Below are positions 1 to 64,000 of a stretch of DNA of 64,000 nucleotides, one piece after another. This stretch comes from the human T2T-CHM13v2.0 reference genome, Homo sapiens. Made by a program: the position numbers and the translations under genes. The notes below the pieces were generated by a model. It worked only from the letters and a program-made list of their open reading frames with translations. It was not told the origin of the DNA and made no database searches. Numbering within the stretch: position 1 is the stretch's first letter; every line of letters begins with the position of its first letter. Where the stretch lies: NCBI RefSeq assembly GCF_009914755.1, contig NC_060927.1; one strand, given 5' to 3'.

Positions 1-35
1 AATTTTTATTAATGGCAAAAAGAGTGACTCCAAGT

Positions 36-117
36 CCTTCTTTCCTTCCTTTCTTTCCTTTCTCTTCTTTCTTTCTTTTCTTTCTTTCTTTTCTTCCCTC
101 CTTCCTTCCTTTCTTTT

Positions 118-177
<60 letters not shown>

Positions 178-214
178 TCCTTCTTTCCTTCTTTCTTTCC
201 TTCTTTCTTCCTTC

Positions 215-257
<43 letters not shown>

Positions 258-295
258 TTTCTTTCTTTCTTTCTTTCTTTCTTTTTCTTTCCCTG
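36..295. repeat. (TTTC)n/(TTCC)n polypyrimidine microsatellite; expanded tail of the adjacent minus-strand Alu
   Basis: ~260 bp almost purely C/T in TTTC/TTCC units, directly abutting the Alu 3' end. Confidence 0.95.
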
Positions 296-2548
<2,253 letters not shown>

Positions 2549-2574
2549 CTTAGCTATTTTGCTTTACTGCTTTC

Positions 2575-2710
2575 CCAGGCCTCAGTTCACTCCTCTGCAA
2601 AGTGGAGATGTTAATTTCTGCATTGCAAGGCGATTGGGAAGTTCAAATGGGCTGATACGGTAAAAATTCTGACATAGTGCTTGAGCACAGTAAATGCTGA
2701 AAAATGTTGG
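2575..2710 (+). mobile_element. MIR SINE
   Basis: cctcagttcactcctctgcaaagtggagat...gcacagtaaatgctgaaaaatgttgg MIR core and 3' end. Confidence 0.7.
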
Positions 2711-3019
2711 TTCTTTTATACCTTGTCAGAATGCAAAACCCTGCATTTTAAACTGAACCTTTCCTATAGATTTCCCTCTGTCACTTTTGGAAATCCACCA
2801 TAACATCCTGGTCAGCAGTGAATATGACCTTTATCCTCTTCTCTCTTTGAAGTAGTCTCAAAAGTAATGGCTTCAGCATCTGTCTTCAGTATCAATCACC
2901 ATAACAAAATGTGGGCATAAATTCCAGTCATTATCCTGCTGGACTTCCACAAGTCACAATCTCCAGACAGAATTCTTCCTCTCTAGGTTTGATTCTTTCC
3001 AAAGTTATCTGAAACCCAA

Positions 3020-3535
3020 TCTATTAGTTAGGAATGTTTTCATTGGCAAGTGACAGAAAATTTGGCTAATGGTAGCTTAGACAAATAGGGACTTATTTCA
3101 TTCATGCAACAAAAAGATTGGAGGTGGTTTCTGGTGTTGGTTCAGCTGGTTAGCAATATGACCAGAATAAGAAAGAACTTCTCTTTTTCTGGTTTGCAAT
3201 ATTTAGTCTGATGACTTTCACCATGGAGCTTGTTTTCTCAAGGTTAGAAGATGGCTGCCAGGGCTCCAGACAACACAACACCTTAAGTTAGGAAGAAAGA
3301 TGTGGGAGAAATGGAAGCTTTCTTAGAACACCTTGCCACTCAACAGACTCCACTTCTTTCACACTGTCCAGAATAGGCTCACATGGCCACTCCTAGCTGC
3401 AAGGGAGTCTGGGAATGCAGGGAACAGGATTATTGTAATCCATTACTCAGGGCTGGACACATTCTCACCCTACACAAAGCCAGGACTCTATTAACAAAGA
3501 AGATGTGAAGAATGGATAGGTAGTTAGTGGACAGT
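3020..3535. mobile_element. MLT1-type MaLR LTR, old
   Basis: attagttaggaatg...tggcaagtgacagaaaa...aagatggctgcc...cacatggccactcctagctgcaagggagtctgggaatg. Confidence 0.65.
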
Positions 3536-4267
3536 GTATTTTACATTTAGTTTTCATAGCTGAAAGTAGAGATAATAATGAGATTATTGTGGGGATTAAA
3601 TGAGGTGATGTATAGAAGGTGCTTAGCACTATGCCTGGCCCATGTTAAGTACTGAATAAATGGAAAATATAATTTTTATTACAGATATCTTCCTTGAAAA
3701 TACACAAGGAATTCCTTCACTGTCCAAAGAACCCATTTGATCCTCAGTGAAATTAGCTCCTCACTCTGTGCATGAAATCTTTCCAACACTCTCCTCCATC
3801 CCTGACCACAAGGTGTTGCTCCAGCAGATGTGGGAGATAATTCATTGTGTTCAAGGGGGTGGTGCTGTGGTAGAGAACAGGGCAGACAAGGCTCCTGCCC
3901 TTGTGGGCAACAGGTAATAAATACGCAAGCATGCAGATAAACAGGGGTGAATATAATTAGTGATGAGGCTATGCAGGAAATACACTGGGTGAGCAGCTGT
4001 AGCCACTGGAGGAAGACTCTGTGACCAGAAATCCTGGGAAGGCCTCTCTGAGGACACACTGATTGAACTGAATCTTGAGGGATAAGCGGGTGCCTCCAAG
4101 GGAAGCCAAGAAAACAGCAACAGCAAAGACCTAGAGCTGTTATGAGGGTGGGTGCTCATGAAGAGGCTAGAAGGGGGTCAGATGGCCAGGAGCCTAACAA
4201 GAGTGGAGGAAGAGGAGGTATGAAATGTTGCAGAAAAGGACTAAGAGATGCAGTTTTGGAGGCCATG

Positions 4268-4626
4268 TGATATGGTTTGGCTGTGTCCCCACCCAAATCT
4301 CATCTTGAATTGCAGCTCCCATAATTCCCACGTATTGTGGGAAGGACCCAGTGGGAGATAATTGAATCATGGGGGCGGGTCTTTCCTGTGCTATTGTCAT
4401 GACAGTAAATAAACCTCATGAGATCTGATGGTTTTATAAAAGGGAGTTTCCCTGCACAAGCTCTCTTATCTTGTCTGCCACCATGTAAGATGTGTCTTTT
4501 ACTTTCTGCCATGATTGTGAGGCCTCCTCAGCCACATGGAACTGTGAGTCCATTAAACCTTTTTCTTTTGTAAATTGCCCAGTCTTGGGTATGTCTTTAT
4601 CAGCAGCATGAAAATGAACTAATACA
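4268..4626 (+). mobile_element. THE1-type MaLR solo LTR inserted in L2
   Basis: TG...CA ends (tgatatggtttggctgtgtccccacccaaatctc...aactaataca); perfect 5-bp TSD CCATG at 4263-4267 and 4627-4631. Confidence 0.93.
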
Positions 4627-4739
4627 CCATGGTAAGGAGTTTAGATTGTGTTTCAAGTGCAACATGGAGCCATCAATTAATTTTTAGCATAGGACAGATA
4701 CGAGCTGATTTAAATTTTCAGATGGTCATTTTTACTGCT

Positions 4740-5835
4740 AATTCATTCATTCAACCACTATTTAATGAGTGCCAGGCAAAGTGCTAAGCACCAGGAAGAG
4801 AAATAAGATAGTGAGCAAAACAGAAAAATCTCTGCCCTTGTGAGTGATCAACCATCCCAGTTTTCCAGGAATTTCCTGGGACATAGTAATTTCAGTGCTA
4901 AAATAGGGACAGCCGTGGGCAAACTAGGGTGGTCACCCAACATGGAGCGTACATTATCTCTACTAGACACAGAAAATAAGCAGAATAAACAAGTAAATTG
5001 TATCATACGTTTGACAGTGATAAGTATGGGGATCTGAAAGTTTGAGTCAGGGGTGATGTTTTAGATAAGGTGACTAGGGGAAGTTTTCCTCAGAAAGAGC
5101 ACTAGCAGTACAAATATTTGGGGGAAGAGCACTTCTGGGAGAGGGAACAGTCAATGCAAAGTCTCTGGGGCCAGTGTGTGCCTGCTGATGTTTGCAGAGC
5201 CGTAAGGAGGGCAGTGTGGCTGGAGCAAACCATGTGGGGGCCAGAGTATTAGGGAGGAAGTCAGAGAGGTAGGGGACCAAAGACAGGTTATGTAGGGCCT
5301 TGCAGAGCACCATAAGGACTTCAAATTTTCTCCGAGATGGCAGCTGTCAGAGGTTTGGAGCAGAGAAGTGACATGGCTTGACCTTTCACTCACGAGTATT
5401 GCTCTGGCTGTGTTGAGAAAAGCATGAAGGAAGCAAGTGCAGAAGCAAAGGGAGCAGTCAAGAAACTACAGCAGCCACCTGTAGGTGGGAGAGGTGCTGG
5501 GGACTTGGCCAGGGAGAAGCACATTCTGAAGGCAACATCATCTGTGTGGGTTGAACGTGGTGTGGATGGTGAGGGAGACGGTGGGTGAAAGGGGATCCTT
5601 TGCCTCTGGTTTGAGCAAGTGGGTAGAAGGAAGGGCCACTGATGAGATCAGGCTTGGGTTAGGGGTAGGGAAACAAGACTTCTATTTGAAGAAGTGTGTG
5701 AGATGTGCAAGTGGAGATATTGGAGGAAGAGAGTGCTGTGGGAACTCGGGACTGCTTGGAACTTAAGGGACAGCTGTGGACTGGAATGTAAGTTAGGGAA
5801 TCCTTAGCAAATGCATGGTATTTAAAGCCATGGGG
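4740..5835 (-). mobile_element. L2 LINE 3' region with a small hAT MITE (MER81-like, ~4842-4938) inside
   Basis: attcattcattcaac...tatttaatgagtgcc L2 tail; later ggggaagagc...ggaacag...tgcaaag L2 motifs; MITE has gtgatcaacc...ggtcaccc inverted ends. Confidence 0.7.
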
Positions 5836-6434
5836 ATGGGGAATGTAGAGAAGACAGACTGAAATATTGCTCCCAATTCTTTGCTCCCTGATAATACATA
5901 CCTTTGCCACTATTTCGTGATGGATGGAGTGAACATTACCCTCTTTGACTTTGGATTGGGCCAAGTGACTTATTCAGCCAATAGGATGTTAGCAGATGTG
6001 ACACTTGTGTAGTTTGGCTTGGCAGTTCATGCCTCTGACAAATCTTTCCTTTTCTTATTCAAGGTCTTCAAATTCTGTCCTTCGGCCCTTGCTAGACAAG
6101 GCGAGGGGATGAGAATAGTGCTTTGTGTCAAATAGTGATAACAGGGGTGCACAGCATTTCAGCGGGCCTGGAACACTTTTCTCATTTAGTCCTAATGAGC
6201 TCATGCTGTAGGTAGTCTTACACTAGTTTTACTGAGAAGGCAACCAAGGTTCAAAGAGAAAAAGAGTCTTGCACCAGGTCCCACAGCTGGCAGGAGATGG
6301 AAACCTAGGCCTTCTTGGGGCCAAGCAGGAACAGAAAAGCAAACACTGCTATCTGGGAACAGGGTGGAAGGGAGACTTGTTTTTCACTGAATAGCCATTT
6401 GTTCCTTTTGAATTCTGTAACAGGTATATGTGTT

Positions 6435-6439
6435 ACACA

Positions 6440-6477
<38 letters not shown>

Positions 6478-6498
6478 AAGAGGAGAGAGAGAGAGAGA
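6435..6498. repeat. (CA)n followed by (GA)n microsatellite
   Basis: Direct inspection. Confidence 0.9.
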
Positions 6499-7539
6499 AG
6501 GAATAATATGTGATATTTACAAATATAGAGAAAGAACCCATCTGCGAACTGAAGGGTATGGTGAAAGGGAAGCAGAGAAGCACATTTTCCCCCCGTTTTT
6601 CCAGTTCTGTCCAAGAGTGGAGATCTGAGGTACAATATACTACCCACTTTCCAGTTCTGATTTCCAGTTGTGATTTCATCCTCACCAGGCCTCCCTTTGG
6701 ATAGAGAATTATGGGCTGGAAGCACCAAGAGTTCTAAGGAGGAGAGCCCCAGTCTGCACGGAACTCTGCCCAGCCTTGTTAGAGTGTGCTTCTTGGGATC
6801 TGGAGCCTCTGGGGTGCTGGCACTCCCGTTCTTGGCGGCAGGGTCAAGAAACTGAGCAGGAGTTGGGGCTACTGCCCCAGGTAACCCCACTGAGGTGTCC
6901 GTCTGGAGAAGCTTTACCTGAGATACCAGCCCCAAATCTCCCACGTTGAGCCCTGACAGTTCTCTTTGCATGGAAATGGCTGTTAGTAATAGCTCAAATT
7001 GAGTGTGGGTCTCTTTTGTTTTAAATCCACAGAGAGATAAAGTTCACAGCTGTCCATAGCTCCTCCCATCTTTTTGCCTTGGCTTTCCCATCTATAAAAA
7101 GATGTGATGTGCTTGTTGTTTGTGTGTATGGGCGGGGGGGTGGGGGGGCGGCGGGGAGGGGAGGGCACAGTGAGATGAAGGAAAGGTTCTCAAACAGGCT
7201 GGGGAGATAGATACCTAGGAAGGAGGGAGGATTCGAATCTGCGGATCAAGGTTGTAGTTTGAAAGGCAAGCTCCACAATGACCATAGCTTTGTTTTATTT
7301 TCTTTTCGGTCGGGATATATTAAAACATTTTTAACTTTCCACTGACATGAAAGGAGGGTGTGTGATATTCAACAAATATGGGTACAGACTTCTGGGGGCA
7401 GCAGGCTGGCTGGTAGGACTTGAAAGGGCTGCATTTGCCATTTCAGAAAAGAGAAACTCTTCTTTCAACCCAGCATCCCAAGAGGCCCGGACAATGGGTA
7501 TAAATTCGGAGGATCAGACGTGCAGGCAGACAAAACCAA

Positions 7540-8350
7540 CATCTGCATTTGAAACGGGCTCCCGGGGCTCTTCAAGGAGGCGAGCGGCCGCTGCAGGGCT
7601 CCTCTAGGCCAGATTACATCCCAGAACGCCCAGGCAGGACGCTCCGGCTCAGATTGTGAACCCTGGGACTCTGCGTCCAGGAGGGGCCCCTAAACCCTGC
7701 GCTAAAAGCCAGAGGTCCGGGGAGCAGGCGGATGCCCTCAGACTTGGCTATTTTGCTTAAGGTCACCTCCAAACGGGACTGGAATAAACCCTCCTTGTTT
7801 GCCTCTCGCCAGGCCTAAGCCCCGGGTCCCCTTGGGTGTCGTCCAGGACGCCAGGCGCGGCTGCTTACAATGGCTCTCAGACGACAGATGGCGGGCAGGA
7901 AGGGAGGGGGCGCCGGGCAGGTGCGCGGGGGAGACGCGCCGCGGCAGCGCCGGACGCCAGGCTGCAGGGTGAATAGATTTGCAGCCCGCCGGCTGCAGGC
8001 GGCGGCCGCCGAGCCCTGCAAACAATAAGTGAATTCTCCGAAGCGACTGAAACCCCCCGGGCTGGGCCACGCGCCAGCCGGGGAGGGCGGACCATTGTGC
8101 TGCGCAGGCTGAAGCTGGCCCATTCCGTTGCGCGCGGAGCCCCCAAGGGCCCTGGGCCCGTGTCGGGGGCCAAAACCGAGTGTGCGATCGGGTACACAGC
8201 AGACTTTAGAAAGAAGTGGCGTCTGGTGTTGACTGATGAGCTCAATATCATAAGCCACCCGGGTCTGGGAGACCCAAGCGGGGCAGGCACTTAGAGTCCT
8301 GAGTCGGAGTTGGGAGCGAGAGCTGCAGCCCTGCCCTGCCACTCGGCAGG
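7540..8350. promoter_or_regulatory. CpG island (orphan; promoter- or enhancer-like)
   Basis: Dense CpG and high GC against a CpG-depleted background; two GCGGCCGC sites (7584, 8002); no repeat origin apparent. Confidence 0.85.
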
Positions 8351-11168
8351 AGGGGTGGGGTGGGGGGCAGTCGGTGGGCTCCCTGAGCTGCTATGGAGAG
8401 GGCTCACCTTCACCACGTCCCTCTGGTTGTCAGGCTTTTACAACTACTGTGATGGGCTGTATCCCCTCTTTGTGCTTGATGTTTTATTTTAAACGAAATG
8501 AGTCAGAACTGGTAAGGCCGGTGGCCTGAAAGCAAGCCCTTTCTGATCATCCCTCTGGCCTGAAGCTTTCCTGAGGCCAGGAAGGCATTCTTGGGAGTCC
8601 TCAGTTAAGTGTAGTGTTGGGCCCTTAGGGAAATCATCTGCATCTTCTGGAGACATTGAGCAACTGGGCGAGTCCACTGCAGATGGAGGCAAGACCTCCC
8701 GGCACAAAGTGCCAGACTGTGTGTTGCTGAAGAGCCAATGGCAGCCCGAGTGACCAGGGCTGTGAATGTTGAAGGTCTGTGTGTGTCTGTGGCTTTGAGA
8801 AGAATAGGTGTGCTAGATGGGCCTTTAAGAAGTGCCACAGTGACCTTCCTCCCCTCACCCACACATTGTTGTGTAAATACTACACAACAAAGGAAACAAA
8901 CATGCGGGGCTCTTATTTGGGGAGTAATACCCTCTAGTAAAGGCAGATTGGGCTCCAGACCCTCGCTCACCCAGATGCCTTTATGGAGGGGTTGCCTCCT
9001 GCAAGGAATCCCTTATCGTGGCTGCAATTCCTGTCCTGCCTTTCTCTAATAGCCCCATGGCTTTGTGTCCTTGCAATTGCTCAGCCGGACTGTTTCTAAA
9101 ACATTATATGGTAACTCCTGCCTCCTTGTTTTTTTTAAATTATCTGTCTCTCTTCTGAGGTCTCTCCATGCCTATGCTATACATATGATATAGAGGTATG
9201 GCTTGTATAACCATGAAGAAGTCATTAAAACCAGTCATTTAACTAGTTTAATCATGATTATCATTCCTCCTTTTTTTCTTTAAAGCGATGCGTCACACCC
9301 TGTTAGGAGAAGATTCTGGTAACTCTGCTGTGAAGAGTAATAGAACACCAGAGTTGGAAGGGAAATTTCACATTTTTCTGGTGCAGTGTTTTCAGACTTT
9401 GTCATTCAAACATCACCTTTGTGAGTTCTGTAACATCAGGTACCACCTGTAATATTATTAATACTTTTCCATAAATCCAATTTTATACGTAAATTTCATT
9501 TTTAAAAAGTCACTTTAGAGGTGATTCTGGGGACATGGTAACTGGAATATGGTTTCCTTTCTTTCCACTTCCAAATGAATTTCTGTTCCTCTCAAGATAA
9601 ACGGTTGTCGGAAACAGTAGAAAGAACAGAACTGGTAGTTCTTCCCCATCAGATCTGCAAATACTGAGGAGTCTCAAAGTAAAGTCTGAGAAGTGAGTGC
9701 TGGAGAGAGCTTGGACCCCAGAGACCAATGGAAGGTTAACATTGCACTAGATGAAGATACCTGGTCCCCTGCGCCCCATCCCAGAACTAAGAAGTTGTTG
9801 AACCAGGGGGCTAAGTTCCCTAGTTCCTGAGGTTGGGAGACCCTACAGAGCCCAGGTCAGAGAAGCCTTTTCCAGGTGCCTGCACAGGAGATGGGCAGTA
9901 TCCCCGCATCTCTACATAGGACGGAGCTTTTCCCCTCCTTTTCCTCAATAGAACATCTGTCCTTTAGGGTGTTCCCATCCTCAGACCTGAACCCAGTGAG
10001 CTGGCAAAGAGAGGGCAGTCAGAAGGGACAAGCAAAACACACACCCAGTGACACAGTGGCTGAAAGAGACAGATGACAACATGAATTTAAAAAACAATTT
10101 TAAAAAGCCCCTGTAGATATGTAAATAGAGAAAAAAAAAAGACTTTACGAAGCTGTAAAAAAAATGTGATTTCCCAACTAAACAACTCATCAGATGACTT
10201 GAAAGAGAAAACGGTCACTACAATTGAGAGAGATGATTGGGATGGGAAATCAAGGTCAGCACTCAAGGGCACCTTAAAGCACAGAACAAAGATACAGAGA
10301 TGTAAATTAGGGAAAAGATCAGTCTAGCAGGGTAGATCTAATGACCCAACATGCATGAATGGTAAGACTTCCAAAGGAGAAAAAGGAAGACATGAAAGAA
10401 ATAATAAGCATAACAATAATTTTTAAAACCACCATTGTCCTGAGGCAAAGAAAGATGTGAGACTAAAGATGGGAGATTGAAAGAACTTGTTGATTTTCAG
10501 GCTGAATGGATAAGAAATGACCTAGACCTATTTCTAAACTCTAAGGATAAAGAGAAAACTGTTACAACATCCAGATAATTACTTTAACTTACCTAAAAAG
10601 AGAAAAGAATCAGACTGGCGTTAGACTTCCCTTCCAGTACTAGAAACTAGAGACCAGTGAAATAGACTCTATAGGACCACACCTGATCAAGTGATTCACT
10701 TGTTACGGAAAAAGAAAAATATTGAGGCTAATGTTATTTCATGAAAATATTCAAGAAAAGGTGTTCCCCCAGAATAAATGAACCAACCGAGAATAAACTG
10801 GAAAAGTAGAATGGAATTTTCAAATTAACAAGGGGAAAAATAGAAGCCAGCAAAAATAAGAAAAAGCAAAAAGAGGGAAGAAAACAATTACTGCCCATCC
10901 TTATTATTCTAGGATTCTGCATTTGTGAATACACCTACTCACTAAATTTTATTTGTAACCCTAAAAATCAATACTTGGAGAGCACTCATGATCATTTGTG
11001 GACATACACAAGAGCAGCGAAAAATTTGAGTCACTCAACAGGCACTTTCCCAGCTGAGGTTGAACAAGGCAATGCTCCACCTTCTTGTTTCACTTCTCAT
11101 GCTGTAAATGACAGTTCTTTTCTCAGACTGCTTAGTGTCATCTTTGTGTGTTTTTTGCTGGTGACTTC

Positions 11169-11710
11169 TGTGAAAATTGATTATATAAACTGAGTCACTC
11201 TTGTCATATGCAACTATTAGGTTGGTGCAAAAATAATTGCTGTTTTTGCCATCACTTTTAATGGCTAAAGCAGCAATTACTTTTGCACCAACTTAATACA
11301 TCAGCGTTGAGGGGCTGGGGGGAAAAGCACTAATAATTGCACATAGCACCAGCTCTAATAGTTGAATTTGCTGCAAGTCCAGTTGCTGAAATAGCCTGTA
11401 GTAACTCTAAGACGAGTTTTACCTAGTAGCTGCTGAAACAACCTGTCTTGACTCAAAGATTTGTTTTATCTGCCTCCTTCACTCACCCATCAGAGCTTGC
11501 CAGTTCCCAAAAGCTTCTCTAGCAATGAGCTGTTTTCAAAACAGTAGGTATCATGGCTTTTTCTAGTAAGACCCCCAAACTTCCGTTTGTTTTTCAGACA
11601 TACTGAAGGCCATCCCAGTCTGTGCGTATGCTCTGAATTGCAATTCTGTGCTTCCTAAATAAAACGCTGAATTTAAAGATTCATTGCTATGTTTTATTTT
11701 GACTTTCACA
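11169..11710 (+). mobile_element. ERV1/MER4-group solo LTR
   Basis: tgtgaaa...tttcaca inverted termini, aataaa near the 3' end (11658); interrupts the Tigger element cleanly. Confidence 0.7.
11217..11296. mobile_element. MADE1 (Hsmar1 mariner MITE)
   Basis: 80-bp near-palindrome ttaggttggtgcaaaa...ttttgcaccaacttaa flanked by TA on both sides. Confidence 0.92.
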
Positions 11711-12914
11711 TCTCCTTAAAAATGGCCCCCAAGTGTAGTGCTGAGGTGCTGTCTAGTGTTCCTGTGTGCAAGAGGCTGTGATGAGCCACGTGGAGAAAAC
11801 ACACATGTTAGACAAACTTTGTTCAGGCATATGTTGCAGTGCTGTTGGCTGTGAGTTCAATGTTAACAAGTCAATGATATATATTAAATAAGGTGTCTTT
11901 AAGCAGAAACACACCCACGACAAAGTTACGCATTAATTGGTTGATGAAATGTAACCCAGAGAGTCACAGAAACCTAACCCTCTATTTCTCCTAGGAGGAA
12001 TGGTTCAACATTCACTATTTAGCATTTTCAGTGACTCTGTAAAACAAAACCGCTGTGAATAATGACAAGCGGCTGTCTTAATACACATAAAGTAGGATGG
12101 AAGGAAGATTATTCAGTAAATTAACTACGTCCTTAAATGTGGCTGAACTAAATACTTCAGTTTTTTTAAGGCCTTATAATGTTTACAAGAAATATCTAAC
12201 ACGATGTGATGATAAAATGGTTAAAAATAAGAGTGTCTATAAAGAGGTATCTTTTTGATAACTTTTTTTAGACAAAAGAATGTAATAGACAATTAATCGG
12301 CAATATTAATCAGACAAGTTGGAATTTAAGGCTAAAAGCATAAAAAGATTAAGGAGGGAAATTGTGACATGAATAGAGCATAATAAACATAAACTGGTGT
12401 GCAACAGACAGCATAGCAAGCAGCTAAATAGATAAAAAAAGATACGACTACTAAGTGTGATAAAAACACAGATATATAGAGAGAATTTTAATACAATTCT
12501 CATAACTAAAGGGATCAGATTGAAAAATTGATAAGGCATTGTCAAAAAATTATCCAAAACTTAAAAATAAGGCAGACATTTGGTTATCATGTCTTTCCAA
12601 AGTCATATGGGGCACTGAGCCATCCAAAGGATATTTAGTGATTTAGGGTGAATGTACTTTAGTCAACCCATTCCTTATTATTGATTAAAGATCTTACACA
12701 TAGAATGGTTACATTTTAACCTGTATATTTTTGTCTAGTAAATATTCAAATAATTTCTGACTTGTAGAAAAGATAACCTTAAAGGTTAAGATTTATTGCC
12801 TTATAGAACATTAACCAGTTTTGTACCTAATCAGACAATCTTACTGCAACATTCCTTCATTAAATTTCCTTTAAATATCCAGTCCTCAAATTTCCTTTGA
12901 ATCATCTTTCTTTC

Positions 12915-13072
12915 TTTCTTTTTTTTGGAGATCAAGTCTTGCTCTGTCACCCAGGCTGGAGTTCAGTGGTGCAATCACAGCTCACTGCAGCCTTGAATTC
13001 CTAGGCTTAAGTGATCCTCCTGCTTTGGCCTCCAAGTAGCTGGGACTATAGGTATGTGCCACTACACCTGGC
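12915..13072 (-). mobile_element. Alu monomer (FRAM/AluJ half)
   Basis: tcttgctctgtcacccaggctgg...agctgggactataggtatgtgccactacacctggc; only one arm present. Confidence 0.85.
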
Positions 13073-13379
13073 TGTCATACTTTTAACTTTTTGAAAATTA
13101 TACTTATTCATAAAGAGGAATCAACTAATATATTCAATTCCTCAATTCAATAGCCAAACAGAATCTTCATTTTTTTGAGTAAATTGTATATATTCATGGA
13201 ACAATTGCAAAAACTTAGCTTGTACTTGATGAAAACTTTAACACATTTTATTAAGTACCTGTTTTATGAACTACATTCTCTGATCATAATTCAATAAAAT
13301 CAGTCATAAGTAGTTAAGGGGTGACCAAAAAATCAAATCCATCAGAAAATTAGGAAACATGCTCTTTGAAAACGTTTGT

Positions 13380-14250
13380 ATGTCATCAGGGAACTGCAAA
13401 TTAAAACAGCTACAAGGTAACTGTTAGAAAGGCCAAAATCCAGAACACCGACAACACAAATACTGGTGAGGATGTGGACTAACAGGAACTCTCTTATTCA
13501 TTGCTGGCAGGAATGGAAAATGGTACAGCTACTTTGGAAGAATTTGGCGGTTTCTCAAAAAACTAAACATACTCTTGCCATACAATTCAGTAACTTAGTA
13601 TTTACCCAGATGAGTTAAAAACTTCTGTGCACTCAAGAACTGCCACATGGATGTTTATAGCAGCTTTATTCATGATTGATAAAATTCGAGAGCAAACAAC
13701 TTGTCCTTCAGTAGGTGAATGCATAAATAAACTGTGATACATCCAGAAAGTGGAATACTATTCATGCTAAAAATAAATGACCCATTAAGCCAAGAAAACA
13801 CATGAAAGAATCTTAAATGCATATTTCTAAGTGAAAGAAGGCCATCTGAAAAGACTAAGTACTGTATGATTCCAATTATTTGGCGTTCTAGAAAGGCAAA
13901 ACTGGAGACAATGAAAAGACCAGTGGTTCCTAGGGGTTGAGGGGAGGGAGGGATGAATAGGCAGAGTACAGAGGATTTTTAGGGCAGTGAACTATTGTGT
14001 ATGACACCATAATGGTGATGCATGTCATTACACATTTGTCCAAACTCATAGAATATACAACACCAAGAGTGAACCCTAATGTAAACTAGGGACTTTGGAT
14101 GATAATGATGTGTCAATGTGGGTTCAGAGATTGTAACAAATGTAGCACTTTGGTGTGGGATGTTGACAGTGGTGGAGACAGCCTTGGCGGGGCAGGGATG
14201 GGATGGAGCAGAGGGTATATAGGGACTCTGTACTGTTCTCTCAATTTTTA
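13380..14250 (+). mobile_element. L1 3' end (L1MB/MC-type 3' UTR)
   Basis: actggtgaggatgtggac...gtgaaagaag...tactgtatgattcc...gtgaaccctaatgtaaact...ctctgtact. Confidence 0.8.
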
Positions 14251-14477
14251 TCTGCAATTTATATATATATATATATATATATTTTTTTACCCAATATTTC
14301 CAATATTTGTTGTGTGTATATATATGTATGTATATATATATTATATATACCCAAAAAATGAAGACTCTATTTGGCTATTGAATTGAGGTAATTAAATATA
14401 TTAGTTGATTCCTCTTCATGAATAAGTATAATTTTCAAAAAGTTAAAAGTATGACAACCAGGTGTAGTGGCTCATAC

Positions 14478-14480
<3 letters not shown>

Positions 14481-14517
<37 letters not shown>
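14481..14517. repeat. (CA)n microsatellite
   Basis: Direct inspection. Confidence 0.95.
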
Positions 14518-14520
<3 letters not shown>

Positions 14521-15009
14521 TAATGGGTAAAAACAATTGAAAGTTATATTATAAACTATCTAGAGTGCAATGATCTATTTCAATCATACCAAAACCAGTA
14601 GAACACAATGAAAGCTTCACTTACAGGAAATTTTATAACTTAAAGTGCCTTCATTATTTAAGAAGAAAAATGAAAAATAAAGGAACTAAATATTAATGTT
14701 ATTAATTAGAAAAGCAAAATAAACCAAGAGAAATAAAAAACTGGATCTTAGTTGTAAAGAGAAAAGAAACAAGAAAAAGGGAATTAAAAAAGATCAAAAT
14801 TGAAATCAGTAAAGTAGAAACAAACAAAAAAATGATCAAAGGACAAAGAAACTTCAGAATGGGTTTTTTGAAAACGTGAATGAAATAAATCTTTTCACAA
14901 ACTTGATCTTAATCCTTAGACCAAAGGAAGGAGAGTGCAAAACCATGACTAGAAAGGAGAAAGGAAACATAACTGCAGATGAGATTAAAATAATTATAAA
15001 GAATATTGG

Positions 15010-15310
15010 GGCTGGGCACTGTGGCTCACACCTGTAATCCCAGCACTTTGGGAGGCTGAGGTGGGCAGATCACCTGAGGTCGGGAGTTCGAGACCAGCCT
15101 GACCAACATGGTGAAACCCTGTCTCTGCTAAAAATACAAAAATTAGCCAGGCATGATGGTGCACACCTATAATCCCAGTACTCAGGAGGCTGAGGCAGAA
15201 GAATTGCTTGAACCTGAGAGGCAGAGGTTGGAGTGAGCCAACAGTATGCCACTTCACCCCAGCCTGGGCAATACAGTGAGACTCTATCTCAAAAAAAATT
15301 AAATAAAATA
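15010..15310 (+). mobile_element. AluS
   Basis: Full dimer; long TSD aaataattataaagaatatt on both sides. Confidence 0.95.
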
Positions 15311-15609
15311 AAATAATTATAAAGAATATTACACATAAGTTTTCAATAACAAATTTAAAAACTTAGAGAAAATGGATAATTTTCTGGAAACAAATTTCCA
15401 AAATTGGTCCTAGAAAAAGTATAAAATTTGAAAAGACCAATTCCTACCAATTACCATGATAGGAAATGTGGTAAAATATCTACTACTGAAGAACATACTA
15501 GTATCAGATGGGTTAATGGCTGAGTTTTTGTGTTTTTCTTTTTGATCTTTAAAGAAAATCAGCCCATTGAAAAAGAGAGAATGTTTCCAATTCATTTAAT
15601 AAAGCTGAC

Positions 15610-16010
15610 TGTATTAGTGAGGTCCTGCTGCAAGAATGCTACATAACAATCTTAAACAAACAAACAAACATACAAAATCTCAGTGGCTTTTCACACAGGC
15701 TACGGGTCTGTCCATCATCCAAAGCTTGGCTGGGCTTGGTTAGACTTGGCTTCAGGCTACAGGTTGGGGTTACTTCTGGTCCACATGCTGTCTCCAGAGA
15801 AATGGTCTTCTCAAGGAGAAGGATAACACTGTAAGAAGTCAAGCCAAACCAAGGCTGAATGTGACATCTGTTGTGTTTGCTCACATTACACTGGCCAAAG
15901 CAACTCACAAACTATCAGTGGACTGGGGGTGTATACTCCATCCTTAATGAAGCCACAGCAAAGGTGGGAGTTGGAGGCCAGGGGAATGAAAGAACTGTAA
16001 CTGTACAATA
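15610..16010. mobile_element. MLT1-type MaLR LTR
   Basis: tgtattagt...cataaca...aaaatctcagtggctt...ctggccaaagcaactcaca. Confidence 0.6.
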
Positions 16011-17075
16011 ATCCTATTTAGTAGCCTGTCTAACCAGAAGACCAAACTTTACTTTTTAATGTAATTGCAAAAACTCTAAATAAATATGTTATCAAATAAT
16101 AGAAATGTTCTCTATCTTGACCTGAGTAGTGGTTACATAATTGTTTCCTCACTTATGATTTGTGCTTTTTCTGTAAGTATGATATTCAACAAAAAGTCTA
16201 AAAAGTACACTAGAAAATTAAATCTAAGCCCAGACAACTGACAGGTGACCCACAGACCTGTGAGTAAGAACTAAATGGTTTGTTGTTGAAAGTCACTGAA
16301 TTTTTTTAACAGCAGCTTGCTAAAAGGTAAGCTTCATGAGGTCAGAAATTTTATATTTTTTTCACTGTTGTGGATATAAACAATGCCTACAATATAGTAA
16401 GCAGTCCACAAATATTTGTCACTAGCAAAGAAAGTAGCAAATAAATACCAGCAAAATATTTAAAAAAGTATTTTGACCAAACAGATTTTTTTCTAAGCAA
16501 AAATGTCAGGAACTCCATTCAACATAATTTATTACATTAGCAAGTTAAAGGCGAAAGATCATATGATCATATTAACGGATACTGCAAAGACTTGGTAAAA
16601 TTCAATAGCCATCCTAAAAAAATCATACTAAAATAGAAGTAGAAAGAAAACTAAATATTTAAAAAGACTATTTGTCAAAATCCAATGGGAAATGTTATTA
16701 AATAGGGAAACACTGAAATAATTTCAATTAAAGTTAGGAACTTGACAGGGATGTCTGCTCTCACCACTACTGTCCAACATCAATTTGGAGGTTCTAACAG
16801 ATGCAATAATAGGAAAATATTAAATGATTGTTATAAACAAAATTAAAACTATATATCTTTTTCTGGTTATGTTACAGTTCACGCGGAAAATCCAAAAGAT
16901 TTTAAAGAAAAAAATCTGCTGGAATTAGTAAGATAATTTAGAAGATGGCTTGACAGATAATATATCTGTCAAAATCGTTTTCCCTTATTTCCACAAAAAG
17001 CATCTAGATATAGAAGCAGAAAATGTTTTTCATTACAAGGGTGGCAAATGTTACATGGTGCCTAGAATAAATTTA

Positions 17076-17445
<370 letters not shown>

Positions 17446-18070
17446 TTATTGAAAAATATAACATATTCTTGTTTGGGATGGCAATATCGTAAACTATTAA
17501 TTCTCCATCATTAAAATATAAATTTAATGGTTAATTTTTCATAGGAATATTTGAATGGGATAAATGCTTTTAATGATTATAAAGATTAAACTGTATATAA
17601 ATAGGTGAGGTATCTTTAGCAGGTAACAAAATGTAATACAAAGTCAGTGTAGTCAAATTACTATGGTATTGGCATAGGAATAGACACAGAAAAGTGGACC
17701 AGATTAGGCAGGCAGTCTATGAATAGATTCCAGATTATACGAGAATTTATTATGAATATATTTATTATTTATTCAGTGGGATATGAAATAGGTTATTGGC
17801 ACTACAGGCTATCTATCTGGAAAAAATAAAAGTTGTACAGTACTTCTTCTATCGTATCAAAAAAATAAATTTAGATTGATCATACAAAGCAAAGAAATTC
17901 CTGCAAGAAAATCTAGATCACTCTTCATACAATTTAGGATAGTCCTTCTTAACCAGCACTAGCTAGAAAAGATAGACATATTTGACTGTACATAGAATGT
18001 AAAGCTTTTGCATGGCTAAAGTACTTCGAATAACAGATTATTCCAATATATTCTTAAAAAAATTTAACAT

Positions 18071-18694
<624 letters not shown>

Positions 18695-21600
18695 TCATAT
18701 CTACAATATACTAAGCGCTTTTACAAATTGATAAGTAAAAGATGACCCAAAAGAAAAAAAATGGGCAAAGGATATGAAGAGGAAGTTTAGAATGACCAAG
18801 AAACAAAAGAGAAAATGTTGAAAAACACCAACCATCAAGGTAACGCAAACTAAACTAAAAAATAAAATCTTACTTTTGCTCATTTGACGAGCAAAAATTA
18901 AGAAGGTATAGCATGGATTGCTGGAGGAGGTTGAGGAAAGAGGCACTATCCTACGGACCTGGTGGAAATGTGACTTGCTATAGGTTTTTGGGAATATAAT
19001 CTATGAACATCTATTAAAATAAAAATACAGTTCCCCTTTGACCAGAAATCCCATTCCTGAGGATCTATCACTTAGAAATTGAACAATGAATGTGTCAAGG
19101 CATACATGTGAGAATGTTTCTAGCAGCATTGTTTATGAAGGGCAAGAATCAGAATCAGTGTGAATGCATGATACATAGGAAGGATGGTTGAAGTAATTGT
19201 GATACATCTACACCATAGTATATACACGGTACATATGGCTTCTAAAGATGAATAAGAGCCATAGCAGTGGACTTGGAAGATTTCTGAGAGTTTTTTTTGA
19301 ATGAATAAAGCAAAATGCAGGATAGTGTGTACAACATGATTTCATTTTTTTGTGAGAGCAAAGAGTGCCGAAGTTTATATGTATAAATTTGTTTAAGCCA
19401 AAGAAAACCACCGTAATTTTTTATATAAAGAAAAGAAACCCCTCCAATTCTCTGCTAATAGTCAGAGGTGTTTATCTGTACTCAGTTTATTTCTGCTGTT
19501 TAAGTGAGAGTTCATTTGCAGAGCACATGCCCAATTTGATCACCTTTAATACAACATTTGCAGGTACCATATGTTTCTTTGGTTTGACTCTTCCAATATC
19601 TGGGAAGGTTAATCCAGAGATGTTTACTTAAAACACACTTTCCACCCCAATTTTTGCTCTTCTCTCCCAGTGAAAAAATGAACACACTTTTTAATGAAAA
19701 AATAAAAACTAAAAAGGAAACTATATTTTCACTGTAAGTAGAAAACCAGTAGTACCAAAAATAAATAAAAGGTAGAAGAAAAAAATTAAAATAATAAAAT
19801 CAAAATGATGTTATTCAATCCCAACTCCTACTGCCAGCAGAGGCTAGGACCTAAGACCTGCTCTATCTGTCACAAAAGGAGATTAGAAAGCATTAGAAAC
19901 ATATGAGAGGCCCACCAGCACCAAATTGAGACTTTCTCCCCTATAGTATCAAAGGACGGAAAGAGAGTTGCAAAGGAAGTAATTCTTTCAGTGTCTACTT
20001 CACTGTCATTTGATGCCCTGCTCATATGCCACCTGAAATCCCTGGTGGCATAGCTTTAGCACCCAGGAAAATGCTGAGAAATCAAATGTTGATTTTGTCT
20101 AATTCTTATTTCTTCAATTAATAAACCAACCCCAGAAGGGTGTGGTTCTTCCTGCAAAGGCAAACATCTGGATGATGGTGTGTTCTTTCTGCCACATCAG
20201 GCTGGTTCTTCCTGAAAAGGCTGAATTCTTTGTAGACATTTTAAAGAAGAAGCAAAATCAGGAGATGACATAGATGAGAACAGAACATTTGGTTCTATTC
20301 TTGGCTGGTCATGAAAAATAACTCCTTATTCCTCTCCTTTCACTCACTTAGAAAAATACTCTTATTTATATGAAAGTTAAAATAGATGTTCAGGTGGTAG
20401 CATGGAATATATAAATGTCCTTCGAGGAGAAAAATGTCCATCAAGAAACCATTTAAAGTGCTTTGTCTTGTTTCTCAAGGCAGGGAAGGAATGTAAGAAT
20501 AGAACTCACGGAAGCAAGTGTTCCAAATAGAAGAGTGATGGCAGGGTAATTATAATGGGGTGGGTAATTATGGTTTTCCAGGAAGTGCCAAAATTACAGG
20601 GCAAAGTGTCATTTTCATGTTAGATCCTCCTGAGAAAAATAATACAGGCATTTGTCATCTGGGCACACCTGGGTGCCTTGTCCAGGGTGAAGACAGATTT
20701 GTTTCAGGGTCTTGTGGCTGCCCTTCTCCCTCCTTCAGCACCCTGTCACCTGACCTAAGAAGTGGCCATCCATGACTTGCCCTGCCTCCCTGACTCTATA
20801 GTGAGGTGACACTATTCACCAGTCCCTTGTCTGCCTTCTCTCTGGCTCCAAGATGAAATGGTGGGAAAGTCAACACCGATGAGGTCATGGAGAGCAGGCA
20901 GCCTGAAAGAGCAGATTCTCCTTCCCCTCCCCTCTGCACAAAGGCAACCTTTCATTCCCTTGGAAAAACCCACCGTGGCCCTCTCGTGAAGAAACTGCCA
21001 TCCCCAGGACTCCTGTTTACTTAGCTCTCACCTGGGAGGCCAGAGCTGGCTGACACAGATGCCACACTTTTAAAGCCATATTGACCTCAAGTTGGCAGAG
21101 TGGAAAAGTAAGAGTTTGTGTGAGGGGCCGCCACGGGGAAGGCCCATGGAATTTTCCTGCATCCATTTTGACTGCAACTGTAGCAGCTGCTTCACACGCA
21201 GTTGTTTTGATGTGAGGACCTTTCGACTCAGCCTAAAATCCAACCATTAAACTTTAGGCTTAAAAAAAAAGACCAAGTACGTAGACATTCTTTCCTGAGC
21301 CTCACCCCTAAGTAGGTTGAGAGTCAGGACTGGAGTAAAGGTTATGAGAGTCTGTTTTGTATGTTGACTGATTATTTTAAGAAACAGTGTTTTATGCTTT
21401 GACATAACCTGTCAAAATGTCAAGAAGGTAGCATCTGAGTGGGCACAGCCAAACATCCAGCTTCTCATCCAGCCTACACCTGCCCTCTCACACACCACCC
21501 CCTCTCTCATATTGCCTGCTGCATCGACACAGTGTAAACTCCTTAGAGGCATGCAATGCTTCCTCTGAATCTCCAGCAGGTATATAGCTGCTCAGTGAGT

Positions 21601-21780
21601 ACTCATTTGACTGATAAAATAAAATATACTGATGTTGTTAGGACTTTCCCCATCTCTGAAAAGCAAAGCAAAGAAACAAAGAAAGATCCCTAGACCAGTG
21701 GTTTCTCCAAACTCTTTGACCACAACTTATAATTAAAAAAAACAAAACAACCATTTAATTTTGCAACCCAGGAAGTAGAG

Positions 21781-21850
21781 CCTCTCTCTCTCTCCCTCAA
21801 TCTCTCTCTCTCTCTCTCTCTCAGACACACACACACACACACACACACAC
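21781..21850. repeat. (CT)n(CA)n compound microsatellite
   Basis: Direct inspection. Confidence 0.9.
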
Positions 21851-22544
21851 CATTGATATAAAAGTTTAATGGAGAACAAAGAGAAGGTATGGTTATCAGA
21901 ACCTAGATGAAGCTGGTTCTAGGAATTTGTAAAGAAATTGGGGGCTGGAACCCAATGCTGCTGCACAGGGCAAGGCCCATTTCTAAGACAGAAAGCAAAA
22001 AGGAAGGAACAAGTTCTACCTTTATCTAGCACCTCCTGTTAGTGAAGCCCAACAGAGACCAAGTTAGCTAAAGGAAGATGCAGTGTGTGGAGTCCTACTC
22101 CCAGCATCAAAAAGAGCATAAGGAGATGAATGTGCAGCAGAGAGATAATGACATAATGACCAACAGAGTCTACCTCTTTAGCTACTGAACACCGATATAC
22201 ACACCCTTTTGTTAATACTTCAACTTCCATATAACAATTACAACTGTATGCTTCCATATAATAAGATCCAACTCTCTGTTCTTCATAAGAACAAAGATGC
22301 TCTCAACCTCTATCAAAATCAGGATACAAAACATCCCCCCGTTATTGTAACCATCTCTGGGTAGTAGTCATAGAACCTACCTCTGGGTGATGTTAATTAT
22401 TTCTCTAATTCTGTCATAGTCCTACCCAATTACTTCATAACCTAAGACCAAATTTTACAGGTAACTACCAATGGCAATCCTCACATAAAATAAAAATGGG
22501 AGGAAGAATGGAGGAATACACACACGCACACACACACAAGCATA

Positions 22545-23415
22545 GCTGCTACAGTCTCAGATGGCTGGGGTTCTTGACCTGATGGGCTGACCCAAACCTT
22601 TGTGCCTAGGTGGTCTGAGTCCTCAGTGGCCCTGATGTGTTTTTGGTTGTTGAAATTTTTCATTAACTTTTACCGTCTTATGCTTCCATATAATAAGATG
22701 CAATTATCCTTCAGAAAAACAAAGATGCACTCAACCTCCATCAAAATCAGGATACAAAACATCCTACCTTTCTGGTATCCATCTCTGGGCAGTAGTCATA
22801 GGACATGGACATAGATATACCAAGAAGCACCCTAGGACATCCTCTGAGTTCCAGGCATAGTGCCCCTTACCATAGTGCTACCATGTGTAGCAATAACCCA
22901 GTTTCCCCTTGGTAATCAGGATCAGTCATCCTAGCCTGTAAAGTAACCCCTTTTTCTGCCTGCTGGCTCAGTAGCACAAGGATCCCCAAATGGCCACATG
23001 GCAGTCCCATCTTCCATTCTAATGGAATCAGTGTTTGTGTCTCCTGGTAGAGTGCCCTCCCTTTGGGGACTAAGACCTCCAAACCAGCAGGGCTCTAAGT
23101 TGGGATGGGAAGCAACATTGCTGATGGATTATTGGCTGTAATAGTGAGAGGAGTCACTCATACTTCTGCCCTTGATTCCCAGACTTCAGTATCTTGGCTA
23201 TGGGGAAAGCAGCATCATATACTCGTTGTTGAGTCAAAGCCTATGCTGGGTGTTTTCTCCCAACTGGAGCTGTGACTGGGTTTTCAGCAGGCCCTTCCAC
23301 TATCCTATCTGGCCTGCTGCTTCTGGGTGATGGGGCATGTGGTAAGACCAGTGAATCCCAAGGGCACAAAGCCTTTGCTATACTTCTTTTGTTGTCAAGT
23401 AAGTTCTTTCTATAG
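22545..23415 (-). mobile_element. ERV-L internal relic: integrase C-terminal part and dUTPase
   Basis: Minus-strand translations GIHWSYHMPHHPEAAGQIG*WKG (ERV-L integrase) and EVLVPKG...IPLEWKMGLPCGHLGILVLLSQQAEKGVT...DPDYQGETGLLLH (ERV-L dUTPase), in the ERV-L order IN then dUT. Confidence 0.85.
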
Positions 23416-23419
23416 CTAG

Positions 23420-23845
23420 TGATACAGTTTGGATATTTGTCCCCACCAAATCTCATGTTGTAATGTAATACCCAGTGTTGGAGGAGGGACCTGGTGGGAG
23501 ATGATTGGATCATGTGGGTGGATTTCTCATCAATGGGCTAGCACCATCCCCCTGGTGTTGTCCTCACAATAGAGAATGATTTCTAGCAAGATCAGGTTGT
23601 TTAAAAGTGTGTGGCACTCTCCCCCTCTCCTTCTCTTGCTCCTGCTCTCTCCATGTGAGACACCTGCTCCCCTTTCCCCTTCTGCCATTACTGGAAGCTT
23701 CCTGAGGTCCCCCTAGAAACTGAGCAGATGCCAGCACCATGCTTCCTGTAAAGCCTGCAGAACCATAGGCCAAGTAAACCTCTTTCTGTATAAATTACCT
23801 AGCCTGAGATGTTTATTTATAGCAACATAAGAATGGCCTAATACA
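23420..23845 (+). mobile_element. MST-type MaLR solo LTR
   Basis: tgatacagtttggatatttgtccccaccaaatctcatg...aatggcctaataca. Confidence 0.88.
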
Positions 23846-26600
23846 CCTGGGTTCTTAAGAAGATGAATAGAAAAGCTGGAGGGTGGGGTGGAAATCATGA
23901 GGTTGTGTCCCACTTCCTGCAAGAAAAAGCCTATGTCCCTTGATCCTACATTCAAGGCCCTTTCTCTCCCAGAAAAGCCATCCTTTCTAGCCCTGGCCAC
24001 TTTCCCTGTACTAATTAATCTCACTTCTGCCTGTGGACACCTCTGCTCTCAGGACTACTGTCTCCTGGGCCTCACTGCCACTACCTCTGCCTCTGTGTGA
24101 AGCCCCTTCCCAGGTGTGTCTGGGCCCCTCTCCTCTCAGCCTGCACCCAGGAAGCTGTTTCCTCTCCCCAGACAGTGGACGTCTCCCTGGCAAGCCTCTG
24201 CAGCCCTGAACTGTCCTGACCTTCAGGGTCCAGTTCTTGGAAGGCTCAGGACTGCCATTTGAATTGGGATTATCCCTGGGAGCCCAAACATCTGGTCATC
24301 TCCAGAAGGCCACTCACTCTGGGGCAAGGATGGAGCTAGCAGTATGTCAACTGTGATGTGGGGTGTCACATCTGGCTCTGTCCCATCTGCCTGGCTGGGG
24401 TTTGCCCCTACGGAGGGTGTTTTGTGTTGCCTGATGGAAGAGGGATGTCCACCAACCAGGCTCAGAGCAGCATCAGGCCCCCCCTGATGTGGGTGTCAGA
24501 TTACAGCCACAACAGATGGCATTGGCTCAGCTCCCAGGGATCCCCAGTCCACAATGCAAGTCACCTAATCCCTAGTCTGCCATGCAAAGCAAAGGTGGAG
24601 CAGAGGGCAAGGGTGGGCAGTGAAGGGCACTATTCAAGGGTGCACCCATCAGGTGTGGGCGAGAGGTGTGTTCCCCAAGGAAGCTGCCTCATGCTAAGCA
24701 CTCTCATGGGGACAGCATCTTCACACTATGCAGGGAGCTGCTGACAGGGCCCTAGACACCAGAGACCCTGCTAAGGATACTGATCCAAGGGAAAAGGCGT
24801 CAGTCAGGTTCATTGGCAGAAACATAAGCCATATGGAAGAAAAATGGGCTTGAAAGAAAAATGTAGAGCCAGTTCACTTCTGAAATGGAGAGCAAGGACT
24901 ATCCAGCATGGGGAAAAAAGCAAGGGAATACACTCAGTTCTGTCTTCTGTCCAGTGCAGTAGAGTGATAAAGAGAGAATGACAGGAAAGGGAAGAGGAGG
25001 CAAGAGCTACCTGCAGGGACATGGGGATGGCTTGAGGGAGGCCACCCAGAATGCTTCTGGCCTGGCCCCTGCTCCCCTCTCTGTTGCGTCTTCCTTCCCC
25101 ATACAATCCCCCTTTGCCCTTGCCTCAATGTTCATCTTTGTCCCCACTGTGGTCAGGCCTCTCTGCCTCTGGTTTAGCCCACCCCAGTTCCACTATGCCC
25201 CTGTGTGACAAAGGTCCATATGAACTAGCTGGACTTTGGGCACTATATACAGACGTAGGGGAAAGATGGAATTCAGTGCACAAGTCCTCTGGCTCAGGTC
25301 CATGATCACAAAGAAGATCATGTTTTAGCATCTCAGAGTTGCAAGGGATTTCAGCCTTCATCTAGTTGAAGCCTTCATCTTACAGATGAGAAGGCTGGAG
25401 CTCAAGGGCTCAGGGACTGCCCCAGATCCTCAGGTCCTGCTGGCACACTCTTCCTCACCACTGCAGAGCATTGGGATCTGTCTAGGGGCAGCTGTAACAG
25501 TGGGTATCATCTGCCCTTGCTTCTCAGCATGTCCTTGAACTGCTCTCTCTCTTTGTGGGGAAAGATGGCAGAGAGTCCTGGGTTCAAATCTGATCTCTGA
25601 CAGTTACTTGCTGAGTGACCTTGAGCAAGACACTTGCCCTCTCGGAGCCCAAACCTCCTCACTCTAAAAAAGAGAACTTACCTTTACAATAGTGTGGTAA
25701 AGACCAGATGAAATAATGTTCATGGATAAGGCAGATGACATGGAGGGAAGAAGTGGAAGAAGATCCCTCTCAAAAAAGTTATCATGATGATTTTATTTAT
25801 CTATTCACTGAATGACTGTTGACTAAACTCTAAACTGCTATGTGCTAGGCTCAGCAGTACATTAGACCTACAGAAATATCATTGTGAATTTACATTCCAT
25901 TGGAGCAGACAGTTAACAAGTAAATCAGTAGATGCATATATAATCTGACACTCAGAGGTGAAAAGCGTTATGGAAAATGGGACAGAGAGAGGGAGAGAGA
26001 TTGTAGGAAAGTGCCTGGTAAATTACCGGGCCCCATGTAATTGATTCCTCTTGTTGTATGTTGCCTGGCACTTAGTAGGTGCTCAAAAAATGCTAATTTC
26101 TTTCTCTTCTTGCCTATATTTCTTATTTCCATCTTCCCTACGTAACTCAATGCCCATTGCTACTCCCAGGCTTCCCACATCCCCTCTGAGGGCCTCACGG
26201 TTCTACCCGGCAATCCACCCTTCTATGCTGCATGCCTTCTCACGCTGTCTCTTGAAGATCCTGGGCCTGGCACTGAGCACTCAGGGACAGTAGGCCCTCT
26301 GCCATAGTAAGAAGTGTAGTAATGGCAGGAGGGACGGCAAGGAAGCAAATGCACACCGGGCAGTGCTGAGACATTCCTTTCGGTGTGAGGGCAGGTGCTT
26401 CCTTCCTGGGGCCTTGCCCATTCCCTGCCCTCTGGGGAGAGACACAGCTTTCAGTTAAGAAAATGGAAAGATTTTCTGAAAACACCACACCAGCGATCAA
26501 GGATCAATCCTCTCTTCCAAAGTTATTTGCAATAATGAAATATAACATCATTAATTTGTTTTACCCACCAGAGAGTATAAAAAAATTTCCCAAATATAAA

Positions 26601-26633
<33 letters not shown>

Positions 26634-26663
26634 GTATTTTAAAGACAAGGAAAGAAAATTTAA

Positions 26664-27030
<367 letters not shown>

Positions 27031-27079
27031 TAGCTCTCGGTGTGAGTTGCTTGTCTAGTCTGTTAAGAGTTCAGGTTAA

Positions 27080-27376
27080 AGCCAGGTGCAGTGGCTCACA
27101 CCTATAATCCCCGCACTTTGGGAGGACGAGGTGGAAGGATCTTTGAGCCCAGGAGTTTGAGACCAGCCTGGGCTACATAGTGAGGCCCCATCTCTACAAA
27201 AAATAATAAAAAATTTAGCCAGGCATGGTGGCACGTGCCTGTAGTCCCCGTTGCTCAGGAGGAGGTGGGAGGATCGTTTGAGCCTGGGAGGTCAAGGCTA
27301 CAGTGAGCCATGATAGTGCCACTGCACTCCAGCCTGGGTGACAGAGTGAACCACTGTCCCAAAAACAAACAAACAA
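27080..27376 (+). mobile_element. AluJ
   Basis: Full dimer with J-type features (tttgagcccaggagtttgagacc; ggtcaaggctacagtgagccatgat). Confidence 0.92.
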
Positions 27377-29238
27377 TAGTTCAAGTTAAGGAATGTCCTT
27401 GATTAGCTCCTGCTTGGGGTTTCAGAGGAATAGCTTACTTTGTCTGAGAAGAGCCTAAAGCAGCCTTCCTTCTATGGCAAAGCCTCCCTTTTACCTTTTT
27501 CTTCTTTTGGGGGCCCCCTCTAAGCTCTCTCTGAGGCAGGCCCTTAAAACTCATCTCTCAGCAAGGCTGGGTGCTGGCACTGGAGACTACATAGAGGTGA
27601 TAAGACAGAGACTCCTAACTCAGTAAGCTCACAGGGAGACCTCCCACCTTGGAAAGACAAGGCCTTCTTTCAGGTTCAGCTCACACTTTCACTGCCAGTG
27701 TGACCTAGGCCTCAGTTTACCCATTTGTTAAATGAGGAGGCTGGCCTACATTAGCCTTCCTCCGGGTGTCAGTCATGTACAGTAGTCCCATATGATGCTC
27801 CAGGGACCATACTTTGGCCAGTAGGTTCGCAAGTCACTGACGCCTGTGGGAGCATCCTGGGAAGCCCACAGGCTGCATTGCACCCAGGTCAAAGCTGGGG
27901 CTGCTCACTCTAGCTGGAACACAGAGCCCTTTACTGCTGAGTGCCTGCAGGCAGCCTTCTGGGAAAAGCCAGCTGTGGATTTCTAAAGGACTTTCCCAGG
28001 CAAAGATGCCTGGGATAAGAGAAAAACAGGATGGTGAAAGCACCATCCCAGGGATGTGAGGGATGGAGCAGCCTCTCTGACCCGAGACCTGTGGTTGCAT
28101 CCCTGCCTACACTGAGCTGCTCCAGCTGCATCAGGCCTGACTTTGCAGGCTGGTGGTTAAGTGGGTAGACGGGTCTGGACGCACAGCCACTTCTGGTCAT
28201 CCACAGCGATGAGCAAGCGGGAGTTTCACTGCGGCTGCCTCTGACACCGTGCTTCATCCCAACCTTTCTCACAGCCTCCCTCAGTGTTTCCAAGATTCCC
28301 TGGGGTGAGTGAGACTCATGGTGAAGCTCAGACTCTACCATGGAGGGCAGGCCTGCCTCACCTGGGGGCCTCCCTGAAGGGGTCACAAGGAGGTCTGAGG
28401 GCAAATACATCTCCTTGGCTGGCTCCTAGAAATGAAAGAGGGGCAGGATGATCAGAGGAGTAGAATTTGACTTCCTGGTCCCTCCCTGTCCTCCCTCAAG
28501 AAAGAGGTGACAAATGAAGCATTCTTGGGGAAGGAGAGAAAGTCCACAGTGACTGAGGTCTGAGGGCAGGGCTGAGACAGTGGTGGTGGAGATGGCGACC
28601 TCAGCCCTCCACACGTGCAGTGTCAGGGCCTCGGAGCCCAGCTGGCAGGCCACAGGAGACAGCGGGAGGTCTGGCTGGAGTGGAGACTGAGTCATCTGGG
28701 ACTGCAGGGTCCAACGGAGTCACGCCTGTGAGTGATGAGCACCTTGACTGAGGCCAACGTCACAGACGTGTCTGGGAAGTGAGTCAGGGACCCGCAGAGT
28801 AGGAGTCTCAACATTCCTGGGAACAGCTTCCTCTGACTGTCCTGCCGTGATATGTTTTCTCCCCTAAGTGGCCTCAAAGGGTTGCTGGCTTTGCCATTGA
28901 CATTTCTACAGCAAAATGAGCTAGTGAGCACTGGAGTTCAAAGGACATGGTGCAACTTTCAAACCAAATTCTCGTGGGATTTCAGAGGCTGATTACCCTC
29001 CCCTCCCTCCCTCCCTCCCTCCTTTCTAGCATGTCGATATTCATCTGTCAAATATTTATCGAGCAGCCACTCCGTGCCAGGTACTGTGGACTGGAGTCAT
29101 GGTGATGGATAAGACACATGCCTGTGCCTTCCTTCCAGTCCCTGTCTTCACACACCCTGTAGTCTGGGGCAGGGGGACACTAAACAATCACACAAATAAT
29201 TGCCTGCAATTTGCTGTGAATGATGAATGCATAGTTCA

Positions 29239-29626
<388 letters not shown>

Positions 29627-30334
29627 AGTCCATGTAAGAGGAGATTGAGAGGGTAGAAAGTTCACCAGGGAGGAGTATTTCAAGTAGAAGAAACAGAAGA
29701 AGCTGAGAGCTTTGGGACATTGACAGACAGCGTGGTTGGTGTGGTCCAGGAGAGGTGAGTAAAGCAAGAGGCAGGATTCAGATCAGGCAGGGCCTGGGAA
29801 GCCACTGTGAGGATTCAGAGCTTTCCCCTGAGAACAATTCTTAGGAAAGGGAGGGTGGAGAACTGGGTCCCCCGAGCCCCAGCAGGGAAGTTATGAGTTT
29901 CTGCTTGTGGAGCATTTGGGCTCTGATCCCCCAACTATCAGCCACAGCCCACACGGTGAAAGCTGGTGAGGCAGGGGAGGCTCAGGACCAGGAAGTCCCA
30001 CGGTGGACCTGGATGGGAAGACACCAGAAGCCAGCGGTGGTGACAGTGGGCAGGTGCTTCAGTTTCCCTTACTGTACAGTGGGTAGAATCAGCCTTGGAT
30101 CAGTGTGTTGAGAGTTTGTGAGGATGGACAAAGTAGCAGCTGGAGGAAAGCCTTGTGCTCTTTTAATGGCTAGCATGGCTCAGAAGGAGACTGCTGACTG
30201 CCTCCCTCCAAGCCAGCAAACCCTGGGATTACAGAAACACAGCAGCCCCTCCAGCATGAGGTGGCAACTTACCGAAGGAAACAGAAATATCCCAAGGAAT
30301 TCAGCAAATAGCCTGCAGATAATTTTATGCAGTA

Positions 30335-30556
30335 GAAGGAGCTTGGGCTTTGGAGCCAGAAAGACTTGAATTTGTTCCCTGGATCTGTCACTAGCTGTGT
30401 GACCTCGGAAAAATCACTCTCTGAGCCTCATTTCCTCATCAATAACAAGAGGACAATTGCAACAATCTGTGCTTATTCAGTTGTTTTAAGGGTTAGAGAT
30501 GGCATTTGTAAAATGTTCAGCACAGCGTGAGGCAATAATAGCTCCTCAATATTTGG
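30335..30556 (+). mobile_element. MIR SINE
   Basis: gggctttggagccaga...actagctgtgtgacctcgg...tctctgagcctcatttcctcatc. Confidence 0.75.
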
Positions 30557-33500
30557 TAGAAGTAGGTAAACATTCAAACCATTAGAGAGGTGGGTTTTCA
30601 CCTGTGCTCAGAACAAGGCGAAAGCTGTCTGCCACCATTGCCCTTTAATAGTCCTTTATCCATTAACCTTCACTGCTAGGAAGTCCTGCCTCATGTCTAA
30701 TCTGCATGCGTCTCTTCACATGGCAGCTGGAACCTACCTGGTCTTGATCTGCCCTAACAAGTGGAGCCTGACAACACCTGTGCATCACCAAAGAAAGGTG
30801 CCAAGCCCTGGTCACCCAGAGGGCCTCTCCCACTAGGTTCTACAGAGAAGCTCACAGAAGACATGGGATGTTGGTCCTACTGAAAAAGCAGGCAAGCTGG
30901 GGGAATACAATCATGTCAGGAATGCAGGCACAGACATCATCTTCTCTCATCACTGTCCACGGTCCGCACACCAAGACCTATCACTTTAGACACAAACCTT
31001 CCCAGGACCAGGACAAGAGAGATGAACTCTAAGGTAAGCAAGGGTCCAGGATGAGACTATGGGGTTTCTGGGTCTGTGAACACGCACACATACATACACG
31101 AATGTGGACACACATAAGAGCACATAACTATGTAAAATACACAGAGAAAGATGTTTAAGGGGACCCCACACCCAGAGATCCCCAGTCACTTGAGGAGATG
31201 GTGAGGTTGTTTAACTTTTTTATACCTCAGGTCTCTTGTCTGTAAGACAGGAATGATAATAACACAGGAACGTCGTAACGATTACATGTTAGGTACTTGG
31301 ACAGTACCTAGCCCAGTGTGGGCTCCCGTTTTTGCTACTATGATTATTATTACAGCTGGACACTCTCTCAGGACACAGAAATCTAGAGATACAGATGCAA
31401 ACACAAATACACCCAGACCCAGCACAATCAAATTCACAGGCATACACATACCCTGAATCTGACCACAGATACAGGTGCTCATCAAAGAGAAGCTGCGTCC
31501 AGCACCCTGCTGGTGGACAGTGTGGCAGAGCTCACATAGTTTGGTCTTGGTCCAATTAGGCTTGGTTCATTTCAGCCAGACCGCAGCAAAGAAAGTGAAA
31601 TTGCTCTGCAAATTCAAATGAGCAGATTTTTGAGATGCCACATGGAGAGATGCCACGGAGAGAGGTAGAGGACCGAACCTAAGTTCAAAGCCTGTTTTTT
31701 AAGGGGTCAGATAGTCACTTTTAGGCTGCTTAATGGCCGGACCTGCGATGTAGCCAGGCCCCACACCACCTAATACACCTTCAGTGAAAAGTGTACTGCC
31801 CTGAGTGCCTGCCATGCAAGAGTCTAGAGATGGTCAAAGAGAGGAGACTGTGTTCCACATATGAGCTAATGCACCATCAGTCATGCTCAGAGTCAAGAGG
31901 CAAGAGATGCAGAATTCAGTGGGATCAGGAAAGTGGAGCAAGCACCGGAAAGCAAAGGGCCTTGAAGTACTCCAGGATTGTCATGAGATGGGGATCAGAG
32001 CTATAAAAATGTCTGGAGGATGCAGAACTATCCTCTGACATCCAACTTTATAACCCAACTTCTGGGTTATAAAAAGAGCAGAAACACGAGCACATATGTT
32101 CAGCCCTCTCTAAAGCATTATACCCACTTGTTAAGGGAGGCTGGAGGGCGAGTCAAGGATGGTGTGGATTTGGCCAGAGAGGGCTTTGTGGAAAGTGGAT
32201 GTGGGTTAGAAAAAAATGCAGTGTTTGCATCTGGTCAACCTGAAAGTGATGAGGGTTATACCTTGGGGGAGGCCCTCTAGGAGATTTCTCTGAAATTCAT
32301 CAAGAGATTTTCTGTGATCCCACACCAATTCTATTTAAGAGGAGGCTGTGAGTGACACTCAGAGAATGAGTAGTTATCATCTTTCCTTCCAGGATGAAGC
32401 TGCCGCATAACTCTGTGATTAACACACACTGACTCTGGACGTCAGGGGAGATTAAAGGAGGGATCAGATGCTTTTGAAGAGAAGGTGGCCATCTGGAAGG
32501 TGCAGGTGCAAGGTGGTGGAGGCTGAAAGGTGGCAGATGGCTTGGTTCTGTGAAGGCAAATTAGGGAACACAGAAGACGACAGATGGGCAGGTGTTGGGT
32601 CATTGTGAAAGGGATTTGCCCAAGTGAAACAAAGATTTTTTTTTCTATTTAAATTTGGGTCAAGCACAAGGATTTCATCACTATTTATTAACTGGCTTTC
32701 AAACTTTGCCTACGAACAAAGTGGAAATCTCTTTATTGCAGATTAATTTGGGAAACAACTCAAGCAATAAAAAGGAGAGGAGAGGCAAGGTTGACCTACC
32801 ATACCTTATTTGCAATTCTAAAAGGTAAAACAGTTCTGAAAATTAAATTAAAAAAAAACGGATTTGACAGCATAACCTGACTTCAACTGACCTCTTTGTC
32901 ATCTTTATTCCATGTAGTGTGAACATTTGATGCAGAAATGTTGATGCGTTTGACTATTGAGTACTGCCCAGACCCCACTAGGGTTTTACGTAATATGGGT
33001 AATATGCTCTATATTATCTTTCTAAAGTCCAAAAAGTTCAAGATTTTGAAACACACCTGGTCCCCAGGGTTTGTTCACAGATCCCACTTACCTCCAAGAC
33101 AAGTGAGAATGTATGCTCAGCAGGCTGCCCGGTGCTGGCCTCAGCATGGGATGCTCAGGTGTGAGCAAGTGGAAAGGGCTTTGAAGAAAGGATACAGCTC
33201 TTTGTATGGGTACATTTGCCAGGGAGGGGAGCAGTGTGTAAATGCTCCACTAGACTGGGGGATGTGAAATTGACAAAGAGGGAGAGAAGCCCTTAGGAAA
33301 GGCATCCTCCTGAGTGAAATGGTAATTCACTTTGAGATGGTGCTAATAATTAAAACATTTTTTATGGCATTTTAAGAAACATCTATTAGGCCCACATGTG
33401 AAGCTACTCACAACTCCTTGTAACATACATTTCAGAAATGTTGCTGTCCCTTGATCTGCCTTTCTTATCTTCATCAGGTGGGTCCCCCATCCCTAGCCCT

Positions 33501-33571
33501 GCTTATGGCCTCCTCAGGAGGGCCAGCGAGGACGATGGCTGAGGTGGGAGGGCAGGGAGCCAGGAGGATCA

Positions 33572-33610
33572 CTATAAATAGAGTCCACCTTCTCCATTCT
33601 TCTCACTGAG
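33572..33610 (+). promoter_or_regulatory. Candidate Pol II core promoter: TATA box overlapping a MEF2 consensus, plus Inr
   Basis: CTATAAATAG at 33572-33581 (TATAAA and YTA(W)4TAR); pyrimidine-rich Inr TCTCACT with A at 33605, 32 nt after the first T of TATA. Confidence 0.55.
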
Positions 33611-33701
33611 CCACTTCTGAGCTTTCCAAAACAACTGCAGCAGCAGCAGCTGCCGCTTCAGCAGCCACAGAAGTGTTGGTGTCACCAGGACACAGCCTCA
33701 G
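33605..33701 (+). ncRNA. Candidate non-coding first exon of an unidentified transcript
   Basis: 97 nt without ATG between the Inr and a consensus donor CAG|GTAAGA (GT at 33702); non-repetitive. Confidence 0.45.
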
Positions 33702-34959
33702 GTAAGAGAAGGGGCATGGCTGCAGAGGGGCAAAGTCTGAGGGGCTGTGTTGGTGCTGAGCTTCAGGGCAGCCTTATGAGAAATACCTACAGAGGTCTCA
33801 TAATAAAAGAGAAAATGTAACAATTTCTTGGAAATTTTTTTTTAAAAAACAGAGCTTCATTCTAAAAGGAAATGTCTCACATGGATCTTATGCAGAGAAG
33901 CCTGAGCGACTTGCACTTTCAACAATGGTTTTGTCATAGATGTAAAGGTAATTTTTTTGATGATTTTTTTGTTAATAGAAGAGCTTAATAGAAGACCTTA
34001 AATGAGGTTCTGGACCAGTGATGCTGAGAGGGCCACCATTTCTACACACTCTCTATGACAGAGGATGCAGGAGCAGAACATGCTAGGGTCTCCTCCTACA
34101 CAGGGCTCATGGAGAGATGCTGATGAGGACAGACTTCTAGGTAGGAGAGGATAAGGTTCTGGGTGGGGAACCTGGAGCCCTCAGGGAACCGGGACAAATG
34201 GGAGGAGTCTCCATAGCCACCTTCTGTCTGATTGCATCAAAGGAAGACTGCTACCGAGTGATGGATGAGCTGGGGTAGGAAGTAGAGCTCTTCATCACTG
34301 GAGGTGTTTAAGCAGAGGCTGGTAACTCCTTGACAGATACACTGAAGAAAGGTTTCATGAATCAGCTGGGGGATTAAAATATTACATTGGTGCAAAGTTA
34401 TTTTCATCAGGAAAGACAGGAGGGAGTGTTTCCAAATCTCAGGGTGGAGGTCGGCAACAAATTACTACTGTCTTTGCAGCCACTGATATGCCCCTCCCCA
34501 AATTTCAGACAGGAAGTCAGTGCAGCTGGTGGTCAAGCATCACATCCCTTAGGCTACTGGGAAGGAGGAGTTGAAGACCTCTGGGCTGATGCTCTCACCT
34601 GGGGTACTTGGAGCAACAAGTAATACTTGGATAACTGTAATGAACTAGAGAAATACTCATTGAGAGCTTCTTAAGAATATTTTAGCCCAGAAAGACAAGG
34701 TGAGCTCACGTTTGACAAAAGGCAAGCTTTCCAGGGGTTGGCTGTTTTTCCCCATGCAAGCAGGACCCCACACCCACTGCATCCCCCTTGCCTGGCTGCT
34801 TCTGGTTTGTAGGTAATGGAATGCAAAAGATGTGGTTTCAGCAAGTATTTCACACCAGGACAGATGTGGAACTACCTAGATAATGTATATCTCCCATTGC
34901 CTGCCTCCGTATCTCTGTCCAGTGGAATTTTCTGCCAAGAGATTGTTGTCCAGTTTCAT

Positions 34960-35103
34960 CTCTGTCAGCCACATGTGGCTATTGGGCAATTGTAATGTAG
35001 CATGAACACATAAATACATTTTAAACTTAATTTAATTTTCATTTATTTAAATTTAAATAGCCACTTGTAGCTAATAGCTATTGTATTGGATAGCGCAGTG
35101 CTG
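34960..35103. mobile_element. MER3/MER33-type hAT-Charlie fragment
   Basis: agccacatgtggcta...tttaaatttaaatagccacttgtagctaatagctattgtattggatagcgcag. Confidence 0.7.
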
Positions 35104-35754
35104 GAACATTCATTCTTTGATAGCAGGAATTGCATTTTTAAAAAGTCTTTGTGTCTCTGGCTTCTTGTATAATGTCCATGAGTAAATATTTAATAAATAA
35201 ACAATGAAAGAAGATGAGGATGTTCTAGGAGGCTTTTGGAGAGGGCATGGTTGAAATCTGAAGGCATAAGGGCTGTTTTTAGTAGATTAACGAAGACTTC
35301 AAATCACCAGAGTGTTGGCTGTTTTGTCTGCAGTTTTGTTCTCCTCAATAATCTAGGACTTTCTTGCCATTTTAACCATAGCTTTATGCATTTTGATAAA
35401 TGTGCACAAATGTAGGTATAGAATATCACCATCAAGATATAGGACATTTTCATACCATGAAAAGTTCACTTGTGTCCACAGTTGGTTTCATGGGTATGCA
35501 CAACCTGTGCAGTCACACAAGGACATGTGCTCAGAAAGGCCCCACGCTTGATTTACTGCTCTGCTGTTGCTGCCTTGAAATTCTTAATAATTTTTTTAAT
35601 AAGGGGCCCTGCAAGTTCATTTTGCATTGTGCCCTGCAAATTCTGTGGCTGGTACTACCTGTATCCTTTTGCGGTCGATCCCCTCCCACCACCCCAGCCT
35701 CAGGCAAGAACTGATCTGCTTTTGTCACTATAGGTTAAATTTGTCTTTTTAAAA

Positions 35755-36065
<311 letters not shown>

Positions 36066-36715
36066 CTTGTCTTTATCAGAGTTTCATGTAAATGGAGTCA
36101 TAAAGTATGTAATTCTTTGTATCTGGTTTCTTTTACTCATAACATTGCTCTTGAGATTCGTCCTTTTTTGTGGTTAGCAATAGTTTGTTCCTTTTTTATT
36201 GTTGAATAGTATTCTATTAAGTGGATACACCATGATGAGTTTATTCATTCATTTGTGATGGACAGTTGGGTTGTTTACATTAGTTGTCTGTTATAAATTA
36301 AGCTGTTACAAGCTTTTGTTTATAAGTCTTTGTGTGGAAAATGTTTTCATTTCTCTTGGGCAAATACCTGGGGATGGAATTGCTGAGAGTAAGATAATAT
36401 ATTTTCAACTTTTCAGAAGCCGCCAAATTATTTTCCAAGGTTTTTGTACCACTTAATATTCCTATCAGCAATGTATGAGAGTTCTAGTTGCTTTACATTT
36501 TTGTCAGCACATTATATTGTCAGTCTTAAATTTTAGCCACGCTAGTGGCTAAGCTGTGTATTTTATTATGGTCTTACTTTGTGTTTTCCTGTGACTGAAG
36601 ATTTTGAGCATCATTTTATGTATCTTCTTTTGTGAGGTCTGGCCTAATCTTTTGCCATTGTTTGTTTTCTTTTTATTGAGTTCTTTATATATTTTGGATA
36701 CAAGTTCTCTGTTAG

Positions 36716-37113
<398 letters not shown>

Positions 37114-37448
37114 AGTCCTGTCATTTTTTTAATAATATCTTTCAAAAATAGACGTATTTTTAACTTTTATGAAATTCAATTTAATGTTTTGTATTTTATG
37201 GTTTGTGCTTTTTGATGTCCTATCTAAGAAATTTTGCCTACCCTAAGGTCACAAAAATGTGCTCTTAAGTTTTTCTCTTAGAAGTTTTATAGTTTGTTTT
37301 TTATCTTTAGGTCTATGATCTATTTTTCATTAAAAAATAATTGATCACATATGTTTGGCTCCATTTCTGGACTCTGTTTCATTGATTTATATGTCTGTCT
37401 TTATGTTAATACCACCTTGTCTTAATAACTATAGAATTATAATAAGTC

Positions 37449-37749
<301 letters not shown>

Positions 37750-38674
37750 TTATAGTAAGTCTTGAAATCAGACAGGGCAAGTATCCCAAAGTTGTTGTTT
37801 ATAAAAATTGTTTTAACCATTCTAGGTGTTTTGCAGCTTTATATAAATTTTAGAATCAACTTGTCAAGATTGCATTACATCTACAGATCAATTTGGGGAG
37901 AACTGATTTTTGATAATATTGTCTTCCAATTCATGTCTATTTATTTAGATCTTTAATTTCTCTCAGCAATGTTTTGTAGTTTTCCGTGCACAAGTAGTAT
38001 ACCTTTTTGTTGTTAAGTTATCCCTAAATATAGAATTTTTTAATGGTATTGAGAATGGTATCATAAAATTTCTTTTCCATTGTTCTTGACATTATGTAGA
38101 CATATATTTGATTTTTGTATGTTGAGCTAGTATTCTATGATCTAAAACTTCTTATTTCTAGTAGCATTTTTGTAGACTCAGGATTTTCTATGTACACAGT
38201 CATGTCACATGAGAATAAAGATAGTTTTACTTCTTATTTTCAAATCTACATGACACTTATTTCTTACTTTTCTCTTTCACTGGCTAGAATCTCCTGTATA
38301 ATGTTGGTTAGAATTGGTAAGAACAGATATTATTGCTTTGTCCGTGATTTTAGATTAGAACTCATTCCATCTTTTACCATTGAGTATAAAGCTAGTTTAG
38401 GTTTGTCATAGATGCCATTCATCAGCTGAGAAAATTCTCTGCTCCTAGTTTGTTGAGAGTTTTTATGGTGAATAGATGTGGAATTTTGTCAAATGGTTTT
38501 GTTTGCATTTTTCATTTGTTTTTTATCTTGAGATGATCATGTAGTTGTTCCCTTTTATTCTGTTAACATGGTGAGTTGTGTTTATGAAGTTTTAAATGTT
38601 GAATAACCTTTGCATTCCTGGGATAAACTCTATTTGTTTACAACATGTTATTCCTTTTAAAAATCTTAAGGCAT

Positions 38675-40238
38675 CTCTCGTGGAGGCAGCTAGCTTGAGG
38701 CTGGGGAGTGCTGAGCTGCGTGTCATGCCCTGTGCTTGCCCAGACTAGTGAACAATGCAGTCAGGATGGCTAAAGGTGACCCCAAGAAACCAAAGGGCAA
38801 GATGTCTGCTTATGCCTTCTTTGTGCAGATGTGCAGAGAAGAACATAAGAAGAAAACCCCAGAGGTCCCTGTCAATTTTGCAGAATTTTCCAGGAAGTGC
38901 CCTGAGAAGCGGAAGATAATGTCTGGGAAAGAGAAGTCTAAATTTGATGAAATGGCAAAGGTGGATAAAGTATGCTATGATTGGGAAATGAAGGATTACG
39001 GACCAGCTAAGGGAGGCATTAGGATCCTTATTCTTGCCTCCCTTAGTTGGTCCCTAATCCTTCGTTTGGATCCCACTGTCTGGATTCTTCCTGCTCTGTT
39101 CCAAATTCTGCCCTAATATCAAATCCACAAACCCTGGTATCTCTATTGGAAATGTCGCAAAAAGGCTGGGTGAGATGTAGATTAACATGTAACAGTGAAA
39201 AGCCACCTTACATCACCAAGGCGACAAAGCTGAAGAAGTATGAGAAAGATGTTGCTGACTAAAAGAAAGTTTGATGGTGCAAAGGGTCCTGCTAAGGTTG
39301 CCTGGAAAAAACGTGGAAGAGGAAGACAAAGATGACGAGTAGGAAAAAGAGGATGAGAAGGATGAATTTTAAAAACTGTTTATCTGTCTCCATGTGAATA
39401 CGTTAGAGTAGGGGAGCACCTTAATTAACACATCAAGTGTCTGTTGCCCTCATTAGGTTTAATTACAAAATTTGATCACGATCAGATTGTAGTCTCTCAA
39501 AGTGCTCTAGAAATTGTCAGTGGTTTACATGAAATGGCCATCGGTGTCCAGAGCACCCTGAAGCTGTATCAAAATTGTATTTATTTCTAAACATTTTTAA
39601 AATGAAAAAATAATCTTGTGTTCTCCTCACTCTGCGCACTTTGCTGTTGGTGTGACAAGGCATTTAAAGATGTTTCTCCCCCGCCCCTTTTTTTTTTTAA
39701 CTTGTAAAGTGGTGTTAACATATAGTTATTGGCTAGAAATCCTGAGTTATCACTGTATATATCTCTAGTTTGTAAAAAGAACAAAACAATTGAGACAAAC
39801 TCTTGACACTCCTTGCTTGGCATTGAGGCTGCAGGGGAAGATGCCTTTTGGAGGGGTCGTAGCTCATGCACTGTGAGGTTGGACCTGGTGACTGCAGCAG
39901 GCATCCATTTAACTTCAGGTTGTCATGTTTTTGTATATAATGACGTAGCATTCTGCCTCCATTCTTAGCTATAGACAAAGGTGGGTCGGCTGGCATGAGA
40001 AGTGTTTTTTTGTTTGTTTGTTTTAGTTAAGTGTGATAGTTTTTAAACTGTTTCTTAAACAAACTGTAGAACTCTTCAGTGTCAGCAAAGGGAAGAGCCA
40101 CTGCATCAATGAAAGTTCAAAAGCCTTCTGTACTTAAACACGCTTTGCAATGTTGTTTTTTTTTTTTGTATGTTTAGAATGCTGAAATGCTTTTGAAGTT
40201 AAATAAACAATATTACAATTTTAAAAATAAAAATAAAA
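38675..40238 (+). pseudogene. HMGB3P13: Processed pseudogene of HMGB3 (5' UTR, intronless CDS from ATG 38766, 3' UTR, A-rich tail)
   Basis: [41 protein letters not shown]...KDYGPAKGG is HMGB3 box A; box B and acidic-tail relics with inversion, frameshifts and a TAG at 39178; aataaa at ~40202 then A-rich tail. The pseudogene number is recalled and less certain than the family call. Confidence 0.93.
38987..39066 (+). ncRNA. MIR4788: microRNA hairpin mir-4788 (mature 5p 38996-39017, UUACGGACCAGCUAAGGGAGGC)
   Basis: 33-bp stem (38986-39018 / 39035-39067; 30 Watson-Crick, 2 G:U, 1 C-C mismatch), 16-nt loop; sequence matches my recollection of hsa-miR-4788. Confidence 0.85.
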
Positions 40239-40644
40239 TTGGTAGACTCTGCTAATATTTTGTTAGAGATTTTTATGTTATGTTCATGAGGGACATTAGT
40301 CTTTAGTTTTCTTTTCTTACAATATCTTGGTCTGGTTTTGGTATCAGGATAATGTTATCTTCGCTAAACAAATTGGGAAATGTTACCTCCTCTATTTTAT
40401 GAAAATATTTACCTGAAATTTGTATTATTTCTTTCTGAAATGTTGTAAGGAATTCATCAGTGATGCCATCTAGACCTGGAGTTTTCTTTGTAGGAAGGGA
40501 TTTATTTACAAATTCAATTTCTTTAATAAGTGTATGGCACTCCAGATTTTTAACTTCTTTTCCAGTTTTGGCAAATCATATTTTTCAAATAATTTGTCTA
40601 TTTTATCTAAGTTGTCAAATTTATTGGCATAAAGTTCTTCATAA

Positions 40645-40975
<331 letters not shown>

Positions 40976-41371
40976 TGTCTTTCATTCTTGATATCAGTTA
41001 TTTGTGTTTTCTCTCTTTTCTTCCTGATCGATCTAGCTAATGGTTTATCAATTTTATTATTATTTTTAAAAACCGTCGAATTAAAAAAATGGATATTCTT
41101 ACTGTTTTTGTCCATTTTCACTGGTTTCCACTCTGATCTTTATTATTTCCTTCTTTCTATTTTGGACTTAATTTGATCTTTATTTTTTAGCTTCTTAAGT
41201 TGGAAGCTTAGATAATTGATTTTAGACATTTTTTCCTTTCTAATATAAGCATTTAAAGCTATTAATTTTTCCCTATGTACTGCTCTAGCTACCTTGCACA
41301 AATGGTATGTTGTGTGTTTATTTTCATCTACTTCAAAATATTTCCTTCATGATTTCTTCTTTGACCTGTAT

Positions 41372-43708
41372 TGTACAGGGAAAAACTCTCTCTCCAACTG
41401 AGTTTCCCTCTGCTCTCACACCACACCACCACAACAATCAACACAGAGGAAGACTTCTTGACCAAATGTGTGGGGGAAAGCCCCACACACCAAGCCACAG
41501 ACACCAGCTGGGTGTCCAATTCAGTTCCAACACAATCTACCTGGAGACAGTGTCAGAGCCCACAGGCTGGGGGCTCAGTTCCCAAGATTGCCCCCGACAT
41601 CTCCCGTTGCAGTCACAAGTCTGGGCCTCCAGAACTTCTGACTGACTGGCTTCAAGTTGGGGTTCCCACTACCCCCTCTTTGGGTTTGATTCATTTCCTG
41701 GAGTGGCTCATAGAACTCAAGGAAACACATTTATTGGTTTATTTTAAAGAACATTACTAAGGATACAAACGAAAAGAAGTGTAGGGCAAGGTATGGGAGA
41801 AGGGGCGTGGAGCTTCCATGCCCTCCCTGGTCACACCACCCTCTAGCAACCTCCACATGATAAGCTATTTGGAACCTCTCTGAACCCTATCCTCTTGGGA
41901 TTCTATGGAGGCTTTATTACATAGACATGATTGATTAAACCACTGGCCATTGGTAATCAGCTTGACCTGCAACTCCTTTCCCCTCCCTGTGGGTTGGGGG
42001 TGTGAGACTGAAAGTCCCAACTCTCTAATCCCGCCTTGGTCTTTCCAGTGACCAGCCCCACCGTTGAATCTATCAGACAAAACACATACACAAAAGACAG
42101 CACTTTGGAGATCCCAAGGATTTTAGGAGTCCTAAGCCAGGAATCAGGGACGAAAACCAAAACATATGTATGCCCTCCATGGAGCCTCCCTTTAATCAAC
42201 TTGGCTTCCATTGCCACCACAGACCACCTGCTGGTTTTGACCACAGATCCCTTACATCAAAAGAATATACAGAATCATTAATAATTAGTCCAGTCCATCA
42301 TATTGTACAAATGTCCTAGGGTGAGGCCACTCAGGTTTGCAGTCTTCCTTTCAATCTTTTCAGGTTCCCAAAACAGGAGTGGTCCCGACAAATATACAGC
42401 TCCACCCTTTCAGGCATACGGAATAATTGAGCTAAGAGACAGTATCATCTGTTGCTCTGAGACTTTTGAGTTGTTCATGTAATATTGAGCTTCCCTCAAT
42501 TAATAACTCATTTATTTATTCATTTACACTCATCTACTATTTCTCCTGCTCTCCATTAATATCCAGATTTTTCACCTTTGGACAGGACATTAGAATTGCC
42601 ACTGTGCTGGTCTAGATTGCAGGCAGCAGCACTAGTCTGGCAAGTGCCTCCCACTCAGCCTGTTCCCATTCACATAGGGTAGGGTTATATAGATTCCAAA
42701 CTAGTGAGCCATTTTCACCACCAGGCATTATAACTGTATTTATCCTTGGTCCCAGTTTTGCCAGAGGGTGAACGCACAAGCCACCTGCATCAGGCCCTTA
42801 GGAATTCTGAGAGGAGAAAAAAAATTTTCTTGAGGTGATTTGGGGAAGAAAAAAAAATTATAGCCATTATACCAATATACTCCTCCCCTAGCAAGAGGTG
42901 CATACTCATATCAGTGTCCTCCCCACCTCCCCTTCCCCAGATCAACCAGAAAAACAGAGAAAAAAATCTAGTGGGGATACTATAGTCCCACTCATGTTGA
43001 GTGTGAGCACAAAATTGTGAAGGTGTGCAAGGCAGCCCTGCAAGCTTTTGTTTCTCCCTGCTTTAGGCAACCAATGTTTCAATTGCCTGTTCTCCTCTAT
43101 CGAACTATTAGTTGAGGGAGGATATCTCTCTGCCCATTGTTGGACATTATGGGCTGTATGTGTTACTTGGTCTGAAGAAATGGCAGTCAGCCATCCAAAT
43201 TTATGCAATATCTTCTGTTCTGTTCTGTTTTTTTTTTTTTTTTTAATTTTTATGGCACTCCGAGCATTTTCATTTCCCACCAGGCATGCAAAAGCCCAGT
43301 CCAGAGTCAGTGTCTATTCTTGTCAAGACCCATTTGCAGCCTCCAGGGCTCCCAGCACCAGCCTCCCTTGCCAGCTGTGTTCAGGGCCTTTTCACCAGGT
43401 TATCTGCCGCATAGCCATCAGCAGTCTCTGTCTCCTTTTATGACAAACAGAACAGTTCTTACTGGCATTATGTGCCTGAGAGGGTGCAAAAGAAACTATC
43501 TTGACTCAACCCATCTCTCCACTGCTGCAGTACCCACTATCCTATATCAATTAATTTCATGGACCCAGGTGGTCACCTCCAGGAAGGACACAGGGATATC
43601 TGCTTGGGCCCTGGCAATCGTACTTGTTTCCATTTAGCAGGTCCAAATAATATTGCTCGACGGACAGGTTTACGTGCTTTCTGTTTTACAGTATGAGGTA
43701 GAGGAAAC

Positions 43709-43753
<45 letters not shown>

Positions 43754-43762
43754 ATAATGCCA
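41372..43762 (-). mobile_element. MER21-type LTR (~41372-42165) plus ERV internal relic with integrase core
   Basis: tgtacagggaaaaactc...caattcagttccaacacaatctacctggag LTR motifs; minus-strand FGWLTAISSDQVTHTAHNVQQWA..YPPSTNSSIEENRQLKHWL integrase-like; L1 resumes after gccaca. Confidence 0.75.
43711..43752. repeat. (TG)n microsatellite
   Basis: Direct inspection. Confidence 0.95.
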
Positions 43763-44093
43763 CACATGGGTTATTAAGAAAACTTTTAAAAATTTCCAAA
43801 TATTTGGGGATTTTATTCCTAAATATCTTCTTGTTCTCGATTTCTAATGTAATTATGAGTGGGCAGAGAATATATAATTCAATCTTTATTTATTGAGACT
43901 TATTTTATGGCCCAGAATATGATCTAGCTTGGCAAATGTTTTATGTGCGCTTGAGAAAAATGTGTGTGCTGCTGTTTTGGGATGGGGTGTTCTATAAATG
44001 TCAGTGAGATCAAGTTGATTGATAATATTGTTCAAATCTTCTACGTACTAGCTGGTTTTCTCTCTACTCATTAATAAGAGAGAAATATTGAAA

Positions 44094-44299
44094 TGTCTAA
44101 ATACATAAATATTTAGATACATAAATTTATGTATCTAAATATGTATTTAGATAAAATTTAGATACATAAATATCTAAATACATATTTAGATAAAGTTTAG
44201 ATACATAAATATCTAAATACATATTTAGATAAAATTTAGATACATAAATACATATTTAGATAAAAATTTAGATACATAAATATCTAAATTATAGATAAA
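44094..44299. repeat. AT-rich minisatellite (~39-bp unit) with a perfect palindrome at its start
   Basis: Unit tttagatacataaatatctaaatacatatttagataaa(g/a) at 44157-44195 and 44196-44234, then partial copies. Confidence 0.9.
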
Positions 44300-44482
44300 G
44301 TATATTTCTCTTGTCAGTTATCTTTTGTTCAATGTATTTTGAAGTTTGTTTTTTAACCCTAGATGTTAAGCATCTAGGATTGTTATGTTCTCTTGGCATA
44401 TTCACCCTTTTATTATTATGAAATGTTCCTTTATATCTTTGGTAATATTCTTTGATCTGAAGTCTACTTCATCTAATATTAA

Positions 44483-44845
<363 letters not shown>

Positions 44846-45494
44846 ATGGTATATCTTTTTCTATAAAATTTTTTTAACTTTAATTTTCCTGTGTCTACAA
44901 TTAAAGTGGGGTTCCTGTAGACAGCATATGTTAATACTTCGGTCTTCTTTAAAATCTGGTTGACTTTTTTTTTTTTAGTGGTTACATAGGATTCACAATA
45001 TATCTTTAACTTATCACACTCTACCCTTAAATAATATAATACCACTTCAGGATATAATACAGAAACTTACAACAATATTATTTAATTCTTCGATCTTTTG
45101 TACTGTTGTTATTATACATTTTATTTCTGTTATAAATCCCACAACATGTTATTATTTTTCTTTGAATAACCAGTTATGTTTTAAATAAATTTTAAAATAA
45201 AAACCTTTCATATTTGCCCACTTATTTATTATTTCTGGTGTTTTTCATTCCTTTGTATAGATCCAAGTTTCCATCAGTATGATTTTTCTTCCAGCTGAAA
45301 AACTTCTATTTATATTTATTAAAAATTTCTGTTTATAGTTAAAAAGTATAAATATAAAGTAAAAGCAATTCTTGTTGTAGAGCAGGTTTGTTGACAATGC
45401 ATTCTCTCAGTTTGTGTTTGTCTGAAAAGATCTTTACTTCATCTTTGGTTTTGAAAGATATTTTTACTTCCTATTGATTTGTTTTCCTTTCAGA

Positions 45495-45731
45495 ATTTTT
45501 TTTTTTCTCTTTTTGAGACAGAGTCTCACTCTGTCACCCAGGCTGGAATGCAGTGGCGTAATCTCGGCTTACTGCAACCTCCTCCTCCCGGGTTCAAGTG
45601 ATTCTTCTGCCTCAGCCTCCTGAGTAGCTGGGACTACAGGCACGTGCCACCATGCCTGGCTAATTTTTGTATCTTTTAGTAGAGACGGGGTTTCACCATA
45701 TTGACCAAGCTGGTCTCAAACTCCTGACCTC
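45495..45731 (-). mobile_element. 5'-truncated AluS
   Basis: Ends at ctcctgacctc; TSD-like tttcagaatttt on both sides. Confidence 0.9.
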
Positions 45732-47534
45732 ATTTCTTTCAGAATTTTTAAAGTGTCATTCCACTGTCTTCTGGCTTGCACTTTTTTCTAATGATAAATC
45801 ATGGAAATTCTCATTTTGTTTTTTATGTGTTATTTGTCTTTTAAAAATCTGTCTGCTTTTACGATTTTCTCCTTATCCTTGGTTTTCAGCAATATGCTGT
45901 CATGTAGTTTTATTTGTGCATACCTTTCTTGGGATTAAGTGAGTTTACTAAATCTGTGGTTTTAGAAATGTTTTCAAATTTGGAAGAATTTCAGGTATTA
46001 TTTCATCAAGTATTTTTCTGGCCTTTACTTCTTCACACATATGTTCAACTACTTGATATGTTTCCATAGTTAATAGGCTCTGTTAATTTATTTTAGTCTT
46101 TTTTTTCTTTTGCATGTATCATTTTGGAGGGTTTTTATTGTTATGTCTTCAAATTCACTTGCCTTTTCTTCTGCAGTGTTTAATTAGCTGGTAATTTCAT
46201 CCAATAAAGTTTTAATTTAATACCTCTTTTTTTATCCGTATAGTTTTTATTTGTTCTTTTTTATAGCTCTCATTTCTTTTCGCATTATGTCTGTTTACAT
46301 GAGCATATTTGTAATAGTTGTTTTAATATCCTTTTTTGTTAACTCCAAAGTCTCTGTCATTCTGGGTATGTTTTTATTGACTGATGTTTCCCCTAAGTAT
46401 GGGTCACATTTTCCTGCATTTTTGTATGTCTAGTAATTTTTACTGGATGCTAGGCATTGTCACAGTTACCTTTTTGAGTGGATGACTTCTGTTTCTTGTA
46501 AAGAATATTAAATTTTTATTGTGGCATGCACTTAGGGAACTTAGAATCAGCTCATTTTTTTCAAAGTTTGTGTTAAATTTTTCTAAGGCAGGTCTAGAGT
46601 AGCCTTTATTTTAGGTCTCTTTTATTTAGTTTTACTACCAAGTTACAACTCTTCTAGGATCTGCACTGAGTTCACTGGGTGTTAAATGAGATCTCTTCCC
46701 TCTGGCTGGATCTCTACTATCTCATAGCCTGTGTAAGCTCTAGGAACTGTTCAGCATACAGATTCTCAGTACTTCTTTGCATAGCTTTGTGGAGTTTTAA
46801 CCTAAGCATTCAGAGCTTAGTTTTCAGCAATAGATTCAAGGAGACCCCTATGCAGATTCTAGGCTCGTTCTCTGCATAGTTCTCTCTGTTCCAGTGCTCT
46901 GCCCCATAAATTCCAGCTGATTTAGCCTCCCTTAACCCTGATCTCTGCTTGCTTAACTTGGCAAGACTGCAGTGTTATGCTTGTGTTCCTTCCCCTGCAC
47001 CACTGTCTGGAAAAGTGACTCTTGGCAGAAAGCCAGGGAAACTGTAGGGCTTGCTTGTTTGTTTCATGACTCTTGTTGATCATAGTTCTGCACTTCTTGT
47101 TGTCTAGGATTTGGAAATAGCTGTTTCATAAATTTGTCCAACTTTCTTATTGTTTTCAGTGGTAGGACAACTCTGGTAGCAGTTACTCTGTCATAACTAT
47201 AAGATAGAGATGAGCTTTTAAAAAGACCACATTCACAGCAGTGGTGACTATAAGCTTTTTTTCATACAGCCTCACATGAAGGAGCTTTGGGAACTGAAAA
47301 GGACTATGGAGAATCAGAGATCTTGAGATTTGACAGTGGTAGCAGAAGTCCAAGATGCCAGGGAAGATAGCTTAGCAGAAAATCTGACAGCCAGGCTAGA
47401 ACAATCAGGATTTCTGATGTGTAGGCTTGGAATAGAATAGATTTCAGTACTTTCTATCTAAAAATTATTTGCCTCTTATTGAAGCAGAGGACCCAATATG
47501 AGATAGACAAGGGACTCTTCTTCTGATAATTGGA

Positions 47535-47704
47535 TTGCAACCTTGGCTACATACTTAAATCATTGAGGGAGCTTTTACAAATCCTGGTTCTTAAGTTGTA
47601 CTGAAAAAAATAAATCAGTCTGTGGGATGAGTCTAGGCATGTGTATCTTTTAAAGCTCCTTGGGTAATTTCAGTGTGCTGCCAAAGCTGGGGACCACTGC
47701 TCTA
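47535..47704. mobile_element. MER5A-type hAT-Charlie element
   Basis: aaccttggctacatac...atcttttaaagctccttgggtaatttcagtgtgctgccaaagctggggaccactgctcta. Confidence 0.75.
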
Positions 47705-50700
47705 AGGTGCTCCACTGCCAGCATGGAGGGTTAGGGTTAGAGTTAGTATTAGGGTTTCACTTTGGGGAGCTCTATTAGCTGTTCTGCATATCTTGTCTCT
47801 TTACTATCCCCTTCCTTTCCTTTCCTGAACACTTTCTCAGCTGCTCTTGTTCTACTCAGAGGAAGACCCAGGTGATGAGACAGTGGGGAAGGCCAGGCAG
47901 GAGGTGTTGCAGTTGGGAGGAGGGAAGGGTGGACCCAGAAGAGGGTACAGGAAAGAACCCAGGAAGGGACCCAGGAAGGAGGAGGCAGAGAGCAGATGCT
48001 GCAGAAGCCAGGGTGTGTGGGGGTCCCCATTTCCCCTTCCCTTCTTTCTGCTGTCACACTTCCTTCCCCTGCTCCAGGCCCAAACAAGTCTGGAGCTAGC
48101 CAGCTCAGTTGGTGACTGTCCAATATCTTCTGCCCACACTTCCTGACCACAATCCTCCTTCGGGGTGATGAAAAGGCCCTGGAAGTCCCTTGCCATTTAC
48201 TGAGGAAGCGTGGGCTTGTCTCCTGGGAACAGAAGCCGTAGACTTTCTGTGATGGAAAGTGCCATGGGTCAGAGCTCATGCCCTGCCACTGACTTGCAGA
48301 ATGACCCTGGATCAGTTGCTTCTCCTCTCTGCACCTCAGTTTCCCCACTTCTAAAGTTAGAAGATTCAACTGCATGGTTTCCTTGATCCTCCACCTCTGT
48401 TTGAATGTGTGCAGGCAGCCTGTATTCCTTTGGGAAGGCTCCAGAAGTTGACTTTAAGGACCCTTTTCTCCCCAGAGGTGTGTGAGGTATGGTGAGTGTT
48501 GGCTCTGGCCTCTGCTCCTGAAGTGTGCCCAACTCTGAGGGGCAGGCTGGAAATAAAGACGGTTTTAGTAGCTGAGAAGACAGCAGGTGGATTGTTGGAT
48601 GTGTAATGGATCATTAAGTGAAACTGGACCTTAGCATGGCCTTTTCTTTTCCTTTAAAGCTGAGAAAAATGACATTTCAAAAGGGTCATGTTGGGGGCAG
48701 ACAACATGTTTGTTTTGAAAGGGACCACTCAGCACTCCCACTGATGATGTGGGAAAGGAAATACCTGCTCTCTGGGCTGAGGGTGTGCCATGGAGATTCC
48801 TGGAGATTGGGTGGGGTGAGGGTAGACAGCCAGATGGAGGGTGTGGGGAGAGGGCCCTGTCCTTGGAGGATGTCTGGGAGCTGGGTGGAAGCCAGTGCAA
48901 CAGGGACTCTCAAGACAAGGTTGGGCCTGGGGCTGTCTCAGGATGTGCTTGGAGCAGCAGTGTGGGAGGGATTTCTGAGCATGGAAGAAGGGCACAAAGC
49001 GGGAGCCAGGTCCCCAACCTAGGACATGCAGCAATGCTCTGGTGGGGCTCGGCCACAGCCGGCAGCAGAGATGCCCTCACAAGGACATTGGGCAGAAGGG
49101 GCAGCAGTGCTGGGGCCAGCGGTGAGCAGGGAGACTGGAAGCATGTCTGCGGCCTTGCTTCAGAGCCCATGTGGGATGGCACCTGGGAACCCCCAGAAAC
49201 ATCTGGAGAGCGGACCAACAGAGAGCCCAGAGTCTCTGCATTGGGAAGGCAGGGACTCACAGTGCTTGGCCCACAGCTCACTGAGGCACCACACAGAACA
49301 AGGCAAAGGCTGATTACGAGAGCAAAATATGTAGCACCCAGTGTCCACAGGTGTGTTTACAGAACTGCTGCTGTGATTATCGTCATTGTTAATGAGCTAT
49401 CATAGGAATGTTTTCATGAACTGTGGCCCAATTTACGTCGAACTTTTTGTTGACTTCTGCTTGGTTACCAGAGTGCCACTGTCCAGGCCTTTCCCTAACA
49501 TTTGTGGGGCCTACATCAAGAATGCAAATAGAGGCCCACATACTTTAACATCATAAATTCAGCCCACAACCAACTTCAGGAGCAATGCGAATTATTTAAT
49601 TTGAAAATCTTCCTCACTCCATATACAACTATTATGAACACAGCACTATATAATGAAAGCCTCTGGAGGCACACACTGGAACATGAAGAGAAGTTAGGAA
49701 ACGAGTGCTCAGCATGACTGGGAAAGTATATTCTGTTAATGTCATGCCAGGCCACCTATTGCATTCATGCTGACAGGAAGGACTGGGCAAGTTAATTTGT
49801 CTTTTCTTGATCTAAGCACTTCCAACTCCAACTACGCACGCTGTTCCTCTCCAATGTTACACCTTCACAGCATTCAGACAGTTGGTTTTGTTTTGAGGAC
49901 ACAGAGCAAAAGCTCCAGAGATGAGTTTTCCTGGTCCGTAACTGGTGCTAATTGAGAAAATGAATGTAAGGTTTTGTGTTTATAATATGTGGAGTGCTTG
50001 AAAGCATGGGGCCCTTCTTGCTGGGTCAGCATTGTTTTATTTCATCTAATTTTAGCTTTGGACCTTAGAAATAGACATTTCAGTTGAGTGTACTCCTCAG
50101 TGCATGACACAATATAATCTTCGGTGTGTCCAAGGGCCTCTTAACATCAGACATAAACTTCAGGTTGAGTTTTTCAAGAGATGAAGGGAACTATCACGTT
50201 AAGCTAAATGAATTGCTAAGATGATGATTCTCCTCTATTTTGAGAAATACAACTTAAAATGAATTTAAGATAGTTCAGCTTAACTCTTGAATTTTCAATC
50301 AAAAACAATTTTGAGGTTTTTCCTCAATATCAGTTAATAACCTATCAAGGATCAGAAGGACCAACCCCATTGGACATCAATAAATATTTATAGAGGTGAG
50401 TGTTTGGATTTCATGGGAGGAGGATACAGGGAAGCAAAGAAGGGGTGCCAAGCTAGCAGGCTGGCTGCCTATATGTGAGAAACAGGGGGTACAGCTTGTC
50501 TTATGTCCCCATCACTGGCTTATCCACTGTGGCCTTCCCCAGCAGTCAGCCACTTCTCTTCCTCCTGGCCGGGATTCTCTGAGTTAGGCTTGCTGGCCTT
50601 CCAATCTCTGTGTTTCCTGCCCCCTGCTGTCCATTCAGCTGGCACTGCTGGAGCCTCAACAATGTTTCTGGTGTCTCTTCCAACCCCAGGGGCCTGCCTG

Positions 50701-50799
50701 TGCTCTGTTGTGCCTATGCCTTTATCTCACCCCTACTGTACCCCCTGGAGCCAAAGGCTGTGCTTATAGAGACACTCACCTTGGTTATCAATCATGGAA

Positions 50800-51325
50800 T
50801 GGAACACTGGGAGTGAGCACACCCGCATAAGCCTGCCATGTTGGCAGCCAGTGGAAGGTGCCACTCAGTTCTCCCTCCGAGGGAACCTTGTGATGAGAGT
50901 GTAGTGAGCTGATGGCCACCAGCTGCGGCACCTTCAGGGTCTGTTGCTGTGTTTGAGCAGAGGCCACACTCTCCTGGGCAGCAATGGCCAATGACTGTGC
51001 ACAGCAGAGGCACTAGGGCCTTGACAATTTCTGTGCAATGCAGGATTTCTCTAATGAGTGATCTTGGTTCTAGAGCTCCCTCTTGGGCTGGCTGAGATTT
51101 TCCGGGGGCTGTACTGCTCTGAGGCTCTCCGTACCCACACACACCTCTTTCCTTCCCCATCTCCTTTTGCAAGGATCAGGACTGCATTGCAGTTTGAAGG
51201 CTCTTTCTGCCTCCTCCTGCTCCTTCTTCCCTTTCAATCTTCACAGTCATTTCCCCTAATAAATCTCTTTGCATTTCTAACTCCATCCTGCCATCTGCTT
51301 CCCGGAGGACCTGAATTGACCCAAC
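50800..51325 (+). mobile_element. ERVL-class LTR, old
   Basis: 3' end cccctaataaatctctttgca...tctgcttcccggaggacctgaattgac typical of the LTR16/33/41 group; left boundary uncertain. Confidence 0.55.
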
Positions 51326-52512
51326 TTGTGAGGCAGTCTGTGTTAGAAGAGCCATGTGTGGCTTTTCAATTGCTGGCAGAGAGGGAAAGAGTGGTTTGAG
51401 GGTAGGGTGGATCAGCAGTGGCCCGTCCAGAGCCACTTCCCTGTAAGAGCACTGCTTGAGCAGGAAGTGAAATGGGGCAAAGTGTAATGGGGCCCCTTGC
51501 TTGCTATATTCCCCTAGGTCTGCCCCCTTTTCTGTAAAGAATATAGACAGCCTGGGATCAAGTCTGGTGCTCATCTGCTCCTTTGGCCGTTATTCACCCC
51601 CAAGCTCCACTGCTTTTACAGGATCTTGCAACAGGTGGAGTGCAACTGGGAAGACACTGGCAGTGAGGCCCTGTTTTCATTTGGCTGAATTTCCTACACT
51701 GAATTCATATCTGTTGCTACTTATTTGTGCAAATATCTTGTCAATGTCTATCTTCACCCTCAGAATATAAGCCCCATGATTAGGGGAACCCTGACTGTCC
51801 TATTCAGAGTTGATTCCCTAGAACCAAAATGTTGTCTAAAACATAACAGGTACTCAAAAATATTGCTTGATGAATAAATGAGTGGGTGAATGCAGGGTAG
51901 ACCATATTCTTATTCTTCCAGCAGCTTTAAAAACAAACCAAGAATTATATTTTGGTTTGTCCCAACAGTTGGGATGCTGATTATCCCAACAGTTGAGTAT
52001 TCTAGCCAAAAAATATATGTCCCACATATATTTTTGTAAATGTAATGGGCACATTCCCTGTGGTTCCTGTTTTAGAGCTGTCATCTTGTCTTCAAGATCA
52101 TTTTCTTTTTTCCCCATGTGAAACCTGTTTCCACATCCCCTGCACCCAGACTTCCCCCAGGAGGCTAAAGCCAGCCCTATCTGTGTTGGGTAACTTATTT
52201 AGGGTGTCTGAGATTACTCCTAACTCCAGGAAAGCCTGTGAGATGACATTCCAAAGAGCACTCCCCCACTGTCTTCTTTCATATAAATAATTACAGGCTC
52301 TTCTTCCCAAGGTTCTGAAAAAACTTCCCCATGGGCCAGAGTCCCTTGGAAAGTGGTCCAAGCCCACTGTCAGTGAGGTACAGTCACACATAAAAACCGT
52401 CCTCTGTCACTTTTTACACGCATGGGGCAAGCCCACAAGTAACCATTTGTCAATACTGAGAAGAAAAACAATGGTCAAGCTCAAGAGTTAAGTCCATTCA
52501 AGACTTGCTGGG

Positions 52513-52892
52513 TGATATGGTTTAGGTTTATGTACCCACCCAAATCTCATGTTGAATTGTAATCCCCAGTGTTGGAGGAGGGACCTGGTAGGAGGTGTTT
52601 GGATCATGGGGCGGATTTCCCCCTTGCTGTTCTTATTACAGTGAGTGAGTTCTCACGAGATCTCATTGTTTGAAAGTGTGTAGCACTTCCCACTTCACTC
52701 TGTCTCTTTTGCCAGCCATGTGAAGATGTGCTGGCTTCCCTTTTGCCTTCGGCCATGATTGTAAGTTTCCTGAGGCCTCCCCAGAAGCAGAAGCCTGTAC
52801 AGCCCACAGAACCTTAAGCCAATTAAACTTTTCTTTATAAATTACCTGGTCTCAGGTATGTCTTTATAGTAGTGCAAGAAGGCACCAACACA
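52513..52892 (+). mobile_element. MST/THE1-type MaLR solo LTR
   Basis: tgatatggttt...caccaacaca; perfect TSD CTGGG at 52508-52512 and 52893-52897. Confidence 0.92.
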
Positions 52893-53281
52893 CTGGGCTT
52901 TCACAGAGTGGGGGAGGGAGGACTTTTCTACTCTTATGTCTTCACCAAGGAACAAAACAGAAACTGTTTGCTGAAAAGGCAGTAAGCTGGGATGGTTATT
53001 GCTGAGCCATGGCTCCTTTGAAAAATAGGGTTAGTTGGCTCATGTGGAATGTATTATATGTGCTCACAGAGGGGGCTGGGCTCTGGATAAAGTCCTGTGT
53101 TTCCTTCCCACCTGGTTACCTCAGGACACTGAGACAACTAAAGGGCAAGTTACCAGACCAGGGATGAGTCCTTTCAGCAAAAGAGTCTCTCTATCTGAGT
53201 CTCACTCACTTGTGTACTCTGTCTGTCTTCCAGAAAACATTATATAGAAGGAAAGTTCTCCAAGATCAAGGCAGGAAATAG

Positions 53282-53830
53282 TATATTCGTTCAACAAACA
53301 CTCATGACATGTGTTCCATGTGCCAGGAATTGCTCTAAGAGCTGAGGATGCAGCAGTAAAAAAACACATGACCCCTGTTCTTGTAGAGCTTGTGCTTTAA
53401 TGTAGAGGAAAGACAAGGAAATAAACTAGCAGCAAATAAAAGGAAAAAGCAATTTCTGATAGTAATGAGTTCCAGGAAGACAATAAGACAAGATAATGTG
53501 ATGGAGAGGATGGGTTCTCTTTGACTTGAGACATGGGTTAGTGAGGGGTTTGCTAATTTGGATTGGTAGTCAGGAAGTAGTGCAAGAAGGCACTAACTTC
53601 TTGCACTTCTTCACCAAACAGGTGCCATTTGAGTTAATACCTGAACAACCCCAAAAAGCTAGCCACACAAAGACATAGGGGTAGCATTCTCCCGGCAGAA
53701 GGAAGAGCAAGAGCTGAGGTAGGAATGAGCTACACGTGTTTGAGGAATCAAAGGAAGGTCCAAGTGATTGAAGTACAATGGACTTGGGGAGAGGACAGGA
53801 CAGAGAAGTAGAAGGGGCCAGATTACATGA
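53282..53830 (-). mobile_element. L2 LINE 3' region
   Basis: attcgttcaacaaaca...atgtgccagg...tgctctaag...gatgcagcagt; ggtgccatttgag...cctgaa; tgtttgaggaa. Confidence 0.7.
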
Positions 53831-56800
53831 TGATAACCAAACTCATTAACTAATGAAAACATCATCAGTTCTATGCCTCTCTCAATCTCTAGGCACTTAA
53901 CACCAGGGGCCTGTTTATGTAGAAATTGCTGATTGACTATAGGCTGTGGGATCTGAGACAGTGTTGGTCACTTCCACAATCACACATATATGCAGGTGTA
54001 TCTAGAATTCTTCATTCCTGCCAAGCTTCTGGCTGGTCCCTTCCATAATATTTCATTATCATGGTGGCTGAGTGGTTTTGCACTCATCCAAACACCTCCC
54101 ACCAGGTCTCTCCTCCAACACTGGTTTTGCACTTGGCATTCCACCACAGCTACAGAATCCCCATTTAAACAGTTCATGTTATATGAGAGAGAAGTGTTTA
54201 GGCCTTTTCTCTTCGCAGTGTTATCTCTGACTTCCACGTTAACTCTCTTGCTAAACAGCAGGGGGCTATAGATCAAGTCGGATTCAAAAAACTACACCAA
54301 AACTTCTCATTGGTTAAACCAGGGTTTTGCAGAGTTTTATAGCACCTCCACTTATTTTCCCTAGTGATGTTTTTCTTCTCTTACTTTTTGTTAACTGTTT
54401 GTGTCAAAAGAGTCATTTGAAATTCATGCTTCCCACCCAGTGAATGAATCTCAGTGCCAATGTCCTTGTCAGGTGGTTGTTCATCCTTGGCTGGGGAGTT
54501 CATCTCCTTCTGAAGAAGGCGGTTCCTTTGTTGAACAACTTTAGTTATTAGAAAACTCATCTACCTATTGAATTTATCTTCCAGTAACATTCATTAGCAT
54601 GATATTTGAGGAGAGTTAGCTTGTAGTCTTAGAGTCTTCTCTTCCCCAGGATAACATCACCTCAGCTGTTCTCCCTGGTGAACTTTCCAGATCCTCAGAA
54701 GCCCTCAGATACACTTATATCCATTAGGATATTCTCATTAAGAAATGACTGAAAATCCAAATCAAATTGGTTTAAGTCAACAGGGGAACTTAAGGGCTCA
54801 TCTAACTGAAAAGTCCATGCGCCAGGACAGTCAAAGTTCAGAGGCTGGTTCTCCCAGTCTTTGGCTCAGCCTTCCTTTGTGTTGGGTTCATTCTAGCCTC
54901 CCACTTGGTTGTCCCCAGAGCACGAGGCTCACATCAGAGTTTAAACGCGATGCTCTGATTGGCCAGTCCAGACTACATTCCCGTGGTAGAGCAGGGGGAA
55001 GGGAACAACTGCTTCAGGAACAGAGTGGTACTGAGCATGAAGGAGAGGGGGTCCTCTGGAGGAGAAATGGGGTATAGCTAGCTGGAGATAAAAGTGAATA
55101 GGGGATAAAACAACAGCACTTCAACTGAGCCACAGATTTAAAAGTAACCAATATTTCCCACTTCGGCAGCTTGGGTACAATTAAGATCATATTTCTTCAT
55201 GCAGTATTCCAATGGAAGACTTCAAGTCTCCAATCCCAACTCATCTTTTCCTCCTTCCTGGGGTCTACCCTGCTGGGATAAACCAAGAAGTGTCCAGGCT
55301 GTTAACTTGTGTTTACTGTGTTTCATCTTTGGTAGAAACACTGCATGGTGTTTGGGGTGAAAGCAGAACTCAGACCTATTCCAGAAGCCAGAGATCAAGC
55401 ATCACATCCGATGCTTCTGAGATGTATGAAGTTTCCATGCTGTTGCTGTTGCTGCTTCTGTTGCCACTCTCACCACAGAAGGGTGTCACACCACTGGTCA
55501 CATTTAAAAACTTGACCAGCTGAGACTGAGCCTTCTGTTCAGGGGGCTGCCTATGGCAGCGGCAGGGGTTCCTCTGGTTAGGATGGAGGTGGATTTTCCA
55601 CTCCTCTCCTTCCCCACGTCCTGGTGCAATTCAGCCAATGGTGTCCTTAACAAAGTACGGCCATATCTGGCTTCCAAGCATGTGCATAAACAAGTCTTTA
55701 ATGTTTGAAGGCTTTTGAGGATGATGAAGAATTACTACTCTTGCACCCTGTTTAGTGATTCATTAATGTTCCAAATTTATCAAATAATTAGCATTCCATT
55801 AACTTTAAATATTTCTCAACATGTTCACACAATATTCACACAATTATAAATCGAAATGTCTTTATTTGATTAAAAGCTTCCAATTGATTGCAAATTATTA
55901 ATCTTCTAGATATTTATCATATTCTAAAATCCATTATATCAGATTTTCTTAAAAGCTTCAAATACTTTTAAAAACAACCCAAATATCACAGTGATTATAA
56001 CACTAATTATTAAACTTATGTTGAAACCATTTATTAAAGTGCTAGTACCTAGATTTATTTATTTTATCTGCTTGTATCTTTATTCTTTCTTTTATTCTAA
56101 TTTCTCATTTAAGTTCTTTTCCTAGGATTTCCACCCCCAAAGGAAAAAAACAATCGCTCATTTAGAGTAGCCAAGATTGTGGGATGTGAGCTGTAAATTC
56201 TTGAGTAGGACCAGGAACTTGTACCTTAAATCCCAGTCTCCGGGGGTCAGGCTGAGGCTGAAGCCCTTTGATAATTTAGCTTAATTTTTAGTTCCCTGGA
56301 ATTGGTGCAGATTTTAATTTTCGGAAGGGAGATGTCTTTCCAGAAATGATTGACCCCTAAGATTTGCACACTGGCTTCCTGACCCTCTGCCCTGCCACTG
56401 TGGTTCTTGGGCTTGGTTAGGATCCCTGCAGGTGTAACTTTATGAGTAGCTTGAAGTCGAGTCGGGCCAGTCAGCATCATCTTCGGGACATTTGATTCCT
56501 TTGTTATCTTGGAACCCACACTTGACTTCTTTGTAACTGGCTACTGTGAGTGACCACCCTGGCTGGCCAATTTTGGGCCTCCTCCCACGAGGCTCTGTCT
56601 GTGGCCTCTGGTACCAGTCAGCGGGTCTTGTTCTTGGAACAGCAACTTACTTTTCTGGCTTTCCTTGGCTTAGTCACAATTTCTGTTTTTTTAAAAAATT
56701 TACACTTGAAGAACTTATTTTTACTTTATAAATATCTGTTTAACAGAAGAAATAAAATAACCCTATGTATGTGTACATAGGTGTGTGGATATGTGTATGT

Positions 56801-57722
56801 GTGTATATAGGTATGCACACAAAGTCTCTCTCTTTCATGTCTTCTAAAATTACTTTAAAAATAATCTATTGTATCATATTCATTGCATATTCATTGTTTT
56901 TTTTTTTATTTTAACCAGGTCATTTGTAGTCTCAATATTAACTTTTTCTTGAGTATTATTGTCCTCTGGCTTTTCATAAGCCCGAACTGTTTGAACCAGT
57001 TACATTTATGATTCCCCATTTGATGCTCAGTGTCCCAGCTCAGCCTGTGGGAGGCCCTACAAGCCAGCTCCTTGTTCTATCAGCACTGCCTCAAATATCC
57101 CAGAAAACATCCTTACCTTCTGGCAACAACTAGAGGATGTTCCAAACCCTCCCCGATTTTTCCTTATTTTTAGGGACCAAAACATAGGCACTCTGAATGC
57201 ACAGGGGAGTCGGGGGAGAACAAAATCATGTCTGTTGTTTCATTTTTGGAAAAAGAAATTAATTTTTTTTTTAAGGAATGTGTTTGTCCTGGCTTTCTCA
57301 GTGTAACATGTCACGGTACCTGCTTTTCATGGTTGGTGTTCTCTTTCATAGTCTGGTCTCAGGAGCCACTCCAGCTTTTCCTACCTTCACAAGATATAGC
57401 TCCTTCGATTCACTCTGCCAGCCTCTCCACCACCTAGAAAGGCTGGGCCAGGACGTGCTCCAGCACCTCTTATACCATAAACCTCTAACCCTTTTCCTCT
57501 TTGGTCATTTAACTCAGCACAGCATCCCTGCCAGAGGTCCCATCCCTACCTACCTACACTTGTGGCAGTTTTGTTTTGGGAAGTTCACTATATCTCTCAG
57601 TTCTGCTTCATTAGAAACCCGCCTCATAGAAATATCATCCTTTATTTATTGTTAGAAAAACAATGTATTTATTGAAGGTAGTTTAGGAAAGTCATTAAGT
57701 TACAGTGAAAAAATAAGAATTA

Positions 57723-58003
57723 GGCTGGGTGTGGTGGCTCACGTATGTAATCCTAACACTTTGGGAGGCTGAGGCAGGCAAATTGCTTTGGGCTCACAAG
57801 TTCGAGACCAGCATGGGCAACATGGCAAAACCCCATCTCTTCTAAAAATACAAAAAAATTAGCCAGCTGTGGTGGCGCACCCCGTGAGGTGGGAGGATGG
57901 TTTGAGCTTGGGAGGTGGAGGTGGCAGTGAGCCATGATCGCGACACTGCACTCTAGCCTAGGTGATGGAGCCAGACCCTGTCTCAAAAAAAAAAAAAAAA
58001 AAA
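57723..58003 (+). mobile_element. AluJ with an internal right-arm deletion
   Basis: ggctgggtgtggtggctcac...gagccatgatcgcgacactgcactc...accctgtctc plus poly(A). Confidence 0.92.
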
Positions 58004-60134
58004 ATACTACTACTACTACTAAGAAGAATTAACTACGTCTCTAGCTTCTCTTTGCAGACTGCCTGAAACAAAGGAGGTTTTTAGGAAATTCAGCTTCATA
58101 CCTGGTGAGATGTTATTTATTTCACAGTGTTAACAGAGGTTACAACTGGGGAATGGCCATGGAAGTGAGAGGAGAAACTTTAATTTTTACTTTTTATACT
58201 CATGCATGATTGGAATTTCTAATCCAACACTTACTGCCTTTGTAATCATACATACAATTTGAAGTGCTTCAAATAATAAAAAATAAGTCACCCATGGCTA
58301 ACATTGCTAATACTTTTTGCACCTCCTTCTAGTCTTTTTCTCTCTCAGGCATATATTTTTATTAGCAACCTTTGAACCGTAATCCATATTTAATTTTCCC
58401 CCCTACTTTTTATTTTAATTTAACATGATGTAGCAAGCACTTTCTCAGGTTATCAATTATTCTTGGGAAACATAGGACTTACAATAGTTGCCTGATATTC
58501 TATCATGAGGATTTATTAGGTTATCCTCCTACTGTTGGCAAACAATTGTTTTTAATTTGGGAAGTACATGAAAAATCACCCATTTAAGATTCTCACTTTC
58601 CAGATGAGAAAACTGCAGTCCAGTGAAGCTAGTCATTTGTCCAAGCATGGCCAGTCGATCCGAGACTTGCTGGGATGGGATCTGGCACTCCTGAAGCCTT
58701 GGCCTCAGCCTCCTGAGCCTCCGCAGGGCGCTTCTGGAACCTAACTGTAGGGCACTGCCTACATTCTTTCTAAATTACATTTTGCAATTTGGGACACATT
58801 ATTCCTGCCTGTCAAGATCATTTTTTATCTTCTGTCATAGAACCATTAGCTAATGAGGGACAGTATAGCCAACATCAGAAATTACAGCTTTTTTCTCTAT
58901 CAAGATGTGCTTCCTAAATCATCTCTATGCCAAGGAAGGGGAAATACTGTCATAGCTCTGATCAGATAATTCCAATAGTCACCAGCAATTACAGGGAAGG
59001 GTGCTAATTAGCAGATCTCAGGCTGTGTTTCTCAGGGATCCCCTGGGTTCTGACATTCTGTAATCAGCATTCCGGCAGGATGCCTGGGCTCTGCCCGAGG
59101 GGCTAGTGCTCACAGGATGGAAGAGGAATAATAATTGGGTGGGGAAAAGAAGGAGAGGAGGGAACTAACATCTGAGGCTGACACGGTGCGCAGCACAGGG
59201 TGGCCTGGCAAAGATGACAGAAGCATTACGGGGAGGGGATCCTGCAGGATAGGACTGGTATGGTTTTGGGGAAAGCAAGTAGATCAGAAGAATCTCCCAT
59301 TTCCTCAAATTAAGGAATACTGTCCCACCCCAAAGCTGTATTATTAAACTCTAATCAGACATGAAGGAATTAATGGTGATAGAGAAGATTATTCTTAGAG
59401 ACCTGAGGCTTATTCTGATTTTTTTCCTTCAAATTTTATGAAACACATTCTATCCAAACTTTACAAATGAGTCTTTGACATCAGTGTCTGTCATTACTAG
59501 AACCATTTCTTGAGTCATCTAGCATAGTTTTTTCCAGACTCTAATGTTTGCTCCCACCTAAGTTATTTGACTTACAACCGCTTCAAAATCTCTGTTTAAA
59601 AATATTGTGGCTTGAGTTTATTCTGCACGGACATTTTTCATGTATTGCTTTTCAGAAAATGCTTAATTCATATGAAGCAGGGACCAGGGAATGTGATGGC
59701 TTCTATTTATGGTTAATGTTAATCCGTTGACCATATGGTAGTGTAAATTTCTTGCGCAAATTCCTTTTACGTGATGTTAAAGCACATTCCCGAACTGCTA
59801 TAATTATGTAATTTATCAATGTGAAAAGTGGACTTTGAGATGTAGTAGTCCAGAGCTAATATGGTGAGCAGTAAGGGAATGCAGTGTGTTTAGCGAGGAG
59901 CTATTTCCGTGGGAAATAAATCTTTTGAGAAAGACTCGTGGATCCCTGGGCTTCACTGTGAGCTGTGCATCCAGGTGATAAGAACTGGATCCCAAGTTCA
60001 GCTCTGACATGAAACACTAGGTGCAACAGACAAGTCCCTTAACCTCTTTGAGACTTAGCATTCTTATCTGTGAATTGAAGTCAGACTAGTTGCATGGTTA
60101 CCGGACTTTGGAGTATCAGTGACCAGTAAGATAT

Positions 60135-60255
60135 TTAAAATTTTGGAATAATTTTAGGTTCACAGGAAAGTTACAAAGATAGATAACTTCCCCTAATGAT
60201 ATCCTTCACCCAGATTTCCTCACTGTTAACATCTTAAGTGACAATAGTGCATTTG

Positions 60256-60295
<40 letters not shown>

Positions 60296-60520
60296 ATTAA
60301 CACAGGTGCAGTACTATTAACTAAATTACAGACTTTATTTGGATTTTCCAAGTTTTTTCATTGAAATCCTTTCTCTGTTTCAGGATCCAATCCAGGATTG
60401 CATTTAGTTATCATGGCTTCTGGGTCTCCTTCATTTTGTGGCCATTTCTCAGTCTTTCTTTAGTATGACCTCAATAGTTTTAAAGAGTACTGGTCAGATA
60501 TATTACAGGATGTCCCAGAC
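60135..60520 (-). mobile_element. L1MC-type 3' UTR fragment
   Basis: ttttggaataattttaggttcacaggaaagttacaaagatag...tgtttcaggatccaatccaggat. Confidence 0.7.
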
Positions 60521-60599
60521 AGTAATTTTTAAAAAGAAAAAAAAAACATTGGAATCTAGGGTTGGCAATTTTTAATTTTGACATGTAAGGTGTATGAAT

Positions 60600-61250
60600 A
60601 AATTCTCAGAGTTGCAAGTAACAGAAAGTCTGTTCAAAGAGAGAATTTCTTGGCCCATGTAACTAAAAAGTCCAGGGGCATATGTGGGTTCAATAGGACA
60701 TTCATACCCAGTTCCATCTTGTTCCTTGGTTTGGTTCTTCTCTCCTTTGAACGGCTGGGTCATTCTCAAGTATGCACTTACCACATAGTTCCAAGATGGC
60801 TGCTGGCAGCCTTCATGGCTATATCCATCCAGGGGTGTGTGTGTGTGTGTGTGTGTTGTGCAAGGGAGCATGTGTGTGCTTGTGGTGGGGGTGGGATGCT
60901 TGCCTCTGTTTCACTTTCCCCACTAAGCTATCTTTGGCTCGGATTTGGCTATCTGCTTATCCCTGAGCCAGAGGGAAAAGATAATCCCATTTCTGCTCTG
61001 ATATGAGGATATATTGCCCAAAGATGTGGTCACCATCTCGTAATCATGAGGGGAGCAAGCTGAGAGCTGCGGAATACACAACAATCTTAAACAGGGACAA
61101 GAACCTGAGTTCTGGGTGATGTCGTTTAGCTGCTGAATTAACCAACCCTACAGCTGGGTTGCTCATATGAAATAAGAAACATCCCTATTGTTTGAGCTTC
61201 TTTTAGTTGGGTTTCAGATTACTTGCAACCAAAAGCATCTTAATGATACA
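60600..61250. mobile_element. MLT1-type LTR fragments around a (TG)n at 60835-60856
   Basis: gttgcaagtaacagaaa...aagatggctgctggcagc; tggtcaccatctcgtaatcatgag...ttacttgcaaccaaaagcatcttaatgataca. Confidence 0.6.
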
Positions 61251-61417
61251 ATGATATTATATCATACCTATTTCCTTGATACAGGTTTCTTTATTGGGCA
61301 TCTGTAGTTGATTGCACAATAAAAAGTGGAGCTTGATATATTCTGGTTCACAGTATTCATCAGAATTATTGTTGAAAACTCCAGCTGCACACAGGCATTT
61401 TGGCAAAACAGAAGTGA

Positions 61418-61717
<300 letters not shown>

Positions 61718-62759
61718 AGAAGTGATACTCTTTAATTTCACACAAAATTGAACGTTAGAGCAATAGCTCCAATGTTTCTTCTCATGAAAGCCAGAAGAAA
61801 ACCATGGGGCAGGCCGGTGAGGGGACAGGAGAGGTCTGCAGGGTGCTCCTCACCCAGAACACGTCTGGACTCAGGCTTCTGCTCATCCAATGGGTATGAT
61901 CTGGAATTGGTCAGAAAGAAACACTTCTGCCTGGAGGACACTTCTCATGACAAACCTCTGGGCACCCTGGATTGAGATGCTCTCTTCCAAGGCCCTTTTC
62001 AACTCAGGCTGGTATTGCTGGATGTACAGGTGTGGAGAACAACAGCAATGGGGACCTTTCTCTCAGTATAATGATCAGCCCATGGCTTCTCCTGAAGGAG
62101 CAACTTTTCGAGGATTAAAGGGGTTATGATTTGGAAATGTATTGCTTCCTTTCCTCTTTCTGCCCTATAAACTCACTCCTTTAGTGATGTCTATGAATAC
62201 TTTTCTATTTGCCCCTCTGGCTTTTTTAAATGAAAACAGTTTCTACTCCTTCCTTCCCTCCCACACACACTTTCTCACGAGCAGATACATACTTACATGA
62301 AACTCTCTGACCTCTTGTGGATCCACATATTTTGGGCATGTACATGAAGCCATTTATAGGGGTTAATCCATGAATCATAGACAGAAGATTCTCATTAGGA
62401 ATGGGCAGTGGCCTCTTTAGGCTTGCATAGTGCTTAACAGTATTAGAAGGTAGAAAACTCAACATTTCATGGGAGGCTTATAGGGTCACAGCAGACGTTG
62501 CATTTTAAAATTAAAAACTCAGATATTGTATTAAGCCCAAGGGGCAATAATCAGAAATGATGGCAGCACTTTGTTCAGGGCCTGGCATCTAGTAAGTTGT
62601 CAAAAACATTTACTGAGAAAGTGAATTACACTCTCCTCCTTCCCTTACCCCTTAGGTTTTCAAGATAAAAAGTTACAAAACAGAGCTTTAGGGAAAATCA
62701 ATTTTATTTCAGGATAAATAGCAAGTATTTCTGGAATGCTAAAAGGTGAAACAAATTTT

Positions 62760-63356
<597 letters not shown>

Positions 63357-64000
63357 GTGAAACAATTTTTAAATTTCTCTGCAGTTAAACTCCAATAGGG
63401 CTATGGAAAATTTCATGCAGATTTGCTGTGTTTCAGTGAATGAAGTTTTGTCTTTGGTGTAAAATCGGCTCCCTTGATTGAGCCCGTGTTAGGGGGCTGC
63501 TGTTTGTTTTCAGCAGCACACACAAAGCCCTCAGGGCCTGGGCACTCACTTCATTGCTGAGAGTCTTAGACTTTCCCTCTTGGTCTCAAATTAGTTTTAC
63601 TGAAACCCTATCTTTATGTGGGTCAGGGCTTCCGTCTTCCTTAAAAACTTTTTTTTTCCTTTAAAAACAAAAACACACCCTCCCATTTCCAGAAATTCCT
63701 GCACTTCTTATTTCCTGTTGGCTTATTTAGGGGCATTTTTTGCTAATGAAGTTTCGAGAGGATTTCTTGAAACAAAGTTATGTAACTTTGCTGATTTCAA
63801 ACTGTCTTTTTTGCTAAATTCTTAACTGTTGAGTCTCTCTGTTTAGAACAGAGGCTTCTTCTTAACTACCGATGGTCATAACAGTGAAACTAGATCTCAG
63901 TTTTGAAGAATGTCAGTGCATTATGCATTTTTTTTCCTTGTCTGATCCCAGACAAAACGATCCTCTTCTTTAAAATGGCTGTTTCAGCCTCCTATTTTAA

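What the first reader, a model, noticed from the sequence alone, without database searches (positions are those of the whole stretch)
33460..33710. Unannotated-looking TATA/MEF2 promoter and first exon: a possible host gene for the retrocopy-borne miRNA
Seen, in non-repetitive DNA: CTATAAATAG (33572-33581), which is both a TATA box and a perfect MEF2 consensus. An Inr follows at 33605, then a 97-nt ATG-free exon with E-boxes CAACTG (33632) and CAGCTG (33647), and a strong donor CAG|GTAAGA at 33701/33702. Upstream are a GATA site (TTATCT ~33465) and E-box CAGGTG (33475). Known: overlapping TATA/MEF2 sites with E-boxes characterise muscle-lineage promoters. Inference: a tissue-specific Pol II transcript starts here. 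Its first intron would contain the HMGB3 retrocopy and mir-4788 in sense orientation 5.3 kb downstream, explaining how a promoterless retrocopy hairpin could be expressed.
Basis: partly seen in the sequence, partly recalled or inferred. Interest (0 to 1): 0.7.

Follow-up and report, generated by a model that had tools for sequence, protein, structure and literature searches.

The report
Catalogued TATA promoter upstream of miR-4788
This is a real transcription start site with a TATA box, already listed in a public promoter atlas as the promoter of the primate microRNA miR-4788; it likely makes the RNA that carries that microRNA, while the proposed muscle-specific control remains untested.

Summary
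The predicted start, window 33605, maps to hg38 chr3:134,432,445. That exact base is the TSS of FANTOM5 CAGE peak p@chr3:134151281..134151311,+, which the FANTOM5 miRNA promoter table assigns to hsa-mir-4788 through transcript XR_108490 (PMC7397866 Table S12a). So the promoter is real and the host-gene idea is already in print, although current RefSeq has no gene here. The muscle/MEF2 part is not supported by anything I could test. The 10-mer occurs 9,644 times in the genome, no more than its reversed control, and it also heads a chemokine gene. The upstream 'GATA + E-box' doubles as a strong 3' splice site, and two E-boxes sit in a CAG-rich run. Caveats on hosting: no junction or read-through data were seen; an older CAGE method lists other starts; miR-4788 is not in MirGeneDB; its 22-mer has an exact copy on chr16 and near-copies in other HMGB3 sequences. 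Verdict: correct call, already known, modest interest.

The parts
33572..33581 (+). CTATAAATAG: TATA box (about -32 to -25), also a perfect MEF2 consensus; MEF2 binding untested
   Evidence: TATA score 11.6 with a recalled matrix, 3rd in window
33600..33629 (+). FANTOM5 CAGE peak p@chr3:134151281..134151311,+; representative TSS is the initiator A at 33605
   Evidence: PMC7397866 Table S12a row; mapped by distance to mir-4788, assuming no net indel between builds
33605..33701 (+). likely non-coding first exon, 97 nt, no ATG, contains a CAG-rich run with CAACTG and CAGCTG
   Evidence: 5' end from CAGE; 3' end inferred from the donor
33699..33707 (+). strong 5' splice site CAG|GTAAGA; use not shown
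   Evidence: 8th best donor in window
33543..33565 (+). G-rich proximal tract with a GGGAGGG SP/KLF-like word; the 100 nt upstream of TATA are 66% GC and CpG-poor
   Evidence: score 11.9; 2nd best acceptor+donor pair in window
33802..33807 (+). AATAAA 100 nt into the putative intron, followed by a T-rich stretch; possible early end of the RNA
34480..34699 (+). best nearby candidate second exon (acceptors 34480 or 34509, donor AAG|GTGAGC); longest ORF 28 aa; unproven
38665..40228 (+). HMGB3P13 retrocopy, sense to the promoter; extends beyond the RefSeq span to its own AATAAA (40202); TTTTAAAAAT at both ends (38655-64, 40219-28)
38987..39066 (+). mir-4788 hairpin, 5,382 nt downstream of the TSS; the 3' arm is an inverted copy absent from 4 of 4 other HMGB3 retrocopies aligned
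   Evidence: (-66.2 kcal/mol, z -8.6)

Best explanation
This is a CpG-poor TATA-box promoter with a CAGE-mapped start at 33605 that likely drives a low-level or cell-restricted non-coding RNA running 5.4 kb into the HMGB3P13 retrocopy, which would make it the primary transcript of miR-4788. Shown: the motifs; a CAGE peak whose TSS is the initiator A 32 nt from the TATA; the FANTOM5 assignment to mir-4788 via XR_108490; a stable hairpin in sense orientation. Inferred from general Pol II biology: TBP/TFIID binds the TATA box and fixes the start; U1 snRNP at the +97 donor defines a short first exon and would suppress the AATAAA at +198 so that polymerase reaches the retrocopy; Microprocessor would crop the hairpin from the intron, or from a last exon ending at the retrocopy's AATAAA (40202). 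The activating factors and the tissue are unknown; MEF2 is one candidate only. Odds by step: real TATA-driven start about 0.93; transcript reaches the hairpin about 0.7; muscle-lineage MEF2 control about 0.25.
For: Base-exact match of the predicted Inr with the FANTOM5 TSS, hg19 134151287 / hg38 134432445; same TSS in the Bru-seq paper's table, taken from the FANTOM5 file (not independent). FANTOM5 human pri-miRNA promoters were chosen from annotated transcripts and manually curated (passages). TATA-Inr spacing of 32 nt and top-ranked TATA and donor. GC-rich flanks unlike most genome look-alikes. Hairpin and retrocopy are sense to the promoter.
Against: No gene model here in RefSeq RS_2025_08 (hub annotation), so XR_108490 is no longer annotated; its exon structure was not seen (0 main-text hits). 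No Bru-seq transcription unit over MIR4788 in the 2 of 13 stored rows seen. The GRO-seq pri-miRNA supplement has no miR-4788 entry. PROmiRNA (33 FANTOM4 libraries) lists three other starts, about 37082, 8309 and 7719, and not this one. An AATAAA at 33802 and four more A(A/T)TAAA words lie before the hairpin. miR-4788 is not in MirGeneDB and its 22-mer is not unique.
Confidence: 0.68

Rival explanations
1. The start site is real but makes a short or unstable RNA (ending at AATAAA 33802, or an enhancer-type RNA in the AMOTL2 regulatory landscape). miR-4788 reads come from other starts or from HMGB3-derived fragments.
For: AATAAA plus T-rich tract at +198; no current RefSeq model; alternative CAGE starts; exact copy of the 22-mer on chr16 and 7 one-mismatch copies, one in the spliced chrX gene; a CRISPRi guide for an AMOTL2 enhancer maps in this window at 62181-62199.
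Against: The curated FANTOM5 table ties this peak to mir-4788 through an annotated transcript; a strong donor lies upstream of the AATAAA; the hairpin is very stable and has UG at -14.
Confidence: 0.18
2. 33478-33701 is an internal exon of a longer lncRNA that starts in the CpG-rich region at about 7.7-8.3 kb. The CAGE peak is an alternative start inside that exon or, less likely, a recapped fragment.
For: Strong acceptor with branch-point-like word at 33451-33477; + strand CAGE starts at about 7719 and 8309 and a donor at 8511.
Against: The CAGE TSS falls on an initiator exactly at TATA distance, which recapping would not favour; 17 acceptors this strong occur on the + strand of the window; no junction seen. 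This can coexist with the best explanation.
Confidence: 0.08
3. It is the surviving promoter and first exon of a lost small protein-coding gene, or a decayed LTR promoter (TATA, then AATAAA about 200 nt later).
For: TATA plus short non-coding exon 1 is the usual anatomy of tissue-specific genes (recalled); TATA-to-AATAAA spacing resembles an LTR (recalled).
Against: No Pfam family in six frames of 27001-39002 and 46501-60002 except the HMG box; no PDB match below E 0.37 in three + frames of 33400-35801; a cattle gene list shows nothing between ANAPC13 and AMOTL2 (passage); no other genomic copy (vs control).
Confidence: 0.06

Closest known systems
FANTOM5 pri-miR-4788 promoter p@chr3:134151281..134151311,+ (XR_108490); PMC7397866 Table S12a, from the De Rie et al. 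2017 curation
   Same: Same strand, same base (hg38 chr3:134,432,445) and the same assignment as host promoter of mir-4788.
   Different: The table gives no motifs, exon structure or tissue. The TATA/MEF2 anatomy, the donor, the upstream acceptor and the early AATAAA are described here from sequence.
Retro-miRs, novel class (miR-4788 in HMGB3P13); PMC10486083
   Same: Same miRNA and retrocopy; reported as a de novo hairpin conserved from human to marmoset (passages).
   Different: That study looked for a TSS only within 4 kb, so this start at 5.4 kb lies outside its search.
Muscle promoters with overlapping MEF2/TATA sites (for example MRF4 and Xenopus MyoDa; recalled, not read here)
   Same: A TATA box that is also CTA(A/T)4TAG, with E-box words nearby.
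   Different: No evidence here of MEF2 or MyoD binding, muscle expression or conservation; the E-box and GATA words have mundane alternative readings.
Chemokine promoter on chr2 (locus L008/L039; the name CCL20 is recalled)
   Same: Identical CTATAAATAG, initiator about 29 nt away, short first exon with a strong donor.
   Different: Its exon 1 is coding and the gene has a Pfam IL8 domain. It shows that the 10-mer is not diagnostic of muscle.

Membership tests
TATA-box Pol II core promoter | TATAWAWR about 28-34 nt upstream of the start | tested here: met
   first T at 33573, A+1 at 33605
TATA-box Pol II core promoter | capped 5' ends mapped at the initiator | tested here: met
   published FANTOM5 TSS maps to 33605; tag counts not seen
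TATA-box Pol II core promoter | TBP binding, or loss of activity on TATA mutation | not testable with these tools
   no ChIP or reporter data reachable
MEF2/TATA muscle-lineage promoter | MEF2 consensus overlapping the TATA box | tested here: met
   CTATAAATAG fits CTAWWWWTAG
MEF2/TATA muscle-lineage promoter | myogenic E-boxes beyond chance | tested here: inconclusive
   3 in 250 bp vs 0.47 expected, but two lie in a CAG-rich run and one is an acceptor-like CAG|GTG
MEF2/TATA muscle-lineage promoter | muscle-restricted activity and MEF2/MRF occupancy | not testable with these tools
   no tissue-resolved data; none of the 40 papers listed holds 'miR-4788' (uninformative search)
MEF2/TATA muscle-lineage promoter | conservation across mammals | not testable with these tools
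   no related genomes held
pri-miRNA host promoter | same strand and upstream of the hairpin, with a linking annotated transcript | tested here: met
   5,382 nt upstream, XR_108490; the model is absent from current RefSeq
pri-miRNA host promoter | continuous nascent transcription from TSS to hairpin | tested here: inconclusive
   no Bru-seq unit in 2 of 13 stored rows seen; no entry in the GRO-seq supplement
pri-miRNA host promoter | miRNA falls when the promoter is silenced | not testable with these tools
   needs CRISPRi
High-confidence miRNA | stable hairpin | tested here: met
High-confidence miRNA | listed in MirGeneDB; mature sequence maps uniquely | tested here: not met
   in_mirgenedb NO; exact second locus on chr16
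LTR-derived promoter | similarity to other genomic copies | tested here: inconclusive
   self-match only vs 3 weak hits for the control; no repeat library on hand
Unitary pseudogene of a protein-coding gene | downstream exon remnants similar to known proteins | tested here: not met
   39003-46500 and 60003-64000 were not scanned

The most novel reading that the evidence does not exclude
An older, tissue-restricted MEF2/TATA promoter (muscle or neural) drives a spliced lncRNA that RefSeq has dropped. A primate HMGB3 retrocopy landed in it, a local inverted duplication made a hairpin, and miR-4788 thereby inherited MEF2-dependent expression: a fully traceable birth of a miRNA by promoter capture.
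Probability: 0.2. Interest if true: 0.45.

Novelty: already known. Interest (0 to 1): 0.25.

Why it matters
It gives the exact promoter to silence or assay for miR-4788, a primate retrocopy-born miRNA with recent functional claims (PMC13352759, PMC12465550; the passages I searched there say nothing on its promoter). It lies just beyond the 4-kb limit used by the retro-miR study. It also shows that a sequence-only reading recovered a CAGE start to the base. The start and its link to miR-4788 are already in the FANTOM5 atlas, so the gain is anatomical detail and a testable MEF2 hypothesis, not a discovery.

Tried and rejected
Lost PTH4 gene: rejected, it belongs on human chr6 (passages of PMC5640766). 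Lost protein gene: Pfam and PDB scans negative; synteny searches found nothing. Repeat or LTR origin: no copies; no notable local repeats. Structured RNA at the site: Rfam finds only mir-4788 in the window. Coordinate search of main texts: the 22 papers listed looked unrelated by title, none opened. XR_108490 in main texts: 0. Tissue of activity: miR-4788 passages give only broad normal-tissue expression, lower levels in trophoblast than iPSC vesicles and detection in orangutan brain/liver libraries; none points to muscle. De Rie 2017 and the Pth4 paper were not held. PMC7820843 had no readable supplement. The PRO-cap atlas supplements were listed only, as small tables, and not opened. Earlier scan findings were not available.

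Full report
Observation. All motifs are present at the stated places: CTATAAATAG 33572-33581, initiator A 33605, a 97-nt ATG-free stretch to the donor CAG|GTAAGA at 33701/33702, TTATCT 33465, CAGGTG 33475, CAACTG 33632 and CAGCTG 33647. The region is CpG-poor. It matches only itself in the genome, while an old LTR-like control stretch found 3 further weak hits; the tool warns that no match does not prove rarity.

Chance. One by one the words are ordinary. The MEF2 consensus has 3 window matches vs 1.34 expected, the donor pattern 11 vs 11.8, and the 10-mer 9,644 genome-wide vs 9,838 for the reversed control. With weight matrices recalled from memory the TATA ranks 3rd and the donor 8th on both strands. 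TATA+Inr+donor arises in 1 of 100 block shuffles at the observed (post hoc) thresholds and in 12 of 100 at rounder thresholds that the site itself just misses; at loose thresholds the window has 4 hits vs a mean of 2.1. Genome-wide the composite pattern has 42 matches vs 24 for the reversed control. Among the 30 of 42 fetched, this site has the most GC-rich flanks. Sequence alone thus made a promoter plausible, not certain.

Decisive evidence. mir-4788 starts at hg38 134,437,827 (supplement row of PMC10486083) and hg19 134,156,669, so window 33605 corresponds to hg38 134,432,445 / hg19 134,151,287 if there is no net indel between builds (computed before the look-up). Table S12a of PMC7397866 (one supplement row seen) lists TSS hg19 134151287, hg38 134432445, + strand, promoter p@chr3:134151281..134151311,+, primary transcript XR_108490, intergenic, pre-miRNA hsa-mir-4788. 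The paper says the human promoters are the previously curated set of De Rie et al. 2017 (passages). PMC6824518 describes that set as the highest-expressed CAGE peak among candidates defined by GENCODE or Entrez transcripts, manually curated (passages), and repeats the TSS as 134432444, 5 kb from the miRNA (same source, not independent). I did not see tag counts, the tissue profile or the exons of XR_108490; De Rie 2017 was not held.

Against or limiting. Current RefSeq shows no gene here (hub annotation). In PMC6824518 Table S2 the 2 rows seen, of 13 in a file cut when stored, call no Bru-seq unit over MIR4788 and mark it absent from MirGeneDB. The supplement of PMC5737680 has no miR-4788 entry. 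PROmiRNA (PMC4053815; 33 FANTOM4 libraries, passages) lists three other candidate starts, mapping to about 37082, 8309 and 7719, and not this one. An AATAAA with a T-rich tract lies at 33802, and four more A(A/T)TAAA words precede the hairpin. The mature 22-mer has an exact copy on chr16, 7 one-mismatch and 11 two-mismatch matches, mostly at loci that also match the retrocopy and one in the spliced chrX gene. The broad expression reported for miR-4788 (passages) may therefore partly be mis-assigned reads (inference).

The muscle claim. Nothing tested supports it. The same 10-mer, with initiator and donor, heads a chemokine gene on chr2 (Pfam IL8; the name CCL20 is recalled). The two exonic E-boxes lie in a CAG-rich run. 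Three E-box words in 250 bp exceed the window mean of 0.47, but given these overlaps that is weak. miR-4788 passages mention broad expression, iPSC vesicles and orangutan brain/liver libraries. That MEF2/TATA overlaps occur in muscle promoters is recalled; one search gave a listing only.

The hairpin and its host. Rfam finds mir-4788 at 38987-39066 and nothing else in the window; it folds at -66.2 kcal/mol, z -8.6. Against 4 of 4 other HMGB3 retrocopies aligned, this copy carries about 20 extra bases that form an inverted copy of the 5' arm, in line with the de novo class in PMC10486083. The retrocopy runs to about 40228 with its own AATAAA and a 10-nt repeat at both ends. By eye it sits in antisense L1-like DNA (recalled similarity). 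It is sense to the promoter and has acceptor-like sites at 38744-38894, so the hairpin could be intronic or in a last exon.

Mechanism. Shown: TATA, initiator, CAGE start, sense hairpin, database link. Inferred: TFIID positions Pol II at 33605; U1 at the +97 donor defines exon 1 and would protect against the +198 AATAAA; elongation over 5.4 kb reaches the retrocopy; Microprocessor would release miR-4788. Confidence 0.68. Rivals: a short or enhancer-type RNA unrelated to the miRNA (0.18), in a window that holds a CRISPRi-tested AMOTL2 enhancer (passages of PMC11601770; one of its two guides maps at 62181-62199, the other is not in the window); an internal exon of a longer lncRNA (0.08); a relic of a lost gene or LTR (0.06), for which Pfam, PDB, synteny searches and the PTH4 idea gave nothing.

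Verdict. Observation confirmed. Promoter and host assignment correct but already catalogued. Muscle/MEF2 control open, about 1 in 4. Novelty: already known. Interest 0.25.

Noticed in passing
window 62181-62199: One CRISPRi guide against the rs9876658 coronary-disease enhancer that regulates AMOTL2 in smooth muscle cells (PMC11601770) maps here; the second guide is not in the window.
   Followed up: partly
window 7000-9000: CpG-rich stretch (observed/expected 0.44-0.59) with RefSeq enhancers; PROmiRNA lists + strand CAGE starts at about 7719 and 8309, and a donor lies at 8511: a possible upstream lncRNA start.
   Followed up: partly
window 38665-40228: HMGB3P13 extends about 580 nt beyond its RefSeq end, to the parental-type AATAAA, with a 10-nt flanking repeat; the miRNA hairpin comes from a local inverted duplication.
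   Followed up: yes
G000:C16:63398571-63398592: Exact second genomic copy of the mature miR-4788 22-mer in another HMGB3 retrocopy; a source of ambiguous small-RNA mapping.
   Followed up: partly
window 48476-48491 and 48660-48815: A 16-nt exon-like stretch ending ATG|GTGAGT followed by a strong acceptor opening a 52-codon frame; no Pfam match; probably chance.
   Followed up: partly
window 55417-55522: CTG-rich short ORF that reads like a signal peptide on the + strand; likely a simple-repeat artefact.
   Followed up: no
window 28362-28425 (- strand): Highest-scoring acceptor+donor pair of the window, inside the RefSeq enhancer 28067-29266.
   Followed up: no
window about 36000-47200: Long T-rich stretch that looks like an antisense L1 with an LTR-like insert near 41380-43700 (by eye, recalled similarity); mostly unmasked in the supplied repeat list, so that list understates repeats.
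   Followed up: no
window 22040-22380 and 22690-22810: A locally duplicated stretch of about 120 nt seen by eye.
   Followed up: no

What the first reader, a model, noticed from the sequence alone, without database searches (positions are those of the whole stretch)
38986..39075. A microRNA hairpin created by one fold-back template switch inside an HMGB3 retrocopy
Seen: after ...GCTAAGGGAGGCA the pseudogene stops following HMGB3. The reverse complement of 39016-39067 is AAACGAAGGATTAGGGACCAACTAAGGGAGGCAAGAATAAGGATCCTAATGC. This is the HMGB3 linker ([19 protein letters not shown] as I recall it) copied backwards, including the downstream KKDPN part missing from the forward strand. The switch point has GCA/GGAG(G)CA microhomology, and sense sequence resumes at CCACTGTCTGGATTCTTCC after a short GGATC filler. 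The result is a 33-bp stem with a 16-nt loop, and a UG at 38982-38983, exactly -14/-13 from the recalled 5p start (the Microprocessor basal UG position). Known (recalled): this matches mir-4788. Inference: the miRNA was born de novo by template switching. Its 3p arm is antisense to HMGB3 mRNA, so the hairpin could give a near-perfectly complementary small RNA against HMGB3 and its other retrocopies.
Basis: partly seen in the sequence, partly recalled or inferred. Interest (0 to 1): 0.85.

Follow-up and report, generated by a model that had tools for sequence, protein, structure and literature searches.

The report
MIR4788 hairpin born by template switch
A known human microRNA gene lies inside a dead copy of the HMGB3 gene and was evidently made in one step, when about 50 bases of that copy were re-copied backwards; the published list of such cases that I could read does not include it.

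Summary
Window 38986-39067 is a 33-bp inverted repeat with a 16-nt spacer. It folds far better than shuffled sequence (z -8.5). It is the only place in the whole assembly that matches Rfam mir-4788 above threshold.

I aligned the region to the real HMGB3 gene on contig C23. The retrocopy follows exon 3 up to ...GGAGGCA (39018). Bases 39016-39067 then match the opposite strand of the same exon (48 of 52 identical, one 3-nt gap). This stretch includes 19-22 nt of linker that the forward strand lacks. Sense sequence resumes at 39073 after a 5-nt GGATC. The two alignments overlap by GCA. Neither the parent nor any of 19 other retrocopies examined has the repeat.

One interstrand template switch is the best explanation. 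It is probably old: the inverted copy is as diverged as its flanks.

In print, miR-4788 is called "de novo by mutations" in HMGB3P13. It is absent from the one readable supplementary table of template-switch miRNAs.

The functional idea is weak. The single annotated product is the 5p arm, which is sense to HMGB3, and duplex-end stability favours it. The antisense 3p would pair almost perfectly with HMGB3 but has no support here.

Verdict: a new member of a known kind.

The parts
38666..40237 (+). Processed pseudogene (retrocopy) of HMGB3. It is annotated as HMGB3P13 at 38718-39648, but the alignable span is longer and is followed by an A-rich tail.
   Evidence: It is colinear with four parent exons without introns. 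The 3' UTR aligns to the parent as far as 40226. Other retrocopies share sequence from 38666/38675 to about 40237. The parent's first coding exon best matches PDB 2eqz_A, 'High mobility group protein B3', E 1e-30.
38982..38983 (+). TG (UG in RNA) 14 and 13 nt upstream of the annotated 5p start.
   Evidence: Printed. In the minimum-energy fold these two bases are paired in a lower-stem extension. Whether they sit at a single-strand/double-strand junction is therefore open.
38986..39018 (+). 5' arm. This is original sense sequence of the retrocopy, from HMGB3 exon 3, coding for [11 protein letters not shown].
   Evidence: It lies within the forward match to the parent, 73 of 79 over 38940-39018. 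Within the arm there is 1 difference from the parent in 33 nt, at 38999.
38996..39017 (+). Annotated mature miR-4788, a 22-nt product from the 5p arm with the same sense as HMGB3 mRNA.
   Evidence: Hub gene table, with the sequence printed. The exact 22-mer occurs at this locus only among the 21 loci examined. It occurs with 1 mismatch in the parent gene and in 4 retrocopies.
39016..39018 (+). GCA microhomology at the first switch point.
   Evidence: These bases are shared by the end of the forward alignment (query 79) and the start of the minus-strand alignment (query 77).
39019..39034 (+). Loop. It is an inverted copy of the parent's lysine-run/D-P-N linker bases, which are absent in forward orientation.
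   Evidence: There is one substitution and a 3-nt shorter AAG run relative to today's parent. The same shorter run is seen in 9 of 19 other retrocopies.
39035..39067 (+). 3' arm, an inverted copy of the 5' arm region and therefore antisense to HMGB3.
   Evidence: It has 3 differences from the reverse complement of the parent in 33 nt.
39038..39059 (+). Inferred 3p product. It is not annotated. I derived it from the 5p ends assuming 2-nt 3' overhangs.
   Evidence: This is my inference. Pairing to the HMGB3 site is 20 Watson-Crick pairs, 1 G.U at position 10 and 1 mismatch at position 17, with seed positions 2-8 perfect.
39068..39072 (+). GGATC, 5 nt at the return junction whose template is unresolved.
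   Evidence: It aligns to neither strand unambiguously. With the next C it reads GGATCC, a palindrome that also occurs in the parent's linker. In the fold, TC plus the following CCA pairs with 38982-38986.
39073..39130 (+). Resumed sense sequence of the retrocopy. The parent's exon-exon junction falls between 39077 and 39078.
   Evidence: Parent splice sites were read. The forward match starting at 39078 is.

Best explanation
The feature is the annotated microRNA gene MIR4788, and its hairpin was created by a single interstrand template-switch mutation inside the HMGB3 processed pseudogene HMGB3P13.

Inferred course of the event:
- A polymerase making the sense strand stopped after ...GGAGGCA (39018).
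- Its GCA end re-paired with TGC on the opposite template, 19-22 nt further downstream.
- It copied 49 nt backwards. These were first the linker bases (now the loop), then the [11 protein letters not shown] codons (now the 3' arm).
- It then returned to the original template at CCAC..., leaving 5 nt (GGATC) of unclear origin.
- In total, 29-32 parent bases were replaced by 54.

Timing: the event was early in the life of the retrocopy.

How it works, by inference from standard miRNA biogenesis: a transcript through the locus folds into a 33-bp stem. Microprocessor cuts about 10 bp above the base of the repeat, at 38995/38996, and Dicer cuts near the loop. The 5p strand is kept because its 5' end is weakly paired. 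That strand has the sense of HMGB3, so it acts, if at all, through ordinary seed matches in unrelated mRNAs and not on HMGB3.

Shown here: the rearrangement, its uniqueness in the genome and the fold. Inferred: which polymerase acted, the timing, the processing and the strand choice.
For: - Breakpoints and inverted match. The inverted alignment gives 48 of 52 identical and score +40. A forward alignment of the 54 inserted bases to the 32 replaced parent bases scores -20.
- Microhomology: GCA is shared by both alignments.
- Downstream bases: the inverted piece holds parent bases that lie beyond the stop point and are absent in forward orientation. This is the signature of a templated copy and not of drift.
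- No hairpin in relatives: 0 of 20 homologous segments (the parent plus 19 retrocopies) have an inverted repeat. Their self-reverse-complement scores are 6-10 against 28 here. Their fold energies are -0.16 to -0.30 kcal/mol per nt against -0.43 here.
- Orientation in the genome search: query bases 294-350 hit 22 other places (the parent exon and 21 retrocopies), each on the strand opposite to its colinear match wherever one search lists one. Only the window's own locus holds both orientations.
- Single copy: RF03371 finds only this locus in the 3.1-Gb assembly, with 57 candidates scored.
- Published criteria: inverted fragment of at least 15 nt, at least 80% identity and at least 5 mismatches explained. 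These are met if the parent gene stands in for the ancestor.
- Age: the inverted copy differs from the parent at 4 of 52 sites (7.7%), the flanks at 19 of 259 and 53 of 598. A simple Poisson comparison favours an early event: likelihood 0.154 for an event at insertion against 0.0048 for one at a quarter of the age. One paper states that miR-4788 is conserved from human to marmoset (passages).
- Strand choice: the five terminal pairs at the 5p 5' end score +2.1 kcal/mol, and those at the 3p 5' end score -7.0. The hub table lists one mature product, on the 5p arm.
Against: - No primate orthologue could be read here, so the state before the event is inferred from a paralogue (the parent gene) and not from an ancestor.
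- The 5-nt GGATC at the return point is not explained by a clean four-point switch.
- The timing argument rests on 4-5 substitutions. It weakens if site 38999/39054 is read as one shared change followed by a second: the best fit then moves to about half the retrocopy's age.
- The hairpin shows no sign of constraint: 5 changes in 85 nt against 72 in 857 in the flanks, Fisher p 0.54. Nothing here shows that the miRNA is under selection.
- I found no Drosha or Dicer dependence data. The 10 papers holding both 'mir-4788' and 'Drosha' look like reviews or profiling studies by their listing, and I did not read them.
- The 5p sequence differs from HMGB3 mRNA at one base only. Some reported 'expression' could therefore come from mRNA fragments or cross-hybridisation.
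- In the minimum-energy fold the 16-nt loop pairs internally and leaves a 4-nt terminal loop, which is small for a canonical pri-miRNA.
Confidence: 0.8

Rival explanations
1. The geometry is the same, but the switch happened during retrotransposition itself. In this reading the L1 reverse transcriptase, or the polymerase making the second strand, jumped from the first-strand cDNA to the still-present HMGB3 mRNA. It copied that backwards for about 49 nt and then jumped back.
For: The inverted copy is as diverged from the parent as the flanks. There is no clearly shared derived change between the arms. The likelihood is highest for an event at the time of insertion. The locus is absent from a screen that needs an orthologous pre-event ancestor, which fits an event on the same branch as the insertion.
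Against: First-strand synthesis cannot give this order of pieces, because the required template is not yet made (my reasoning from the order of segments). The known L1 rearrangement, 5' inversion by twin priming (recalled), inverts the whole 5' part and not an internal 50 nt between two direct flanks. No data here separate this reading from an early replication error.
Confidence: 0.15
2. There were two events. First the nascent strand folded back on itself, giving arm, forward loop and inverted arm. Later the loop was inverted.
For: Loop inversions of existing hairpins are reported for 4 miRNA loci, for example hsa-mir-4713 (passages). The final sequence is compatible with this path.
Against: It needs two rare events where one suffices. 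The GCA overlap sits exactly where a single interstrand jump would place it.
Confidence: 0.05
3. The hairpin is real, but it is not a working canonical miRNA. The small RNAs assigned to it would be rare by-products, or fragments of HMGB3 mRNA and of other retrocopy transcripts mapped with a mismatch.
For: The 5p 22-mer is one mismatch from the parent mRNA and from 4 retrocopies. The hairpin shows no excess conservation. A 2017 review says the coding potential still needed experimental proof (passage). I found no processing data.
Against: The stem length, the position of the annotated 5p end about 10 bp above the base of the repeat, and the UG at -14 all fit Microprocessor substrates (the rules themselves are recalled). 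Rfam keeps a family for it. One paper reports it as the most highly expressed of 17 retrocopy miRNAs in normal tissues and lowest in stem cells (passages). Functional papers exist, which I saw only as a search listing.
Confidence: 0.25
4. The stem arose gradually by point mutations and small indels in the decaying pseudogene. This is the mechanism the published wording 'occurrence of mutations during evolution' suggests.
For: Only that wording.
Against: The 54 nt align to the replaced parent bases with score -20 in forward orientation and +40 in reverse. 48 of 52 bases equal the opposite strand of the parent, including bases that lie downstream of the break.
Confidence: 0.01
5. A second, tiny antisense HMGB3 cDNA fragment was inserted into the first retrocopy.
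For: There are many HMGB3 retrocopies in the genome: 75 matches.
Against: The fragment lies exactly next to its own source bases, replaces 29-32 nt, joins through microhomology and has no poly-A or target-site duplication.
Confidence: 0.01

Closest known systems
Template-switch-generated primate miRNA genes (Monttinen, Frilander and Loytynoja, PNAS 2023, PMC10710096; examples hsa-mir-4713 and hsa-mir-576)
   Same: A single replacement mutation copies 20-88 nt from the opposite strand and makes a perfect stem in a place that had none, and a miRBase miRNA results. The size here (49-52 nt) lies within the range of their Table S1. Their numerical criteria are met.
   Different: mir-4788 is not in their Dataset S1: 0 occurrences of '4788' in the whole file. 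Their cases are mostly intronic and come from non-coding sequence. This one is made from protein-coding sequence of a retrocopy. It can be polarised only with the paralogous parent gene, because the locus has no older orthologue. Their SI Appendix and Datasets S2 and S3 could not be read here.
[quoted passage not shown]
   Same: This is the same locus. It is already described as a miRNA of de novo origin inside HMGB3P13, with no stem-loop in the parent, and conserved from human to marmoset (passages).
   Different: The main text gives 'mutations' as the cause and holds neither 'inver...' nor 'template'. Its supplementary figures S3 and S4 could not be opened and might show the inverted match.
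Plant miRNA genes formed by inverted duplication of their target genes (recalled: Allen et al. 2004, not read here)
   Same: The hairpin arms are a gene fragment and its inverted copy, so one arm is almost fully complementary to the founder gene.
   Different: Here the founder is a retrocopy and the duplication is only about 50 nt. The arm that accumulates according to the annotation is the sense arm. No targeting of HMGB3 is shown.
Endogenous siRNAs from pseudogene inverted repeats in mouse oocytes (recalled: Tam et al. 2008 and Watanabe et al. 2008, not read here)
   Same: Pseudogene-derived double-stranded RNA with the potential to act on the parent gene.
   Different: Those are long duplexes processed by Dicer without Microprocessor. 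This is a hairpin of pri-miRNA size with one annotated product.
L1 twin-priming 5' inversions in retrocopies (recalled; a '5'-inverted' class is named in the abstract listing of PMC2912911)
   Same: An inverted segment inside a retrotransposed copy, with microhomology at the junction.
   Different: Twin priming inverts the entire 5' part. Here a short internal segment is duplicated in inverted form between two direct flanks.

Membership tests
Rfam RF03371 mir-4788 | Covariance-model score at or above the gathering score (91 bits) | tested here: met
   107.8 bits, E 3.2e-23, model positions 1-80 of 80, window 38987-39066 on the + strand. It is the only locus above the cut-off in the whole assembly.
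Canonical animal pri-miRNA | Stem of about 35 bp with the Drosha cut about one helical turn above the base (rule recalled) | tested here: met
   The repeat stem is 33 bp. The annotated 5p starts at 38996, which is 10 bp above the base of the repeat at 38986. The fold adds 5 + 3 further pairs below a 4-nt bulge.
Canonical animal pri-miRNA | Unstructured apical loop of about 10 nt or more (rule quoted in the introduction of PMC10710096) | tested here: inconclusive
   There are 16 nt between the arms. The minimum-energy fold pairs 5 bp inside this stretch and leaves a 4-nt loop.
Canonical animal pri-miRNA | Basal UG at -14/-13 and a downstream CNNC (motifs recalled) | tested here: inconclusive
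   UG is present at 38982-38983 but is paired in the fold. The nearest CNNC (CCAC, 39073-39076, read) starts 14 nt after the inferred 3p end. That is slightly short of the position I recall as usual.
Canonical animal pri-miRNA | Precise 5p and 3p reads with 2-nt overhangs, and dependence on DROSHA/DGCR8 and DICER1 | not testable with these tools
   No small-RNA data are available here. The library searches found no such test (by the listing alone).
Template-switch mutation (four-point model) | Inverted fragment of at least 15 nt, at least 80% identical to the nearby opposite strand, explaining at least 5 mismatches better than a forward alignment (criteria) | tested here: met
   52 nt, 48 of 52 identical (92%). 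The inverted alignment scores +40 and the forward alignment -20. The parent gene served as proxy for the ancestor.
Template-switch mutation (four-point model) | The pre-event state lacks the repeat | tested here: met
   The parent and 19 of 19 other retrocopies examined lack it. The true orthologous ancestor could not be examined.
Template-switch mutation (four-point model) | Clean return to the original template | tested here: inconclusive
   5 nt (GGATC, 39068-39072) are left unexplained, or need a further short step.
Processed pseudogene of HMGB3 | Colinear with the spliced exons, no introns, poly-A remnant | tested here: met
   Four exon blocks are joined. An A-rich tail follows the last aligned 3' UTR base, near 40230-40240. 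The parent is identified through PDB 2eqz_A. A target-site duplication was not resolved.
Hairpin that silences its founder gene (plant-type or endo-siRNA-type) | The small RNA from the antisense arm accumulates and represses the founder | not testable with these tools
   Complementarity is present: 20 Watson-Crick pairs, 1 G.U and 1 mismatch. But the hub table lists only the sense-arm product, and end stability favours that arm.

The most novel reading that the evidence does not exclude
MIR4788 would be an animal case of a miRNA gene born, in one mutational step, as an inverted duplication of its future target. In this reading the unannotated 3p strand (39038-39059) is loaded at low level, or in particular tissues. 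It guides slicing or repression of HMGB3 mRNA and of transcribed HMGB3 retrocopies at the linker codons. Its near-absence from annotation would reflect strand bias, or decay triggered by these highly complementary targets. A corollary is that scans which polarise template switches with parent genes instead of orthologues should uncover further retrocopy-borne hairpins that existing screens could not see.
Probability: 0.07. Interest if true: 0.75.

Novelty: new member of a known kind. Interest (0 to 1): 0.45.

Why it matters
It gives a clean, fully resolved example of how a miRNA-sized hairpin can appear at once from ordinary coding sequence. Both breakpoints, the microhomology and the lost bases are visible, because the parent gene survives as a reference.

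It also points to a blind spot. Screens that need an orthologous ancestor cannot see template switches that happened on the same branch as a retrocopy's insertion. Using the parent gene as outgroup can. The other three 'de novo' retrocopy miRNAs (miR-7161, miR-4468, miR-572) are also absent from the published table and could be tested the same way.

A practical point follows for miR-4788 studies. The mature sequence is one base away from HMGB3 mRNA, so its measurement needs mismatch-aware mapping.

Tried and rejected
Its figures S3 and S4, which may show the parent alignment, were not seen.
- Of the PNAS paper's supplements only Dataset S1 was readable. The SI Appendix and Datasets S2 and S3 were not.
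- No primate genome is reachable with these tools, so I could not date the event by orthologues. I used arm and flank divergence instead, which is weak.
- A first PDB query used the wrong frame and failed. The corrected one is.
- The search for a target-site duplication gave only a 10-nt A/T-rich match, which I do not trust.
- I tried to explain GGATC as a continuation of the inverted copy, or as a copy of the parent's GGATCC. Neither can be decided from the sequence.
- The 3-nt gap in the inverted copy was considered as evidence for an old allele. I rejected it as firm evidence, because the AAG run varies among retrocopies of all ages: 9 of 19 are shorter by exactly 3 nt, and 2 more are shorter in other ways.
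- Literature searches for a link between miR-4788 and HMGB3 found 3 papers, none about regulation. Searches pairing miR-4788 with Drosha found 10 papers, none of them a processing test by the listing alone, as I read none.
- Gradual mutation and nested insertion were considered and rejected (see rivals).
Full report
**1. What is in the sequence**

Window 38986-39018 and 39035-39067 form a 33-nt inverted repeat, 91% complementary, with 16 nt between the arms.

As RNA, 38966-39095 folds at -66.4 kcal/mol. The mean of 200 dinucleotide shuffles is -34.4 (sd 3.8), giving z -8.46, and none of the 200 folds as well. Of the three non-Watson-Crick positions, two are wobbles (38989/39064 and 39005/39048). 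One is a C.C mismatch (38999/39054).

Rfam RF03371 (mir-4788) matches 38987-39066 on the + strand at 107.8 bits, above the gathering score of 91. The minus strand reaches 67.3 bits and folds less well, at -55.9 kcal/mol.

A search of the whole 3.1-Gb assembly with the same family finds this locus only, with 57 candidates scored.

**2. The parent gene**

A DNA search of the assembly with the annotated pseudogene gave 75 matches. They include four exon-sized blocks on contig C23, which I fetched as L021 and L022.

The first coding exon of that locus best matches PDB 2eqz_A, 'High mobility group protein B3' (E 1e-30). HMGB1 chains score lower.

Splice sites read show that the relevant exon ends ...CCACC and the next begins GTCTGG. 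The retrocopy crosses this junction without an intron.

**3. The rearrangement**

BLAST of window 38940-39130 against the parent locus gives three pieces:
- forward 38940-39018, 73 of 79 identical
- forward 39078-39130, 47 of 53 identical
- on the opposite strand, 39016-39063, 45 of 51 columns identical with one 3-nt gap

Extended to 39067, the reverse complement is identical to the parent at 48 of 52 aligned bases (score +40). The same 54 inserted bases (39019-39072), aligned forward to the 32 parent bases they replace, score -20.

The inverted piece covers two parts of the parent. One is the codons now forming the 5' arm. The other is the next 19-22 parent bases, which I read by the standard code from the DNA as the lysine run and D-P-N-A. 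The retrocopy lacks these bases in forward orientation.

The forward and inverted alignments overlap by GCA (39016-39018).

After 39067 come five bases, GGATC, that fit neither strand uniquely. Then CCACTGTCTGG follows, which is the parent's sequence across the exon junction.

The 3-nt gap lies in an AAG run that is equally short in 9 of 19 other retrocopies, and shorter in other ways in 2 more. It is therefore no argument against homology, and no firm marker of age either.

**4. It is unique to this copy**

The 169-nt homologous segment of the parent and of 19 other retrocopies (L002-L020) aligns colinearly, and only the window's own locus gives a second, inverted hit.

The best self-reverse-complement score is 6-10 in those 20 segments and 28 here. 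Fold energies per nt are -0.16 to -0.30 against -0.43 here.

In one search, query bases 294-350 hit 22 other places (the parent exon and 21 retrocopies). Each hit is on the strand opposite to its colinear match, wherever one search lists one.

**5. Mechanism**

The order of pieces is: sense arm, inverted downstream bases, inverted arm, then sense sequence with a deletion. This is what one template switch with two jumps produces.

The inverted copy contains bases that lie beyond the stop point. The growing strand therefore cannot have used itself as template, whichever direction synthesis ran. The jump must have been to the opposite strand, which the PNAS paper calls an interstrand switch (passage). 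The alternative is two events: a self-fold-back followed by a loop inversion, a class of event that paper reports at 4 loci.

I prefer the single interstrand switch. Which polymerase made it is not shown. A replication error soon after insertion and a switch during second-strand synthesis at retrotransposition give the same product. First-strand reverse transcription does not, because its required template would not yet exist (my reasoning).

**6. Age**

Substitution divergence from today's parent is:
- 19 of 259 (7.3%) to the left of the hairpin
- 53 of 598 (8.9%) to the right
- 4 of 52 (7.7%) in the inverted copy

The arms share no clearly derived base. The forward arm has 1 private change and the inverted arm has 3.

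A Poisson comparison gives likelihood 0.154 for a switch at the time of insertion, 0.038 at half the age and 0.0048 at a quarter. If the doubly hit site 38999/39054 is read as a shared change, the optimum shifts to about half the age.

The Retro-miRs paper states that miR-4788 is conserved from human to marmoset (passages).

The Rfam consensus keeps the unpaired position corresponding to the C.C mismatch. It shows G-C or C-G pairs where human has three wobbles, which hints at lineage-specific transitions. I could not see the seed sequences.

The hairpin is not measurably more conserved than its flanks: 5 of 85 against 72 of 857, p 0.54.

**7. Function**

The hub table lists one mature product, 38996-39017, on the 5' arm. 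It has the sense of HMGB3 and differs from the parent mRNA at one base. The exact 22-mer occurs only here among the 21 loci examined, and with one mismatch in the parent and in 4 retrocopies.

Its start lies 10 bp above the base of the repeat and 14 nt after a UG. This fits the recalled Microprocessor rules, although the fold pairs that UG.

The inferred 3p (39038-39059) would pair with the HMGB3 site by 20 Watson-Crick pairs, one G.U at position 10 and one mismatch at position 17, with a perfect seed. It would pair equally well with 5 of the 19 retrocopies.

The 5' end of 5p is weakly paired (+2.1 kcal/mol over five pairs, which include the C.C mismatch). That of 3p is strongly paired (-7.0). 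By the recalled asymmetry rule this favours 5p, in line with the annotation.

I rate it at about 7%.

**8. What is in print**

| Paper | What it says | What I saw |
|---|---|---|
| 2017 review (PMC5408686) | hsa-miR-4788 overlaps HMGB3P13 and needs experimental proof | passage, |
| PNAS 2023 (PMC10710096) | Template switching established as a source of 111 miRBase loci | passages, section 13 and Dataset S1; |

- The Retro-miRs main text holds neither 'inver...' nor 'template'.
- Dataset S1 of the PNAS paper was searched whole. It has no '4788', and no mir-7161, mir-4468 or mir-572 either.
- The PNAS method compares orthologous ancestor and descendant nodes (section 13). By my inference it therefore cannot see an event on the branch where the locus itself was inserted.
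- Further searches found nothing that links miR-4788 to template switching or to HMGB3 regulation: 'mir-4788' gave 57 papers; 'HMGB3P13' gave 3; 'mir-4788' with 'HMGB3' gave 3; and 'template switch', 'retrocopy', 'inverted' and 'microRNA' (at least 3 of the 4 terms) gave 212 papers, of which 15 were listed.
- The library lacks most subscription journals.

**9. Verdict**

For this locus it is apparently unreported. It is a further example of a known mechanism acting on a known miRNA. The claimed action on HMGB3 has no support beyond complementarity.

Noticed in passing
window 38666-40237 (annotated HMGB3P13 38718-39648): The retrocopy is longer than its annotated span. The parent's 3' UTR aligns on to 40226, and other retrocopies share sequence from 38666/38675 to about 40237. 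An A-rich tail follows. A target-site duplication was not resolved.
   Followed up: partly
window 39019-39034 and the AAG run in loci L002-L020: The lysine-codon AAG run of HMGB3 varies in length among retrocopies. It is 3 nt shorter than today's parent in 9 of 19, and shorter in other ways in 2 more. The run has either slipped repeatedly or changed in the parent over time.
   Followed up: partly
window 38989/39064, 39005/39048 and loop pair near 39022/39032: At three paired columns the Rfam mir-4788 consensus shows C-G or G-C where the human sequence has a wobble pair. Either the human lineage took three transitions, or other primates made pair-restoring changes. The seed sequences could not be seen.
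   Followed up: no
window 38996-39017: The mature miR-4788 sequence is one mismatch away from HMGB3 mRNA and from at least 4 retrocopies. Array, qPCR or mismatch-tolerant mapping of this miRNA may pick up HMGB3-derived fragments.
   Followed up: partly
window 38987-39066, minus strand: The opposite strand also folds into a hairpin (-55.9 kcal/mol) and scores 67.3 bits with the mir-4788 model. Antisense transcription could therefore yield similar small RNAs.
   Followed up: no
not in the window: miR-7161, miR-4468, miR-572: The three other published 'de novo' retrocopy miRNAs are also absent from the published template-switch table. They could be tested against their parent genes in the same way.
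   Followed up: no
window 40689-40962: An interspersed repeat, Alu-like by my reading of the sequence printed, matches an intron of the parent locus at 82%. It is a shared common repeat and unrelated to the retrocopy.
   Followed up: no
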